The notes beneath the pieces are model-generated. The model was not told where the DNA came from and ran no database searches. It saw only the letters and a list, made by a program, of their open reading frames with translations. Below are positions 1 through 64,000 of a stretch of DNA of 64,000 nucleotides, piece by piece (the stretch's first letter is position 1; every line of letters starts with the position of its first letter). Position numbers and translations under genes: made by a program. Where the stretch lies: positions 128,001 through 192,000 of IMG/VR virus record IMGVR_UViG_3300037424_000485. One strand, 5' to 3'. The DNA comes from a virus. Taxonomy: Duplodnaviria; Caudoviricetes.

Positions 1-327
1 TCATCAGAAACCACTAAACTGTTAGGAATGAAATCAGGCAAAAACCATCATTATTATGGAAAATGTCGCACTGAAGGAGATAGAAGAAAGATAGCAGAAA
101 ACCATGCTGATGTGTCAGGAAAAAACAACCCTAGATCAAAAAGCTGGTCTATAATATCACCTGTTGGTGATATTATTGGTATTGAAGGGACTTTAAAATA
201 TTTTTGTGAAGAACATAATATAAGTTTAAGTATCCTAAAAAGAAACAGAGGACATATTATCAAAACTACCCGATACAATACAGAAATATGTAAAAATACT
301 ATAGGGTGGAAACTTATTGAAATTTAA
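1..327 (+). CDS. C-terminal part of a probable NUMOD3-containing homing endonuclease (open at window start)
   Basis: Frame is open from position 1; GKNHHYYGK..RTE..RRKI and GKNNP repeats resemble NUMOD3 DNA-binding motifs; only convincing plus-strand CDS in the window. Confidence 0.55.
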   Translation, partial: SSETTKLLGMKSGKNHHYYGKCRTEGDRRKIAENHADVSGKNNPRSKSWSIISPVGDIIGIEGTLKYFCEEHNISLSILKRNRGHIIKTTRYNTEICKNTIGWKLIEI

Positions 328-407
328 AATTGATTCAATATTACTCATTCTCCATGAGTATCACCAATCACATAGTCTTGTGTATATGGGGTTGTTTTTT
401 CTTTCAT
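324..407 (-). pseudogene. N-terminal remnant of a calcineurin-like metallophosphoesterase
   Basis: Translates MKEKTTPYTQDYVIGDTHGE*VILNQF*; VIGDTHG is metallophosphoesterase motif I; in-frame TGA at 347-345; ends where the opposite-strand endonuclease ends. Confidence 0.5.
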
Positions 408-451
408 ATTGTTATAATACCTTTCGTTGTAATTATTTTTGTATATATAGC

Positions 452-736
452 TTACATCCTAAATAAACTATCTGGTATTGTGGATACATATTCAAGTTCA
501 GTATTATAATACAACCACCCATGGAATCCAACCAATTCCTCATGTAGTAGTGGATCTCCAATATACACACGACAATACATATCACTAAGTGCTGACCCGA
601 TGGCTGTTACAGTTCCTATTTTACCAATAGCGTGATTCTCCATATGAACATTCCAATAAGAGCTATGAAAGCCATGATCGGCATGAGGAACATGAGAAAC
701 TATCCTAACTTTATCACCAGTTTTAAAACGTCCCAT
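452..736 (-). CDS. hypothetical phage protein (start refined to MGRFKTGDKV)
   Basis: ORF track 452..802; GGAG RBS before ATG at 736; sigma70-like promoter upstream. Confidence 0.6.
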   Translation of the reverse strand: MGRFKTGDKVRIVSHVPHADHGFHSSYWNVHMENHAIGKIGTVTAIGSALSDMYCRVYIGDPLLHEELVGFHGWLYYNTELEYVSTIPDSLFRM

Positions 737-790
737 ATAGTATCTCCAATTTACTTTTTTAGGCTGATCCTTTCGGTATAAACATGACTT

Positions 791-818
791 ATTATACACC
801 ATCTATATTATAAGTCAA
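791..818 (-). promoter_or_regulatory. sigma70-like early promoter
   Basis: TTGACT-16 nt-TATAAT. Confidence 0.55.
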
Positions 819-819
819 T

Positions 820-856
820 AAAAAACCCCTATCTCATAAAGAAATAGGGGTTTTTT
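820..856. terminator. bidirectional intrinsic terminator
   Basis: AAAAACCCCTAT...ATAGGGGTTTTT inverted repeat with A/T tracts on both sides. Confidence 0.65.
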
Positions 857-905
857 ATTAGATAAATGTTTTCTGTGTTAGGGGTAAGATAACCCTATCG
901 TAGAT

Positions 906-1142
906 TCATAACAACCATCTAAGCTTGTATACTATGGATATTATGCCCTCCACACATTGGAGGGCGCGGGATCATCACTGCCCATTCCACCCATCATCTT
1001 TTATATGGTCGAGGATAGACACACTACCGTCTGGATTCTTCAAGGCTACAGATCCTGTCTGTATATCATATACAACACCCTACACTTTTCGGCACAACTT
1101 ATTCATCATGCTATTCATACTATTACCAACTTCTACATTCAT
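906..1142 (-). pseudogene. small gene interrupted by an in-frame TAG
   Basis: GAGGAG RBS then MNVEVGNSMNSMMNKLCRKV*GVVYDIQTGSVALKNPDG...; TAG at 1082-1080 with the frame open afterwards to TGA 908-906. Confidence 0.45.
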
Positions 1143-1227
1143 TTTAAATCTCCTCTACATTTTTGATTAATAAAAACACATATTGTTTATACGTGTATGG
1201 TGTTATATTTTACTCTTTGTAAACAAC

Positions 1228-1494
1228 TCATTTATTAAGATCGGAGAGTTGATATTCTCCACTAGCAATCTTAGCGGCAGTTTCTTTCTTATTCTCACCA
1301 AGAAAGTAATTGCGATACTTGCCAGTGGTGACAGAATATCCCCAATATCTCTCATCAAGGGTAATAAGGCCCATATGACGCTTTGCAATGATGCTTTCAT
1401 AGCTCTGGAAATACTCAGCACCATCATCATCAATAATGATAAACTGGTTGGGTATTTTATTTCCCCTATTGCTAGTCATGTTGGTTACTTTCAT
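1228..1494 (-). CDS. hypothetical phage protein
   Basis: ORF with GGAGG RBS; protein-like composition (NQFII...YFQSYESIIAK). Confidence 0.7.
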   Translation of the reverse strand: MKVTNMTSNRGNKIPNQFIIIDDDGAEYFQSYESIIAKRHMGLITLDERYWGYSVTTGKYRNYFLGENKKETAAKIASGEYQLSDLNK

Positions 1495-1559
1495 TTTGAT
1501 ACCTCCTTTTAAAATAATGATTAATATAGCAGTATGTATATATTATATTGACCAGTATG

Positions 1560-1985
1560 TCAAGGATTATTTCGCATCCCTTGGATGATTTTACTTACAA
1601 CTTGACCATCAACGGCCTTACCAAAATGTTTAGTAACCATACCAACAGCTTGCATCTTGTTTTTCAGAGCACCAAAATCAATATTATCTTTAATGAACTT
1701 GATAACATCTTCTTCAGATACTTTTTCAGGTAAAAGACCATCAAGAATATTAACATATTCAGATGTTGAAGGATCTTCCCCTTTAGCAGTTAGCAATTCA
1801 ATCTCAGATTTCATTAATTTCTCAATAATACTAAGCATTTGAATGTCAGTTGGATGTTCATTTGCTTTGAGATTCAAGCGAGGAATTTCACCAAGGATCA
1901 TTCTTAACGTATCTTTCATAACAACATCTTTTTCTTTCATAGCATTTGTAAGAGATGTTCTTAGCTTCACTTCTAGCTTATTCAT
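1560..1985 (-). CDS. GatB/YqeY-domain protein
   Basis: LTNAMKEKD...TLRMILGEI...KSEIE...ILDGLLP..SEEDV...MQAVGMV pattern typical of YqeY; start refined to MNKLEVK. Confidence 0.8.
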   Translation of the reverse strand: MNKLEVKLRTSLTNAMKEKDVVMKDTLRMILGEIPRLNLKANEHPTDIQMLSIIEKLMKSEIELLTAKGEDPSTSEYVNILDGLLPEKVSEEDVIKFIKDNIDFGALKNKMQAVGMVTKHFGKAVDGQVVSKIIQGMRNNP

Positions 1986-2086
1986 TTTTAAATCCTTTTT
2001 ATCATTGTTATGTCTTATCATATCTAAGGGTATAACCCCTTCGTTAATTCTAAAATATATCAATGATTATTTTTGTAATTAAAATT

Positions 2087-2161
2087 TGGTATCCCTACCA
2101 AGAATCGAACTTGGATCACAGCCTTATAAGGACTACGCACTAACCGTTGTGCTATAGGGAT
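2087..2161 (-). tRNA. tRNA-Ile(TAT)
   Basis: Full cloverleaf, anticodon loop CT-TAT-AA, TTCGATT T-loop, encoded CCA. Confidence 0.85.
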
Positions 2162-2225
2162 ATTAAGTTGAATGGATCATATATGACCCTTAACACTATG
2201 TTAGTGGTTTTTATATGAACTAAAA

Positions 2226-2304
2226 TGGTAGGGGCAAAGGGGGTCGAACCCTCACTGGATGGATTTTAAATCCACTATCTCTGCCACAATTGGATTATAC
2301 CCCC
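2226..2304 (-). tRNA. tRNA-Leu(TAA)
   Basis: Anticodon arm GTGGA-TT TAA AA-TCCAT, TTCGA T-loop, CCA end. Confidence 0.8.
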
Positions 2305-2312
2305 ATATTATT

Positions 2313-2606
2313 TTACAGCTTTGAAGCTGTCTTTAATGTGCGTGTCCTAAAAAACCCATCAAATTCAGGTACTTCCAATACAAGCAATCTAGCATATCTA
2401 CTAGTGTAGTTATTATTCAATTTAAAACCATCTTCACTAATAGTTTCAAAACTAATATGCCATCTAACCCTTTCAAATATTGCCTTTGCAGAGTATGTAT
2501 CAAAACCTCTTCTTTTTACTTCTTCTGCAAATCGTTTGAATGCTTTAAAAACAATAGGATTGTTTTTATGATATTCCCAAAATTTAGCATCAATCACATC
2601 CGACAT
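2313..2606 (-). CDS. hypothetical phage protein
   Basis: ORF between tRNAs; FWEYHKNNP..F...YSAKAIFERVRW motif typical of small phage proteins. Confidence 0.7.
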   Translation of the reverse strand: MSDVIDAKFWEYHKNNPIVFKAFKRFAEEVKRRGFDTYSAKAIFERVRWHISFETISEDGFKLNNNYTSRYARLLVLEVPEFDGFFRTRTLKTASKL

Positions 2607-2632
2607 ATTTTCCTCATCTGTTATTGTTTTAA

Positions 2633-2707
2633 TGGTGCGCCTACTAGGAATCGAACCTAGATAGTCTATTTAGAAGACAGATGCACTATCCATTGTACTA
2701 TAGACGC
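2633..2707 (-). tRNA. tRNA-Arg(TCT)
   Basis: Cloverleaf, TCTGT-CT TCT AA-ATAGA anticodon arm, CCA end. Confidence 0.85.
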
Positions 2708-2715
2708 ATATAATT

Positions 2716-2789
2716 TTGAGCACCAGAAGGTAATCGAAACTTCGTATTCTGTATGTAAAACAGACATTCTTCCATTGAACTAAGGGAGC
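2716..2789 (-). pseudogene. degenerate tRNA-Val(TAC)
   Basis: D arm and TCTGT-TT TAC AT-ACAGA arm intact; acceptor and T stems mismatched; ends CAA. Confidence 0.5.
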
Positions 2790-3116
2790 ATATACTACTT
2801 ATCTGTTTTGGATTTGAACCAAAACCCCCACGTTGCGGATTTACGCTTACCATAATTAAGTCAGAATCGAACTGACAACTACCCAAGACATGGTGTACTA
2901 ACCAATTATACGACCAGAATATTTATTTTATTATACCTCTTATAAAACAGCCAGTATACCAAAAGCTAAGAACCATAATACCCCAACTTTCTGTTTGAGA
3001 GGATGCTAGGATATCCTCAAAGCCCATCGGGTTACGGCAAATGACACCGGGAGACTTCAGTTCTGTCTTGATTAAAGTGAGTGAACTAAGCGTTTCCTAC
3101 AATGCTCACTATATTT

Positions 3117-3192
3117 TGGAAGCGGGTATCGGAACTGCCCCGATCTTATACTTGGTTATGAGCCAAGGAAGACACTATGCCTACCACCCGCA
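3117..3192 (-). tRNA. tRNA-Met(CAT), initiator-like
   Basis: CTTGG-CT CAT AA-CCAAG arm; 1:72 mismatch as in fMet tRNAs; non-canonical T-loop; CCA end. Confidence 0.75.
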
Positions 3193-3200
3193 ATACCTTC

Positions 3201-3347
3201 TTATTTATCTACAATATCTTCAAGAGGTTTGTAACATTCATAACATACCATAACTACCTTGGATGCGTCAAGCTGCTTTTGAATATCTTTTTCTTCATCA
3301 GAAGACATACTAAGATCGATATCTTTACCACATGAATAGCACTTCAT
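3201..3347 (-). CDS. 48-aa CxxC...CxxC small protein (below ORF-track cutoff)
   Basis: MKCYSCGKDID...MVCYECYKPLEDIVDK*. Confidence 0.55.
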   Translation of the reverse strand: MKCYSCGKDIDLSMSSDEEKDIQKQLDASKVVMVCYECYKPLEDIVDK

Positions 3348-3445
3348 TTTACACACCCCATAGATTCATCATTGCCAACAGTTCAAAATGAACCATCTAC
3401 CCTAATTAAAATATATATTAATCCTTTCATATCATGATATTAAAA

Positions 3446-3524
3446 TGGAGCGGATAGGAGGTAACGATCCCCTTGTGTATGGTTGGAAACCACATGTCCC
3501 ACCTAGGAACTCAACTCTATCCGC
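3446..3524 (-). tRNA. tRNA-Gly(TCC)
   Basis: GCGGATA/TATCCGC acceptor, TT TCC AA loop, CCA end; atypical D and T arms. Confidence 0.7.
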
Positions 3525-3527
3525 GCA

Positions 3528-3758
3528 TTATTCATCTACAGTAAAAAACTCACAGCAAGGATATTTTCTCCCCTGCTCATCAAATGGTTCTGTTCCGTCT
3601 TCTTCTTGATTACAGGAACAACCCCTTGGCACACAATAATCACAATAGTAATCATTATGTTGTATACCGCCATAACTTGGCATATATAACCAAGTTCCTT
3701 TATTACCACAATTACAATACCCTACAAGCTCACCAGTAGCTATTTCCATACCTGCCAT
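3528..3758 (-). CDS. Cys-rich hypothetical protein
   Basis: ORF; CNCG...YYCDYCVPRGCSCN...YPCCEF pattern. Confidence 0.65.
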   Translation of the reverse strand: MAGMEIATGELVGYCNCGNKGTWLYMPSYGGIQHNDYYCDYCVPRGCSCNQEEDGTEPFDEQGRKYPCCEFFTVDE

Positions 3759-3789
3759 ACAATAACCTTATAAGATATTAAAACGCGCC

Positions 3790-3965
3790 CAACTCATGTT
3801 AATTATACAGTCGGTATGCCTACCAAAGACTGATCCGCTATACATTTAGGGAGCAGGGTACAGCAATGAGCTAGATCAAATTTAAGGGGATTTTCACCCC
3901 CACTCTCTTTACATAGGCTTACAGATGGTTATGCATCCCCATTACTTCCCTATGCCGTGATCTAA
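3790..3965 (-). ncRNA. candidate structured ncRNA of unknown class
   Basis: Nested helices TAGATCA/TGATCTA, GCATAGG/CCTATGT, GGGG-TGAAAAT-CCCC, GCTCAT/ATGAGT, CAGTC/GACTG enclosing GGTA-GGCA-TACC; GC-rich, no ORF. Confidence 0.55.
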
Positions 3966-3981
3966 GAGTAAGACCATGTTT

Positions 3982-4056
3982 TGGCGACCTAGAAGGGATG
4001 TGCGCCCTCACTGTACACGCTGACAACGTGCTGCACTACTATTATGCTACTAGGCC
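3982..4056 (-). tRNA. tRNA-Asp(GTC)
   Basis: GCACG-TT GTC AG-CGTGT arm, CCA end, non-canonical T-loop CGCACAT. Confidence 0.8.
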
Positions 4057-4064
4057 ATATTCTT

Positions 4065-4745
4065 TTATACTTTAGATATCATCAGTTCTGCTTTTTCAAT
4101 AACAGCATTAACAACATCATATGCAGCATTATATTTAATACTATTCTTACGTCCAGCCTGTTTTGCCAGAATTTCCAGCATAATAGATCGTCCGTTTCCA
4201 TAGGGAAGTTTACCTTCCCTTAATCCTTTTGCTACTGAGGAACGAAAACCTCCATTCCCATCTTCAAGTGTATCAGCGATAGACCCCAACAGAGAAATAA
4301 CGGGAGCTAATGCTTCTTGTTTGATCTTCTGATCATCAGCCCATTTCTTCTCAGTAAGCTCATAGTCAGTCAGGCCATCATTTTTTTCTCTCTGAGCTTG
4401 TAACTTTTCTTCACGTTCTTTATTACGCTTCTCTTCACGAAGCTTTCTATCTCTAGCAAGCTTTATTTCATGCACAACACTGGTAAGACCATCATCACCA
4501 GATTTCTTAACACACTCAGATCCAACGGTAAAGAGCTTTCCATTGGCATCTTTAATAATATAATGAATACTCAAAGCAGTATAACAATACTTACATGAAC
4601 CAACGGTAAAGGGAAGATTTTTAAGCATTTCATTCCAGTTTTCTGGATAATTAGCCATCCATTCTCTTGAAGGCATTTCCCAAATCCCATTAACTTTAAA
4701 GGGTGCTTTGCCAAGTCCTTCTACTTCCCATTTATGAATGCTCAT
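4065..4745 (-). CDS. hypothetical phage protein with a CxxC/H/C zinc site
   Basis: ORF; LGKAPF...SCKYC...IHY...VGSECV; promoter upstream. Confidence 0.75.
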   Translation of the reverse strand: MSIHKWEVEGLGKAPFKVNGIWEMPSREWMANYPENWNEMLKNLPFTVGSCKYCYTALSIHYIIKDANGKLFTVGSECVKKSGDDGLTSVVHEIKLARDRKLREEKRNKEREEKLQAQREKNDGLTDYELTEKKWADDQKIKQEALAPVISLLGSIADTLEDGNGGFRSSVAKGLREGKLPYGNGRSIMLEILAKQAGRKNSIKYNAAYDVVNAVIEKAELMISKV

Positions 4746-4779
4746 ATCATAACCTCTGGTTAATTTTGATTATGATATA

Positions 4780-4807
4780 TATTACAACTTTTCTTTAACC
4801 TTGTCAA
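4780..4807 (-). promoter_or_regulatory. sigma70-like promoter
   Basis: TTGACA-17 nt-TAATAT upstream of 4065..4745. Confidence 0.5.
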
Positions 4808-4828
4808 GAAAATAATATTAATTAATTT

Positions 4829-4902
4829 TGGCATACCGTAAAGGTGACGCTCCCTTGTTTTCTGGTTTGGAATAAGATGTTCTACTGTTGAACTAACGAT
4901 CT
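4829..4902 (-). tRNA. tRNA-Trp(CCA), partly degenerate
   Basis: TT CCA AA loop and CCA end; two mismatches in the anticodon stem. Confidence 0.55.
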
Positions 4903-4911
4903 GTACATTTT

Positions 4912-4985
4912 TGGTAGTGGTAAGTGGAATCGAACCACTATCTCAACCTTATCAGGATTGCCCTTTACCGTTAAGGCATACCACT
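4912..4985 (-). tRNA. tRNA-Ile(GAT)
   Basis: Canonical cloverleaf, CT GAT AA loop, CCA end. Confidence 0.9.
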
Positions 4986-4995
4986 ATTTAATTTT

Positions 4996-5081
4996 TGGTG
5001 GGCCAGGTAGGATTCGAACCTACACACCATCGAAGATAAGAGCTTCTAAGACTCCCGTGTCTACCGTTACACCACTGGCCC
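4996..5081 (-). tRNA. tRNA-Leu(TAG)
   Basis: Canonical cloverleaf with long variable arm, CT TAG AA loop, CCA end. Confidence 0.9.
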
Positions 5082-5130
5082 ATAATTATTTCATATCCCA
5101 CGTGGGATAAACCGCCATATTTTATTAAAA

Positions 5131-5291
5131 GATTGAACAGGCAGGAGTCGAACCTGCATATCAGGATTACGTTAGGCTGTTACCTGAAAAGTGGTTTGGC
5201 CCATGAGCCTAGAAGATGTCGTTTCCGTTTCATCCCCATCCATATTGGTTTGCCCCACACTCCCCTATACCAGTTCGGGTACAATTCAATC
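5131..5291 (-). ncRNA. tRNA-like RNA whose anticodon arm is replaced by a multi-helix domain
   Basis: 8-bp acceptor GATTGAAT/GTTCAATC, D-like arm GTACC/GGTAT, T arm GCAGG-TTCGACT-CCTGC, variable arm TCAGG/CCTGA, about 85-nt structured insert. Confidence 0.6.
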
Positions 5292-5456
5292 TTTATTTCT
5301 TTTATCTTATCCATAACCTACGGACAATGTTTCTTCCAATCCATTTATTCATACTACGTTTGAATATAGGAATTAATGACCCTTTCATTAGAGATCTAAC
5401 AATAGCTCTAATGTCATTGTTTATAATATTTAGTTTAAAAAGAGTCATTTTATTCC

Positions 5457-5660
5457 TTATGCCTCATGGTAAATTTCTAGTTTCCGTTGGATAGTTTCGT
5501 AAGACTCAGAACAGTAAAAAGGCTCATCTGAACCAGCTACAAAAACGGAACACTTTTCAACATCTAGCTCATGGATGGCAACTATATAGGATGTTAAAAT
5601 GGATAATTTCTTGCCATTATGGTTTGTAAATAGTTGTTTCTGCATAACAATACACTCCAT
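5457..5660 (-). CDS. hypothetical protein
   Basis: ORF; FlbD-like spacing (IVAI...CSVFVAG...YCSESYETI). Confidence 0.55.
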   Translation of the reverse strand: MECIVMQKQLFTNHNGKKLSILTSYIVAIHELDVEKCSVFVAGSDEPFYCSESYETIQRKLEIYHEA

Positions 5661-5746
5661 ATCCCTTTACCAATTTGGACAATATTAAATCAATTAACAC
5701 TATCTATGCACTGTAACATAACCTATGTTTAAAAGCAATAGTTATG

Positions 5747-6799
5747 TTACAGATTTATATATTTATCAAAGAACCATTTCCTACCCTTATTAGAGATAGC
5801 ACTTGTGACATCTTTAACAATAAGGCCACTAGCAATTAGAGTATCTACCTCTTCTTTCATTACATCTGTAACAACCCATTTCAGAAACTTACCCGTATTG
5901 GATACATCAGGAGTAATGTTATTGGCTTCAAATATATCTCTTATCCCCTGCTCAAGCCTGTTCTCTGTTACTGCGTAATCAACAAACTCTTTAACGGATG
6001 CCAATTTCTCAGGATCGATAGGAGCGAGGCACTTTACCTTAGATCCTGAATGCTTTTCGCCCTTAACTTTAAAACGAAACATATTGCCATTGATATTAGA
6101 AGACCAAACTGCACCCTCACCAATAATAGAACCATTTTCCGAGGTGGCCCCTAACTTTTTAGCAACAGGACATTCTCTTTCTATCTCATTGGTGATATCA
6201 ATTAACTCATTCTGAGATAATTTGGGATCGTTAAGATCTACCTCTATATTATATGTCCCAAAATAATCAATATGGAACATTCTGATATCATGGTATTTCT
6301 CTACATAAAAATCAAACCAATTTGTTTCTTTTTCATTCTCATCAAGTGGGTTAATTGTATGTTTAACACCAAAGATAACAAACATCTTTTCTAATTGGGA
6401 TACACCAACACCACCTGTAATGCCTTTTCCACACCATTCGCCATATATAGAAACAACACCTTCAGTAAGATCATACGCTTTAACGAGCAGGCTGAACAAT
6501 TCTTTAAAAACAACCTTGTTTTTCTCAACGTAACATGCAAAGCCTTTGTTATCATCGGGAATAGTTATAATCCTTTCTCTGGATTGTACCCACATATCAC
6601 CAGTGGTAATATCAAAACATACCCCTGCATTTGTGCCATGGATTTTTACTCTACCTGTGAAATTAATTACAGGGAGTATTTTGTTGTAATCATATATGAC
6701 TTTTCCTTTATCATCCTTGCCATTATATCTAAGGTGATCTACAAGACCCCTTACAGCAGACCCATACACACTTATGGATGGAAATTTAATACAATTCAT
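5747..6799 (-). CDS. RNA ligase, Rnl2-like nucleotidyltransferase
   Basis: Motif I VKIHGTN, IYGEWCG (motif III), GEGAVW (motif IV), FKVKG (motif V); start refined to MNCIKF. Confidence 0.85.
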   Translation of the reverse strand: MNCIKFPSISVYGSAVRGLVDHLRYNGKDDKGKVIYDYNKILPVINFTGRVKIHGTNAGVCFDITTGDMWVQSRERIITIPDDNKGFACYVEKNKVVFKELFSLLVKAYDLTEGVVSIYGEWCGKGITGGVGVSQLEKMFVIFGVKHTINPLDENEKETNWFDFYVEKYHDIRMFHIDYFGTYNIEVDLNDPKLSQNELIDITNEIERECPVAKKLGATSENGSIIGEGAVWSSNINGNMFRFKVKGEKHSGSKVKCLAPIDPEKLASVKEFVDYAVTENRLEQGIRDIFEANNITPDVSNTGKFLKWVVTDVMKEEVDTLIASGLIVKDVTSAISNKGRKWFFDKYINL

Positions 6800-7011
6800 T
6801 ACAATACCTCGTCTATACAATTATGGCTCATGTCATCTTGATGCCAAGCTCTACATTTTGAACATTTTATGCATCTACCAACCGCAACATCCATTTGCTT
6901 ATTATATTTTACAGATAATCCTATATATATCGCAAATAGTATGAATAAAATAGATACTGCCCATACTATAATACCTGTCACTGTACAGATGTCGGTTAGA
7001 ATTGTCAACAT
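6799..7011 (-). CDS. hypothetical membrane protein
   Basis: ORF with an N-terminal hydrophobic helix; TAATG coupling to the ligase. Confidence 0.55.
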   Translation of the reverse strand: MLTILTDICTVTGIIVWAVSILFILFAIYIGLSVKYNKQMDVAVGRCIKCSKCRAWHQDDMSHNCIDEVL

Positions 7012-7019
7012 TTAATTAC

Positions 7020-7235
7020 CTATTTTACAAGTTTCTTACCATCAACAGCCAGGATATCTACATTGCCTGTATAGGTATCAATTTCTACATCAAATTTTAC
7101 TTCATATAATGCATACGAGAATTCTCTTTTTACATCATTTGAGAGCGAAAGACCATATTCGTCTTCAATACTATTAATAAAACTATAATTCTCATCTTTA
7201 CTGCTATGACAATACATAACTGATTTAATTTTCAT
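7020..7235 (-). CDS. hypothetical protein
   Basis: ORF in tandem minus-strand array. Confidence 0.65.
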   Translation of the reverse strand: MKIKSVMYCHSSKDENYSFINSIEDEYGLSLSNDVKREFSYALYEVKFDVEIDTYTGNVDILAVDGKKLVK

Positions 7236-7328
7236 TTCGAATTCACATTTTCCTTAATTAACATTTAGCCGATCTTAATAGATCGTTACCAACATACGCT
7301 ACGTGGAAGCAGTTAATTATTATATGTT

Positions 7329-7400
7329 TCGGAATGAGAGGGGTCGAACCTCTGATCTCTAGTTCCCAAAACTAGCGGCATACCACTTGCCTACACCCCG
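7329..7400 (-). tRNA. tRNA-Pro(TGG)
   Basis: CGGGGTG/CATTCCG acceptor, CTAGT-TT TGG GA-ACTAG arm; CCA not encoded. Confidence 0.85.
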
Positions 7401-7409
7401 GTATAATTT

Positions 7410-7748
7410 TTACCAGTAGAACCAACCAGCATCTTTAATCCATTTATCAAATGAATAACCATCATAATCCATATGACGTAAGACACGTGAAGTCTCTACT
7501 TTATCTTTTGCACGTCTTTCACGATTTAACATCCGTGTATAGGACTTTGGCGCATGGCCATCCCATCCATAACCACTTTTAGTTTCTCTATGGTACTTTG
7601 AAACAGTGTATTTATCATCTCTAATTGAACAATTTCTTGAACAATGAATACCAAAACACCGATCATTAACACATTGCTCTATGCGATAACAATATGTTTC
7701 TAAAATTTGGTCGTTAGTGACCTTTTTTCTTCTGTATGTTCTTGACAT
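7410..7748 (-). CDS. hypothetical phage protein
   Basis: ORF with AGGAG RBS; MSRTYRRK basic start. Confidence 0.7.
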   Translation of the reverse strand: MSRTYRRKKVTNDQILETYCYRIEQCVNDRCFGIHCSRNCSIRDDKYTVSKYHRETKSGYGWDGHAPKSYTRMLNRERRAKDKVETSRVLRHMDYDGYSFDKWIKDAGWFYW

Positions 7749-7839
7749 TTTGAATCTCCTATATATGTATAATTACATATTCGAGTATCAAAATTATTAT
7801 AAATTGTTTTCATTATATTTTTCCTTACATTTTAAAAAT

Positions 7840-7913
7840 TGGGAGGCCCGGATGGTTACGCTCCATCGTTGATCGGTTAAAAGCCGAATATTCTACTATT
7901 AAATTACGAACCC
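7840..7913 (-). tRNA. tRNA-Lys(TTT)
   Basis: TTCGG-CT TTT AA-CCGAT arm, CCA end, T-loop AGCGTAA. Confidence 0.85.
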
Positions 7914-7957
7914 ATACATTTCTTACTAGCATGGATTCATAATTCATCCATACTTTA

Positions 7958-8098
7958 TTATTTACCTTGACCTCTTGACTTCTTTTTCTTAGCACTCTTG
8001 CTCTTGAGGTTGGTATTTTCACTATTACCGATTGAAGTTTTCTTCTTACGGCTAATATCTGATTTTTTTGTTGTTGATGCTGTCTTCGTCTTTGCCAT
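7958..8098 (-). CDS. 46-aa basic protein ending RGQGK (not in ORF track)
   Basis: MAKTKTASTTKKSDISRKKKTSIGNS...KKKKSRGQGK*; AAGGGA RBS. Confidence 0.6.
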   Translation of the reverse strand: MAKTKTASTTKKSDISRKKKTSIGNSENTNLKSKSAKKKKSRGQGK

Positions 8099-8169
8099 TT
8101 TAATTCCCTTATTATAACGTTAAATTAATAGTATATTTTACTTCTGACTTTGTGTCAACTTATATTTAC

Positions 8170-8500
8170 CATATATATAATATACCACACTGTTAGCCTT
8201 CGCTATTGAGCAGGGTATCAGCTTCATCCCGCTCGTCAACCGACAAATGGCTGTAATGGTTCCAGCCGGAGTAGGTATTAAACCAATGACACATCCAGGT
8301 TTTCCCTTGGCACCGCATACAGGATCTTGCATCAACTCCGTCACAGGTCGGACAGCCTTTTTCCAGATATGGAATACAACTATAATTTCTTAGCTACTTT
8401 ATCAACACTTCTCAGGAACCACCCTGTCAGTTTATATCAATTTTGCCAACGGTAACTTACTAGATTCAACTGGTTAGGTGTCCTCTCTCAGTAACCTTAA
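8170..8500 (-). ncRNA. candidate large structured ncRNA
   Basis: Many helices: CAGG/CCTG, GACAG/CTGTC, TTCCA/TGGAA, CGGAGT/ACTCCG, GAAA-capped hairpin, GGCTG/CAGCC, GAGC/GCTC, TAGC-GAAG-GCTA; GC-rich relative to the genome. Confidence 0.6.
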
Positions 8501-8504
8501 ATTT

Positions 8505-8587
8505 GTGAATAGGGTTGGAGTCTAACCAACTAACCTAATTACGGATTTAGGTAAATCTACATGTTATCCTAAGGTTCATGTAATCAC
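8505..8587 (-). pseudogene. tRNA relic with a shrunken anticodon loop
   Basis: Acceptor GTGATTA/TATTCAC, CATG/CATG D stem, GATTT-ACCT-AAATC, T arm GTTGG-TTAGACT-CCAAC; no CCA. Confidence 0.4.
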
Positions 8588-8597
8588 TATATTCTTT

Positions 8598-8684
8598 TGG
8601 AAGAAGATGGAGGTATCGCGCCCCTACGTTTTACCGTACCCTAGGGTTCAAGCCTAGTTTGTAATAACTTTTACGGCACCTTCC
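8598..8684 (-). tRNA. tRNA-Ser(TGA)
   Basis: CTAGG-CT TGA AC-CCTAG arm, long variable arm, CCA end. Confidence 0.8.
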
Positions 8685-8769
8685 TAACAATCAATTAAAG
8701 GACACGAATATTATCTACCCTTCGTTATTTAAGATTAGTCGGTTGGCAGACTAATCTCCTAAAAACTTC

Positions 8770-8847
8770 TGGTGCGCCTGATAGGAATCGAACCCATGCA
8801 AATCCCAACTCTTCAGGATGGTGCTCTTCCAACTGAGCTACAGACGC
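8770..8847 (-). tRNA. tRNA-Phe(GAA)
   Basis: GCTCAGTTGGAAGAGC D arm, CT GAA GA loop, TTCGATT, CCA end. Confidence 0.8.
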
Positions 8848-9014
8848 ATATACTTTAAAAACAGAATGTAGGAATCGAACCTACCAATTCGGGATCATAC
8901 CCCGATATAAACCAATAATCCAACTTATTTAAAATATTAACTAGTATCAATATTAAATGTTGGTGGTCACTAGTGTACTAGCATGTTACCATAACATCTT
9001 TTCTGCTTTAATTC

Positions 9015-9104
9015 TGGTGGGGGCGCATAGAATCGAACTATCCCGGCAGCCACCTACTTTGTTTTACCGAATGGTTTTACAGACCACTTGTAGGAAACGA
9101 CCCC
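9015..9104 (-). tRNA. atypical tRNA-Tyr(GTA) lacking a D arm
   Basis: GTGGT-CT GTA AA-ACCAT arm, T arm ATAG-TTCGATT-CTAT, ACCA end; CCTAC pairs with GTAGG in the variable region. Confidence 0.6.
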
Positions 9105-9118
9105 ATAATCTTTAAAAA

Positions 9119-9236
9119 TGGAATAATAAGAAGTCCATAGAGTCTCCCAACTCTAATTCGCACCTGGGAGAAGATACCGATCTAACCGACTAAGCCCTAT
9201 TCGTAGGGAATTATCTTCAGACCTCTTCTTATATCC
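9119..9236 (-). ncRNA. candidate CCA-ended branched ncRNA
   Basis: Terminal stem GGATATAAGAAG/CTTCTTATTATTCC-A, internal GAAGATA/TATCTTC, CCCTA-CGAA-TAGGG, TCCCA/TGGGA. Confidence 0.5.
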
Positions 9237-9436
9237 AAAAAGCTATATAGTGGTATAGCCAATTGATGAAATTGTTCACCTCACTATACAATTTAATTCA
9301 AAATTATTTGGCTTTTGTTCTCAGAAGTACCATAACTCCTACAACTGGATTATCCAGAAGATTTTAATTAGTTATTCCGTCAACTACCATGTATCATTAA
9401 ATTCTTTATCTACTATACTTTAACTATTTTATAATG

Positions 9437-9703
9437 TCAAGCTATAATTTTACATTTATCATCAGGATATATATAAATTATATGATCCTTATTAACCATC
9501 AATATCTCAGCAGTTATATCATCATTTTTTACATTTGTCAGTATAATAAATTGTTTATTATACGAGTTGAGCCAATCACTTAACCTAGCTCCTTTTTTTA
9601 CATTAACACAGGCACAAAACTCATTCTCTATATTAGTAATCTTAACAGATACTGATATCATATCGACTGTATTTTTCTCATAATCTATAATATTAGCCAT
9701 CAT
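9437..9703 (-). CDS. hypothetical protein
   Basis: ORF; RLSDWLN...FIILTNV...VNKDHI pattern of a small beta-rich bacterial family. Confidence 0.65.
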   Translation of the reverse strand: MMANIIDYEKNTVDMISVSVKITNIENEFCACVNVKKGARLSDWLNSYNKQFIILTNVKNDDITAEILMVNKDHIIYIYPDDKCKIIA

Positions 9704-9756
9704 CTACCTATTTTGTTAATGATATCAACTTTTTTTAAAAAAATTTAAAATAAATA

Positions 9757-9795
9757 AGATGCCCATTCTAATCGTCATCAAAATGGGCATCTTTT
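9757..9795. terminator. intrinsic terminator-like hairpin
   Basis: AAGATGCCCATT...AATGGGCATCTTTT. Confidence 0.55.
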
Positions 9796-9847
9796 GTGTA
9801 TAATCCAGGATACAAAAATCTATTGTTTTATATCCAACACCATGCCT

Positions 9848-10004
9848 TGATGCACCGTCCTCTAACGCTGTGAGGTATTATGCGGTATCATCACTTTTAT
9901 GTCTAGAAGCCTTCTATATCGTGTGATCATCACTCACACATGGGGAATACCCATAATTTTGGCGACCACCTAGTTTCCCGATATGAATATAGTTTCTATG
10001 ACAT
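9848..10004 (-). ncRNA. candidate two-domain structured ncRNA
   Basis: ATGTC(A)TAGAA/TTCTAGACAT, ATATCG/CGATAT, ATGGG/CCCAT, TGTGA/TCACA; second domain TGATG/CATCA, ACCG/CGGT, CCTC/GAGG. Confidence 0.55.
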
Positions 10005-10053
10005 TTTTACTACTAGTATAGTACATTATTTGTTTATTCTCTTATTATATTAT

Positions 10054-10082
10054 ATTATATAATAAGTAGTCAGAGGTGTCTA
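10054..10082 (-). promoter_or_regulatory. sigma70-like promoter upstream of the ncRNA
   Basis: TAGACA-17 nt-TATAAT. Confidence 0.55.
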
Positions 10083-10157
10083 GACATAATCTACTCCTTA
10101 TTGGTTGAATATGGATTTAGGGTTTCTTCTCAACATCTTCTGCAACTCTATAATTAC

Positions 10158-10186
10158 ATCTTACTCTATTTGATTTAGGATGTCAA
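10158..10186 (-). promoter_or_regulatory. sigma70-like promoter
   Basis: TTGACA-17 nt-TAAGAT preceded by an A-tract (UP-like). Confidence 0.55.
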
Positions 10187-10191
10187 CTTTT

Positions 10192-10614
10192 TTATAGTTT
10201 AGATCCGCAAATCTTACAAAAACCTTTTCCATTATCCGCAATCGGTCTTTTGCACTTGACACAGTTAGTCTTAATCACTCGTTCTGGTGTCTTTTTTACC
10301 TTCTCAACAACTACAGGCTCGACTACAGGCTCAACTACAGGCTCGACTACAGGCTCAACTACAGGCTCGACTACAGGCTCAACTACAGGCTCGACTACAG
10401 GCTCGACTACAGGCTCAACTACAGGCTCAACTACAGGCTCAACTACAGGCTCGATATATTTCTTCTTAGAAGATTTCTTTTTCTTCTTAGAAGATTTATC
10501 AACATCCATTTCTTCTACTCTACCAACAACAATATCCATTTCTTCAATATCAACTGTTGTGTTATTCTCAAGGCCGAGATTATTCTCATCCTCTTCTTTT
10601 TTATACCATGTCAT
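10192..10614 (-). CDS. acidic/basic protein with (EPVV)12 and C-terminal CxxC-CxxC
   Basis: ORF with AGGAGG RBS and TATAAATA upstream. Confidence 0.75.
   Translation of the reverse strand: MTWYKKEEDENNLGLENNTTVDIEEMDIVVGRVEEMDVDKSSKKKKKSSKKKYIEPVVEPVVEPVVEPVVEPVVEPVVEPVVEPVVEPVVEPVVEPVVEPVVVEKVKKTPERVIKTNCVKCKRPIADNGKGFCKICGSKL
10309..10452. repeat. 12-bp tandem repeat x12 (RACTACAGGCTC)
   Basis: Counted directly; encodes EPVV. Confidence 0.95.
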
Positions 10615-10647
10615 AATTTTTTCCTCCTATAGATAAAATACTACTAT

Positions 10648-10655
10648 TATTTATA
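10648..10655 (-). promoter_or_regulatory. T4-type late promoter TATAAATA
   Basis: Exact octamer upstream of the RBS; same octamer upstream of genes at 13629-36, 19245-52, 37641-48, 45645-64, 49804-11, 55617-24, 61741-48; gp55 homologue in window. Confidence 0.65.
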
Positions 10656-10768
10656 AGAGAGTGAAAATTATTATATCAACTTTTCTTTAAATCTTTCATG
10701 ATCCCAATGTCTATATATCTACATAATCAAGAAAAAGAACTTCAATAACAATCACCTTTATTTTTAAC

Positions 10769-10844
10769 TGGAAGCCGGGGAGGGGATAGAACCCTCAACA
10801 CTCAGGTTCAAAACCTGATGCTCTACCAATTGAACTACCCGGCT
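10769..10844 (-). tRNA. tRNA-Gln(TTG)
   Basis: TCAGG-TT TTG AA-CCTGA arm, CCA end. Confidence 0.85.
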
Positions 10845-11028
10845 ATTTTTTATACTTCTCCACTAAACTATCAGCATGGTCTAAAGAAGCATATTCACCA
10901 CAAAGACATATACCAACTGAGTGATCACATCCTTCACCAGATCCCTCATGGTATAATTTTATAATTTCCATAAGATCTTCAATACACTCCACAAGCTCAT
11001 GCTGTATTTTATTCTTATTCATATTCAT
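10843..11028 (-). CDS. hypothetical protein
   Basis: ORF with GAGG RBS; CDHSVGICLC. Confidence 0.55.
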   Translation of the reverse strand: MNMNKNKIQHELVECIEDLMEIIKLYHEGSGEGCDHSVGICLCGEYASLDHADSLVEKYKK

Positions 11029-11154
11029 AACACCTCACATTACATTTTAAATAAGTCTTCCGGCACTATGGATATGCCCATATAAGCCATAACTTCTGAT
11101 ATATTATTTACTATATGGTATTTAATATCATATTCAATCATGCCATCCAACACC

Positions 11155-11343
11155 CTACACCCTACCATAATATCTACAATATATTAATTTTTTATCCAAA
11201 CTTAATATCAGATAAGGTGAATCTGAGGTATGTGATATATTAGTATCCTCGAACCGCCATCTAAAACCAATCTTAAACAATTCTTTTTGAATATATACAG
11301 ACTGCATTTCACAGTGTATAGGTATAGCTAAATTATTTATCAT
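11155..11343 (-). CDS. hypothetical protein
   Basis: ORF; TTGACT promoter-like motif upstream. Confidence 0.5.
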   Translation of the reverse strand: MINNLAIPIHCEMQSVYIQKELFKIGFRWRFEDTNISHTSDSPYLILSLDKKLIYCRYYGRV

Positions 11344-11386
11344 ATCTGATAATATACAACTATTTTAAATATAGTCAAGAAAAAAA

Positions 11387-11420
11387 TAAAAGGGTTGGAA
11401 GAAAACTCCATAACCCTTTT
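11387..11420. terminator. terminator downstream of the SSB gene
   Basis: AAAAGGGTT...AACCCTTTT inverted repeat. Confidence 0.6.
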
Positions 11421-11447
11421 AAACAACATAATTAAAACAATAAGATA

Positions 11448-12428
11448 TTATCCAAGCATTTTATCTAGCTCATCAAGAATATCATCATCATCACCAGCAT
11501 CACCAGCATCACCAGCATCACCAGCATCATCATCTTCCTTAATCTCTGCTTTCTTCTCTGCTTTCTTTTTCTCTTGTTTAGGAGGATCAAAATTTACATC
11601 ATCCTTCTCTTCTTTTTCTACCTTAGCTGAAAATCTTTTATTAAATTCATTTTCAACATCATCCCATACCATCTCTTCTCTGAGAAGTTTTTTATGCTCA
11701 TCTGGTGAAAGCTCAAGACTCTTAATATATTCCTCAAGAGATATACGAGATGCCATAAGCTCTTCAAGCTCTTTGTCAGAACCTGCAATAGAAGACGGTT
11801 TACGTGCAAACATAGAAGGAGTATAGTCAGGCCATACCTTTTGATTTGCATCTGGTTTCTTAGCTTCTATTTTTAACAAGAAGTTAAAACCATCTTCTTC
11901 TGGACTAAAAATTAACTGACCGTATCCGTTTTTCTTATCTGTAATTTCAGATTTGAACATCTTCTCAACTGTGGGTGGAAATTCATATAGTCTAACAGTT
12001 TTATTTACTTTACGGGCATCATCTGTCTGTTCTGTATCTCTGGGATCATTAAGAATGAATACGTTAGATACATACTTTTGCTTGCGTTTGTAATCGTTTC
12101 CTTTTTTCTTATCAGAGGCGGTTCCTTTATACAGAATCTGTGCAATCTGACACCATGGGCAATAACAATCTAAACCATGTGTTTTTGGACAAAGAAAGAA
12201 CATCCATTTTTCCCCAACTAGGAACATATGATAGAAATAGCCTTTATAACCACTACCGTCTGTATCAGGAAGAAGTCTGAATTCATACTCTTTTGGTTTT
12301 CCTACACTACCCATTGTAGGTGAGATCCACTTCTTATAAAAGGTTTGGTTCTCGGTGCTTGAATCTTGTTCTGTTGATTTTTGTTCATCCCATTGTTTAA
12401 ATTTTTTGTTGTCTAGCCATTTACTCAT
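11448..12428 (-). CDS. gp32: T4 gp32-like single-stranded DNA-binding protein
   Basis: FRLLP, HMF...CPKTHG..CYCPWC zinc site, KRKQKYVSNVFILNDP, acidic C-terminal tail with (DAG)4. Confidence 0.85.
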   Translation of the reverse strand: MSKWLDNKKFKQWDEQKSTEQDSSTENQTFYKKWISPTMGSVGKPKEYEFRLLPDTDGSGYKGYFYHMFLVGEKWMFFLCPKTHGLDCYCPWCQIAQILYKGTASDKKKGNDYKRKQKYVSNVFILNDPRDTEQTDDARKVNKTVRLYEFPPTVEKMFKSEITDKKNGYGQLIFSPEEDGFNFLLKIEAKKPDANQKVWPDYTPSMFARKPSSIAGSDKELEELMASRISLEEYIKSLELSPDEHKKLLREEMVWDDVENEFNKRFSAKVEKEEKDDVNFDPPKQEKKKAEKKAEIKEDDDAGDAGDAGDAGDDDDILDELDKMLG

Positions 12429-12711
12429 TTTTACTACCTCTAATGTCTTTACTGTTGTTCTACTGTATTATACTGTAGGTTTGCTATCTAATCACAATAC
12501 TATTAATGCAATCAATAACATATATATTATAACCTATTATAGTATGGATGTAAATCAACCCATACTACATAGATCATTTATTTCTTGTGGGTATTTGTCT
12601 TTATCAGGATCTTCTATAAAAGGAATATCATACCTCTCACCAGATTCATAACATTGAAGAATTCTAATGCTATCTCTTCTAATCCATCTGAATTATGTCT
12701 GTTATGCCCTC

Positions 12712-12909
12712 TTAAACTTCCGCATGGTTTCGGCAAGTATCGTTATCATACTCATTTAATTCTTTATCCTGATATTCTTCTTTCTTCTTCTCTTTCTCAA
12801 GAAGCGATTCGCCATCACCATACAACATTTGTTCTCTAACTTTCTCTTTCTTACCGTTAGGCTTCTCTAAATAATCGCCTTTACTAATTTTAGTAGCTTG
12901 TTCGTTCAT
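12712..12909 (-). CDS. hypothetical protein
   Basis: ORF with AGGA RBS. Confidence 0.5.
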   Translation of the reverse strand: MNEQATKISKGDYLEKPNGKKEKVREQMLYGDGESLLEKEKKKEEYQDKELNEYDNDTCRNHAEV

Positions 12910-12919
12910 GGTATTTTCC

Positions 12920-13324
12920 TTAATCTTTAATTCCTGCTTCTTTTTCCATTTTTATAAGTCTAGTATAATAGTCAGGAATCTCACAGAGATGGTCAGTAGC
13001 AATTCTTTCAGATAATATTTTACTTGAAGTATGCTCCATCTCTACTTTTATACCCATAGCTAATTCTTTTTGATCAACATCTTTACTTGTTTTGTTCTTC
13101 TCATTCGCTCTACCATATCCCAAAAAAGATCCAAGCAAAAAGTATATTTGCTCTTCAAATTCATGAGTATTATATTTTAAATTATCGGCAAGGGCATGAA
13201 TATCTTTTTCATCTGATGGATTTGGGTTTTTTTTAAAAAGATCTATTATCTTAGGAACCACACTCATATCTTGCTTTTCTTCTCTATCTTCAAGCAAATA
13301 TTTAATAAATTTATTTTCACTCAT
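12920..13324 (-). CDS. hypothetical protein of a common phage family (GIKVEMEH...IATDHLCEIPDYYTRL), probably late
   Basis: Start refined to MSENKFIKYLLE after AGGAG; TATAAATA at 13629-36 upstream of the operon. Confidence 0.75.
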   Translation of the reverse strand: MSENKFIKYLLEDREEKQDMSVVPKIIDLFKKNPNPSDEKDIHALADNLKYNTHEFEEQIYFLLGSFLGYGRANEKNKTSKDVDQKELAMGIKVEMEHTSSKILSERIATDHLCEIPDYYTRLIKMEKEAGIKD

Positions 13325-13346
13325 AGTTATATTCTCCTGCTGGCAT

Positions 13347-13574
13347 TCAAATAACTGTACAGTATTCGCCAAGTTTTTCTTTCATACAGTGTTGGCAAAT
13401 ATCTATGTATATTTCGGAACCATCTCCAAATACAGATGAGTACCCACCGACCTGGGAAAAGCTAAAAGCCTCTTGTGCTTCCATCTCGTCTTCCATTAGG
13501 TCACGCTTACACACAGAGCAAGTCCATTCTGTAAGTTTCCGTTCTTTAACTTTTACAATCCCATATTTTCTCAT
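13347..13574 (-). CDS. small CxxC protein
   Basis: CSVCKRD...DICQHCMKEKLG. Confidence 0.7.
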   Translation of the reverse strand: MRKYGIVKVKERKLTEWTCSVCKRDLMEDEMEAQEAFSFSQVGGYSSVFGDGSEIYIDICQHCMKEKLGEYCTVI

Positions 13575-13644
13575 TTTAGTTTTCCTTTATCGGGTCGTAT
13601 TACCGCTCCGTTATTAAGACTTCAACTATATTTATATAAATTTA

Positions 13645-13821
13645 CTATTTTTCCCACCTCTTAACATACCAATAGATGTAGTTTTCAAAACCAGAGAAAC
13701 ACCATTTAAATATCTTATATCTTCTGGTATTGAAATTTGTTGACCATGACTTAGGAACATAATCTAGTAAAACCCATCCTAACCACCAAAAAAATATATC
13801 TAATATAGTTGGTTCTTTCAT
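13645..13821 (-). CDS. 58-aa Trp-rich hypothetical protein (not in ORF track)
   Basis: MKEPTILDIFFWWLGW...KRWEK*; ATGA overlap with the upstream ORF. Confidence 0.5.
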   Translation of the reverse strand: MKEPTILDIFFWWLGWVLLDYVPKSWSTNFNTRRYKIFKWCFSGFENYIYWYVKRWEK

Positions 13822-14072
13822 AGGTCAAATAACTCCCTCTTAAATTCTTGTATATATCCTGTATCATACGATCCACACAACCCCCAATGGACACAGTTTT
13901 TACCAATTTTAGAGTGTACCGCTAAAACCTTGAACATCACATCACCAATCATCCTCAATTCTCCCGATTTAATACCATTTTCATATGATATTATAATGGT
14001 TCCTATATATCCATACCAGTTATATTCAACATCATCAACAGATGCTTTAAGATTGGTCGCATGTATTCTCAT
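13818..14072 (-). CDS. hypothetical protein
   Basis: ORF in operon-like array. Confidence 0.55.
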   Translation of the reverse strand: MRIHATNLKASVDDVEYNWYGYIGTIIISYENGIKSGELRMIGDVMFKVLAVHSKIGKNCVHWGLCGSYDTGYIQEFKRELFDL

Positions 14073-14271
14073 ATCTCTCCAACATCAATTTAACACCATC
14101 TGTAATAATCTCGCCTACTTCTTTTTCAATATCATCGATAGTAATATCCGTATCTTTTATATCTTCTTCATTATGGAGTATATTTAAAGTAATGCCATTA
14201 TCTGTACATTCAATATCTGACAGTTCCACATAAATTCCACATTTTTCTAAATACACTTTTGTTTTATTCAT
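14047..14271 (-). CDS. hypothetical protein
   Basis: ORF with ATGA overlap. Confidence 0.55.
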   Translation of the reverse strand: MNKTKVYLEKCGIYVELSDIECTDNGITLNILHNEEDIKDTDITIDDIEKEVGEIITDGVKLMLERYENTCDQS

Positions 14272-14888
14272 ATCATACTCTCTGCTTTCTCAATGAATTT
14301 TTTAATATCGAGCATCTCATCTACCAACTCTCTATAGTTCTGTATAAATACAGTGATATTACCACGTTCAGTATCTGTCAATTTTAGATATCTCTTAACC
14401 ATCAAGAAAGCCATTGTTAGGTTATCTAGCTTGCCTTTAATATAATCCTGATATGCTATATGACTATTACCATCTTTAAGCTTGCAATATGTCTCTAGTT
14501 TGTTATACCCGTTGATAGTTGACCTATCTTCCATATATTTTTTTATATGTTTCATAGATTCAATAACGGTTTCTTTAGATATCCTCATTTTTCTCATATG
14601 GACGGTGGCTTTTCTTTTATACATCTCCATAACGCGAGGATCTTGAAATTGATGATATGAAAAGTTCTTCCATAACTCAAAACCAGTCTGCATATATTTG
14701 TTTAGATCTATATTATGCCACTTGGTATTGAAATTGTTAACTATAGCATCTAAATATACCCTATTACTGGCAGACATTTTAGTTTCCTTAAATGTCTGCC
14801 AGTCCTTTGGTGGTCGGAATCCTTTACCTTTTGCTATAGATTGAGCGTTTCTAAATGCAATATAGACGTTCCAATCGTCCAATGTCAA
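14268..14888 (-). CDS. possible gp59-like helicase loader (tentative)
   Basis: About 200 aa, helical, VY..F......KGFR.PKDW N-terminus; near gp32 as in T4; similarity is weak. Confidence 0.35.
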   Translation of the reverse strand: MTLDDWNVYIAFRNAQSIAKGKGFRPPKDWQTFKETKMSASNRVYLDAIVNNFNTKWHNIDLNKYMQTGFELWKNFSYHQFQDPRVMEMYKRKATVHMRKMRISKETVIESMKHIKKYMEDRSTINGYNKLETYCKLKDGNSHIAYQDYIKGKLDNLTMAFLMVKRYLKLTDTERGNITVFIQNYRELVDEMLDIKKFIEKAESMI

Positions 14889-15085
14889 TACCCACTAATT
14901 TTTCGATAGGTTTTATTACACCACCTAATCTCTTTTACATCTGTTTTGAACTTCTTATTAATGTCCTTTCTAACCTCTGACATCTTACCATAGAACTGCG
15001 ACCTATACTGTTTACCATCAACAATAAGCCAATCAAAAACTCTTACGTAATGATCATCAGTTAATACTATTTCCCCTGCATACAT
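14885..15085 (-). CDS. hypothetical protein
   Basis: ORF with ATGA overlap. Confidence 0.55.
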   Translation of the reverse strand: MYAGEIVLTDDHYVRVFDWLIVDGKQYRSQFYGKMSEVRKDINKKFKTDVKEIRWCNKTYRKISGY

Positions 15086-15113
15086 GTTTTATTACCTTTT
15101 TTAAGGTTTAATC

Positions 15114-17348
15114 TTATGGAACAAGTCTCTTCCCAAACAATGACAAATATGTATTGATATAATGGGTTAGGTTATCATATTCCTCCCAAAACAACTGTTT
15201 TCTAACACTTTCAAAATCTTTGGTATATACTTTATGCCTTAAATCAATATCACCAATTAATTTTTCTATATTACTAACTATATCACCCGATGTATCACAT
15301 GTCAATGTGGCATCTTTATAAGGCTCTACATTTGAGTATACACCTGGACACCCTAGAATGGCGTACTCTAATTTTTTGATATTGCTATTATGAGAAACTA
15401 TCCCATTAGCTAGATAATAACTACCATCTGGAACTTGTATATCATAAACATCATTATTAGATTTTTGTATATCAACTATCTCATCATTCATTTCAAATTC
15501 TTTAAAAGCATTTGATCTTTTATGTGATAACCTTTCTTCTAATATAGATTTCTTTCTATTTGATATAAATCCAATATCCTTATGGAATATTTCAGATGCT
15601 TGTCTTCCTAAATACAGAGTATAGTAATCTTTATCATATGTCTTATTTCTATACACTTGTATACGAGATACTATACCAAAACCTAATAACAGAAATTGAA
15701 CATCTCTAACCAAATCTTTATCCTTACTTACAAAAGAAACAGAAGTTGATTTTTTACATGTAGTTCCATCGGTTTCAAACAAACCTGATAAAAATTCTCT
15801 AATTACTGATTTTGGAGATTTTAATATAACATCAGGAACCCTTAAAATCTTACCATATCTTCCTTTAAACCCAATTTTATCACCTAAAAATACTTTTAGG
15901 TTTCTACTTGATATTTTTATATCAAGGCCCTTGCCAGAATATCCATCATCTCTTTTCTTTTCAACAAAATGATAGTTTAATCCTATATTAGAAGCAAATT
16001 CAGTAATATCATAAATAACATCAATATCGTTCTTATTACAAGAAATAGATATACAATTAGATGTTGCGAGATGTCCATCACCTAATACATAACCAATAAA
16101 TCTACCCCATTGCTCATTAATTCTAACTCTTGGCATAACATCATCATCTAAGCTACTATAATCTATGCTATCTAATTTCTTAGTAATAAACATAGGAAAT
16201 GTTAGCTCTTGATATGGAACATCTGGAAAATCGTAAGTTCCTATATCTACACTATCACCTATTTTAAACTCATCCATTCTTTTATATAGATTAAGACCCC
16301 TAAGTTTATGATTCAATGTGCCTTCAATTTCAAAGCCTTTTTTGGTAATAAATTTTAAAGTATCTCTATTACTATATTTTATATTACTGGCTACATTCTT
16401 ATATGAATTCTCCTGCCATATAGTATTTTTAATATTAACGCTATCTATAGCACAAATACCTTTATCAGTTACCACTCTTGTGTCCTTTACTAGACATTTA
16501 CAACTATTAAATAGATTATCCTCCAATGGTGCTATTGCAATATCAACATCGAGCTTCTTAACATACTGAGGAAACTTCCAAATTGATTGCCATTGATGAA
16601 ATTCTATTTTATCTTTAATATCATGAAGCTCTCTTGGTAATGCTCCCATAATAACCCATTGGATATCATCAACAGTCTTTCTAATATAATCAAGAAGATC
16701 CTTTCCAAAGTCGCCACCTTTCCTATCAGCCTTCATAGCAAAATGATTACTCGATCCAGCCCAATATACACGTGGCTTTCTGCTAATCTCTTCTTTGAAT
16801 GGTAGAGGCTCGCCCCATAGAAATTTTGGTAAATGGTTTGGTATTACCCTGATATTCTTATTAAATTTGCTATATACTTCTTTGAGTTTGTTGGTACTAC
16901 AAATCATACCATCCATCAACCCCATGATCTGAGGAATGAATTCTTGTTGCGGCTTATACCAATCAGCAGCAAAATTCCAATCTGGGATCTCTGTTAGTAG
17001 ATCGTCTATCTCATATATAATTGGTGTGTTTGTTTGTCTGCTTATATTAGATTTAAAATATTGCAGCATCTCAAGTTGTGGTTTTGTAGCACTTCTTTGA
17101 AATTGACAGAATAACAAGTCTTTGTAAAAATTAGGATCTGGAATGAATTTATTTCCATAGTTTGCTAAAATTTTTACCTTTGCTATCTCTTCATAATGAT
17201 TTAGTAATAATGTGGGGAAGATAACTCTTATATGTCCACATCCTTGATTATCAGCAGCATATGAATACATGTTTAACTGGATAGGAGGTTTTATTAAATC
17301 CACCTTTGGTTTATTGCCTTTTCTTTTTATATTTCTTAAATTTCCCAT
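15114..17348 (-). CDS. GT-B glycosyltransferase containing an intein
   Basis: YAADNQGCGHIR, IIYEIDD, WAGS..H, DIAIAPLEDNLFNSCK|SNIKKLEY..LGCPGVYS exteins. Confidence 0.85.
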   Translation of the reverse strand: MGNLRNIKRKGNKPKVDLIKPPIQLNMYSYAADNQGCGHIRVIFPTLLLNHYEEIAKVKILANYGNKFIPDPNFYKDLLFCQFQRSATKPQLEMLQYFKSNISRQTNTPIIYEIDDLLTEIPDWNFAADWYKPQQEFIPQIMGLMDGMICSTNKLKEVYSKFNKNIRVIPNHLPKFLWGEPLPFKEEISRKPRVYWAGSSNHFAMKADRKGGDFGKDLLDYIRKTVDDIQWVIMGALPRELHDIKDKIEFHQWQSIWKFPQYVKKLDVDIAIAPLEDNLFNSCKCLVKDTRVVTDKGICAIDSVNIKNTIWQENSYKNVASNIKYSNRDTLKFITKKGFEIEGTLNHKLRGLNLYKRMDEFKIGDSVDIGTYDFPDVPYQELTFPMFITKKLDSIDYSSLDDDVMPRVRINEQWGRFIGYVLGDGHLATSNCISISCNKNDIDVIYDITEFASNIGLNYHFVEKKRDDGYSGKGLDIKISSRNLKVFLGDKIGFKGRYGKILRVPDVILKSPKSVIREFLSGLFETDGTTCKKSTSVSFVSKDKDLVRDVQFLLLGFGIVSRIQVYRNKTYDKDYYTLYLGRQASEIFHKDIGFISNRKKSILEERLSHKRSNAFKEFEMNDEIVDIQKSNNDVYDIQVPDGSYYLANGIVSHNSNIKKLEYAILGCPGVYSNVEPYKDATLTCDTSGDIVSNIEKLIGDIDLRHKVYTKDFESVRKQLFWEEYDNLTHYINTYLSLFGKRLVP
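15387..16496 (-). mobile_element. 370-aa intein with LAGLIDADG homing endonuclease
   Basis: Starts CLVKDTRV, ends IVSHN followed by Ser; GYVLGDG and SGLFETDG endonuclease blocks. Confidence 0.9.
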
Positions 17349-17457
17349 TTAACCCACAAATTAATTAAAAATAGGGGTTTAGGAGTTATAACGCACTCTT
17401 AACAATGCATATCATATTATTTCTAATATGATCTCCATACCCCTCTACCTTTACTAC

Positions 17458-17982
17458 CTACACAAGATTTTCAAGTATCTCATTGATATACTTGTCAATT
17501 CCTAATGTTTCGACTTTTAACAATAAAAATTCATTGATGGTCGGCGTATATGGAGATCTCTTCAGATACATATTAATATCTCTTAAAGATTTATCTCCTT
17601 TATTATGATTACATTTTTGACATGCACATACACAGTTATCCCATTCTGATTTACCACCTATAGAACTTGGTACAACATGGTCTAGAGTGCATTCATCAAC
17701 TTTCAGTTTAACATCACAATACTGACATGTAAACTTGTCACGTGTAAAAATATTTCTTTTTGAATAGGGAACTCTATTTTTGTAAATTTTCCTAACCATT
17801 TTAACAAGACGAATTATCTTAGGTATAAGCATCTCAAACGATTTAGAGCTGTTAGAAATGACATCATCTGACCATGACAATACATCAACTTTTGCTTGAA
17901 AAACAAGAGTGATTGCCTTCTGCCATGATATAGTATTCAAATATTGATAGTTTGCATTTAATACAACTACTGATCTTACCAT
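17458..17982 (-). CDS. HNH endonuclease (McrA-like)
   Basis: VVVLNANYQYL N-terminus; RDKFTCQYC...TLDHVVPSSIGG..WDNCVCACQKCNHNKG. Confidence 0.9.
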   Translation of the reverse strand: MVRSVVVLNANYQYLNTISWQKAITLVFQAKVDVLSWSDDVISNSSKSFEMLIPKIIRLVKMVRKIYKNRVPYSKRNIFTRDKFTCQYCDVKLKVDECTLDHVVPSSIGGKSEWDNCVCACQKCNHNKGDKSLRDINMYLKRSPYTPTINEFLLLKVETLGIDKYINEILENLV

Positions 17983-18009
17983 CTCAATATACCTTTTGTT
18001 TGTATTAGT

Positions 18010-18276
18010 CTATTTCACTCCCTTGTTTCCTTGTGTGACTAATAGTTTTGATATACCCTCATCCTCCGAGAGTTCCTTTAGATATCTAATATAATTCTTT
18101 TTTGCTTCTTCTTTAGTAACCTTATCTTTAAAATTTCCATTGCTATCTTTAAGTGTTACCTCATCTTTCAATGTTTGGCAGAAAATACATTTACAAATAT
18201 CTCCTGTCGCTGTGGTGTCTACCACAATCATCCAATCTGGATGAAATAAAAATTTACAAACCGCACACTCTGGCAT
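18010..18276 (-). CDS. hypothetical CxxC protein
   Basis: ORF with GGAG RBS. Confidence 0.65.
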   Translation of the reverse strand: MPECAVCKFLFHPDWMIVVDTTATGDICKCIFCQTLKDEVTLKDSNGNFKDKVTKEEAKKNYIRYLKELSEDEGISKLLVTQGNKGVK

Positions 18277-18351
18277 TATTCTCTCCTTGTTTAAGTATTA
18301 ACATTACTATATTTTATAAATTTTGTCAATGTTATTGTATATGTAGCTTAT

Positions 18352-19227
18352 TTATAAGATATAAGATTCTTTTGCTATAATATCCAGCAATTTTTCAACT
18401 TTTTTACTATAATTTGATTCAACTATATAAAAGGAATTGCTTGTATCTTCTCTCATCATAAGGACACGACAAATACAATTATCATTAGTCTCCCCATTAC
18501 CACTCTCAATCCACTCACATATATTTTCTATGTATTTTAAAGCTTTTGATAATGGTAATTTAGGTAGTGTAATTTTTACTTCATTAGTACCAAAAGATGT
18601 AATTTCACATTCATCTATAAAAGATAATCCACTAAAATCAATACTTTTTATCTCTTCATATGGATCTTTAATAAGAGGCTCTTGCATAAATTCAGCATTA
18701 CCGCCTTCTAATACCCATAATATAGGATTGAACTGTTGTTCTCCCATATATTTTATATAAGGATTGAGATCTACCTCCGCAATTTTTACATTCTTATATT
18801 TTATTTCTGTGTCTTCATATAGTTCACGAAGGATGTTAATAGCTTCCTTACATTTCTTTATATCTTCCCTTAATGTATTAGTTTTTCTTGCTATTGTCAT
18901 TGGCACTAAATCTATATCTGATCTAATATCTAACAACGCTGCGTGTGTTTGTTTGATCTTATCTTTTTCTTTGTCTATATCAATTTCTATATCAAGAAGT
19001 TCTTTTAAAGTGTTCTCATACTCATATCTAAAAGAGTTAACAGCTTTCTTATAGGCACTCCATGATTCATAAGCCTCTTTATATCCCATATCATCATAAG
19101 ATATACGATCATAAGACATATATTCAAATTCACATTGTAATATTATTTTGTCATTATTTAATGATTCTTTTATTTTATTTATATTCATATTCTCAGTCAA
19201 TATATTATATTTCTGTAGTCTGCTCAT
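18352..19227 (-). CDS. hypothetical late protein with a coiled coil
   Basis: Start refined to MSRLQKY after TATAAATA (19245-52) and AAGGAG. Confidence 0.7.
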   Translation of the reverse strand: MSRLQKYNILTENMNINKIKESLNNDKIILQCEFEYMSYDRISYDDMGYKEAYESWSAYKKAVNSFRYEYENTLKELLDIEIDIDKEKDKIKQTHAALLDIRSDIDLVPMTIARKTNTLREDIKKCKEAINILRELYEDTEIKYKNVKIAEVDLNPYIKYMGEQQFNPILWVLEGGNAEFMQEPLIKDPYEEIKSIDFSGLSFIDECEITSFGTNEVKITLPKLPLSKALKYIENICEWIESGNGETNDNCICRVLMMREDTSNSFYIVESNYSKKVEKLLDIIAKESYIL

Positions 19228-19252
19228 ATAAATCTCCTTACTAGTATTTATA

Positions 19253-19492
19253 TTAACAGCACTGGTCAAAATAGTAATCCTCCAAATCAAGACTATTTAT
19301 TTCATCCCATGTTTTTTCATTAGTTACTTTATATACGTTTTTTTTACGTACTAGATGTATATCTACAATATCTATATCATATTGATCTTCTTCGTTATCA
19401 TCATCATAGTAAGACTCGCCCCTAGTAACTTCTACATTCACTTCCACTTGGTAATCAAGGCCATTTAATTCAATCTCTAGTATCTCTATCAT
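19253..19492 (-). CDS. acidic hypothetical protein
   Basis: ORF. Confidence 0.55.
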   Translation of the reverse strand: MIEILEIELNGLDYQVEVNVEVTRGESYYDDDNEEDQYDIDIVDIHLVRKKNVYKVTNEKTWDEINSLDLEDYYFDQCC

Positions 19493-19621
19493 AGTGTTGT
19501 TATTGTTTAATTTTTCTAGGAAATATATACTTTTTTCCTATATTTTAATATCCCTAAAGCCTATGGTGTATATAGACCCAAAGTCTCTTTTGGATTTAGA
19601 CTATTTGCTTATCCCTATTTA

Positions 19622-19813
19622 CTAAAAATAATGGTAACACTCCCACTCTGTTAAATCAGAAAATCTTTTTACTAAGGCCATTCCAGTACGTTTTATTTCT
19701 CTTTCTATAGTTTTATCTTCCAACCCATATATGCTATTAGGATTGTTTGGTACTATAGGTGGACTGGATATTATATCGCCTGTATCTGTTTTTAGTTTAA
19801 GTATAAAAGGCAT
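19622..19813 (-). CDS. hypothetical protein
   Basis: ORF, TAATG coupled. Confidence 0.5.
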   Translation of the reverse strand: MPFILKLKTDTGDIISSPPIVPNNPNSIYGLEDKTIEREIKRTGMALVKRFSDLTEWECYHYF

Positions 19814-20169
19814 TAATCCTCACCTAACTGGATTACTGGTAATCTCTCAAGTTCTGTTATGATAGCATCTATAGTGCTATCTGTCAATTCACCATAAATA
19901 AATAAATCATAACTATAATCCATTTGTTTATAAAATGGTTTTGAATGATCTACCATGTCTGTCTTACTAATATATAGATGATTTATTCTACCACCATTGA
20001 TACCATAGATGCTTGGGCTATCAGCGACATTTGCCCTTACCCATCTACCATTAATAATAGCAGTAATCCATCCAGTTATAGAATGTGGATCTACTATTAT
20101 TATGTTTCCTGTTTTTACTATTTTACTTTCTTCCATATTGTTATTCTGGGTATCGTATAATCCTTCCAA
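19813..20169 (-). CDS. hypothetical protein
   Basis: ORF; WVRANVADSPSIYGINGGRINHLYI. Confidence 0.6.
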   Translation of the reverse strand: MEGLYDTQNNNMEESKIVKTGNIIIVDPHSITGWITAIINGRWVRANVADSPSIYGINGGRINHLYISKTDMVDHSKPFYKQMDYSYDLFIYGELTDSTIDAIITELERLPVIQLGED

Positions 20170-21798
20170 TTTTGGCTTCTATCATATCAATTTGATACTC
20201 ATATATATGGGAACCAGAGCTATAATAATACATCTTACCTACTTTTTTACCTATATATTCAGCGACCATTTCTTGTAGTCTAGCCATACCACCCATATTA
20301 ACAGGGAAGCCAGCCCATAAATCATTACTGCGCCAATAAGTGGTAAGAGTCAGAGAATCACCAACTACTTTGAAATCAATTTCTCTAAGACAGCTTGGGT
20401 CATTAATTAATACATCTTCTTTCCTTCCTATAGCAATACATGTCTGATTAGTATTTGGTGTGTTTAGAAGAGTTTCCATTACGGTGGGTAGCTGTTCGCC
20501 AATTCTTTCTGCATAGGTATTACCAGACCAACATGCCTTTCCATTTCTTCTAACATATAATATATGATTTTTTGGTAATCTTGAACAGTAAACAGCGCAT
20601 GATTTATCATTATCAATTACTTTAACATTTTTATCTTTTAACACATGAGGCATATTAAAAATATCGTTTTTATAAATATAATTTATATATATATTATTAT
20701 CCACTCTTTTAGTTAATGTAGAACTATACCCTATTTTTAAACACAACTCTTGTACATTATCAGCAAGCTGTTTTGATAATGTAGAATATGAACAGTTTCT
20801 TGTTGTGCCATCACATCTATACATCCAGTAAAACAATATTTTTAATTGTTCTTTTGATAGATTCATAAAATCTCTATCAATATATTTATCTCTTGACTTG
20901 CCAAATTTTTCAAGATAACAATATAACTGCTTATCGCTTATTAATATATCTTTATCATAAACTCTGACATTATCAAATATCTTAGAGAATACTTTTATAA
21001 AAATATCTTGTTCTTTTTTATTTTGTTTTGTAATAGTTACAACATATTGATTTTTATCTTTATATCTCCTTAATGACCCATCTGCTAACCAAGCACCATA
21101 GAACATTAACCATATATTCATTTTTATCTGTCTTTGTTCGCCATAGCCATTATATCTATGATTATTATATTCTATAGAAGGAAGAATAAAGTTTTCTTCT
21201 TTATTACCTTTCCATATACCATTCTTTTTAAACCTAAATCTATAATATGGTATATCATCAACAGGCGATAGATTAAATAATTCTCTATTTTCTTTTGATA
21301 TATATAGTGAATGTCCTGATGATACTAACTGATCTATATACTTGGATTTAACATGATATAGAGGTTTTATAGTATCAAATTTAACATTTTCTATAGGCTT
21401 TATATATTCTATTTCATTATTTATAGGGTTTAAGGAACATATCTTTTCATCACCTTTTAGATCTTTAAAAAAAACCATCCTATATCAGTGAGGACTTCAG
21501 TATCTTCCGAATAACAGTATTCCTCATTCTTCTCTGGCTTCTTACCACCTAAAATATAATTACAATAGTATTCTTCAATAAACTCTTGAGTAGATGGTGG
21601 GGCTACCCCAACTGGAACACTAGGAACCATATCTACTAAAGGATTTTCAATTTCTACTGATAGAAAGGGGTACTGTAGACGGTATGACTCATTTTCAAAT
21701 GAGCCTCTATCTATAACTTGTTTATATACTTCTGGAAGGTCTAAATGATATAACACTTGAAACCATGCATCACTTATAGTTTTTCCAATAATTTCCAT
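20141..21798 (-). CDS. thyA: thymidylate synthase (ThyA-type) with intein, split by a -1 frameshift at 21466-21474
   Basis: Exteins join as NEEY|TYAERI; DPSCLREIDF, WRSNDLWAGFPVN, SGSHIYE catalytic motifs; encoded by track ORFs 21457..21798 and 20141..21478. Confidence 0.8.
20519..21516 (-). mobile_element. intein with LAGLIDADG endonuclease (998 nt, one base short of in-frame)
   Basis: Starts CYSEDTEVLTDIGW, ends VRRNGKACWSGN followed by Thr; GAWLADGS and WMYRCDG blocks. Confidence 0.85.
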
Positions 21799-21908
21799 TA
21801 CTTATATATTCCCTATATTCCTTTGCCCATCTAATAAAATCTATTTGACCACTGGTTTTTATATATTTCTGATATGTCAAACTACAACAGGTCATACAGA
21901 GTGCATAA

Positions 21909-22073
21909 TCATCCTAGATCATCTCCACAATTAGAGCAATGCATGTCTGGTTCATCACCATAGACATTATACCAAACAACCCTAGTATGGCCTTTAGACC
22001 TACAAACAAAAGCCCTTATGGAAAAAGGATCTTGACATAAATATTTCCACCACTCTTTAGTAAGCCAATGCAT
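21909..22073 (-). pseudogene. small Cys/His-rich gene with compensating frameshifts
   Basis: MHWLTKEWWKYLCQDPF* then SIRAFVCRSKGH in another frame, then back to NVYGDEPDMHCSNCGDDLG*. Confidence 0.4.
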
Positions 22074-22074
22074 A

Positions 22075-22417
22075 TTATTTATCCTTTAGACGATCAGTAT
22101 TTAATATATTATCTACTTGTTCTTTTAAATCCATGTTTTTTTCATTAAGATATCTATGATAAGATCTGGATATAATAGAAGACATATCATCCACGTGATA
22201 TATACCTACACCATTAAACTTTCTAGTAAGCATATTATCACCCCAGCTCAAACTCATTCCGTATAACTCTACCTAATGAATGATGGCCTGTAGTTACAGC
22301 GTCTTCTTCATTCATAAGCATATACTGCTCAATGGTTATATCATCGAAGTCATTAGCTATGATTTCGCTTATACGCTCAAAATTATACAATATGGTTAAT
22401 GACAGTCCTATTAGCAT
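22075..22417 (-). pseudogene. gene split by a frameshift near 22245
   Basis: ...HHSLGRVIRNEFELG* continues in another frame as WGDNMLTRKFNGVGIYHVDDMSSII. Confidence 0.45.
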
Positions 22418-22450
22418 TTATTTATCCTCAAATGATACCTATTCTAATCA

Positions 22451-22657
22451 TTAAGAAATTTTCCTAGATTTATATGCTGAACCAAGGCCCCTACTAAATT
22501 TAGAAGCTTGTCTTGTTGTTGCTGGAATACCAGCATTTTGACATGCTTTAATAAAAGCGTCTGATTTTACGATATTTCTGTTTCTCTCTGCTGCTGCTGA
22601 TGTATCATAAATCGGCGCACCACCTCTAACACGTTCCCACTGTCTAGCTTTACTCAT
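22451..22657 (-). CDS. small basic phage protein
   Basis: AAGGAG RBS; FIKACQNAGIPATTRQASKF..G.G.AYK. Confidence 0.7.
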   Translation of the reverse strand: MSKARQWERVRGGAPIYDTSAAAERNRNIVKSDAFIKACQNAGIPATTRQASKFSRGLGSAYKSRKIS

Positions 22658-22784
22658 TTACATCTCCTTGTTTAATTTTAACTTTTTTTTCTTCTTTATT
22701 GATATAAAGAAAACATATTTTATTTAACACTGCCTATACAGGCAGTGGAAGTGATGTTCTTATATTCAATACATATCCTCTTCT

Positions 22785-23018
22785 TTATAAACGTTTAACA
22801 TCTATTTTTTTATTATATATATCAGACATCATAATGTAAACAAACAGATCTGTTAGATCGTGTTTTACTTTATCCCCTTTTACAAGATCTTCAAAAGCCG
22901 TTGGAATGAAAACACTGTCATCTTCTCTATAAACTTTTTTATTTTGATCTCTAACACCCCAACATCCATCCAACATATTATCAGTAATCATTATTATTTT
23001 TACCATAGTAATAGTCAA
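22785..23018 (-). CDS. hypothetical protein
   Basis: ORF. Confidence 0.5.
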   Translation of the reverse strand: MTITMVKIIMITDNMLDGCWGVRDQNKKVYREDDSVFIPTAFEDLVKGDKVKHDLTDLFVYIMMSDIYNKKIDVKRL

Positions 23019-23159
23019 TCACATGCTGAAAACCCATTCCCAAAACAAACCATATAGGCGATACTAATCCGTTGGCTGGTGTCTTCAAAAGAAAGCATAG
23101 CATATGCCCAATAATAGCAAACAATATAAGAATATAAAGAACTTTAAATCCAACCCACA

Positions 23160-23315
23160 TTAATAGTTCCTCATGTTCTTGTGTTTCTTGTTACGTACAT
23201 AAGAACCCTTGCCTTTTATAGGACGATGTACAATAACACCTATCTTTGAAACAGGTTTACGAATACTTCTTTGTATTGCTATCATATCTATTTTCATATT
23301 CGTTATCATTTTCAT
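23160..23315 (-). CDS. 51-aa ArfA/BrfA-like peptide (not in ORF track)
   Basis: MKMITNMKIDMIAIQRSIRKPVSKIGVIVHRPIKGKGSYVRNKKHKNMRNY*; AGGAGG RBS; TTGACG-17-TATATT promoter at 23347-23375. Confidence 0.55.
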   Translation of the reverse strand: MKMITNMKIDMIAIQRSIRKPVSKIGVIVHRPIKGKGSYVRNKKHKNMRNY

Positions 23316-23381
23316 TGTCCTACCTCCTATTGATTTATTTCATAGCAATATACTACTATCTTTATCTACCGTCAATCTATT

Positions 23382-23546
23382 TTATACATTTTTCTTAAAT
23401 TGGGTATATTCATATAGAACATGATAGTATGAGCTACGTGCTGCGATATACTCATTCTTCAGCCCTTCCTGACCAGAGACACAAGAATAAATTTTATCAT
23501 TTAAACTGCTGATTTCGTTGGATATTTTACTCTCAAAAGCGTCCAT
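23382..23546 (-). CDS. 54-aa hypothetical protein (not in ORF track)
   Basis: AGGA RBS; MDAFESKISNEISSLNDKIY...KKNV*. Confidence 0.5.
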   Translation of the reverse strand: MDAFESKISNEISSLNDKIYSCVSGQEGLKNEYIAARSSYYHVLYEYTQFKKNV

Positions 23547-23581
23547 ATGTTAGTTTTCCTATATTTATTTTAAAATACCTA

Positions 23582-23610
23582 TTGACAAACCTTATTCTTT
23601 ATGTTATAAT
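23582..23610 (+). promoter_or_regulatory. perfect consensus sigma70 promoter on the plus strand with no downstream ORF
   Basis: TTGACA-17 nt-TATAAT with TGn extended -10. Confidence 0.65.
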
Positions 23611-23694
23611 AAAACCTGTTAAGGGGGGAAATATAATATTTGAATTTTAGAAGCAACAGATTCAAATTTGAATTAGAAATTTGAATTAGAAATT

Positions 23695-23943
23695 TTAAAC
23701 AAATGTTTCCTTTATCCAATCCTTAATAGAAGAAATAGTTTTACAATTATCAAGAGACTCTAATTGAGAAGAAGACAATTTAAAATTAACATTCTTTATT
23801 ATCATATTACCCAATGAAGTTAAAGGATGATTACCTTTCTTTAACCACTTTATATAAAGACTCCAACCAACAGAACCCTTTTTAACCATCTTATTAGTCT
23901 CTATATTAAAAACAGTATTACTTTTATTTGTTATTTGATACAT
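23695..23943 (-). CDS. tail-fibre-associated small protein
   Basis: ORF after the adhesin; WSLYIKWLKKGNHP resembles XkdW/tail-fibre-assembly motifs. Confidence 0.55.
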   Translation of the reverse strand: MYQITNKSNTVFNIETNKMVKKGSVGWSLYIKWLKKGNHPLTSLGNMIIKNVNFKLSSSQLESLDNCKTISSIKDWIKETFV

Positions 23944-23955
23944 TTAATATCTCCT

Positions 23956-25311
23956 TTATACCTTATAAATGTAAGCTTTACCACTTGATAAACCACCTGC
24001 ATCGTCTTCCAGATAAGCACCAACAATTGCATAGTTGTCTGATATAGCTATAGAGTATCCAAAGCTATCACCATCACTAGTGTTATAAGCATTAGGGTTG
24101 TCTAATGTACTAAGCAAAGCACCTGTAGCTGGATTGTAAATATAAGCTTTACCACTTGTCAAGCCACCTGCATCATCTTCATAAGGAGCACCAACAATAG
24201 CATAGCTGTCTGATATAGAAACATAATATCCAAAATAATCGCCTGTTGTTGAGCTATAAGCATTAGGATTGTCTAGTGTATGAAGCAAAGCACCTGTAAC
24301 GCTGTTGTAAATATAAGCTATACCACTACCTAACCCACTAATATCATCTTCTTGATAAGCACCAACAATAGCATAAATATCTGAAATAGAAACAGAGTAT
24401 CCAAAGCTATCACCAGCACTAGTGTCATATGCATTAGGGTTGTCTAATGTCCATAGCAAAGTACCTGTAGCATTATCGAAAATATAAGCTTTACCGCTAC
24501 TTAAACCACCAGCATCATCTTCCAAATAAGCACCAATAATAGCATAGCTATTTGATATAGAAACAGAGTATCCAAAATAATCACCATCAGTAGTGCCATA
24601 TGCATTAGGGTTGTCAAGTGTCCATAATAGAGCACCTGTAGAAGAATTGTAAATATAAGCTTTACCACTACCTGTGCCACCTGCATCATCTTCATAAGGA
24701 GCACCAACAATAGCATAGCTATCTGATATAGCTATAGAGTATCCAAAACCATCAACAGCACTAGTGTCATAAGCATTAGGGTTATCTAGTGTCCATAATA
24801 GAACACCAGTAGCATTATCATAAATATAAGCTTTACCACTGTCCAATCCACCTGCATCATCTTCCAGCATAGCACCTACAATTGCATAGCTTTCTGAAAT
24901 AGAAACAGCTCTACCAAAGTTATCATTAAGGCTAGTGTCATAAGCATTAGGGTTATCTAGTGTCCATAATAGAACACCAGTAGCATTATCGAAAATATAA
25001 GCTTTACCACTACCTGTTCCGCCTATATCATCTTCAGCATAAGCACCTACAATTGCATAGCTATTTGATATAGATACAGCTCTACCAAAATAGTCATTAA
25101 GGCTAGTGTCATAAGCATTAGGGTTGTCTAGTGTGCGAAGAAAACTTATAAGTGCCTTACCATAGCCATCAGAAAGACTAATAGCACCTGTATAAACACC
25201 AAACAAATGTCTCAAATTAGCCTGTCCAAGGCTAATTAGTGTTGTTGATATTTCACTAAGCTCAGTATTTACTTGTGATAATGATATGCTTCCGCTTGCT
25301 GGTAATGTCAT
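23956..25311 (-). CDS. adhesin-like protein: short fibre-tip N-domain plus 7 FG-GAP-type beta-propeller blades
   Basis: MTLPASGSISLSQVNTEL...GAISLSDGYGK N-terminus; 7x TLDNPNAY..D.FG.SV.IS..YAIVGA.ED..G..SGKAYI. Confidence 0.8.
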   Translation of the reverse strand: MTLPASGSISLSQVNTELSEISTTLISLGQANLRHLFGVYTGAISLSDGYGKALISFLRTLDNPNAYDTSLNDYFGRAVSISNSYAIVGAYAEDDIGGTGSGKAYIFDNATGVLLWTLDNPNAYDTSLNDNFGRAVSISESYAIVGAMLEDDAGGLDSGKAYIYDNATGVLLWTLDNPNAYDTSAVDGFGYSIAISDSYAIVGAPYEDDAGGTGSGKAYIYNSSTGALLWTLDNPNAYGTTDGDYFGYSVSISNSYAIIGAYLEDDAGGLSSGKAYIFDNATGTLLWTLDNPNAYDTSAGDSFGYSVSISDIYAIVGAYQEDDISGLGSGIAYIYNSVTGALLHTLDNPNAYSSTTGDYFGYYVSISDSYAIVGAPYEDDAGGLTSGKAYIYNPATGALLSTLDNPNAYNTSDGDSFGYSIAISDNYAIVGAYLEDDAGGLSSGKAYIYKV

Positions 25312-25317
25312 TAAATA

Positions 25318-27837
25318 TTACCCTAGTTTAGATTCTAATATTTTAATTTTATTATTAAGTTCTTTTATAGCCTCTATTAATAGAGGGACTAATTTTTCAT
25401 ATTGAACAGTCATATAATTTTCACCTGATTTAGATGATATATATCCTAACTCTGCATCTCTATTAATATCAAATGGAGCTGGTTTTACTACTTGAGGGAG
25501 AATTAATTTTACCTCTTGAGCACTGATACCAACCTCTATATCATCACTCATATATCCATATGATTTTGCTATACTATTAGCAGTATAATAAAAGCCATTT
25601 AGGGTACTGATCATATCAAGAGCGTTTTCAATATTACCGATCTTATTTTTAAGTCTCATATCAGAAAAATAAGCAGTTATATTTCCAGTAGCTGTAATAT
25701 CCCCTGTAGTAGCAAAACCTGCACTGGCTGATTCTACTGTTATGTCATGAGATCCATCAAATTGAATACCACCTATAGTACGAGCTGTTTCAAGGGTTGT
25801 AGCAGTTGATGAATTACCTACAAGATCGCCGGTAAATGTTGTAGTTGTAAGTATACCGGCAGCAGAGTTAAAAGTTAAATTTGTACCTGTATGTATTTGC
25901 TGTATTCCCTCAGGACTATTAAAATATGCTACATAACAGCTAGTATCTGCACTCTCATCAAATGATGTAATAGTGATAGCATTCCCAGATAAAGATTGTA
26001 CATCTAACAGTTCTGACTGTGTTAAGTGATAATACTCACCAGGGCCTCCTCCTTGTATGCTACCAAGGCCATTATGGAGAACAGGTGTTGATGATTGCAG
26101 TAATTGGGAAAAAGGACTTTGAATTTCAGTTATATTTGAAGCACCTTGTAAATAAATTACCTTCCCTACTAATTGAGATCCTACACCTGTTGCTTCTGGT
26201 GGTAAAATTCCTGGTATCTCTGCCACTTGAGCATCTGTTAGTGTTGCGTACTGATCTTGTCCATATACAGAATATAAAGAAGATGAAGTACCTATAATTA
26301 AATAAATCCAATGAACACCGTAATATCCGGCTGTCATTGCTGAAAGTGTCCCTGTCCCGACATCAAAATAATTAACATCTATATCTGTTTGAGATGGCGT
26401 TCTTACCCAATCACCTCCCGACATATACAATGTAGTGAATGTATCCGCTGCACTAGTATCAAATGATGGATGGGTTCTTTTAATATTAGCTAAGTAAAAA
26501 ATACCAGCTGTTAGGTTCAATCTAAGAGCACTAGTACCTTCTGTTAGAACTGTACCTCCTGGTTGATGTTCATACCCATTAACAAAGAAGTCTTTTCTTG
26601 AGTTATTTGCCTGATAATTAAGACCATATTCTCTCATATCAACAATATGTAGAGTATTTTCTATTCTATTAACAATCCATATAGGAACTTTTGTATATCC
26701 AGCCTCTACAGGCACTGAAGTTTCACATGTAATTCTGGTAGTACCCATATTCCAATCAGCAAATAAATAGTTAGGTATATTATCTACCAATGATGATATA
26801 CCACCAATACCTGTAGTTCCAGATGGTACACTGAATTCTTCAAGTGATGTTGTGTATATATCAAGTCCTGTTCTTAATAATGCATTACCAGCGGATATAG
26901 TTACAGTTCCATTTCCATTATCAATAAGATCAAATCCACTAAGTGGTGTTGATGACATTACATGATCAAAATATGCCTGAACACTTGAAAGACTAGGTGT
27001 TTCTGAATGTGTTGGATAATCTATAGCTGATGTTGGCCATGTATAATATAGTATATTATCTACATTAACCTGTACACTTTCAATTTCATTTTGTAATATA
27101 ATAGCAGATACACTAAGTACATTTATATCATAATTATTAGCATCTATAGCTGCTGATAGAAAATCTGTATTTAACTCTAAAGAATATACGCTTGATGATA
27201 GAGGCATCATATCAATAATTGATTGTGTATTAGCATCTATAGCTGCTGATAGAAATGCTGTATATGCTGTTAAATAACTACCATCTACAGTTAAATTATC
27301 AATAGATGCTGATAGAAATTCAGTATTTAAATTAAGAGTATTTAGATGATTATCACTTACCAGTTTATTCCTAATAGTATCTATACTACCATCTACAATA
27401 CTATATATATTATGAGCACCTTCATTATAGCTAGTTCCTGTTACATGCTCAGTCCAAATATTTGCATAGTAGTTACTAACCACCCTATCTTTGGTTTGAC
27501 TATTATCTTTAACATCAACAGGATAATAATCAAGACTCTCATCAAAAACATCTACGTAATCTATATGACCTTTTGATATCCCTGCTTTATCCCATGCTAT
27601 TTTTATTTTTTGAGATGAATCATATCCGCCATCTTCTTGTAAATCTGCAATCCAGAATTCAAAAAATCCATTAGATAATGTTACTACTTGACCAACAGCA
27701 TCAGGCGATCCGCCATCTTCTTGATGATATATAGTAGCTTGTGTTTCACTACCTGCAAGATACACCTGTACAGTAGCACCTTCAATTGGTTGTCCTTCTC
27801 TGTTTATCAAATACTGCCATACATGTGCTCTAGCCAT
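25318..27837 (-). CDS. tail fibre protein with a C-terminal S74-type intramolecular chaperone
   Basis: YFSDMRLKNKI...NGFYY...VQYEKLVPLLIEAIKEL. Confidence 0.85.
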   Translation of the reverse strand: MARAHVWQYLINREGQPIEGATVQVYLAGSETQATIYHQEDGGSPDAVGQVVTLSNGFFEFWIADLQEDGGYDSSQKIKIAWDKAGISKGHIDYVDVFDESLDYYPVDVKDNSQTKDRVVSNYYANIWTEHVTGTSYNEGAHNIYSIVDGSIDTIRNKLVSDNHLNTLNLNTEFLSASIDNLTVDGSYLTAYTAFLSAAIDANTQSIIDMMPLSSSVYSLELNTDFLSAAIDANNYDINVLSVSAIILQNEIESVQVNVDNILYYTWPTSAIDYPTHSETPSLSSVQAYFDHVMSSTPLSGFDLIDNGNGTVTISAGNALLRTGLDIYTTSLEEFSVPSGTTGIGGISSLVDNIPNYLFADWNMGTTRITCETSVPVEAGYTKVPIWIVNRIENTLHIVDMREYGLNYQANNSRKDFFVNGYEHQPGGTVLTEGTSALRLNLTAGIFYLANIKRTHPSFDTSAADTFTTLYMSGGDWVRTPSQTDIDVNYFDVGTGTLSAMTAGYYGVHWIYLIIGTSSSLYSVYGQDQYATLTDAQVAEIPGILPPEATGVGSQLVGKVIYLQGASNITEIQSPFSQLLQSSTPVLHNGLGSIQGGGPGEYYHLTQSELLDVQSLSGNAITITSFDESADTSCYVAYFNSPEGIQQIHTGTNLTFNSAAGILTTTTFTGDLVGNSSTATTLETARTIGGIQFDGSHDITVESASAGFATTGDITATGNITAYFSDMRLKNKIGNIENALDMISTLNGFYYTANSIAKSYGYMSDDIEVGISAQEVKLILPQVVKPAPFDINRDAELGYISSKSGENYMTVQYEKLVPLLIEAIKELNNKIKILESKLG

Positions 27838-27864
27838 TATAAACCTCTTTTTATTTCCTTATAA

Positions 27865-29142
27865 TTAATATGCTTCATTCCATTTTTCTATCTGAGCATA
27901 ACTTCCAGATCCTGTTACTTTATAAGTGGCTCCTGGCGGTACATAGAATATTAAATGTGATGTATACTCCCACTGACATCCCCAGTTGACTGCTAAATTA
28001 TTATCTACTAATGTTAGACCAGATCCTCTATTTACATAAGCATACATGTATGCATAAAATGGAGAACATGCCGCATCATGGAAGCTTACATGAACTGCCA
28101 TTACCTTTCCAGTATTATTAGTATACAAAACATCTTTTGATTTAGAAACCTCGCCTTGCCATGTACTGAAAGGAGATGATGTAGATACTTTACTGTCAAT
28201 ATATGCTTTAATACTTTGCTGAGTAGCAAGATGAACATCAGAATTAGATGCCATGTTGTCTTCATCTTTAATAGCAGTTCCAGTTATCTGTGTATTTATA
28301 ACAGGACTTGTTAAAGTCTTATTAGTCATTGTTATAGTGCCAGAGTCAACATATGCTTTAATACTTTGCTGAGTAGCAAGATGAACATCAGAATTAGATA
28401 TCATATCATCTTCATCTAATACGGCAGTTCCCGACACACTTGTATTAAGAATTGAAGATGTTAAAGTCTTATTAGTCATATTGATAGTACCACTATCAAC
28501 ATATGCTTTAATACTTTGCTGAGTAGCAAGATGAACATCAGAATTAGATATCATATCATCTTCATCTTTTATAGCAGTTCCAGTTATCCCTAATGCATTT
28601 AACTGTACATCGGTTCCATCAATACCATTATCCAACACTTTGAATGTATTATCAGAAGCATATATATCACCTCTTAACTTACCAGCAATTTGAGCATCAC
28701 CAATAACTGTTAATCCATTATAAACAGTTAAATCACCCATAGTGGCAGATACAGCTGATAGCCCTACAGTTCCAGTATAATTTGCATATAAATTATTTAG
28801 TATGTTTACATCATGATATATAGTTATTATACTACCATTATTAGCTGATAATGAATCTGTACTTACTCCATCACCATATAACTTCATCAATGTCCATCTT
28901 TGGAAACCTGTTTCATCATTAGGTTTAATATAGTATGGCAGGTCATCACCGACTGTGATTTCAAAGGGATATGTAACCGCATTGTAAAAATACATACCGC
29001 CTTCATGTTCTGTCATTACAATATCATTATCATTGATAACATCTGTTGAGATTTTATCAACAGAATATGCCGTATCAGAAGCACCAACAATATCATTAAT
29101 TAATGTATATGCCCCCATTATTTTAATAGGTGTTACTGCCAT
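27865..29142 (-). CDS. tail-fibre-like structural protein with three internal repeats
   Basis: TA(I/V)(K/L)DED(D/N)M.SNSDVHLATQQSIKAY(V/I)DS x3. Confidence 0.75.
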   Translation of the reverse strand: MAVTPIKIMGAYTLINDIVGASDTAYSVDKISTDVINDNDIVMTEHEGGMYFYNAVTYPFEITVGDDLPYYIKPNDETGFQRWTLMKLYGDGVSTDSLSANNGSIITIYHDVNILNNLYANYTGTVGLSAVSATMGDLTVYNGLTVIGDAQIAGKLRGDIYASDNTFKVLDNGIDGTDVQLNALGITGTAIKDEDDMISNSDVHLATQQSIKAYVDSGTINMTNKTLTSSILNTSVSGTAVLDEDDMISNSDVHLATQQSIKAYVDSGTITMTNKTLTSPVINTQITGTAIKDEDNMASNSDVHLATQQSIKAYIDSKVSTSSPFSTWQGEVSKSKDVLYTNNTGKVMAVHVSFHDAACSPFYAYMYAYVNRGSGLTLVDNNLAVNWGCQWEYTSHLIFYVPPGATYKVTGSGSYAQIEKWNEAY

Positions 29143-29164
29143 ATATCCACTCCATTTAGCTAGA

Positions 29165-29602
29165 TCATCTCATAAGGGTATAATCAATTGATTTTTGAGA
29201 ATATGAATCTTCCTCTTCTCTTATGAATAAATCCTTTTGTTGATAGCACATGTCCTTTATTGTACTGTGCTTCTTTTGTTTTTCAATATACGCTACAAAA
29301 GCATTATAACATATCATAGTGATATAGTTGAAGATAGTACCTTTCTCTGGTTTGTAATTATGAAAATACTTAATTGTATTATGCAAACCTTCCATGATAA
29401 AATCTTCTTTGTATGTATACTGATTAAAATTTCCCTTGTTTGATAAATTTTTTGATATTTTAAATATCATCGTACCAAATTCTTCTGTAGTCTTTGCCGA
29501 TCCATATATATATTTACCTGCTGATGTGTATTGTGCAGTAAGTGTATATATATCAGCTTGCTTTTTTAAATCTTCAGGCTCTATATAATAATTATCTTCC
29601 AT
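29165..29602 (-). CDS. gp55: T4 gp55-like late sigma factor
   Basis: KISKNLSNKGNFNQYTYKEDFIMEG..NTIKYFHNYKPEKG.IFNYITMICYNAF matches the gp55 pattern; GGAGG RBS. Confidence 0.85.
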   Translation of the reverse strand: MEDNYYIEPEDLKKQADIYTLTAQYTSAGKYIYGSAKTTEEFGTMIFKISKNLSNKGNFNQYTYKEDFIMEGLHNTIKYFHNYKPEKGTIFNYITMICYNAFVAYIEKQKKHSTIKDMCYQQKDLFIREEEDSYSQKSIDYTLMR

Positions 29603-29640
29603 AAATTAAACTACCTCCTATAATAGTAATAATTATAATT

Positions 29641-29670
29641 ATTATATCATTTTAGGTATCGTTATGTAAA
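29641..29670 (-). promoter_or_regulatory. sigma70-like promoter for gp55
   Basis: TTTACA-18 nt-TATAAT with TGn extended -10. Confidence 0.5.
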
Positions 29671-30014
29671 TTAGATCTCTGTAGAGTTCTTTCAAACTCT
29701 TTTTGTATAATTGCAAGATCATTATTAAACTCATCAATCTTACGAAAAATTCTTTCTCTCTTTTTAGTATTTATATCAAGATGATTTATATTTTCTTCTT
29801 CCTTGATATAAAATCCAAATTTATATTTTCCTTTTAATATATTTTTAAATTGTTTATTACATTTTTCAATGGTTTCAAGAATATCTATATGTTGATATTT
29901 TTTAATCACATCAACATATAGATCATCTTTTTCAACAATTCCTATATTTAAGGAGCGAAATGTTAGTTCATCTGGTGTTTTAGAAGATAGTGTTATATAT
30001 TTAAGAAATTTCAT
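29652..30014 (-). CDS. hypothetical protein
   Basis: ORF with ATGA overlap. Confidence 0.6.
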   Translation of the reverse strand: MKFLKYITLSSKTPDELTFRSLNIGIVEKDDLYVDVIKKYQHIDILETIEKCNKQFKNILKGKYKFGFYIKEEENINHLDINTKKRERIFRKIDEFNNDLAIIQKEFERTLQRSNLHNDT

Positions 30015-33000
30015 AATGTATCTATCTTATATATATATGTTTTACCACTGTATGTTCCGCCATCATCAGACTCGCTATAAGCACCTACGATTGCATGAGT
30101 ATTAGATATTCCTACAGAATATCCGAATCTATCACCAGCAGTAGTGTCATATGCATTAGGGTTGTCAAGTGTGTGAAGCAAAGCACCTGTAGCATTATCG
30201 AAAATATAAGCTTTACCACTATTTGTCCCATCAATACTATCTTCTCTATAAGCACCTACAATAGCATAGCTATCTGATATAGATACAGAATATCCAAACT
30301 GATCATCAGCACTAGTGCCATATGCATTAGGGTTGTCTAATGTCCATAGCAAAGCACCAGTAGCATTATCATAAATATATGCTTTACCACTACCTAATCC
30401 ACCAGCATCACCCTCTTGATAAGCACCTACAATAGAATAAGTATCTGATATAGAAACAGATATACCAAAATAATCAACAGCACTAGTGTCATAAGCATTA
30501 GGGTTGTCTAGTGTCCATAATAGAGCACCAGTAGCATTATCATAAATATAAGCTTTACCACTGTCCAATCCACCTGCATCATCTTCAGCATAAGCACCTA
30601 CAATAGAATAAGTATCTGATATAGAAACATTATTTCCAAACTGATCACCAGCACTAGTGTCATAAGCATTAGGGTTGTCTAGTGTATGAAGCAAAGTGCC
30701 TGTGATAGTATTATAAATATAAGCTTTACCACTATTTACACCTCCTATATCGTTTACTTCATAGGCACCTATAATGGTATAAGTATCATTAATTGATATA
30801 GAAGATGCAAATCCACCAGATAATGATGGATTTGTTAATGTATGTAATAAGGAACCTGTAGATGTAGTATATATATATACAACACCATTTCCAATAATAC
30901 CCCCTTCATAAGGTGTTGCAACAGCTGTATAAGTATCTGATATAGCTACAGAATATCCAAAGCTATCACCAGCACTAGTGTCATAAGCATTAGGGTTGTC
31001 TAATGTATGAAGTAAAACACCTGTTGCATTATCAAATATATAAGCTTTACCACTATCTATACCACCACCAACACCATCCTCCTCAGGAGCACCAATAATA
31101 GCATAAGTATCTGATATAGCTATAGAGTATCCAAATTTATCCCAATCTGATGTTCCATATGCATTAGGGTTGTCTAATGTTAATATAGATACCTCAGGAA
31201 CTGCTTCTATATATTCATTTGTTATCAACCATGTATCACTATAAATACAACCCTCTACAGTTACAGTAACATCATTTCTAGCAGCACCAGTAGCACTTAC
31301 TATATGAGAGAAGCCTTGACTGTAATATCCCATATCTCCGACAAATACATATGCAGGATCGGATAATGTCCATGTTAGATCACCAGAAGCTGCATCTGTT
31401 TTTACATATACAATAGCTGTTTCATAAGGATTAATAGTAAAATTAGATATAGATGTATTTATATCAATATAGGATATTCCCTCATACACTGTAGTTAATG
31501 TATTTTCTATATATACACCTGTTCCAGAGCTAACAGATATAGTCACATCTTCCCCATCAGACCCGGAACAAGATATACCTAGAGTCACAACATATAAATC
31601 TGGATTTAAAGGATCTATATAATATGAATCTGTTAAAGGGTGATATCCTGTATGAGTTTTAGTTCCAGTATCAGACCATACAACCCCCGGTAGTGTTGAT
31701 GTAATATCCCATGTCAAAACAGAAGGATGTGCATTTGTGCTTATACTTATTAATGACTCAGACCCACATTGATTTATAGGAATTGTTGTTGATGTAGCAC
31801 CATCTCCATCAACAACATCATTCCATGCTATAGTTTCACCCATAGCTGTTTTAATAACCCTGTAATGCATTAAAAAATCTACATATGGTGGTTTGTATAA
31901 ATCAGAAATGGTAGTTCTAAATTGTACTTTATCTCTACTAATGATCTCTATTGTAGCAATATCCTCATACTCAGAAGCATAATCAAGACCCCAATTCATA
32001 TAGTAATGTCTATTATCTCTTTTAAATTCTGAGATAACACCAGTTTCTAACACGTTTTGATCTCCATCAAGTAGCTTATATGTTGGGGAGTTTTGAATAC
32101 CAAAACTATCAAATCCAATAAGCTCTTGAAGGATATTATAACTTCCACCATCTATTAATATAGCAGTACCGGACTGAGGAGTGCTAAATGTTAGCTTTGT
32201 AGACATGATGTTAAGCAATTTTATATCATCTGGTACTATGCTTACTCCATCTGTATCATATGATTGAATAAATATAAGCTTGCTTTCAAAATCATGATTT
32301 ACAATACAGCTATTATCCACACCAGATGTTTCAAATGTCTGTAATGTTAATGTTTCATTTGATGATAAATGTACATTTATGGTATTAATACTTATATTTC
32401 CTATACCTATATCAATTTCTATATTGTTGTCATCTATAATTGTTACAGAATCAATATCTATAAGACTCTGTTCTCCATTAATAGTATTATATTCATATAC
32501 CTGTACAAAAAGATCATCCCTGTTTAAAGAATGCTCTATTGATAGTATTTGATTACCACCAACATTTGTTGTTATAGGTGTTTTATTTGCTTTTTTAATA
32601 ACAATATATCCTGACTTTAATCCACTAAATGTTACTAATACATTTTCGCCATTATTTGTTATTACTGTAGATATAGGTGTTATTAGATTATTTACTTTAT
32701 CAAAGCATTGAATTATTAAATTCTGTGTATTTAGATCGGTATGAAATACCCACTCTGAAGCAGATACACACTGAAGTCCTATATATGTCGTTGCAGTATA
32801 ATAATCTTGTGTAAATGATCTAGAATTTACATATGTATTTGTATAACTCTCTCCTAAACTATTCTTATCACCATATAGAGACATAACATCCCCTGTTAAA
32901 TCAACTATTGGTGAAAACACAACACTATATCTGCAAGTTCTATAAACAGGTCTTACAGTCTCAAATGCATCGTATAGACCATCAAATGTAGCCTTTGAGA

Positions 33001-34507
33001 ATACAGAAGTGTTGGATAAAGGTTCTGAATTTATATCTAGCTCTACCCTATAGTTAGATGATAAAACCATATCATCCATAGAGTATCTATTTAATGGATA
33101 GTCTGGAAAATCAACAGATGATGATATAGGAGTACATACATCTAAATTAGTTATATCGATGTAAGGATATTCTGCATACCAACCAACTCCTGCTCCATCT
33201 GTATATACAGATACATTATAATCATCTAGGGATGTGTATATAATATCTTCCCACTCGTCTTCTTGTACAACTCTTGTAGTGTCTATTAGTGATTGATTTC
33301 CAGATGGTATCCATCTTTCATAAACATTAAGACGATTTGTTGTTTGAGTAACAGCACTCCAAACAGCATATAGATCAGAAAATGTTCCTTTTCTTTTTAG
33401 AAGATGAATTATATTTTTAACAAATTCTCTATATACAGAATCCTCCTGTACTATTGGTTGAAAATCTGTCATACCATAATATTGAGATAGATATCCAATA
33501 TATTTAATATCTACCTCGCTTGGATCATAAGGAGTATAACCATCCTTTTGTCTTGTATATATATTATGATATAATCTATCAAATGCTATATTGATAAATT
33601 CTTTCAAATTAGGGGTTCTTTGATGTTGTGGTACAAGAGTAAATATATAGTCTTTAAGACCATAATATTCTATAATATAATTAATACCTTCTTCATTAGC
33701 AGCTGCTTCATATATTTTACCAAGATATATAAACATTTTATCAGTGTTTATATATCCTCGTATATCAATTTCTATACCAAATTTTTCTCTAATAATATCC
33801 TGTGCAAATCTAGTTAGCCAATCATGAAACATACTATCTTTTCTAAAATATACTTCTCTACCTATAATGAGATTTATAAATTGTGTTGTATCATATTCTA
33901 GAAAATATCCACCAGAAATAGAAGACCCAGGGATAACACTAGCAATACTACCTGGATATTCTTTATAATCATTATGCACTGAGATTCTAATTAGATTTTC
34001 ATCTTGAAAATCTACATAAGTAAAATTAAGAGGGAAATATCCTTTTTGTTTATCAGATCCTAGCTCATCATCAGGATTATGTTTAATAAACAATTCATCT
34101 ACATCTCCACCATCAGTTATAATACCGTTTTCAACACTAAATAGAGCACAATCACCGCTTGATGACATAGCCCATATATTACTATCAGTAGCATAGCTTG
34201 ACATATTAAATTTTATTCTTTCTCTATAGTGTTCATCTCTTCTATCAAAAAAATATACACCACCACTAGTACCAGCAGATGCTATCATACCATTTGTGTA
34301 GTAGTCTGCACTCTCAACATCACCATTGATAAGTATAGCACCACCTGTAGTTTGGTAACTATCAAATTGCCTACTTGAAAATAAAATATTATCCCATTTT
34401 ATAGACTTGTTATAATCTGTATTTGGAAATGGAATATAGTTTGTGCTGGCATAATTATCTGTTAAATATTCTTTTAATATAAAATATGGTGTTTCTGCAA
34501 ATTTCAT
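30011..34507 (-). CDS. baseplate wedge-like (gp7/gpI-like) protein with a C-terminal 7-blade FG-GAP propeller
   Basis: Follows gp6; VDIKYIGYLSQYYG...HLLKRKGT motif; 7 TL(D/T)NP blades at the C-terminus. Confidence 0.7.
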   Translation of the reverse strand: MKFAETPYFILKEYLTDNYASTNYIPFPNTDYNKSIKWDNILFSSRQFDSYQTTGGAILINGDVESADYYTNGMIASAGTSGGVYFFDRRDEHYRERIKFNMSSYATDSNIWAMSSSGDCALFSVENGIITDGGDVDELFIKHNPDDELGSDKQKGYFPLNFTYVDFQDENLIRISVHNDYKEYPGSIASVIPGSSISGGYFLEYDTTQFINLIIGREVYFRKDSMFHDWLTRFAQDIIREKFGIEIDIRGYINTDKMFIYLGKIYEAAANEEGINYIIEYYGLKDYIFTLVPQHQRTPNLKEFINIAFDRLYHNIYTRQKDGYTPYDPSEVDIKYIGYLSQYYGMTDFQPIVQEDSVYREFVKNIIHLLKRKGTFSDLYAVWSAVTQTTNRLNVYERWIPSGNQSLIDTTRVVQEDEWEDIIYTSLDDYNVSVYTDGAGVGWYAEYPYIDITNLDVCTPISSSVDFPDYPLNRYSMDDMVLSSNYRVELDINSEPLSNTSVFSKATFDGLYDAFETVRPVYRTCRYSVVFSPIVDLTGDVMSLYGDKNSLGESYTNTYVNSRSFTQDYYTATTYIGLQCVSASEWVFHTDLNTQNLIIQCFDKVNNLITPISTVITNNGENVLVTFSGLKSGYIVIKKANKTPITTNVGGNQILSIEHSLNRDDLFVQVYEYNTINGEQSLIDIDSVTIIDDNNIEIDIGIGNISINTINVHLSSNETLTLQTFETSGVDNSCIVNHDFESKLIFIQSYDTDGVSIVPDDIKLLNIMSTKLTFSTPQSGTAILIDGGSYNILQELIGFDSFGIQNSPTYKLLDGDQNVLETGVISEFKRDNRHYYMNWGLDYASEYEDIATIEIISRDKVQFRTTISDLYKPPYVDFLMHYRVIKTAMGETIAWNDVVDGDGATSTTIPINQCGSESLISISTNAHPSVLTWDITSTLPGVVWSDTGTKTHTGYHPLTDSYYIDPLNPDLYVVTLGISCSGSDGEDVTISVSSGTGVYIENTLTTVYEGISYIDINTSISNFTINPYETAIVYVKTDAASGDLTWTLSDPAYVFVGDMGYYSQGFSHIVSATGAARNDVTVTVEGCIYSDTWLITNEYIEAVPEVSILTLDNPNAYGTSDWDKFGYSIAISDTYAIIGAPEEDGVGGGIDSGKAYIFDNATGVLLHTLDNPNAYDTSAGDSFGYSVAISDTYTAVATPYEGGIIGNGVVYIYTTSTGSLLHTLTNPSLSGGFASSISINDTYTIIGAYEVNDIGGVNSGKAYIYNTITGTLLHTLDNPNAYDTSAGDQFGNNVSISDTYSIVGAYAEDDAGGLDSGKAYIYDNATGALLWTLDNPNAYDTSAVDYFGISVSISDTYSIVGAYQEGDAGGLGSGKAYIYDNATGALLWTLDNPNAYGTSADDQFGYSVSISDSYAIVGAYREDSIDGTNSGKAYIFDNATGALLHTLDNPNAYDTTAGDRFGYSVGISNTHAIVGAYSESDDGGTYSGKTYIYKIDTL

Positions 34508-34510
34508 TAA

Positions 34511-36316
34511 TTATCCTTCGTTGATAACTACACAATGATTTATTGATAGTCTTGGAAATTGATCATATCGTAAAACAATTCTTCTTATACTATTATCATA
34601 TAGATATCCACTACCTCCATCATCAATATAAGATTTTTCATAATGAGGAAATTGTTGTGTTGATGGAATACTTAGGTCATATATAGTTTCTGAATTTCCT
34701 GAAACAGGTGTAGTGTATATATTTAAATCTCTAAATAATAGATTTCTTATTCCTCTTGTATTAGTGAAATCATCTGTTGAAGATGTATTTGCAGGGTCTA
34801 TAAGAAATTCAGTTATATCAAAGAAGTCTATAGTTTCCCCAAACTTTCTAAACTCAAGACTAAAATAATATTCTAATTTATTTAATAGATCAGTCCTAAC
34901 ATTTGTAAAATTATAGTTTCTCTTTATTTTAATTCCTATTTCAAACATAAAATATACAAAATTTGGAATAATAAGAGTTTCTAAAACATTTATAGCCTTT
35001 CTTTGTTCTAAGTATCTGATAATACCTGTATTATAATCTGAATCATAAGATACTGGAACTTGTATATCAGCTGTAATAGGTGATGTTACTGTAGACAATC
35101 CCCACGCATGTGCTGATGTCTCTAAAGTCCCTAATTGAAATGATATACCATCTCCACTTAAAGGGGGTATAGTAGAGAAATATACTTTATTAAATAGAAT
35201 TGGCTGACCTGCATTTATATCTTGTTCTCCCCATGCATAAGCAACAACAACATCTGTTCTCTCCTCAAGGTTTACCTTATAGTCATTTTTAGTTATGTTC
35301 CTAAGTTGAGATTGAATAATAGCTTTTGAATTATTTCTTAAATCATCAAGTGTTTCTGGATTAGATGCCTGACTAGCAACATTGGTATTTGTTACTGTGT
35401 GTATATTTACTACATCAACAACAGAATTTAATGTTAGATTTGAAATATTTATTCCTTCTAAACTGGTTATAACTCCTTTATCTATTATACCATTAACACC
35501 ATTAGATTTAAGAACCTTAACTCTTATAATTGACTGTAATGATGGAACGTTCCTTGAGGTTGAAAAATCAATAACATACTGTTTATATTTATCATAATTA
35601 AATTGAAAAACATTATTACCCTCTGTAGTGGTAACACCAGAAAGACCCTCATAAAAATCAGACACGCGCTGCCATCCTGTATATTCAGTATCACCAGTTA
35701 GTGAGTTTTTAATAGAAACTTGGATACTTTCCATTGTGAAAGGATATATACCATAATCATATTTAAATAGAGGTAATAATATTTGATTATCTACTAACTC
35801 ATCACCATAATATTCTAAATCAACAATAGCTCCTTCTCTAAGCTCTATTTCAAAAGAAGCATTGCCATTTATATCTACAGTGGTTAAAGCCTCAGATTCT
35901 GTATTTGGAACATAAGAATATATGATAGGCTGACCATCATCTGTTTCCAGACCAGTATCAATATATTGCCATGGCTCTATATATAGTTGATTACCTACTG
36001 GTAGTCCACTTACAGATATTGATAATGTTGTTTGTCCTGATACATATCCTTTTGGCTGATATCCCTTTGTTTTTACAATCCTATGCAATACTTCAAAAAT
36101 ATCTGTTGTATCTTCATAACTATTTTTAGCTAGTAGGTTTGTATAATAAGTGCTAAGATCACCAACATATGAGAATAGTTCAATAAGCATTGCTATATTA
36201 GAGCCTTCAAAGTTATAATCTTTAAAAACCTCGCTCTTACCCATAAGATTTTTTAATCTTGTTTGCAGGGAATTGAAATCAGTTTCTAGATATGATGGTT
36301 GAAGTTCATTTGACAT
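34511..36316 (-). CDS. gp6: baseplate wedge protein gp6-like
   Basis: DFNSLQTRLK...FKDYNFEGSNIAMLIELFSY...ETLDDLRNN..Q.RNITKNDYK. Confidence 0.9.
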   Translation of the reverse strand: MSNELQPSYLETDFNSLQTRLKNLMGKSEVFKDYNFEGSNIAMLIELFSYVGDLSTYYTNLLAKNSYEDTTDIFEVLHRIVKTKGYQPKGYVSGQTTLSISVSGLPVGNQLYIEPWQYIDTGLETDDGQPIIYSYVPNTESEALTTVDINGNASFEIELREGAIVDLEYYGDELVDNQILLPLFKYDYGIYPFTMESIQVSIKNSLTGDTEYTGWQRVSDFYEGLSGVTTTEGNNVFQFNYDKYKQYVIDFSTSRNVPSLQSIIRVKVLKSNGVNGIIDKGVITSLEGINISNLTLNSVVDVVNIHTVTNTNVASQASNPETLDDLRNNSKAIIQSQLRNITKNDYKVNLEERTDVVVAYAWGEQDINAGQPILFNKVYFSTIPPLSGDGISFQLGTLETSAHAWGLSTVTSPITADIQVPVSYDSDYNTGIIRYLEQRKAINVLETLIIPNFVYFMFEIGIKIKRNYNFTNVRTDLLNKLEYYFSLEFRKFGETIDFFDITEFLIDPANTSSTDDFTNTRGIRNLLFRDLNIYTTPVSGNSETIYDLSIPSTQQFPHYEKSYIDDGGSGYLYDNSIRRIVLRYDQFPRLSINHCVVINEG

Positions 36317-36332
36317 TTATATGTTCCTTTAT
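36285..36332. repeat. 48-bp perfect direct repeat, copy 1 (copy 2 at 37210..37257)
   Basis: TCTAGATATGATGGTTGAAGTTCATTTGACATTTATATGTTCCTTTAT at both positions. Confidence 0.95.
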
Positions 36333-37241
36333 TTTTAACAAACAGTGTTTTTTATTTTCTATCCAGTCTTGTTCTTGAATTACCAATAAATCAATATTTT
36401 TTTCTTTGCATTGTTTTTTCTTAATTCTATCATGTGATATGGTTTTTTCTAGAGAATGCCAATACTCACCATTAAATTCTATAGCTTTATTTAAAGATGG
36501 TATCCATATATCTAATTCAAGATTAAAACCTGTTTTAGGATTTAATATTTGTGTTCTATCGTTAGAAATTATATCAACGAATCTGGATATAAATATTTGT
36601 ATTTCTTTCTCTGCCTTGGAAGATGTTTTTTCTCTACCACACCGAGGACATCTATTACCATTTAAGAAATTATCAAATCTAGCATCAAAAATATGACCTT
36701 TTCCACACTGTATTGTTATATTTTTCTTGTTATTTAAATATTCATTACTTAATAGCTTATATCCCTCTTTTTCTATTATTTCTTTAACATATTCTATATC
36801 ATTACTCATATTTTTACTTATTTCTTTTCTTTTACATATATTACATCTAGCATTACCTGATATAAAATTATTAAATCTTACACCATACGTATGGTTTTCT
36901 GGACACATAACTTCTAATTTAACAAATGCATTTAAATATTCATTACTTAATAGCTTATATCCCTCTTTTTCTATTATTTCTTTCACAGAAGTATAAGTAT
37001 GTTTTACACTTCCATTACATACATTACATCTCTGGCCCTGTTTAAATTTAGCCCATCTTGCTTTATAAATATGTCCTTTATTACATCTAATTATCAATTT
37101 AGAAGAAGAATTTAAATATTCATTACTTAATAGCTTATATCCCTCTTTTTCTATCTCTCTTTTAATAAATGAATACTCCAATTTTCTAGTAGAATGTTTT
37201 TTATTGTTCTCTAGATATGATGGTTGAAGTTCATTTGACAT
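36306..37241 (-). mobile_element. free-standing endonuclease gene (Zn-ribbon repeats plus Vsr/PD-(D/E)xK-like domain)
   Basis: 3-4x EKEGYKLLSNEY...C..GH...G.RC..C; ELDIWIPSLNKAIEFNGEYWH; flanked by the 48-bp repeat. Confidence 0.8.
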
Positions 37242-37253
37242 TTATATGTTCCT

Positions 37254-37622
37254 TTATCTTGTTCTAAAAATATAATCTATTTTTTCTACATTATCTGAAT
37301 TTATAAGACTATAATATAGTGTTGTTTTGTATTGATTGTTGTCTTCATCCATCTCAACATTAAAACTCTCGATATAAATTCTATCATCCCATTTTCTTAT
37401 AGCTGATACCAACCCTTCTCCAAGTCTTCTGGATGTTTCTTCGTCCATAGGCTCAAAGAGAATACCATTGATAAATATAAATGCGTCTGGGAGCATTCTT
37501 CTTGATCCCTTAATTGTTGAAAATATATTAATAAGCGAATTTTTAATAGCTTCTAAATCAGTCATTGCTTTTATATCGCCATCTTGCTGTTTGGTTAAAA
37601 AAATATCAATATCTTTCCACAT
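37254..37622 (-). CDS. gp25: baseplate wedge subunit gp25-like
   Basis: DLEAIKNSLINIFST..GSRRMLP...LFEPMD...AIRKWDDRI; TATAAATA upstream. Confidence 0.9.
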   Translation of the reverse strand: MWKDIDIFLTKQQDGDIKAMTDLEAIKNSLINIFSTIKGSRRMLPDAFIFINGILFEPMDEETSRRLGEGLVSAIRKWDDRIYIESFNVEMDEDNNQYKTTLYYSLINSDNVEKIDYIFRTR

Positions 37623-37656
37623 TATTATATCCTACTGTATTATTTATATCTTTATT

Positions 37657-38448
37657 TCAAAAAAAATTGTCTGGTATTAAACTACTTGATGTGCTTGCTA
37701 CTAGATTTTTGGCTTTCATACTAATTGCTGTTGTGTATGACTGTAGAGTATTTGCATTGGTATCTATATCAGTAGCAGCCACACCACCTATACCAGCCGC
37801 ATCTAAAACATTTGCCAAGTCTATACCACCAGTGTCTGTTAATACAAACTCTGCTGTAAAGTTGCTTATCTCTAAAAAATATCCATCTATTGTCCCTGCA
37901 TCAACCAACGTCCCGCATGAGCTATCACTTAAACATCCTAACATCTCATCAAGAGATGCAAGGGCTTTTTCTATTCCTAATGATGTAACTATTGATTGCA
38001 TATTTGCAAATCTATTAAGAATTGTTAATATAGGAGAAAAAGCTGTGTCGAATGTTTCTTGTGTCATAGTTCCAAAGGTATCTATTAAATCTGATATATC
38101 AGCAACACCCGCAGCTGCGCCCATTAGAGATCCTGTACCACTAGATGCATTTTTAGCAAGTGCTGTTAAAGGCCCCATAACAGCGTTTAAGCACGATCCA
38201 GTTAAACTAGTGATGGAGCTATCCAAAGAGTCCATATTGTTCAAGGAAGTGTCCAAACCAGCTATTAAATTATCATTAACTCTGTTTGTAAGATTCACGT
38301 CAATAACATGACCTGTATTGGTGATATCTTCCATTGAATCTTTCATAGGCCCCATAGCATATCTCATTGTATTGAGATTATTAAGACCTTTGACAATCTC
38401 TTTTTGTAATTCCAGACATGGGTTTAGTGCATCTACATTTAGACTCAT
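37657..38448 (-). CDS. hypothetical baseplate-region structural protein
   Basis: ORF between gp5 and gp25. Confidence 0.65.
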   Translation of the reverse strand: MSLNVDALNPCLELQKEIVKGLNNLNTMRYAMGPMKDSMEDITNTGHVIDVNLTNRVNDNLIAGLDTSLNNMDSLDSSITSLTGSCLNAVMGPLTALAKNASSGTGSLMGAAAGVADISDLIDTFGTMTQETFDTAFSPILTILNRFANMQSIVTSLGIEKALASLDEMLGCLSDSSCGTLVDAGTIDGYFLEISNFTAEFVLTDTGGIDLANVLDAAGIGGVAATDIDTNANTLQSYTTAISMKAKNLVASTSSSLIPDNFF

Positions 38449-38449
38449 A

Positions 38450-38674
38450 TTAGCTTATTACATTAATGTTAGGATGAACATGGGGGCCTGTACCAGCTGG
38501 ATCTTCTCCAATCACGGCTCCATTTATAATTTCATCAATAATACCTTGACACATTGCAACCAGCATATCATCTGCATAACTACTATCTGATATAGGCCCT
38601 TCGGATGGACTAGGGGTTATTGTAGTTTGATGAATTCTAATTGCTGCTGCCATATCTGCTGCTGACATTGCCAT
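38450..38674 (-). CDS. small protein downstream of gp5
   Basis: Start refined to MAMSAADM after AAGGA. Confidence 0.6.
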   Translation of the reverse strand: MAMSAADMAAAIRIHQTTITPSPSEGPISDSSYADDMLVAMCQGIIDEIINGAVIGEDPAGTGPHVHPNINVIS

Positions 38675-38685
38675 AATTTTATTCC

Positions 38686-39708
38686 TTATAATGATGCATT
38701 TACATCTGATGAGCTTTGCATGTGCGGTTTTCCTGTAAATGCACATATACACTGGCCTGTTACCACACCACTATTTATACCACCACCGCCATCTATATCC
38801 ACTGTAGCCGCTGTAATATTACATTGTCCTGTTACCACAATGTCACAGTCACCAGTAACATTAATTGCTAGATTTCCTGTTATATTATCAGTGTTGTCAA
38901 CGCCAATGGTTCTGGTAACACTTCCATTAACTTTTGATGTTTCATTTCCAGAGACAAGGAATGTTTTATTCCCATCTATTGTCTCATTTTTATTTTGTTT
39001 AATATGGATATTGTTATTTCCCATAACTATCTCATATTTATCTTTATTATTTTTTATAATCATAGTTCCATCATTATTTATTTCTACATAGCTATTTGAC
39101 GAATGAAATATATGTATGCGTCTGCTTCCAGGTGTGCTATCTAACTCTATAATATTACCACCATGTGTAGCCAAGACAACATTATTAGGATATATAGTCT
39201 CATAGAATGATGGTGGTTCTGACCAAGAGTCTCCATCAGCTGTTTCTACATCTTCATCTAGGTTGTTATTTTTACCTTCAACGATAGTGCCTTCAGAAAC
39301 GCCTCTAACGAGTCTATGCACGTCAGGTTCATCTAACCTATGCTTTGTTGGATAAACACCGTCAGGATCATTAAACCCCATAGATGGATCTGATTCTTGA
39401 GTAGGCTTGCCTGGAACACTTGCAAAATAAACTGGCTGATTAGGATGTCCATTTTCAAAAAATAAAAATACATGACTTCCCTGTACAGGAACAGCCCATG
39501 TGCCAAACCCAGATATAGATCCACCCATTATAGAATTTGCAGGGGTGGCCCATGGCAAATCCTCTATAAGTACCCCATCTTTACCTTTGTTTATCTTGGT
39601 TTTATGGGGTGTATGTACACCAAAAACACGTATTTTACATCTCCCCATCTTCTCTGGGTCAATGTTGTTCTCTACAACACCCCTAAACACACCCAATAAA
39701 TCTTTCAT
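38686..39708 (-). CDS. gp5: baseplate central spike gp5-like (OB fold plus beta-helix, no lysozyme)
   Basis: GVVENNIDPEKMGRCKIRVFGVH..LPWA; YPNNVV..T.GG.IIELDSTPG.RRIHIFH. Confidence 0.9.
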   Translation of the reverse strand: MKDLLGVFRGVVENNIDPEKMGRCKIRVFGVHTPHKTKINKGKDGVLIEDLPWATPANSIMGGSISGFGTWAVPVQGSHVFLFFENGHPNQPVYFASVPGKPTQESDPSMGFNDPDGVYPTKHRLDEPDVHRLVRGVSEGTIVEGKNNNLDEDVETADGDSWSEPPSFYETIYPNNVVLATHGGNIIELDSTPGSRRIHIFHSSNSYVEINNDGTMIIKNNKDKYEIVMGNNNIHIKQNKNETIDGNKTFLVSGNETSKVNGSVTRTIGVDNTDNITGNLAINVTGDCDIVVTGQCNITAATVDIDGGGGINSGVVTGQCICAFTGKPHMQSSSDVNASL

Positions 39709-40949
39709 ATGTTAACCTTCTTAGCCTTTATAAAAGTACCCTCTTGCCTTTCACCAAATCCATTCTTTATCAATACGATTGATTGTTGATATTTTGGTGT
39801 TCTGGAATGGCTTAGATGATGAGTAATAGACTTAATAAGGTATTTTCCATTAAGGGATTGATTTAATTTTTCCCCTGTTACATTTTTAGACTTCCATACA
39901 ACCTCTATCATCCCACCAGCATATCTATCTTCATGTCCTTTTACATTTATCTCTATAAGCTGTTGTAAACAATATTTTTTTATCCAATCACCAAACCACA
40001 TATTATCCATTATTTTTAAATCAGATTCACCAGTGTTTATAGGTGTTGCCTCACTTTGTAGATAAGGGAGTATTTGAGTAGATTCAAATAATGTATGCAT
40101 TCCTAATATTGTATATTTATCGATAGCATCTATATAACTATATGTTCTATGATTAAAAATCTTAGTCATAGGGTCATATCCAAGTAAATATCCTCTTGAT
40201 ATATCAGGAACTACTTTATTAGATACTCCTTTGATCTTATGACTCTGTATTTTATTGATATAATTAATATTAACATCATCAAAAACATACATTTCCTCCT
40301 TGCTTGTTATCCACATTTTCTTTTTCTGTTGTAGTAGATATTCAAGAGTGGTAAGGTTCCATCTTTTTTCAGATGTATTCTGGTACATAAGATATCCAGG
40401 TTGTCCAGATTTAGTTCCAGAGCATCTTTTCAATAGCCATTTTATATTATCAGCGGGTGTGCTATTATCAGTATCAAAATATGGTAATTTTTCAATACAA
40501 TCTTCAAATAATTGATATTCTAATATTTTAAAATATTTACTTGCTAAATCTTTAACAATATCAGTATATAAGGAGTTGCTGGTGTATGAGGATGAATAAG
40601 TATGATAATTTAGATCTTTAAATGATTCGTCTATAAGATCCATTTCTATTCTATAATCTGTCTTGTTTATTAAAATAGACTTTGTATTATGGACATGGAA
40701 TGATATAGATTTTTTATTATCTTCTTGTCCGTATACTATTTCTATTGTTTCTGTTCCTGATATACCACCAAACTCCATAAGACCATCTTTATCAACAAAT
40801 GACAGCCTTCCTTTCATACATAATGAGTATATATCTTCAATAAACCAGAGATCGATAATATCATTTGATAAAATGTTTAATTCTAAAACTGATGTTCTGA
40901 TATATACCTCAAAGGTATCCATAGCATCTATATTTTTTAGTTCATTCAT
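39705..40949 (-). CDS. baseplate hub protein gp27-like
   Basis: Position before gp5; FIEDIYS..MKGRLSFVD; GKYLIKSITHH. Confidence 0.7.
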   Translation of the reverse strand: MNELKNIDAMDTFEVYIRTSVLELNILSNDIIDLWFIEDIYSLCMKGRLSFVDKDGLMEFGGISGTETIEIVYGQEDNKKSISFHVHNTKSILINKTDYRIEMDLIDESFKDLNYHTYSSSYTSNSLYTDIVKDLASKYFKILEYQLFEDCIEKLPYFDTDNSTPADNIKWLLKRCSGTKSGQPGYLMYQNTSEKRWNLTTLEYLLQQKKKMWITSKEEMYVFDDVNINYINKIQSHKIKGVSNKVVPDISRGYLLGYDPMTKIFNHRTYSYIDAIDKYTILGMHTLFESTQILPYLQSEATPINTGESDLKIMDNMWFGDWIKKYCLQQLIEINVKGHEDRYAGGMIEVVWKSKNVTGEKLNQSLNGKYLIKSITHHLSHSRTPKYQQSIVLIKNGFGERQEGTFIKAKKVNI

Positions 40950-41329
40950 TATAGAATAGATAACCTATTTAAATCATTAAAAACAATATACAAATAGTTC
41001 TCTTTTAATATTTTAATTACCATACCCTCTTCAATTTCTTCCATTGGATTTACAATATCATTTAATATACATATAACCCACCATAGATTAGGAGTATCAT
41101 AATGTAAATTTGATATATTATCCCACCAATCTTCTGTTTCTATTACATATGTAAACCAATAGTCATCTTTTAATTTAATTTTACTGCTAATTACATATGA
41201 GCGAAAGATATTTATAAAGTGTTCATTGTTCCATTCCTTTAGAATAGGAAACATTCTCAGTCTGGACGTTGTTTGTAATCTCTGTCCAGTGAGATCCATA
41301 AAACTTCTTTCTTCTTTATTTATAGTCAT
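40949..41329 (-). CDS. gp53: baseplate wedge gp53-like (LysM)
   Basis: EDWWDNISNLHYDTPNLWWVICILNDIVNP. Confidence 0.8.
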   Translation of the reverse strand: MTINKEERSFMDLTGQRLQTTSRLRMFPILKEWNNEHFINIFRSYVISSKIKLKDDYWFTYVIETEDWWDNISNLHYDTPNLWWVICILNDIVNPMEEIEEGMVIKILKENYLYIVFNDLNRLSIL

Positions 41330-41337
41330 TAAATATC

Positions 41338-42426
41338 CTATACTTTATGTTTTGGCTTTACCAGTTTTGAAGCTGGATTTATTGTAAGATCTGATGATTT
41401 TTCTTTTGGTGTTACTAATTTAGAATATGGGTTAACTGTTTTAGCTTTATTACTAATTGTAACAATATTTTGATTAGCAACTGTAGAATCAAATCCACCT
41501 ACTGTTGATCTATAAACAGGTAAAATGCTAGATAGTGTAATAGTTATATCTGCTTTTGTTGGAATGCCATTTCTATAAGGCCCTCCAAAAGAAAATTGCA
41601 AACTTGTTATTGCTGCAAATTTCATGTTTATAATAGGAACAGAAGAATTGCCCCATACTGTATTTACCTCACATACATAGGGAAATTCCATTTTTATTAG
41701 ATCTCTTTCTCTAGATCCATGACCAATTGATGGTTTACTAGCAGCCGATAAATATCTAAGCATTTGCACAGGTAATAAAATATCATATTCTGGATCTGAA
41801 GAATCTCCAAGACTGAACATAAAGTTATATGATGGTTTTGGAGATTCTTTATACTGTTGTGGAGCATCATATTTATAGAAAGACTCCTTTCTATAGTCTT
41901 TAGCAGCTCTATTAATTTTCGACTCATACTCTTTATGGAATGACTTTTGAGCCTCATTGCTTTTTTGTAATTCGTCCTCTGCTTCTTTAGTTCCTGAATT
42001 TTCCCCAGGCTTCATTCTGTCCATTAGCAGATTTCCTTGAGAGGTTATTGTATTAACTAATGAATTAGCATCAGATAAAGTCTTACTAAATCCTGTCCAT
42101 GCTGTGAGTGCTCTACCTGCTATGTTACTGGCATCGTCCCATTGATGGGTAAATGTTTCTTGTAGTTCCATAGGGGCTATAAACATCAGAGTAGGGCCTT
42201 CTACCATTGTCTTATTACCCCTTGAGTCTGTAGTGCCAAAACCACCATTTTCCCATATATTACCCGTAAGAGATGTAAATTTTTTAAACTTCAATTCTAT
42301 CCACATCATATTTTTAGCCATATCCCCAGAAATTCTTGCATTTCCCCCAGGTTCTGGAAACATTAAAACTTTTCCACCTAAAGATGCTGATTTAAGGTCT
42401 GACATATATTGTTCATATCTTGTCAT
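41338..42426 (-). CDS. baseplate tail-tube cap gp48-like
   Basis: Position after the tape measure; FMFSL...FPYVCEV...KFAAITSLQFSF...PT..DITITLS. Confidence 0.6.
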   Translation of the reverse strand: MTRYEQYMSDLKSASLGGKVLMFPEPGGNARISGDMAKNMMWIELKFKKFTSLTGNIWENGGFGTTDSRGNKTMVEGPTLMFIAPMELQETFTHQWDDASNIAGRALTAWTGFSKTLSDANSLVNTITSQGNLLMDRMKPGENSGTKEAEDELQKSNEAQKSFHKEYESKINRAAKDYRKESFYKYDAPQQYKESPKPSYNFMFSLGDSSDPEYDILLPVQMLRYLSAASKPSIGHGSRERDLIKMEFPYVCEVNTVWGNSSVPIINMKFAAITSLQFSFGGPYRNGIPTKADITITLSSILPVYRSTVGGFDSTVANQNIVTISNKAKTVNPYSKLVTPKEKSSDLTINPASKLVKPKHKV

Positions 42427-42433
42427 TAATGAT

Positions 42434-44026
42434 TTACCATGTGTTATTTAATGAATCTACTTCAGTATCGTATGATCTTGTATTATCGCTATTATTTACC
42501 ACATGTGATGGAGCGATTACACTATTTTGAGTATTAATATTTGTAGTGTTAAAAAATCCTTGCATTTTATTACCTAATGTAGATGTTTGTTCTGCCATGG
42601 CTGTCTTCATACCGTTAGATGCCATAACACCCATAACTCTCACATTTTTTATTTCACCAGCCACTATAGTATCTGATAAGTTTGATATAGGAGATTTAGA
42701 CGGAACGGAAAAAGTAGCATTCTCCTCGTCCTTGAACCAGTTAGCTGGATTGTATTTATCTATTATCTTCTGTACATTCTCTTTAATATTTTTAAAGAAG
42801 TTGAAAATAGAAGAACCTATATCCATAATAACTCTAATAATTTTATCTATTAGCTTCGGTGCATTTTCTTTAATATTTTTAAAGAAGTTGAAAATAGAAG
42901 AACCCATATCCATAATAAATCTAATAATTTTACCTATAGTATTTCCTTCCCATTTTATAAACTCGATGTAAGTATTGCCAAGAAATTTCCATAGGTTCCA
43001 TATCATTAATCCTAGATCGCCTATAAATCTAATTGCTATGCCTATCCCCTTTCCTATAAAAGCAAATACAGGCTGTAGTTTTTCACCAGCTAATGCCAGA
43101 CCTCTAAGAGCAATCTCTATAGGCCAGAATAATATATCGATAATCTTATTACCTAGATCTGGTATTTCTTTAAATCCTGTCCATTTTAAGAATTTATTTA
43201 TTACCCATGCGAAAGGCTGTACAAATATATCTATAAGACCTTTAAATACATTTTTAAGACCAGCCACAATTTTATCTAATGTACTACCTTTTTCTCCACT
43301 ATATCCTGTAAAGAAATCATAGATACTCATAACGGCTTGTATAGGCCAGAAGAATTTTTTACCTAATTTAAACCCCAATCCTAACTTTCTAAGTAACGGG
43401 TTTTTAGATGTTTTTTCTAATACTTCAAAAAATTTACCTATTTTTCCAAAGAAATTGCCCTTACCAAGAAGCTTAATTTTAGTAATTTTTTCAAATGCCC
43501 ATGCAAATAATTTTATAGGAGCTAGTAGAATATTCGCTGCTAGTTGTAGCTTAGAAGCGAATATACCTATAGCTATTCCTAGAATAAGAAATATACCCCC
43601 TATAAGCTTCATAATACCACCCTTTCTACCTCTGCTCTCGCTATCACTTTTATCTTGTCTTAGAAATAATTTAGCAAACCCTTTTTTTATATGAGCACCA
43701 ATAGATATAAGAGGTGAAATAAATGTAGTATGGATTTTACCCATAATCTCCATATATGTACTTCTTATGTTACGAAATGCCTCGCTAAATCCATCTTTCA
43801 GCCATATAAAAAATTGTGTTCCTGCTGTTTTGAATATAGTAGGGAATAAATTAATCAAGCTTTTATTAACATTTGCAAAACCAGGAGCTTTTGCAAATTT
43901 AGATCCTGGTATATCTCTTGAAAGTGCGGTTCCTATGCTTTTTCTTTCAATGATATTTCGTAGACTATCAATGGATTTTGCAAATTTCTCTTGAATTGTG
44001 TGATGTTTTTTTAAATCTATTGCCAT
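42434..44026 (-). CDS. tape measure / gp29-like protein
   Basis: Helical, aromatic-spaced repeats, hydrophobic segment; follows the chaperone pair; start refined to MAIDLKK. Confidence 0.7.
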   Translation of the reverse strand: MAIDLKKHHTIQEKFAKSIDSLRNIIERKSIGTALSRDIPGSKFAKAPGFANVNKSLINLFPTIFKTAGTQFFIWLKDGFSEAFRNIRSTYMEIMGKIHTTFISPLISIGAHIKKGFAKLFLRQDKSDSESRGRKGGIMKLIGGIFLILGIAIGIFASKLQLAANILLAPIKLFAWAFEKITKIKLLGKGNFFGKIGKFFEVLEKTSKNPLLRKLGLGFKLGKKFFWPIQAVMSIYDFFTGYSGEKGSTLDKIVAGLKNVFKGLIDIFVQPFAWVINKFLKWTGFKEIPDLGNKIIDILFWPIEIALRGLALAGEKLQPVFAFIGKGIGIAIRFIGDLGLMIWNLWKFLGNTYIEFIKWEGNTIGKIIRFIMDMGSSIFNFFKNIKENAPKLIDKIIRVIMDIGSSIFNFFKNIKENVQKIIDKYNPANWFKDEENATFSVPSKSPISNLSDTIVAGEIKNVRVMGVMASNGMKTAMAEQTSTLGNKMQGFFNTTNINTQNSVIAPSHVVNNSDNTRSYDTEVDSLNNTW

Positions 44027-44098
44027 ATTTTCTCCATAAAAAAAGTCCAAAGAGTGTTTTAACACAACCCTTCAGACTTTCATCCATAACTCAATGAG

Positions 44099-44296
44099 TT
44101 AAGTGAGGTTATCTAATCCTGTTTGTTTTTTGCTGTCATCCCTATATAGTTTACCAAGGATCATTTTTCTTTCAAAATCAGGCATATTATGAGACTCTGA
44201 TATGCCTATATTACAATTCTTTGCTAATATATATTGCTCTTCTAATATGCCTTCTAAACTATCATCGGAACATGCCAGATGGATTAGGCGAAAAAA
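44099..44296 (-). CDS. gp51-like frameshift extension of the tail assembly chaperone (no own start codon)
   Basis: -1 frame FFRLIHLACSDDSLEGILEEQYILAKNCNIGISESHNMPDFERKMILGKL...LT*; preceded by TAA, entered through T TTT TTC. Confidence 0.7.
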   Translation of the reverse strand, partial: FFRLIHLACSDDSLEGILEEQYILAKNCNIGISESHNMPDFERKMILGKLYRDDSKKQTGLDNLT

Positions 44297-45024
44297 TTAT
44301 CTACAGGTATACTATATTTTTCTTCATTACCGCATCCAATGCAATTTAAATCTGTAGTGAACTGCATACCAAAGTCGTTATCTTCTAACCATTTTTTTAG
44401 AGTCTCAAAGCCACTTGTAGGTATACCATTATCAATAAGATCAATTTTGTCTTCTAGAGGTATATTACTATCTTCTTCATCACCAACAATAAAAGTATTC
44501 ATAGACTGTGCAACGCTCATAGTAACTACTTCTACAAATTTTTCAGTAGTTGTTAGTTTTTTTCTATTAACTCTTTTATATACTTCTTTCTGTTCACCTC
44601 TAGTAATGAGTTTCATCTTTACAGATATCTTATCATTTATAACAATAGGTGTTTCATCAACATCCATTGGTGTAACTTTCATTTCTGATATTTTTATAGA
44701 CTTAGGAGAAGTCATATTACATTTTGAACATGTATAATTAAAATTATAAATATCTCCTTTAGAATTTTCTCTAATTTTTAATAGAAGATAAAATCTATCT
44801 TGTAATAGTAATTCATCTACAAAAAAATCTTCTGTAATGACACATTCATTCATGATATCATCAAGAATGCTCTCAATCATAAATGGATCAGTAGAATTTT
44901 CATATACCAACATCTTTTTCATCTGACCTGTTGTGAATGGTTTAAAAGTAATAGACCTTCCATCACTTGGTAATTCACAAGTAAACTCATAACTGTTTAT
45001 ATGATCTCTAAGTTTAATAGACAT
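44284..45024 (-). CDS. gp26: gp26-like baseplate hub / tail assembly chaperone
   Basis: ELPSDG.SITFKPFT..Q.K.ML; DRFYLLLKIRENSKG; C.KC; ends DNFFA. Confidence 0.8.
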   Translation of the reverse strand: MSIKLRDHINSYEFTCELPSDGRSITFKPFTTGQMKKMLVYENSTDPFMIESILDDIMNECVITEDFFVDELLLQDRFYLLLKIRENSKGDIYNFNYTCSKCNMTSPKSIKISEMKVTPMDVDETPIVINDKISVKMKLITRGEQKEVYKRVNRKKLTTTEKFVEVVTMSVAQSMNTFIVGDEEDSNIPLEDKIDLIDNGIPTSGFETLKKWLEDNDFGMQFTTDLNCIGCGNEEKYSIPVDNFFA

Positions 45025-45049
45025 ATTGAATAACTCCTTATTTCACTGA

Positions 45050-45562
45050 TTATAATATGGTATGATATTGATATGAAAAAGTTACATCAAATTGTAATGT
45101 ATCTTTATTAGCATAATCAAGTGCTGCTGTTCCTACTACTTTAGGATATGCCCCATGCATGACATATTGGATGTTATTTGAGCTATCGGTATTTAGATGT
45201 GTCATGTTAAGAATACACATATAACTAGCAGGGCTTGCATGTGTATTGTCTGCTGGATTGTGTATATAGTTTACCCAATTTACAAAGTCATAACGAATAA
45301 GTGAGTCTTTATCAACATTAAATGTTACTGTGATATCGTTAAAAGTTTGAGTTGCTGCTAATTTATAAGTCATGCCTTGCCACGGAACAGCTATTTCTTC
45401 TAGATTTGAATCAGGAAGAGATGTTGTTCTAACAAGATAAGGATAACTTTCTTTCCATAGACCTAGAGGCGCATTATCAATTTCAAATTTGAAAAGATAT
45501 CCCCTCGCAAAGTCCTTATATTGACCTAATAAACTGTCTAAATTAAATCCTACATCTGCCAT
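45050..45562 (-). CDS. gp19: tail tube protein gp19-like
   Basis: ARGYLF...LVRTTSLP...VPWQG...TFNDITVTF...W.N...HGAYP..VG..LDY...QFDVTFSY. Confidence 0.9.
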   Translation of the reverse strand: MADVGFNLDSLLGQYKDFARGYLFKFEIDNAPLGLWKESYPYLVRTTSLPDSNLEEIAVPWQGMTYKLAATQTFNDITVTFNVDKDSLIRYDFVNWVNYIHNPADNTHASPASYMCILNMTHLNTDSSNNIQYVMHGAYPKVVGTAALDYANKDTLQFDVTFSYQYHTIL

Positions 45563-45667
45563 TATATTATTCCTCCTAATATCTATCTAATTTATAATAC
45601 ACTTCTTAATAGTGTATTAATTGTTATGCTGCTTCTACTACTCTTATTTATATTTATATTTATAAAA

Positions 45668-46531
45668 TTATTTGCATTTAAGCTGATTATATTTACAGCC
45701 TTCTTGTTTATGCACTGCTTTATGACATTTTTTACATAATGTAATACAATTATCTATATCTGTGCTCTCAATCGGGTTGATTTCTATGCCCTCATAATGG
45801 TGACAGTGTAAGTTTGATACTGAGTCACATTTTTGGCATGTCCAGTTGTCTCTTTCTAAAACTAATTTTCTTAGTTGTGCCTGTACTTCTCTTGTGTATT
45901 TATTGTTCTTATGTCCTTTGGGATATTTTATCCGACCGTAAATATCACAACTACCCTTACATTCTTCAGAGCAATAAAATCTACAATCACCAGCCCCTCC
46001 ATTTATAGATCTTATCCTATGTACCAAATCATTTACTATAGGTATATGCCATTTATTACAATAGGTGCATCTTACTTCTAATATGTTTTCATCATCAGGG
46101 TATCTTCTTGTTTCTTCACAAAAATCTAACTGATGTGAGTATGTATCATATAATGGGATTGTTTTATATCCACCCTTCCACATATAACAATTTTTACCAG
46201 ATTTTTTATGCTTAGTTTCTGACTGAACTTTAATCATTGCTAAACTTCTTTTTTTCTTCGTTTCTTTTGATTTGTTTGTTATTTTTTGTTTATTAGCAGC
46301 ATTTTTCCTTTTCTCTACATCATCACCATAAGGACTTTTATGTTTTATTTGGCAAGATCTAGAACAATAAGTAGAATTTTCTTTTTGTGTTAGATATGGA
46401 TCATTACAATATAGACAGCTTTCATTCTCTGTATAATATGTTATACCGCCTTTTTCTCTATATTGTTTATATAGTTGATCTCTTTCCTTATTATATTTAA
46501 AATCATTAATATTATCCCAACATATTCTCAT
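45668..46531 (-). mobile_element. free-standing HNH homing endonuclease
   Basis: LERDNWTCQKC...LHCHHYE...DNCITLCKKCH; N-terminal MRICWDNI. Confidence 0.8.
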
Positions 46532-46661
46532 ATAAATCTCCTATTTAGATTATTAAAAATAAGAGGTAGATTGATAAAATAGGTATCAATCAGAGATGGC
46601 CATCCTTTTCCCTCTTAATTTATAGCTAGACATTAAACTGTAAGGTTTAATGTCATATCTT

Positions 46662-48389
46662 TTAGACTATATCAGTAAGTTCATCAAATGATGCACCAGT
46701 TTTTGTAGCGATAAAATTTAATATAATAAATTCAGCACTCCTAGTAGGTTTGATAAAAATATTACACCAAAGCTCATTTCTATCCACCCTTTCAGGTGTA
46801 TTTATTGTGTTATCACATACCACTTTGAAATCATATACACCTCTACGAGCTTTAACATCACGTAGGAAAGGTTCAATCATATTAACCAACACTCTACGGG
46901 TAGCAGGATCATTAGGTTCAAATAGGAAGTATTTGGTAGCTGTAGAGATGGCTTTCTCCATAACCATAAATAGTCTTCTAACATTTACTCTGTTGAAGGC
47001 ACTTGACTTGTCAAGCATTGTTTTTTGCCCCCAAGTTACCTTTCCTTGACCAGCAAAAGAAACGATAGAATTGATACCATTACTATAAAGAATGTCTCTT
47101 GCGCCTTGTGAAGGATTCCAAGCTAGTTTTCTAATACCAGTTATAACCCCACGATTAAGACCAGCAGGGGCGAACCAAGGACCAGATACATCATCGGTTT
47201 TAGCATAAATACCAGCAACATAACCAGATGCAGGAACCCATACGTATTTTTTGGTATATCTGTTGTATACTTCAAACCAGTTACCATACAGAGCTGCATA
47301 GCTTGTATTGGCATTAAGAGTCTCACCAGATGCAAGACCCCTTCTCCAATCACGAAGATTTGTTGTCTCACTACCACGTTGATTTATTACATCACTTTCT
47401 TGACAATCTAGAACTACAATGCAGTCTTTTCTTTCTTCTGCAATAACGATCATATAACGCTTAACATCTTCTGGTTTATCAGAGTCAATCAAGATATTAA
47501 TATCTGTTTCTTCTGAGTTTCTATACAGATCAAGAGCATCCATAATATCAGCATTAGAAACCAAATCCCCTTGATTATCAGCACCTGATGAAAAAGTCAT
47601 AAAATTAGATAGTGTAGATGCACTTAATGAAACGCCTATCATTGACGGATCAAGCTTCATTCTAATATATTTTGAATTTTCATTGATAACATTCTCTACG
47701 AATTTAGAAGCACCTTGATCATCAATAGCAAGCTCTAGTGTAGATACGTTCCAGATTTCCTTAGTAACATAGTTTGTTTTTCCTTGATCTTTATACTGAA
47801 CCATAAGCAAGAAGTCTGTATCTTCTTCAAGACGGTCATCAACACTAAGCCATGCAGAACTTGTATTGAAAGATTCATAGGCAACACCACCTGTTAAAAT
47901 AGATGTCTGTGATGTTCTATCAAGTAATGAAATTCTTACATTATTACCCCAAGCACCTCTGGAATTTGCAATAAAGTACATATCCGCACCAGTAAGTCCT
48001 TCAGTATGGAATTGATCAGGATCTTCGCTTGTAAGATCTGATAGCTTATAAGCTGATGATACTTCTGGTGTTCCAGTCCATGAATCATTATTAATGCTAC
48101 CACCAGCAAATGTTGCAGATGCTGGCATAACTCTAGTTGCATAAAGTTTGTTTCCATATTTTAGAAATGCTTCTGCTGATAGCATATCTCTATAACAATC
48201 AGAATTAGTGGTAGGATCTCCAAAAGCAATTACTAATTCATCTTTATTTGAAACAAAAGTTTGTTTAAGTTCAGATCCTTTATATGTATTTCTAACAATA
48301 ATTGCGCCTATTGAAGTAGCCACCGCAGGAATTGTAGTAGATACATCGACTTCATTTACATCAACTAATGGGCTTAAATAGAATGCCAT
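46662..48389 (-). CDS. gp18: tail sheath protein gp18-like
   Basis: MAFYLSPLVDVNEVD; WFAPAGLNRG; GQKT...SAFNRVNVRRLF; RNELWCNIFIKPTRSAEFI. Confidence 0.95.
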   Translation of the reverse strand: MAFYLSPLVDVNEVDVSTTIPAVATSIGAIIVRNTYKGSELKQTFVSNKDELVIAFGDPTTNSDCYRDMLSAEAFLKYGNKLYATRVMPASATFAGGSINNDSWTGTPEVSSAYKLSDLTSEDPDQFHTEGLTGADMYFIANSRGAWGNNVRISLLDRTSQTSILTGGVAYESFNTSSAWLSVDDRLEEDTDFLLMVQYKDQGKTNYVTKEIWNVSTLELAIDDQGASKFVENVINENSKYIRMKLDPSMIGVSLSASTLSNFMTFSSGADNQGDLVSNADIMDALDLYRNSEETDINILIDSDKPEDVKRYMIVIAEERKDCIVVLDCQESDVINQRGSETTNLRDWRRGLASGETLNANTSYAALYGNWFEVYNRYTKKYVWVPASGYVAGIYAKTDDVSGPWFAPAGLNRGVITGIRKLAWNPSQGARDILYSNGINSIVSFAGQGKVTWGQKTMLDKSSAFNRVNVRRLFMVMEKAISTATKYFLFEPNDPATRRVLVNMIEPFLRDVKARRGVYDFKVVCDNTINTPERVDRNELWCNIFIKPTRSAEFIILNFIATKTGASFDELTDIV

Positions 48390-48437
48390 GTGTTTTCTCC
48401 TTAATATTGCCTATCTAAGATTCATAAATAGGTCTTT

Positions 48438-49295
48438 TTATTTACATCTAAGCTGATTATATTTACAGCCATCTTGTTTATGTACTTCTTTATGACACTT
48501 TTTACATAATGTAATACAATTGTCTATATCAGCACTTTCAATAGGATTTATTTCGATACCCTCAAAGTGATGACAGTGTAGTTCTTTTGATGAGTTACAC
48601 TTCTGACATGTCCAATTGTCACGTTCAAATACTATATTTCTTAAATCTGGTTGATCTTTTCTTATTTTTATATCAACATTATTATTTATTAAAGTTGTTA
48701 TATGTTTTCCAAAAACATAACACTTTTGTCTACATTCATCAGAACAGTAAAACAGTCTATTTTCTTTATTTCCTTTAATAGTCTGTACTCTATTATCAAC
48801 AAGTGATCTCGATGGGATAAACCATTTATTACATTTGTTATGATAGCACCTTACTTCTAATATATTTTCATCATCAGGACATCTTCTTGTTTCTTCATAT
48901 GGCTCTAACTTATGTGAATAAGAGTCGTAATATACATATTCACACCCACCTTTAAATCCAATACCTAATTTACTACTACTTATTTTTCTTCTATGCTCTT
49001 TGGAAAGTTTTCTATTATAATTACCGTTTTTATAGCCAGACAACATACCCTTCATTATATTACTGTGATTGTTTTTAAATTCCTCTGTATGTTCTCTACC
49101 ATAAAAAGGGTTTCCATCACCTTCAAAATACTCTTTCTTACAATCATTAGAACAGTATGAATTGTTATTTCTTGAGCTTATATATAGCTCTTCACATATA
49201 GTACATTCACACAAATATCTTGTTTTATTATTGACAAGAAAATTGCCTCTTAAAGATAAACTTAATGTATCTATATTATCCCAACATAGTTTCAT
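48438..49295 (-). mobile_element. free-standing HNH homing endonuclease with NUMOD3-like motifs
   Basis: GNPFYGREHTEE, FERDNWTCQKC...LHCHHFE; paralogue of 45668..46531. Confidence 0.8.
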
Positions 49296-49798
49296 GGTGT
49301 TTCGATTTCATATCGATCATACATGAAATTCACACTTGAAGCTAAATTCACCTCACCTTCTCTGTAAGACATTGATATCTCTCCTAACATACTAGGCCAT
49401 ACGTTTTTAAAATTTATTGTCATTATAGATTCTCGCATGTTGTTTAATATATTTAAACTTGCATCAACAACATAATCTGGCCTATCACGACCATATCTAT
49501 CTTTGTTATTATTTATATAATTTATCCAATTATATAATATTTTCCAGTTATCAAAATTATCATCAATAAGAAAATTTACATACCAAGGCTCGTATGATAT
49601 CCCACCAGAGTCCCAATTGGCCTTACCACCCATCCAATTTTGCTCTCTTGTATCTAGCGTTATTGTTGGGAGAACAGATGAAAAAACATTCATTGATAAA
49701 CTATTAGATTCTTTCAGACTTCCTAGATTAGGTAGCACAGGAAATAATAATTCAAAATTCTCTGGTGATGATTTATTTAAATTTGTAATATTTGCCAT
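49292..49798 (-). CDS. gp3: tail completion protein gp3-like
   Basis: NFEL...NVFSSVLPTITL...YEPWYVNFLIDDNFDNWKILYNWI. Confidence 0.8.
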   Translation of the reverse strand: MANITNLNKSSPENFELLFPVLPNLGSLKESNSLSMNVFSSVLPTITLDTREQNWMGGKANWDSGGISYEPWYVNFLIDDNFDNWKILYNWINYINNNKDRYGRDRPDYVVDASLNILNNMRESIMTINFKNVWPSMLGEISMSYREGEVNLASSVNFMYDRYEIETP

Positions 49799-49815
49799 AT
49801 TATTATTTATATATT

Positions 49816-50046
49816 TTATTTTTCATCAATTGCTAATTGATTAATCCATGAATCATAAACTACTAAATTTCCAAATTTCTGATTCTCTCCCAAAACAGGT
49901 ATATTGACAGGCAGCCATCCATATTCTTTCAGTATATGATTTGACTGTCTGTCAAAATTAATAATACCATTATGACTACGTGGTGGATTGCAAGGCCCTT
50001 TAACAATTTTATCTTCTTTCACTAAACAATATAACGTATCTTCCAT
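49816..50046 (-). CDS. hypothetical protein
   Basis: ORF with AAGGA RBS. Confidence 0.6.
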   Translation of the reverse strand: MEDTLYCLVKEDKIVKGPCNPPRSHNGIINFDRQSNHILKEYGWLPVNIPVLGENQKFGNLVVYDSWINQLAIDEK

Positions 50047-50055
50047 GTATGTTCC

Positions 50056-51933
50056 TTATTCGTATATTACTGCTATCTTTGATGTAGTTACAACAATAGT
50101 AAGTCCATTACTATAAGGTGCATTAAAATCTAATGTACCTAAAGCCTTTGCTGTATCAATAATAGCAATTAATGTTCCAGATGCTGTTATACTATCATAA
50201 ATAGTTACAACACCAGCATTGTCTAAATTAATTACTCTTTGTAAAACACCAGCACTATTTTTAAGTGTATATGTACCAGGAGTGCCTAAATATCTATATT
50301 TAGGATTTGCTGTTAAGTTTCCTAATCTAATAATAGATGCCATTCTTACATCCATTGTATTAACAGTTGTATTTCCATTGATATTATTATTTTCAAATCT
50401 AATAGTGAGATTTAAAGTATTAGTAGTTGTTGTCATATTATTCAAAGTATGTAGTAAAACATCATTAATAAAGAAATTTACATAATAAGAACTATATTCT
50501 ATAACTAATCTTTTTATATTTGTATCCATAGTGACAACAGAACCCCAATTTCCATTAAAATTTCCTGTTGTTACTACTGTATCAACACCACCTTTTCTAC
50601 TAACAACCTCTAATAGCAGTCCATTAATCTGAAAGAAAAAACCATTGTTATCATCAAACGCACCGGCTTTTCTTATATTATTAACATCTGGTGACGTTCC
50701 TAATCTTGATATAGATCTAAATTGATTCACAACCCCTGATATTTTTCTAGCTCTATCATTAGTTTCATATCTTATTGTTGAGTTTGAGGTAGCACCTGTT
50801 GATAGTGTTATTTGACCACTCTGTGTAACAGACCCCGTTCCAACTATAGTCTCTGTCCAAAAATTGGTATCTTTAGTTGTATCATTAAATGAAGATCCTA
50901 TCAATCTAACAGGTGTTGTTGTTTTTAATGTGCCTAATACATCAACCTCTGCTTTTATTCCGGTTTCTTCATTTACAATACCAGAACTTGTTTTTAATCT
51001 TCCCCTGTTGTTTAGTGTCCTAGGTAATGACGAAACAATTGGTGCTAATATACCTTGTAGTCTGAAATAGGTAGTTGCTATTGCTGAATCTAGAACTACC
51101 CTAATTTTCCAATATGACGAAACAGCCTGTACAGTATCACCCGTACCACCATTAATATAATAGTATTGAAAACTATCTACAATATCCCAATTAATACCAT
51201 CAGTAGATTGTTCTATATATACCATTGCATTTACATCAGTTTTTAGATTCCACTGAATAGCACCAACACCAAGAGTAGTTGTAGCTGTTCCATTAAATGT
51301 ATATGAATTTCCTGCATCTAGATTAACTGTACTTGAGTTATTAGGATCAACATATATTTTTTGCACAACGGCTGATGCTAAACTATATCCTCCGTCTACA
51401 GAAGGTGTTATGTCAACATTTGCATATCCATCCCCAATTACCTTTCCTGATATAATAGATCTTGTTGTTTTTGCTGTTGAAGAATCTGTTAATATTTCTC
51501 CTATAGGAATATATACAGAACCTCTTTCATATTCACTATTGATAGTTTGTAATCTAAGAAATGTTTGATCAGTAATAGATGTATTTGTTAACACTATTCT
51601 GATGTATTTTGACCTGGGTGATATTGCAAAGAATAGAGATCCATCAGTTAATGGATGTACAAAAGTTCTATCAATATTCACACCATCTGATGAATTTTGA
51701 AAATAGCAATTTCCTGACAATGCATCTGTTATAATATTAACATTAATAGAACCAAAATTTAATACATCTTCCCATTCTCCTATGAATGTCTCACCAGCCG
51801 TTAAAGGAACTGTTGATGAATTAACAGTAGAAACTTCATTATTAATATTTTCTGTAACTACTGGTAATGGATTGCTCAGACCTATCTCAACTCCATCTTC
51901 ATCTTTTATTTTTGTTGATTGAAAATCTGCCAT
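50056..51933 (-). CDS. beta-rich virion structural protein
   Basis: 625-aa Thr/Val/Asn-rich ORF in the neck module; internal duplication (VSTVNSSTVPL / VDPNNSSTVNL). Confidence 0.7.
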   Translation of the reverse strand: MADFQSTKIKDEDGVEIGLSNPLPVVTENINNEVSTVNSSTVPLTAGETFIGEWEDVLNFGSINVNIITDALSGNCYFQNSSDGVNIDRTFVHPLTDGSLFFAISPRSKYIRIVLTNTSITDQTFLRLQTINSEYERGSVYIPIGEILTDSSTAKTTRSIISGKVIGDGYANVDITPSVDGGYSLASAVVQKIYVDPNNSSTVNLDAGNSYTFNGTATTTLGVGAIQWNLKTDVNAMVYIEQSTDGINWDIVDSFQYYYINGGTGDTVQAVSSYWKIRVVLDSAIATTYFRLQGILAPIVSSLPRTLNNRGRLKTSSGIVNEETGIKAEVDVLGTLKTTTPVRLIGSSFNDTTKDTNFWTETIVGTGSVTQSGQITLSTGATSNSTIRYETNDRARKISGVVNQFRSISRLGTSPDVNNIRKAGAFDDNNGFFFQINGLLLEVVSRKGGVDTVVTTGNFNGNWGSVVTMDTNIKRLVIEYSSYYVNFFINDVLLHTLNNMTTTTNTLNLTIRFENNNINGNTTVNTMDVRMASIIRLGNLTANPKYRYLGTPGTYTLKNSAGVLQRVINLDNAGVVTIYDSITASGTLIAIIDTAKALGTLDFNAPYSNGLTIVVTTSKIAVIYE

Positions 51934-52547
51934 TATGAACCTCTTATCCAGTTGATATTATTACTATAAATTACAATAGAATCCCATTGACTAGTAAGGA
52001 CTATATTTGAGTCACCGCTTATGGTTTCTACACCATTTGGAGTTATTGTTACATTCCCAGCTCCTGTTCTAATTATATTATATCTTTTACCTAACAGACC
52101 AACAGCTGTTGGTAGTGTTATATCAGTAAGATCATTTGCTTCTACTATATCATATGTATAATCAAGTAAAACACTCCCAGAAACAATACTATAATTAGAT
52201 GCTACTGCATTTTCTGCAATATCTGCCCAATATGCAGCACTTACCATATAACCAGATGTGGCAATAGAATAATTATAGGTACTGTCTAATAGATTAGCAG
52301 CACTTACCATATAACCAGATGTGGCAATAGAATAATTATATGCCGCTTCTGCTGCACTAACAGATGTACTCATGGCATCTGTTATTGCAGTAGCTACCAT
52401 AGGTGCTATATTAACTGCTAGAACTGTAGCCTTAATATGCCTCCCAGAATCATCAGGCTGTTCTCTAGTATCAATAACAGGAATTAATAAATCGTCCCTT
52501 ATTATTGTTATCTCTGGTGATGAAGATATTCTTTTTCTATTTGCCAT
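51933..52547 (-). CDS. fibre-like structural protein
   Basis: YNYSIATSGYMVSAA x2; ITLPTAVG..G.RYNI...G..TI C-terminal module. Confidence 0.65.
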   Translation of the reverse strand: MANRKRISSSPEITIIRDDLLIPVIDTREQPDDSGRHIKATVLAVNIAPMVATAITDAMSTSVSAAEAAYNYSIATSGYMVSAANLLDSTYNYSIATSGYMVSAAYWADIAENAVASNYSIVSGSVLLDYTYDIVEANDLTDITLPTAVGLLGKRYNIIRTGAGNVTITPNGVETISGDSNIVLTSQWDSIVIYSNNINWIRGS

Positions 52548-52559
52548 TATATTAATTCC

Positions 52560-53477
52560 TTATTCATATACTATTGGAGTGCCATCATCCCATGTTATAG
52601 TAAATTCATTACCACTAACACCCATTGATAAAAGATAATCAATAATCTCAGGTTCTGTAAATATTTCATAATCTGATAGAACATTACCATCATTATCATA
52701 CTTAACAGCACTTGTAGCCCATGTTAATATCTCTTCACTATCATGCCCTATACCACTTAATTGCTCTGTTGTTGTATCTGTAGAGTGTGACCATGCCTCA
52801 TCTGAGGTATATATTTTTTGTACTACTGTGAGAACATTACTATCAAGCTTAGTATTGGTGAATAGATATCCATCAACTTTAAATTGTAGATTCCATAATA
52901 GTGCTCTATAATTAGCTTCTTCTATATCAACAGATGTCTCTTGGCTAGAACTTTCAAGTATGGTTTTTAATTCAAGAGTTTTAGCACCTTGCTCTTGAGT
53001 AGCACTATCAGTGTTTATATTCAGTTCAGGGATTGTAATTCTTACATAATTTGTTGGTGTGAAATATGGTAAGATCTGCTCAAGGATCTGTGTTAATTCA
53101 ATTATATACTTAGCGGCTATCTTAACCTCGAAAGTATATGTAAAAGGCTCTGGATTTGTATATCTAAACGTTTGATTTAGCGTCCTTAATGCCTCTACTT
53201 GAAAATGCTTGCTGGTCTTTCTCTCACTATTATATTCAACATTGACCATTTGAACAGAGATGATAGGTAGTATTTTATCTCTAACACGCCTACCTTCACT
53301 ATCAGTCTTTTCTATCCAGTACCATTGTTTGGATTTTGGAGCCAGCTTAACAGGAACTTTTACATATTTTGTAATATTCCCATTTTTATCATACTTAGCA
53401 ATCTTAATATCATTAAACATATCAAGAAATTGTATGATAGTCTTACGCATGATGTTGAAAAAATAATGTGTTTTCAT
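52560..53477 (-). CDS. gp15: tail terminator / sheath stabiliser gp15-like
   Basis: RKTIIQF..MFNDIKI..KVPVKLAPK..LPIIS..QILEQILPYFTP. Confidence 0.9.
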   Translation of the reverse strand: MKTHYFFNIMRKTIIQFLDMFNDIKIAKYDKNGNITKYVKVPVKLAPKSKQWYWIEKTDSEGRRVRDKILPIISVQMVNVEYNSERKTSKHFQVEALRTLNQTFRYTNPEPFTYTFEVKIAAKYIIELTQILEQILPYFTPTNYVRITIPELNINTDSATQEQGAKTLELKTILESSSQETSVDIEEANYRALLWNLQFKVDGYLFTNTKLDSNVLTVVQKIYTSDEAWSHSTDTTTEQLSGIGHDSEEILTWATSAVKYDNDGNVLSDYEIFTEPEIIDYLLSMGVSGNEFTITWDDGTPIVYE

Positions 53478-53483
53478 ATTACT

Positions 53484-53687
53484 TTATTTCTTATTCATTG
53501 CATGTTTTAGTGCATCTATAGCATTACTGCCTCTTATAGAAAGAAGAGTATCTAGAGCCTTTTTATAATCTTTTGCATTTTTAGCAGTTAATACAGCATT
53601 ATATAGAGGATCTTCCCTAAACTCTATAGGAATGTCCTTATATGATGGAGCCTCTTTTAACAAGTATTTTTCATATGTTAATTTCAT
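53484..53687 (-). CDS. small hypothetical late protein
   Basis: MKLTYEKYLLKEA; AGGA RBS. Confidence 0.65.
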   Translation of the reverse strand: MKLTYEKYLLKEAPSYKDIPIEFREDPLYNAVLTAKNAKDYKKALDTLLSIRGSNAIDALKHAMNKK

Positions 53688-53692
53688 TTTTA

Positions 53693-54029
53693 TTATCCTA
53701 TAGCCTTTCTGATACCATTTTCATCAGTGGTTATATAATCCATACCACTCAATTCACTCTTCATAACATTTTGAAGTACAGTTGTAGTTGATGAATACTT
53801 ATCTACATTCAGATAAATCTTTCCACTTTTATATCTATAAAGAATAGGTGTTTCATAATTAACCATACTCCATCCATTTACTTCCTTGTTTATTTTAAGA
53901 TTTTTAGTTCCCCAATTAGGCATTTTATTTTTTTGGAAATTCATCACCAATAAACATATTAATAACCTCTTGATTTGTGGCTTCATTTACTAAATATTTC
54001 TCAATCTTATCTTCTATTTTCATGTTCAT
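53693..54029 (-). CDS. 111-aa gene interrupted by one extra base in an A7 run (or two coupled ORFs)
   Basis: MNMKIEDKIEKYLVNEA...GDEFPKK* (54029..53925) continues in +1 frame as NKMPNWGTKNLKI... Confidence 0.55.
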
Positions 54030-54032
54030 TTC

Positions 54033-54740
54033 TTACCTTCCAAATATTTTTTCATCAATAGATGAGTAATCATCTATTGCATCACTTTCTTCTTCAATAT
54101 ACTCATTGTCTCCATATTCCAATAATTCATCATATATAGGTGTTCCATCTGCCGCACTGCTGGTAGCTGTAAGTGTTGCTGTTGGGTCTAATTTATGCAA
54201 TCTGTATGCCTCTAGTGACTCACTGCTATATCTGAAAGGTCTAAGTATTAATTCCCAAATCAGCTTCTTAGCTTGAAAGATTTGCTGTTCCGCCCCCACA
54301 TTCACTACCTCATACTTCCTGTTATTCCATTTAGTATGAATTACCATTCCTGGTATAGGGTGAAGATTACCAGCACTTAATGATGGTATTGATAAAAATG
54401 TATCTGTACAGTCCCTTGCAAACATAGTCTTAGGAATGACAGCATATTGTAGTGTCTCATCACTGGTAATACCAAAAGACTCAAGTATACTTGTTTCTTC
54501 TGTTGGTTCATATATTAGTTTTGTAGTGATAGCATTTGATAGATTTGTATTTGGATCTTCACCATATAATTTATCCCAGCTAACAATAGGAAAATATATA
54601 TCGATTTCAAATCCGACAACATCCGTAAATTCATTAATAAATGAGTCATATAGATAATGCTCTGGATTGTCTGATGAAATATCATAAAGCCTCCAAAGTG
54701 GTGTTCCTGCTAAAGCATTTTTAACTGTTTCTATTGACAT
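54033..54740 (-). CDS. gp14: neck protein gp14-like
   Basis: EFTDVVG..I.IYFP..D.LYGEDP...SFGITSDET...PGMVI...YEVVNV. Confidence 0.85.
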   Translation of the reverse strand: MSIETVKNALAGTPLWRLYDISSDNPEHYLYDSFINEFTDVVGFEIDIYFPIVSWDKLYGEDPNTNLSNAITTKLIYEPTEETSILESFGITSDETLQYAVIPKTMFARDCTDTFLSIPSLSAGNLHPIPGMVIHTKWNNRKYEVVNVGAEQQIFQAKKLIWELILRPFRYSSESLEAYRLHKLDPTATLTATSSAADGTPIYDELLEYGDNEYIEEESDAIDDYSSIDEKIFGR

Positions 54741-55611
54741 CTATAAAATCCTCAATCTTATCAAAACAGCAATATTTATTATTAATCCAATCACTTTCAT
54801 TAATAACCAATAAATCTATTCCTTTTTCTTGACATTGTTTTATTTTTATTATATCTTTTTCTTTTATCATATCTAGAGAATGCCAATACTCACCATTAAA
54901 TTCTATAGCTTTATTTAAAGATGGTATCCATATATCTAATTCAAGATTAAAACCTGTTTTAGGATTTAATATTTGTGTTCTATCGTTTGGTAAGAATGAT
55001 ATCCTATCTGATAAAAAACTCTGTATTTCTTTCTCTGCCTTAGAAGATGTTTTTTCTCTATCACAATTAGGGCATCTCTTACCTTGTTGAAAATTATACC
55101 ATCTCACCTTGTATTTATGATTATTATTACATTTTATATTTATTGGTGACTGTGCATTTACATATTCTTTGCTTAATAGGATATATCCTTCATTTTCTAT
55201 CTGTTCTTTTACATAATCATATGATAGTTTTTCTCTTCCACAACAAGAAATACATCTCTTACCTTGTTGAAAATTTCCATATGTTATAAGACTTTCATGT
55301 CCTTTGTTGCATTTAACACTTAAAATACTTGTAGTATTTACATATTCTTTGCTTAATAGGACATATCCTTCATTTTCTATCTGTTCTTTTACATAATCAT
55401 ATGATAGTCTTCGTGTGTTATGTGATTTTTCATTACCACAAATTCTACATCTATGTCCTTTTTTAAAAGACCAAAATGTAGGATGATATATATGTCCTTT
55501 ATTACATTTAACTTCTAATTTAGAATTAGATCCTATATAATTTTCTGATAGTAGTTCATATCCTTCATTTTCTATCTGTTCTTTTACAAATTCATATGTA
55601 TCCTTCTTCAT
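54721..55611 (-). mobile_element. free-standing endonuclease gene, paralogue of 36306..37241
   Basis: EQIENEGY.LLS repeats; ELDIWIPSLNKAIEFNGEYWH; start refined to MKKDTYEF. Confidence 0.8.
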
Positions 55612-55639
55612 ATATGTATTTATATAATATCTATAATAA

Positions 55640-56278
55640 TTACGTAGGCCAGCCAGTAGTAATATCATAATTGATAATATCTAAATGGTTTTGAAGAAGA
55701 TTTATGGCTTTACTATGATTATATTCATTTCTAAAGCATTGTTGTACATGAAACCCTACAACATTTGCTATAATTAATGCTGTTGTACTATCTATATCTA
55801 CCCATCCGTCATCACCTTTAAAATTAATTAACTCTGTTGGGTTAAGCTCGATAAACGACTTCAAACCATTGATCATGGCCTGACTACTTCTATCTGTTGA
55901 TATAGTAATACTCCCCCCGCCACTTAATGGCATGGAAAGACCGCTTATTTCTTTTTGATATCTAAATGTTGCTAGTTCTTTTAATTTATAATACCTTATA
56001 GATTCTGTATTAGCCGCTATTTCTTCTGGTGTTAATTCAGTAATAACCCATGAAATTGTCCATATGTCAGATATAAGATGTGGATATGAGCTTGATAAAC
56101 CTTGTGTTGTGGTATCATAGCTTGGAGCACCTGATGAGACTACAGTAAATACATCATAGCTGTTAAGTATTTCTTCTGTTATACTACGAGGAAACGAAAC
56201 ATTAGGGTTGTCTGCATGAAGATCTATAAGGGTATATGGATATTTTTGTATAATTCCGTTATTTGCTTTTAAGTACAT
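55640..56278 (-). CDS. tail-fibre-assembly-like protein (DUF4376-type C-terminus)
   Basis: KLKELATFRYQKEISG...ISTDRSSQ...NFKGDDGWV...VQQCF..E. Confidence 0.7.
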   Translation of the reverse strand: MYLKANNGIIQKYPYTLIDLHADNPNVSFPRSITEEILNSYDVFTVVSSGAPSYDTTTQGLSSSYPHLISDIWTISWVITELTPEEIAANTESIRYYKLKELATFRYQKEISGLSMPLSGGGSITISTDRSSQAMINGLKSFIELNPTELINFKGDDGWVDIDSTTALIIANVVGFHVQQCFRNEYNHSKAINLLQNHLDIINYDITTGWPT

Positions 56279-56292
56279 TTATTCTCTCTCTT

Positions 56293-58557
56293 TTATAAAT
56301 CATATATGTAAGCTTTACCACTGTTTAGATAGCCATCCTCATCCTCCAATGGCGCACCAATAATAACATGTGTATCTGATATAGATACAGTATATCCAAA
56401 CTGATCACCGGTACTTGTTCCGAATGCATTAGGATTGTCTAATGTATGAAGTAAAATACCTGTAGCATTATCATAAATATAAGCTTTACCGCTTGATAAA
56501 CCACCTGCATCGTCTTCTAAATAAGCACCTACAATTGCATAGCTATCTGATATAGCTACAGAATATCCAAACCAATCGTTGGCAGTAGTGCTATATGCAT
56601 TAGGGTTGTCAAGTGTCCACAATAGAGCACCTGTAGCATTATCATAAATATAAGCTTTACCGCTTGATAAACCACCTGCATCGTCTTCTAAATAAGCACC
56701 TACAATTGAATATGTATTAGATATAGCTACGGCCCTACCAAAGCTATCACCAGCACTAGTACCATAAGCATTAGGATTGTCAAGTGTATGAAGCAAAGCA
56801 CCTGTAACATTATCGAAAATATAAGCTTTACCGCTACTTAAACCACCTGCATCGTCTTCTTGATAGGCTCCAACTATTGAATAGTTGCCATGAGTAGAAA
56901 CCGAATATCCAAATCTATCAGCAGCACTAGTTCCATATGGATTTGGATTGTATAGTGTATGAAGTAAAGATCCATTTGTAGTATTGAATATATATGCTCG
57001 TCCACTATCAGCCTGAGTGTCATCTACACCATAAGCACCAACAATAGCATATGAATTTGAAATACTTACTGATCTTCCAAAAAAACCACCTGTACTATAT
57101 GCGTTTAGTGTATGAAGCAAAGCACCTGTAACGCTGTTGTAAATATAAGCTTTACCAGATTGAGTAGATTCATAATGAGCACCAATAATAGCATAAGTAT
57201 CTGATATAGCTACACAATATCCAAAATAATCTTCAGTGCTGGTTCCATAAGCATTAGGATTGTTTAATGTATGGAGTAAAGCACCTGTAGTATTATCATA
57301 AATATAAGCCTTACCGCTTTGTACTCCTCCAGCATCATCCTCTTGATAAGCACTTACAATTGAATAATTATCTGATATATCAACACTATAACCGAATCTA
57401 TCTTCAGTGCTAGTTCCATATGGATTTGGATTGTTTAATATGTTAGAGGGAGCTGATATTATTGTCGGGATTCTATAAATATAAGCTTTACCGCTACTTA
57501 AACCACCAGCATCGTCTTCTAAATAAGCACCTACAATTGCATAGTTGTCTGAGATAAATACAGATCTGCCAAAATAGTCATTAAGGCTAGTGTTATAAGC
57601 ATTAGGGTTATCTAATGTACTAAGCAAAGCACCAGTGGCTGGATTAAAAATATAAGCTTTACCGCTACTTAAACCACCAGCATCATCCTCACCATAAGCA
57701 CCTACAATTGCATAATTATCTGATATAGCTACAGAATATCCAAAGCTATCACCAGCACTAGTGTCATAAGCATTAGGGTTGTCTAGTGTATGAAGCAAAG
57801 TGCCTGTAGCATTATCGAAAATATAAGCTTTACCGCTACTTAAACCACCAGCATCATCCTCACCATAAGCACCTACAATTGCATAATTATCTGATATAGA
57901 TATATCTATCCCGAATTGATCACTAGCAGTAGTGCTATAAGCATTAGGGTTGTCTAATGTCCATAGCAAAGCACCTGTAGATGGATTGTAAATATAAGCT
58001 TTACCACTTGATAATCCACCGGCATCGTCTTCTTGATGTGATCCCACAATAGCATATGTATTAGAGATAGCTACATTCTGACCAAAGTTATCATTAAGGC
58101 TAGTGTCATAAGCATTAGGGTTGTCTAATGTCCATAGCAAAGCACCTGTAGAAGGATTATAGATATAAACCACACCACTGCCAACATCACCAGCAGGGCT
58201 TTTTTCATTATAAGCACCTACAATAGCATAGCTTTCTGATATCCCAACAGAATATCCAAAAACATCAACAGCAGTAGTGCCATATGCATTAGGGTTATCT
58301 AATGTACTAAGCAAAGCACCAGTGGCTGGATTAAAAATATAAGCTTTACCACTTGTCAAGCCACCTGCATCATCCTCACCATAAGCACCTACAATTGCAT
58401 AGCTATCTGATATAGCTATAGAGTATCCAAAGCTATCACCATCACTAGTGTTATAAGCATTAGGGTTGTCTAATGTTTGTGATAGTGTGATATTAATAGG
58501 GGTTTCCGGTAGTGTTTCAGGTATACTACCACACATCATTAAATCTCTATATCCCAT
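56293..58557 (-). CDS. virion protein with 13 FG-GAP-type blades (6+7, tandem propellers)
   Basis: 13 TL(D/N/Y)NP blade starts counted; linker IYRIPTIISAPSN after blade 6. Confidence 0.8.
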   Translation of the reverse strand: MGYRDLMMCGSIPETLPETPINITLSQTLDNPNAYNTSDGDSFGYSIAISDSYAIVGAYGEDDAGGLTSGKAYIFNPATGALLSTLDNPNAYGTTAVDVFGYSVGISESYAIVGAYNEKSPAGDVGSGVVYIYNPSTGALLWTLDNPNAYDTSLNDNFGQNVAISNTYAIVGSHQEDDAGGLSSGKAYIYNPSTGALLWTLDNPNAYSTTASDQFGIDISISDNYAIVGAYGEDDAGGLSSGKAYIFDNATGTLLHTLDNPNAYDTSAGDSFGYSVAISDNYAIVGAYGEDDAGGLSSGKAYIFNPATGALLSTLDNPNAYNTSLNDYFGRSVFISDNYAIVGAYLEDDAGGLSSGKAYIYRIPTIISAPSNILNNPNPYGTSTEDRFGYSVDISDNYSIVSAYQEDDAGGVQSGKAYIYDNTTGALLHTLNNPNAYGTSTEDYFGYCVAISDTYAIIGAHYESTQSGKAYIYNSVTGALLHTLNAYSTGGFFGRSVSISNSYAIVGAYGVDDTQADSGRAYIFNTTNGSLLHTLYNPNPYGTSAADRFGYSVSTHGNYSIVGAYQEDDAGGLSSGKAYIFDNVTGALLHTLDNPNAYGTSAGDSFGRAVAISNTYSIVGAYLEDDAGGLSSGKAYIYDNATGALLWTLDNPNAYSTTANDWFGYSVAISDSYAIVGAYLEDDAGGLSSGKAYIYDNATGILLHTLDNPNAFGTSTGDQFGYTVSISDTHVIIGAPLEDEDGYLNSGKAYIYDL

Positions 58558-60503
58558 TATAAGCTACCTATTGCAGCTACCTGACCATGCCATGTAGTTC
58601 CACCATTATTTGTAGTGAATACTAATATATCAATGCCAGAAGCTGTAAGTGTCGGAGCTATAGCAGAAGGCCATTTAACACCAGGCCAAGTAACCACTGA
58701 TGAACCGCCATTTGTTAAATATAAAACAAAACCGCTCTGTCTTCCAGTAGTAGCAGGATTTGTAAACGCAAATGATGTTGTTGTTGCCACGGTAGCAGTA
58801 ACAACATTACCAAGTGATAAATCAATAGGCTGATTTGCAGCTGCCACACCAATAATATTTACAACCTCTTCTACCTGTTTAAATAAAGGTTTTGTAAGAG
58901 ACTTGTTGGTTAATACTTGGATATCTGTGGTTCCTACAATAACACCACTGGGAGCTACCTTAGTAGAGTCCTTAATTAATTTTCCTGTTATGCCATTAAA
59001 CAAAGGTATTGTTGAATCAAGAGAGGAAGTAGGGCCTGTTACTTTATTATCCAAAGCTGTTTGTACATCTGTTGTTATGGGTAGATTTGTAGCATGATAT
59101 CCATCTAATAAATCTGCATCTAGACCAGATGTACTACCATCGACAGTTTTTATAGCTGTGAGAATTTCTGAAGCTGTTTGGTCGGCTGTGGCACTAGGCT
59201 CGATAAGATTTAATTTAGAAAGAAGAGAATCAGTAAATGCATTTGTATCTGGATTTGCTTCATATAATGTTTTTATCTGAAGTCCATTAAAATCTATATA
59301 GTTTAAGATAATAGACCAGTCGGTTAATGCTACTGGATCATTAATATTGGCAAAAATAAAATCACCAGTATTTAAATTCAAATCAAAGAATGTTCCAGAT
59401 GTTGTTATTGTATATAGATCCCCTGATACTATTCCAGGAATTGGAGATACGTCTAAATCTGGTGTATTTGTAAGGGCATCATAACCACCTTTGAAATGAA
59501 TAGCAGAAACTACAAACTGATCAACATATGTTTTTACGCTTTGTTGTGTTGGTATTTTATTAGCAGTATTTGAGATCATATTGTCTTCATCAATAACAAA
59601 AGACATAAGTGATGCATTTGTACTGTCAAACATTACAGCACCAGCAGCAGATACATTAACTGATCCTGTTACATCAGCAGATACAGATATGGTATCTAAT
59701 TTTTCTTTATCTAATAATGTTAATATAGCATTTGTTGTTCCACTACTGATATTATCTGCATTTGTAGTATCTATATTAACAACATTCCCTAAATCAACAT
59801 CAGATGCAGTTACCTGATGGGGGTTTCCTGATACTAAAGTTGTATGAGTATATGTATTATCCCAATTATTGCTATTGTTAGGTATTACAGAGTAAAAACC
59901 AAAACCATTGGTTATCATTATACCGTCTGATGTAAAATCATAATCTGTTAATATAGCCCCACTAACAGACATCCCTAGAATTTGTTCCTCTAGATCAGTG
60001 GTGAATGATGCAGTTGTAGCTTGTAGAATATCTGAATATGCCTGTATTGTTGTACCTATAAAACTCTCACTAAAAGAATCCCCACTAACAGATAGACTAG
60101 AAATCCACTCAGCTTCAGAGCCTATAAAACCATTGTTTATAGCTATCTCATAAGCACTAATACCATCAGCTCCATCAGCTCCACTAACAGATAGACTAGA
60201 AATCCACTCAGCTTCAGAGCCTATAAAACCATTGTTTATAGCTATCTCATAAGCACTAATACCATCAGCTCCATCAGCTCCACTAACAGATAGACTAGAA
60301 ATCCACTCAGCTTCAGAGCCTATAAAACCATTGTTTATAGCTATCTCATAAGCACTCGAACCTTTCTGACCTATGGTAACAATAGCTGTTATTGTTTCCT
60401 CTATGGTGGTTATAGGTATAGTGTATGTAGGCGGCTCTGTGGCTAGAGGGACTACAACTATAGTTGTGTCTATGGTGGTTATAGGTATGCTTATAGTTGT
60501 CAT
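58557..60503 (-). CDS. fibre/whisker-like protein
   Basis: SAYEIAINNGFIGSEAEWISSL x3; SGLDADLLDG fibre motif; C-terminal DLSLGNV...TNGGS..VTWP.VKWP module. Confidence 0.75.
   Translation of the reverse strand: MTTISIPITTIDTTIVVVPLATEPPTYTIPITTIEETITAIVTIGQKGSSAYEIAINNGFIGSEAEWISSLSVSGADGADGISAYEIAINNGFIGSEAEWISSLSVSGADGADGISAYEIAINNGFIGSEAEWISSLSVSGDSFSESFIGTTIQAYSDILQATTASFTTDLEEQILGMSVSGAILTDYDFTSDGIMITNGFGFYSVIPNNSNNWDNTYTHTTLVSGNPHQVTASDVDLGNVVNIDTTNADNISSGTTNAILTLLDKEKLDTISVSADVTGSVNVSAAGAVMFDSTNASLMSFVIDEDNMISNTANKIPTQQSVKTYVDQFVVSAIHFKGGYDALTNTPDLDVSPIPGIVSGDLYTITTSGTFFDLNLNTGDFIFANINDPVALTDWSIILNYIDFNGLQIKTLYEANPDTNAFTDSLLSKLNLIEPSATADQTASEILTAIKTVDGSTSGLDADLLDGYHATNLPITTDVQTALDNKVTGPTSSLDSTIPLFNGITGKLIKDSTKVAPSGVIVGTTDIQVLTNKSLTKPLFKQVEEVVNIIGVAAANQPIDLSLGNVVTATVATTTSFAFTNPATTGRQSGFVLYLTNGGSSVVTWPGVKWPSAIAPTLTASGIDILVFTTNNGGTTWHGQVAAIGSL
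60082..60357. repeat. 93-bp tandem repeat x3
   Basis: Near-identical DNA units encoding (ADGADGI)SAYEIAINNGFIGSEAEWISSLSVSG. Confidence 0.85.
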
Positions 60504-60504
60504 A

Positions 60505-60861
60505 TTAATATGTTCTGTCTTCTGAGATCTTTATATTGCCTCTTATATATGTCTTAGTAATACCTAGACTATCGGTTGTTTCAAAATCCCAAGTCCATGT
60601 GCCAGCCTCTAGTGGTAGACTCTGTTCAGCAATAGATATCTCCCATGTGTTAGCATCAGTAATAACAATAATGCCATATCCTACTGTTGATATAGATGAG
60701 AATCCATATCCAAGCTTATTGGCTTTATCACGAAAATGTAACCTACAGCTTACTAAAGCATTGGTTGGTGCGACATTATCAAATGTTATAGGGCCTATCT
60801 GAATCCCTGACCATGTATCGCCTCTTACAAAAGGCGGTAGTTCTACAAAAGCTGGTGTCAT
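60505..60861 (-). CDS. small Ig-like structural protein (BppU N-terminal-like)
   Basis: FVRGDTW...WTWDFETTDS.G..KTYIRG.I. Confidence 0.6.
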   Translation of the reverse strand: MTPAFVELPPFVRGDTWSGIQIGPITFDNVAPTNALVSCRLHFRDKANKLGYGFSSISTVGYGIIVITDANTWEISIAEQSLPLEAGTWTWDFETTDSLGITKTYIRGNIKISEDRTY

Positions 60862-60908
60862 AATATTTATCTCTTTTTTAATTTAACTTATTAATATCAA
60901 CTACTTAT

Positions 60909-61709
60909 CTAACCCATAGAAATTCCATACCCCATATGACAATCTTCATCTCTTAGCCTTTCTTCTAATTTTTCAATCATAGTATCAGCTTCAGATATTA
61001 ATTCACTACCATCCAATGAAATACCCTGATTACCAACAGATGCAAAAGAGCTAAATTTTCTTCTTATAATGCCTAGGGTTCTCATAGACAATGCAAATGC
61101 ATAATCTTGTACTGTTTGCTCGCTATATATATCCTCATCTTCAGCTTCTAATTTAAAAACTCTCAGTAGGGCGAATCCAGGACTATCTATATAAATAGGT
61201 TCACCAGCTGATGTATATCCTGTTATGATATAACCACCACTAACAGGTGGAGTAGGGGTGAGTGTTAGTTGGTTTTTAAATTTATTATATGTCCATTGAT
61301 ACTTAGAGTGTACATATCTGCTTAGTGTCTCAAGGAAATCTAGCGCGATATGATATCCAATTAGATCAAATGGATTTTGAATATTTGCCAACATGCCTTG
61401 CGAATAGAAATAGTTTTCAATTGTGAATAATGTATTAATACTACCACCAAAAGACCCGCCGCCTACACCATCGGTATATGCAACAACTTCCTTGATAGAG
61501 GGTAGAAGATCATAGGTGGCCTGTCCACCAGATAGCAGTACAGTTATATATTCCTCCTGTACTGCATTACCTATCGCAACTTTTATAAATCTATCCCTAG
61601 AATAATCAATAGCATCTTCTATTTGTGTATCGGTGAGTTCAACCTTTATGAGTGGAAAACCAAGCCTTCTTTTGATTAATTCTATTAGCTCTGATTTAGT
61701 TATTGTCAT
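60909..61709 (-). CDS. gp13: neck protein gp13-like
   Basis: LIELIKRRLGFPLIKVELTDTQIEDAID...LGIIRRKFS..G..I.LDG.EL; TATAAATA upstream. Confidence 0.9.
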   Translation of the reverse strand: MTITKSELIELIKRRLGFPLIKVELTDTQIEDAIDYSRDRFIKVAIGNAVQEEYITVLLSGGQATYDLLPSIKEVVAYTDGVGGGSFGGSINTLFTIENYFYSQGMLANIQNPFDLIGYHIALDFLETLSRYVHSKYQWTYNKFKNQLTLTPTPPVSGGYIITGYTSAGEPIYIDSPGFALLRVFKLEAEDEDIYSEQTVQDYAFALSMRTLGIIRRKFSSFASVGNQGISLDGSELISEADTMIEKLEERLRDEDCHMGYGISMG

Positions 61710-61754
61710 GTTATTTTTCCTATATAAATATATCTTCTAGTATTTATATAAATA

Positions 61755-63293
61755 TTAGTTTTTTGTTAGCCAGCTCCAATCATCATCTCTCCCATCTATA
61801 AAGTCAGTTAGCAACCCCCAACCATCATCTTCTGTTAGTTCGTTGGCTTTAAACTCAAATTTTTCATCTAAAATGTCCATTTCTAAGAGAAAAATAGCCC
61901 AATATAGTGCGGAAACTAAGTCATCATCAATATTAGCACCGCCAAATTTGTTATGACCCTTATCTTGGAAATCTGTTAATTGTCTAACAGTTTCCATATC
62001 AACCAATTCAATACTATCATCTTCTATTAATTTCTTCATAAGAAGAACAGCTCTTGGTTTTGTATTTCCTGTAGCTCTAATTCCTAATTTAGATTCTTTA
62101 GAACCTTCGTTAATAAGATTTGGATTTTCATAATCCCACCATAATTTCATAACAACAGGAGCACCCTCACCATTATTCTCACACATGATATGTGCATTAT
62201 TATAATAGTAACAAGTCCTATTAACAATCTCAGAAAAGGTGTATGTATCTGTAAAATTATTTTCAAATACAGCTACTTGTTTCATTTTAATAGGTTTTGT
62301 ACTGTCTATTCGTAATACCTGTATGGTTGAATAATGCTCACCAGTACCCTTTGCAACATCAACACCCAAACAATACATGGCACCGGGAACAGGCTTTTCA
62401 TAAACTCTAAATTTGTTATTAAGATCATACGTTTCTGGCTCTGGGTAGTGTCGTTTCAATAACACTTCTAATACATTAGAATCAATAACAGTGTTAGAAC
62501 TACCAATAAAATTTACCATCATTTCTTGTGCAAATTTTAATTTACCCAAAACACCTAATTGTTCTTTAGCCCATTCATCATCTCTATCTGGATGTGCTGT
62601 CCAATCATATTTTATACATTTAAATGCATTTGTCCCATTTTCAGCCCCTGTATATAATTTATGGAATGTATTAAACATACCTTGTGGTGTTGAAATAATA
62701 ATAACCTTTGCAGTCTTTGATGATGATATTGTGGGCCAGTTGGAAGTCCAAAATGAATCTGCTCTTGGAGCAAATGCCATCTCATCTAAAATTAAAAGAG
62801 CAAATGTACTACCCCTGAATGCACTATCACTGGTAGCAGATACTTTTATTTCTGAATGATTTTCAAACTCTACTGCTGTTTCTGCCCATTTAACAACCCC
62901 AGGTTTTATCCAAACTGGTAGGAGTTCATACATATTTTTCAATTTCTTTAAAAAATCTATTGCTGATTTTTCTTTATTTGAAGCTATACCTATAACTCTA
63001 TCATTATGAAATATAGCAAACCATAATGCATATGCAGAAACAAGAATAGACTTCCCTTGTTGACGTGCAACCATTGCGATAGAAAATCTATTGGATATGA
63101 AGTGTTTTAATAGGTTTTTTTGAAAATCATATAATTCAAATAAAATTTTACCTTTGTCAACAGAAACTATATAAATATAGTTCTCAATGAAGTATAATGG
63201 ATCTTTTTTACACCTAACTAACTCTTTAATCTGGTGGGAAGTATATTCGTGCTCTACATCACATGGTTTTACAAAATCTACATTCTTAGCCAT
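61755..63293 (-). CDS. gp17: terminase large subunit gp17-like
   Basis: ARQQGKS Walker A, LLILDEMAF Walker B, ISTPQG, GVDVAKGTG.DYS-like nuclease motif, DDLVSAL. Confidence 0.95.
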   Translation of the reverse strand: MAKNVDFVKPCDVEHEYTSHQIKELVRCKKDPLYFIENYIYIVSVDKGKILFELYDFQKNLLKHFISNRFSIAMVARQQGKSILVSAYALWFAIFHNDRVIGIASNKEKSAIDFLKKLKNMYELLPVWIKPGVVKWAETAVEFENHSEIKVSATSDSAFRGSTFALLILDEMAFAPRADSFWTSNWPTISSSKTAKVIIISTPQGMFNTFHKLYTGAENGTNAFKCIKYDWTAHPDRDDEWAKEQLGVLGKLKFAQEMMVNFIGSSNTVIDSNVLEVLLKRHYPEPETYDLNNKFRVYEKPVPGAMYCLGVDVAKGTGEHYSTIQVLRIDSTKPIKMKQVAVFENNFTDTYTFSEIVNRTCYYYNNAHIMCENNGEGAPVVMKLWWDYENPNLINEGSKESKLGIRATGNTKPRAVLLMKKLIEDDSIELVDMETVRQLTDFQDKGHNKFGGANIDDDLVSALYWAIFLLEMDILDEKFEFKANELTEDDGWGLLTDFIDGRDDDWSWLTKN

Positions 63294-63634
63294 CAGTCTA
63301 CATTCCCACCTAAATCTCTAACATTTTGTTTCATGTCAGCCACCTGTTGTTGTAGCCTATTCTTCATTACCTTTTCAACATCTGTAGCAACGCCCATTTG
63401 TTCTTTAAGAGAGTATTCAAATATGGTATTTTCTTTTTCCCTGATATCTTTCTTCTCTTGAACGATCTGATATTCCACCATATCACCAGCATGGACATAT
63501 CTACTATCAATCCAGAATATTGATCCTATTATGAATGTTATAATTGCTATGACTCCTGTTATTGATTTGATAGGATTCTCCTTTATATTTTTCCATGCTA
63601 CAGAGCTTGTAGATGGTATTACATCATCACCCAT
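63293..63634 (-). CDS. single-TM coiled-coil membrane protein
   Basis: One hydrophobic helix (ITGVIAIITFIIGSIFWI) followed by a charged coiled coil. Confidence 0.6.
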   Translation of the reverse strand: MGDDVIPSTSSVAWKNIKENPIKSITGVIAIITFIIGSIFWIDSRYVHAGDMVEYQIVQEKKDIREKENTIFEYSLKEQMGVATDVEKVMKNRLQQQVADMKQNVRDLGGNVD

Positions 63635-63644
63635 TTTTACCTCC

Positions 63645-64000
63645 TTATAGGCCAGTTTTTAGTATTGTGTTGCATATAGGCCCTCTTGATTTAGAACCTT
63701 GTAATACAATGTGACCATAGTTAGGTTGTCCTTTAAGCATACGAACTACCCAATTAAGGCCATTATTTTCCGTATTCAAATGGCTATTATCTACTTGGTT
63801 TGTATCCCCGTTAATAATACATTTAACATTTTCACCCATACGTGTCATAATAGTCCTAATTTGGATTCTACTGAAATTCTGAGCCTCTTCTATGATGACT
63901 ATCGCATTATCGATATTCATGCCTCTCATGTGGTTAATTGGAATAAATTCAATGTATTTGGGGTTAAGGATAGCATTACCATTCTGAATATCTAAAAATA
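63645..64000 (-). CDS. phoH: PhoH-family protein, C-terminal part (open at window end)
   Basis: IEFIPINHMRG.NIDNAIVIIEEAQN...TRMGE..K..INGDTNQVD; frame open to 63998. Confidence 0.9.
   Translation of the reverse strand, partial: FLDIQNGNAILNPKYIEFIPINHMRGMNIDNAIVIIEEAQNFSRIQIRTIMTRMGENVKCIINGDTNQVDNSHLNTENNGLNWVVRMLKGQPNYGHIVLQGSKSRGPICNTILKTGL

What the first reader, a model, noticed from the sequence alone, without database searches (positions are those of the whole stretch)
36285..37257. Endonuclease gene flanked by a perfect 48-bp duplication of the gp6 RBS and first codons
Seen: the 48-bp repeat holds the end of gp25, the RBS, ATG and codons MSNELQPSYL. The left (upstream) copy starts the endonuclease, so both proteins begin MSNELQPSYLE; the other copy is read in a different frame as the endonuclease C-terminus (IKEHINVK*) and restarts gp6. 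Known: free-standing homing endonucleases usually insert without long target duplications. Inference: an insertion mode that hijacks and regenerates an essential gene's translation start, making the insert neutral and precisely excisable by recombination between the repeats.
Basis: partly seen in the sequence, partly recalled or inferred. Interest (0 to 1): 0.7.

Follow-up and report, generated by a model that had tools for sequence, protein, structure and literature searches.

The report
Nuclease gene nested in duplicated gene start
A selfish DNA-cutting-enzyme gene sits between two baseplate genes of an uncultured T4-like phage and has no start or stop codon of its own. It borrows both from an exact 48-base duplication of the next gene's start region, and at least three related phage elements show the same layout.

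Summary
An exact 48-bp direct repeat (36285-36332 and 37210-37257) brackets 877 bp of endonuclease-specific DNA between gp25 and gp6 of a 204-kb sediment phage.

- **How it is read.** Its own DNA has no start or stop codon. The upstream repeat copy starts it. The downstream copy stops it in the +1 frame and restarts gp6.
- **Not an artefact.** Unitig depths in the likely source run fit two repeat copies to one endonuclease to one flank.
- **Relatives.** Most related phages have gp25 directly abutting gp6 (empty site). Three other elements of this family show the same start-region duplication: 29 nt and 21 nt at gp25/gp6, and 18 nt at phoH/terL. One gp6-site relative has none.
- **Family trait.** The family's 3' codons commonly carry the ribosome site and ATG of the next gene.
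- **Best reading.** The repeat is a recombination scar of cassette entry or re-entry: one short-homology crossover plus one illegitimate junction.

No same-strain empty site or circle could be found or tested. The scan has noted similar 5'-end duplications around endonuclease genes in other genomes. I class this as a new variant of a known kind.

The parts
37254..37622 (-). gp25-like baseplate wedge gene (122 aa). Its last base and TAA stop lie inside the upstream repeat copy.
   Evidence: Pfam GPW_gp25 1.5e-8 and phrog_261 1.3e-25. ORF.
37210..37257 (-). Upstream copy of the 48-bp repeat: gp25 stop, AAGGA ribosome site, ATG and 10.7 gp6 codons. It supplies the ribosome site, start codon and first 11 residues of the endonuclease.
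36333..37209 (-). Endonuclease-specific DNA, 877 bp, with no start or stop codon of its own. Codons 12-18 (NNKKHST, 37188-37208) look like an in-frame read-through of a former leader. Three Zn-ribbon/CapR-like repeats follow (residues 19-204, 36630-37187), then most of the nuclease domain.
   Evidence: H16-S-T-R-K-L-E-Y aligns with M-S-T-K-K-L-T-F of the L075 endonuclease.
36306..37241 (-). Complete endonuclease ORF E1 (311 aa). The nuclease domain is residues 205-311 (36309-36629) and carries E242, D244, N257, H262 and D271.
   Evidence: phrog_559 1.5e-61; Pfam CapR, DUF4379, MTES_1575. Family profile against PDB 3r3p (I-Bth0305I) gives E 6e-6. The listed residues are invariant in alignment A1.
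36285..36332 (-). Downstream copy of the 48-bp repeat. In the +1 frame it encodes the endonuclease C-terminus IKEHINVK and its TGA. In frame 0 it is the ribosome site, ATG and first 11 codons of gp6.
34511..36316 (-). gp6-like baseplate wedge gene (601 aa).
   Evidence: Pfam Gp6-like_1st and phrog_219 8e-31. More than 100 homologs.
54721..55611 (-). Paralog E2 (296 aa, counted from MKKDTYEF). Its last codons (KIEDFIDVNRNS*) contain GAGGA-N8-ATGTCAA, the start of the downstream 235-aa gene, which gives only a weak neck-protein match. It has no flank duplication.
36448..36563 (-). 116-bp stretch of E1 that is identical to E2 (54872-54987). It indicates recent gene conversion between the paralogs.
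   Evidence: The unitig for this stretch has doubled depth, 57.

Best explanation
[quoted passage not shown] It has three Zn-ribbon/CapR-like DNA-binding repeats and lies in the gp25/gp6 junction of the late baseplate operon of a T4-like phage. This junction is a recurrent insertion hot spot in this phage group.

The 48-bp repeat is a target duplication left by recombination linked to the cassette's entry or re-entry. On the gp25 side, the crossover was guided by the family's own ribosome-site-like 3' end (..AAA ATA AAG GAA .. ATA AAT G..), which resembles the gp25-gp6 spacer. On the other side there is a sharp illegitimate junction after gp6 codon 11.

The result is an endonuclease body without its own start or stop. 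It is translated from the upstream copy of the gp6 start region and terminated in the downstream copy, which also re-initiates gp6. The essential operon therefore keeps its translation signals.

Ordinary double-strand-break homing would then spread the whole unit. The repeats would also allow precise loss by the phage's own recombination.

- **Shown:** the anatomy, the family assignment, empty and occupied relatives, and recurrence of the duplication.
- **Inferred:** the recombination pathway, its timing (at entry or later), endonuclease activity, and excision.
For: **Anatomy.**

**Family assignment.**
- phrog_559 1.5e-61.
- 682 homologs, typically starting M[SK]KKLTYEFVK.
- Family profile hits the I-Bth0305I nuclease domain 3r3p at E 6e-6. 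The residues aligned to its N208, H213 and D222 (E1 N257, H262, D271) are invariant with identical spacing (PMC3239194).

**Mobile behaviour.**
- Three EDxHD paralogs plus HNH fusions carrying the same Zn-ribbon repeats occur in this genome.
- E1 and E2 share 116 identical bp.

**Hot spot.** Most of 80 gp6 loci have gp25 abutting gp6. Other loci hold unrelated inserts at the same junction.

**Recurrence of the duplication.**
- L066: 29 nt of an empty-site relative (L104, about 82% identity) aligns to both flanks of an 852-nt insert.
- L075: 21 nt.
- L040/41/43: 18 nt between phoH and terL.
- In all of these the endonuclease start and stop both lie inside the duplicated DNA.
- Exact matches of 18 nt or more between the endonuclease start region and its 3' boundary occur in 7 of 79 genes, against 2 of 450 control gene starts.
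- Alignment scores are 3-15 sd above shuffles.

**Ribosome-site-like 3' end of the family.** In 30 of 67 members the downstream gene's ATG lies inside the endonuclease's last codons, most often 8 nt before its end.

**Asymmetric repeat borders.** Similarity stops abruptly on the gp6 side. On the gp25 side it decays gradually: 19 of 33 matches beyond the repeat, against a random mean of 9.5, p about 0.001.

**Precedents.**
- One-sided illegitimate double-strand-break repair at microhomology in T4 homing (reviewed in PMC2988022).
- SegB-driven microhomology rearrangements (PMC13096335).
- Endonuclease 3' ends that create the downstream start codon (PMC2677866).

**Not an artefact.** Depths are 26 / 22-29 / 48 for flank, endonuclease and repeat.
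Against: - No same-strain empty site was found, so precise gain or loss at the repeat is not demonstrated for this phage.
- The closest empty-site relative is only 60% identical in gp6 (L017).
- Perfect 48/48 identity cannot distinguish a recent event from ongoing conversion between the copies.
- L016, a gp6-site relative, has its own start and no detectable duplication. Only about 4 independent cases occur among about 75 family members, so a duplication is not obligatory.
- Residues 12-18 of E1 look like a translated former leader. This fits a later rearrangement as well as an entry scar.
- The tree cannot settle whether the gp6-site elements invaded independently.
- The cleavage site is unknown. 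A duplicated target would leave the occupied allele cleavable unless the site lies elsewhere or differs.
Confidence: 0.55

Rival explanations
1. Dedicated cassette mobility, which is the first reader's 'insertion mode' in its strong form. The start- and stop-less endonuclease body plus one repeat copy circularises by recombination between the repeats. It then integrates by a single short-homology (Campbell-type) crossover at translation-initiation regions that resemble its 3' end. The repeats would then be functional attachment scars, and excision and re-integration would be a regular part of the element's life.
For: - A single crossover between a circle and its target yields exactly this picture: direct repeats of the shared segment flanking the insert.
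- Duplications recur in four elements, at two different target genes.
- The family-wide 3' end resembles a ribosome site plus ATG.
- T4-type phages do form and package minicircles by recombination between roughly 50-bp regulatory repeats flanking ORFs (PeSL; PMC2839356).
- E1/E2 conversion shows active short-tract recombination in this genome.
Against: - No circle or empty-site sequence was seen, though the available data cannot show them.
- Most family members have no duplication.
- In the source run the endonuclease depth equals the flank depth, so excised forms are not abundant.
- The repeats contain neither a promoter/terminator nor RNA structure of the PeSL kind.
Confidence: 0.2
2. A secondary, lineage-specific accident unrelated to endonuclease biology. 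An ancestral endonuclease with its own start, as in L016, sat at the junction. Replication slippage or unequal crossing-over later copied the gp6 start region in front of it, and the old start codon decayed. On this reading the other family cases are unrelated coincidences.
For: - E1 codons 12-18 read like a former leader. H16-S-T aligns with M-S-T of a relative's start.
- L016 shows that the site can be occupied without a duplication.
- The same genome holds a second perfect 54-bp duplication, beside an HNH gene in the split DNA polymerase. So such rearrangements happen here in general.
Against: - Four independent start-region duplications in one endonuclease family, against 2 of 450 controls, are hard to put down to coincidence.
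- Both perfect non-tandem repeats of 45 bp or more in this genome flank endonuclease genes. That points to break-associated repair rather than random slippage.
Confidence: 0.2
3. Assembly artefact: a false join or a collapsed or expanded repeat in the metagenome contig.
For: The contig comes from a metagenome. A 48-bp repeat exceeds the k of the public unitigs, which break at it. A previous scan case proved to be two alleles strung together (e1-144302).
Against: - Both repeat-to-unique junctions exist as unitigs.
- Depth is 2:1:1 for repeat, endonuclease and flank.
- The repeats are identical rather than allelic variants.
- A second run from another study holds the stretch.
- The reading frames are intact and match the family's architecture.
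- Other contigs from other samples show the same layout.
Confidence: 0.03

Closest known systems
EDxHD (Vsr-like) homing endonucleases: I-Bth0305I (PDB 3R3P), phage Hef, and the Vsr-like endonucleases of 'fractured genes' (PMC3239194, PMC2677866)
   Same: The C-terminal nuclease domain is related (family profile against 3r3p, E 6e-6). The residues aligned to N208, H213 and D222 are invariant at the same spacing, preceded by E-x-D. Both are phage-borne, sporadically distributed, and sit beside or inside conserved genes.
   Different: The DNA-binding part is made of 2-5 Zn-ribbon/CapR-like repeats instead of NUMOD/helix-turn-helix modules. E1 is free-standing, with no intron (Rfam found nothing) and no intein. 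Its activity has not been tested.
Endonuclease 3' ends that overlap and create the start of the downstream gene (Dassa et al. 2009, PMC2677866; also nrdA/mobE of phage Aeh1)
   Same: In 30 of 67 family members the downstream ATG lies in the endonuclease's last codons. E1 and E2 both end on a ribosome site followed, after 8-9 nt, by ATGTCAA.
   Different: Here the 5' end is also borrowed. The endonuclease's own ribosome site, start and first codons are a duplicate of the downstream gene's, so the element-specific DNA has neither start nor stop.
Illegitimate one-sided double-strand-break repair in T4 intron homing (Parker et al. 1999, as reviewed in PMC2988022) and SegB-driven microhomology rearrangement in T6 (PMC13096335)
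   Same: One homologous or homeologous side plus one microhomology junction near an endonuclease gene. This has been proposed as the route by which these genes reach new sites.
   Different: Those are laboratory events. A natural product that preserves two translation starts by duplication was not described in the texts I read.
PeSL cassettes and minicircles of T4-type phages (PMC2839356, PMC4122927)
   Same: An ORF flanked by roughly 50-bp direct repeats that are expression signals. Recombination between the repeats gives an empty site plus a circle.
   Different: PeSLs are early promoter plus terminator stem-loops found in hyperplastic regions. Here the repeat is a late-gene ribosome site plus coding start inside a core structural operon, and the cargo is an endonuclease. 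No promoter, terminator or fold was found.
Mobile endonuclease ORFs (mORFs) of fungal mitochondria with carboxy-terminal duplication (atp6, atp9, cox2, nad3; PMC3630166)
   Same: An endonuclease ORF fused in frame to a host gene and flanked by a duplicated end of that gene, so that the host gene stays whole.
   Different: In those cases the 3' end is duplicated and the two copies differ (one foreign, one native). Here the 5' end and its ribosome site are duplicated and the copies are identical.

Membership tests
EDxHD / Vsr-like homing endonucleases | Vsr-like nuclease domain detectable by sequence | tested here: met
   Profile of 16 family members against PDB gives 3r3p_A (I-Bth0305I catalytic domain) at E 6e-6. 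E1 alone gives E 0.012. Pfam gives only a sub-threshold MTES_1575 restriction-endonuclease-like match.
EDxHD / Vsr-like homing endonucleases | Composite catalytic motif E-D-x-H-D | tested here: met
   E242, D244, N257, H262 and D271 are invariant in A1. In the phmmer alignment N257, H262 and D271 pair with N208, H213 (Ala in the crystal) and D222 at the same spacings of 5 and 9 (PMC3239194). The equivalence of D244 to D196 is inferred, with a one-residue offset.
EDxHD / Vsr-like homing endonucleases | Site-specific cleavage of the endonuclease-less allele near the insertion site | not testable with these tools
   Needs purified protein and single-repeat substrates.
Free-standing homing endonuclease gene (functional class) | Presence/absence polymorphism at a conserved junction between core genes | tested here: met
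   Occupied in the window, L016, L066 and L075. Empty in L017, L104, L109 and most of 80 gp6 loci.
PeSL-type regulatory cassettes | Flanking repeats made of a sigma-70-type early promoter plus a terminator stem-loop | tested here: not met
   No terminator-like site. Promoter-like sites do not exceed shuffles. The repeat contexts do not fold better than shuffles (z 0.16 and 0.85).
PeSL-type regulatory cassettes | Minicircles formed by recombination between the flanking repeats | not testable with these tools
   Only k=31 unitigs are available. Circle and empty-site junctions contain no unique 31-mers.
Insertion sequences / transposons with target-site duplication | Fixed-length target duplication, terminal inverted repeats, transposase | tested here: not met
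   Duplications of 18, 21, 29 and 48 nt. No inverted repeats at the insert ends. The only ORF is the endonuclease.
Fungal-type mORF with duplicated gene end | Endonuclease ORF in frame with the host gene and flanked by a duplicated gene terminus, with one copy foreign | tested here: inconclusive
   In-frame fusion to gp6 codons 1-11 and a flanking duplication are present. However, it is the 5' end that is duplicated, and the copies are identical, so no foreign copy can be recognised.
Group I intron- or intein-borne endonuclease | Ribozyme or Hint domain around the ORF | tested here: not met
   No Rfam match at E up to 1 in 35800-37800. No Hint domain in E1. The ORF lies between genes.

The most novel reading that the evidence does not exclude
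This endonuclease family may move as an ORF body without a start or stop codon, targeting translation-initiation regions. Its conserved C-terminal codons mimic a ribosome site plus ATG. On this reading, a single short-homology crossover, from a circle or a one-ended invasion, inserts it into the start region of an essential late gene. The start region is duplicated so that both genes are translated. The duplication then serves as a reversible attachment scar, giving a recombinase-free way in and out of core operons, alongside classical homing.
Probability: 0.2. Interest if true: 0.75.

Novelty: new variant of a known kind. Interest (0 to 1): 0.52.

Why it matters
How free-standing homing endonuclease genes reach new sites inside tightly packed, translationally coupled phage operons without harming them is still largely unexplained. 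This locus and its three look-alikes give a concrete natural answer. The gene is nested in a duplication of the next gene's ribosome site and first codons. The upstream copy expresses the nuclease and the downstream copy restores the essential gene.

The finding links three things that have so far been described separately:
- endonuclease 3' ends that provide the downstream start codon;
- illegitimate one-sided break repair;
- repeat-flanked cassettes in T4-type phages.

It also gives testable predictions: empty-site and circle junctions in raw reads, cleavage near the repeat borders, and excision frequency between 48-bp repeats. For annotation, it warns that such endonucleases carry N-terminal residues of the neighbouring gene, and that gene starts next to them may be element-derived.

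Tried and rejected
- **Phage records.** blastn of the locus against 50,697 phage records gave no match.
- **Exact empty-site patterns.** I searched for the gp25 end + repeat + gp6 continuation in JGI metagenome contigs and IMG/VR, and for the equivalent patterns of L043, L066 and L075 in IMG/VR. All gave 0 hits.
- **Close gp25 relatives in metagenome contigs.** None were confirmed.
- **Logan contigs of two runs.** No joints were reported and the unitigs break at the repeat. An empty site or a circle has no unique 31-mers, so this says nothing about them. The uneven low depth over the endonuclease in the second run is not interpretable.
- **Ribosome-site-masking RNA, promoter, terminator or Rfam family in or around the repeat.** None found.
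- **Transposon reading.** Rejected: no terminal inverted repeats, variable duplication length, no transposase.
- **Truncation idea.** I first thought E1 was 5'-truncated inside a linker between Zn-ribbon repeats. I dropped this after aligning family N-termini. The extra residues fit a former leader plus start.
- **Tree of 81 nuclease domains.** Meant to test independent invasion of the gp6 site. It was too poorly resolved: one origin is not excluded.
- **L018.** This contig from another sample has 100% identical gp6 and starts 47 nt inside gp6. The break is not at the repeat border, so no inference was drawn.
Full report
**1. Observation**

The window is bases 128001-192000 of a 204,431-bp IMG/VR virus record with 32% G+C, judged 85% complete. 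All genes at the site are on the minus strand.

An exact 48-bp direct repeat lies at 36285-36332 and 37210-37257. A search allowing 3 mismatches finds only these two copies, and none of 100 shuffles gave two.

On the coding strand the repeat reads A TAA AGGAACATATAA ATG TCA AAT GAA CTT CAA CCA TCA TAT CTA GA. That is the last base and stop of the gp25-like gene, an AAGGA ribosome site, the ATG, and gp6 codons 2-11.

The ORFs are:
- gp25-like, 37622..37254;
- a 311-aa endonuclease, 37241..36306;
- gp6-like, 36316..34511.

Both the endonuclease and gp6 start MSNELQPSYLE. The downstream copy read in the +1 frame ends the endonuclease with IKEHINVK*. Pfam and PHROGs confirm gp25, gp6 and gp5 neighbours and an endonuclease.

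**2. Not an artefact**

Two sediment metagenome runs from different studies hold the stretch.

In the likely source run, depths are:
- gp6 flank: 26;
- five endonuclease-specific unitigs: 22-29;
- the 48-bp repeat, as its own unitig: 48.1;
- a 116-bp unitig: 57.

The 116-bp unitig is a stretch identical between this gene and its paralog E2 (36448-36563 = 54872-54987). The ratios fit two repeat copies and one endonuclease per genome, with the occupied form close to fixed.

These are k=31 unitigs. An empty site or a circle would contain no new 31-mers, so their absence from the tables says nothing.

**3. What the gene is**

- **Architecture.** E1 has three repeats of about 60 residues (..EKEGYKLLSNEYLN..C..H..RCxxC; Pfam CapR and DUF4379 treble-clef) and a C-terminal nuclease.
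- **Family size.** The family is large: 682 hits at E < 1e-3, with 2-5 repeats. The usual start is M[SK]KKLTYEFVK and the usual end is C..KIKEFI...
- **Nuclease class.** A profile of 16 members hits the catalytic domain of I-Bth0305I (3r3p) at E 6e-6. E1 residues N257, H262 and D271 align with N208, H213 and D222 of that enzyme at identical spacing. Together with E242 and D244 they are invariant (PMC3239194). The nuclease therefore belongs to the EDxHD/Vsr-like homing endonuclease class, joined to a different DNA-binding region.
- **Paralogs.** The genome has two further paralogs (E2 in the window, E3 outside). It also has HNH endonucleases carrying the same Zn-ribbon repeats. Other large viral contigs carry six or more copies.
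- **No intron or intein.** None was found.

**4. The site in relatives**

The closest gp6 homologs are only 60% identical.
- L017 (60%) has gp25 TAA GGAACAATA ATG gp6. This is an empty site homologous to a single repeat copy.
- L016 (59%) holds an endonuclease of the same family at the same junction. It is split at an A8 run, has its own start right after gp25, and its stop overlaps the gp6 ATG. It has no detectable duplication.

Among 80 further gp6 loci, gp25 nearly always abuts gp6, with a spacer of 2-46 nt. Six or more loci carry unrelated inserts there: an HNH gene with a SprT-like gene, large unknown ORFs, and small ORFs. None of these has a start-region duplication. The junction is an insertion hot spot.

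**5. Recurrence of the duplication**

I surveyed 79 distinct genes of the family from viral contigs. The longest exact match between the endonuclease's start region and its 3' boundary is 6-13 nt in most, the same as for 450 control gene starts. It is 18 nt or more in 7 of the 79, against 2 of 450 controls.

Setting aside a tandem pair of paralogs (L094), the cases are:
- **The window:** 48 nt.
- **L075:** 21 nt, ATAGGAGAAAAAAATGAGCAC. The endonuclease begins MSTKKLTF and the downstream gp6 begins MSTNTLIPDY.
- **L066:** 21 nt exact, about 29 nt with one indel. The endonuclease begins MSEIKPSRYDY and gp6 begins MSEINLVPGYLETDF.
- **L040/41/43:** 18 nt, GTAGGATTATAAATGCCA, between an intein-bearing phoH and the large terminase gene.

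Alignment scores exceed shuffles by 3 to 15 sd.

For L066 there are empty-site genomes at about 82% nucleotide identity (L104, L109). Bases 3472-3500 of L104 align to both flanks of an 852-nt insert in L066. This is direct evidence of an insertion with a 29-nt duplication of the start region.

In all four cases the endonuclease's start codon lies in the upstream copy and its stop codon in the downstream copy. The element-specific DNA therefore has neither.

**6. The 3' end of the family is a translation start for the next gene**

In 30 of 67 members with a same-strand downstream gene, that gene's ATG lies within the endonuclease's last codons. The commonest arrangement is ..ATA AAG GAx TTT ATA AAT Gxx TAA, with the ATG 8 nt before the end. 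A further 14 start within 20 nt.

E1 (AAA ATA AAG GAA CAT ATA AAT GTC AAA TGA) and E2 (AAG ATT GAG GAT TTT ATA GAT GTC AAT AGA ..) both end on a ribosome site followed, after 8-9 nt, by ATGTCAA. An earlier first-reader note (e1-5409346) had suggested this, and I confirmed it.

The residues KIKEHINVK encoded by the repeat are therefore the family's normal C-terminus. This agrees with the overlaps and model of Dassa et al. 2009 (PMC2677866).

The gp25-gp6 spacer of empty sites (TAAGGAACAATAATG in L017, TAAGGAATTTTATAAATG in L104) resembles this 3' end. That gives a patch of short homology between cassette and target.

**7. Borders of the repeat**

- **gp6 side.** Similarity ends abruptly: 4 of 11 and then 1 of 11 matches.
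- **gp25 side.** Similarity decays gradually: 19 of 33 matches beyond the repeat, against a random mean of 9.5 +/- 2.7, p about 0.001.
- **After the upstream copy.** The endonuclease continues ENNKKHST-RKLEYSF. RKLEYSF aligns with the family's KKLTYEF, and HSTRKLEY aligns with MSTKKLTF of L075. Codons 12-18 therefore look like a former leader and start codon now read through in frame.

No promoter, terminator or stable RNA fold distinguishes the two repeat contexts. The gene is presumably co-transcribed with the late baseplate operon and translated like gp6.

**8. Mechanism**

The simplest account has two parts: one crossover in the patchy homology between the cassette's 3' end and the gp25-end/spacer, and one illegitimate junction after gp6 codon 11. 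Because the junction lies 48 nt downstream of the crossover, those 48 nt are duplicated.

[quoted passage not shown] 1999, as summarised in PMC2988022). It is also what a single crossover with a circular cassette would produce. SegB in T6 was recently shown to drive microhomology-mediated rearrangements that fuse and truncate its own gene (PMC13096335).

Selection would keep only products that leave gp6 translatable, which explains why the duplicated segment is always the start region.

Whether the event was the original entry or a later re-entry or rearrangement is open. The perfect identity of the copies argues for a recent event or for conversion between them.

The same genome holds a second perfect repeat of 54 bp, which is part of a 138-bp duplication. 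It flanks an HNH endonuclease gene at the break of the split DNA polymerase gene. The only two non-tandem perfect repeats of 45 bp or more within 6 kb in this genome both flank endonuclease genes. This favours break-associated repair over random slippage.

**9. Comparison with what is known, and novelty**

Already known:
- the endonuclease class;
- 3' overlaps that supply the next gene's start codon;
- illegitimate homing;
- repeat-flanked cassettes with minicircles (PeSL, PMC2839356);
- fungal mitochondrial endonuclease ORFs with a duplicated 3' gene end (PMC3630166).

I did not find described, in the papers read, a phage homing endonuclease whose own ribosome site, start and first codons are a duplicate of the downstream essential gene's, so that the element has no start or stop of its own. 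Nor did I find it as a recurrent feature of one family.

Earlier notes of this scan report comparable 5'-end duplications around endonuclease genes in other genomes (e1-2468296, e1-2024847, e1-3099635, e1-2737465). I did not check those. I rate the finding a new variant of a known kind, of moderate interest.

**10. Limits**

There is no same-strain empty site, no raw reads, no activity data and no cleavage site. The survey covers 79 genes from one collection. Whether the gp6-site elements are independent is unresolved.

Noticed in passing
G000:C1:121550-123049 (about 5-6.5 kb before the window start): A second perfect direct repeat of 54 bp (121553-121606 and 122915-122968) is part of a 138-bp duplication of a DNA polymerase segment (..YGIMA..RYANKLLNNPNEELLNIINEI). 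It flanks an HNH endonuclease gene (122164-122895, + strand). The downstream copy is itself interrupted by a 106-aa ORF. The polymerase is split: the N-terminal part ends at 122896 and the C-terminal part lies near 117.0-118.0 kb, with about 12 ORFs in between.
   Followed up: partly
window 36448-36563 and 54872-54987: A 116-bp stretch is exactly identical in the nuclease domains of paralogs E1 and E2, which are otherwise about 70% identical. This suggests recent gene conversion between dispersed endonuclease genes.
   Followed up: yes
L019-L097 (viral contigs): The conserved C-terminal peptide of this endonuclease family (KIKEFI..) is encoded by AAGGAxTTTATAAATG-like DNA. That DNA serves as ribosome site and ATG for the next gene in 30 of 67 members, with a modal overlap of 8 nt.
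   Followed up: yes
L099/L100, L127, L140-L142/L146, L121, L124: In other phages the gp25/gp6 junction holds unrelated inserts: a SprT-like gene plus an HNH endonuclease, a 364-aa basic protein, a 512-534-aa repeat protein, and 64-69-aa ORFs. None has a start-region duplication. The junction is an insertion hot spot.
   Followed up: partly
L016:2911-4001: The endonuclease at the gp6 site of the 59% relative is split into 133-aa and 215-aa ORFs at an A8 run. This could be a frameshift, a sequencing error or a decaying gene.
   Followed up: no
L043:754-2994: The PhoH-like gene upstream of the phoH/terL endonuclease carries an intein: weak (below Pfam cut-off) Hint and LAGLIDADG matches sit between the PIN and PhoH domains.
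   Followed up: no
window 23907-25238, 29971-31185, 56244-58580: Three long arrays of a 171-nt (57-aa) repeat, 60-85% identical, lie in large tail-fibre-like genes, including the 1498-aa ORF just downstream of gp6. The copies are similar between genes.
   Followed up: no
window 10272-10487; 42755-42928; 60082-60378: Other tandem repeats: a 12-nt unit in 13 or more copies, an 87-nt unit in 2 copies, and a 99-nt unit in 3 copies, two of them identical.
   Followed up: no
window 37258-37290 versus 36333-36365: Beyond the gp25-side border of the 48-bp repeat, the gp25 3' end and the endonuclease 3' end still match at 19 of 33 positions (p about 0.001). They are read in different frames, and the endonuclease residues follow the family consensus. 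Cause unclear: it may be a homeologous crossover zone or chance.
   Followed up: partly
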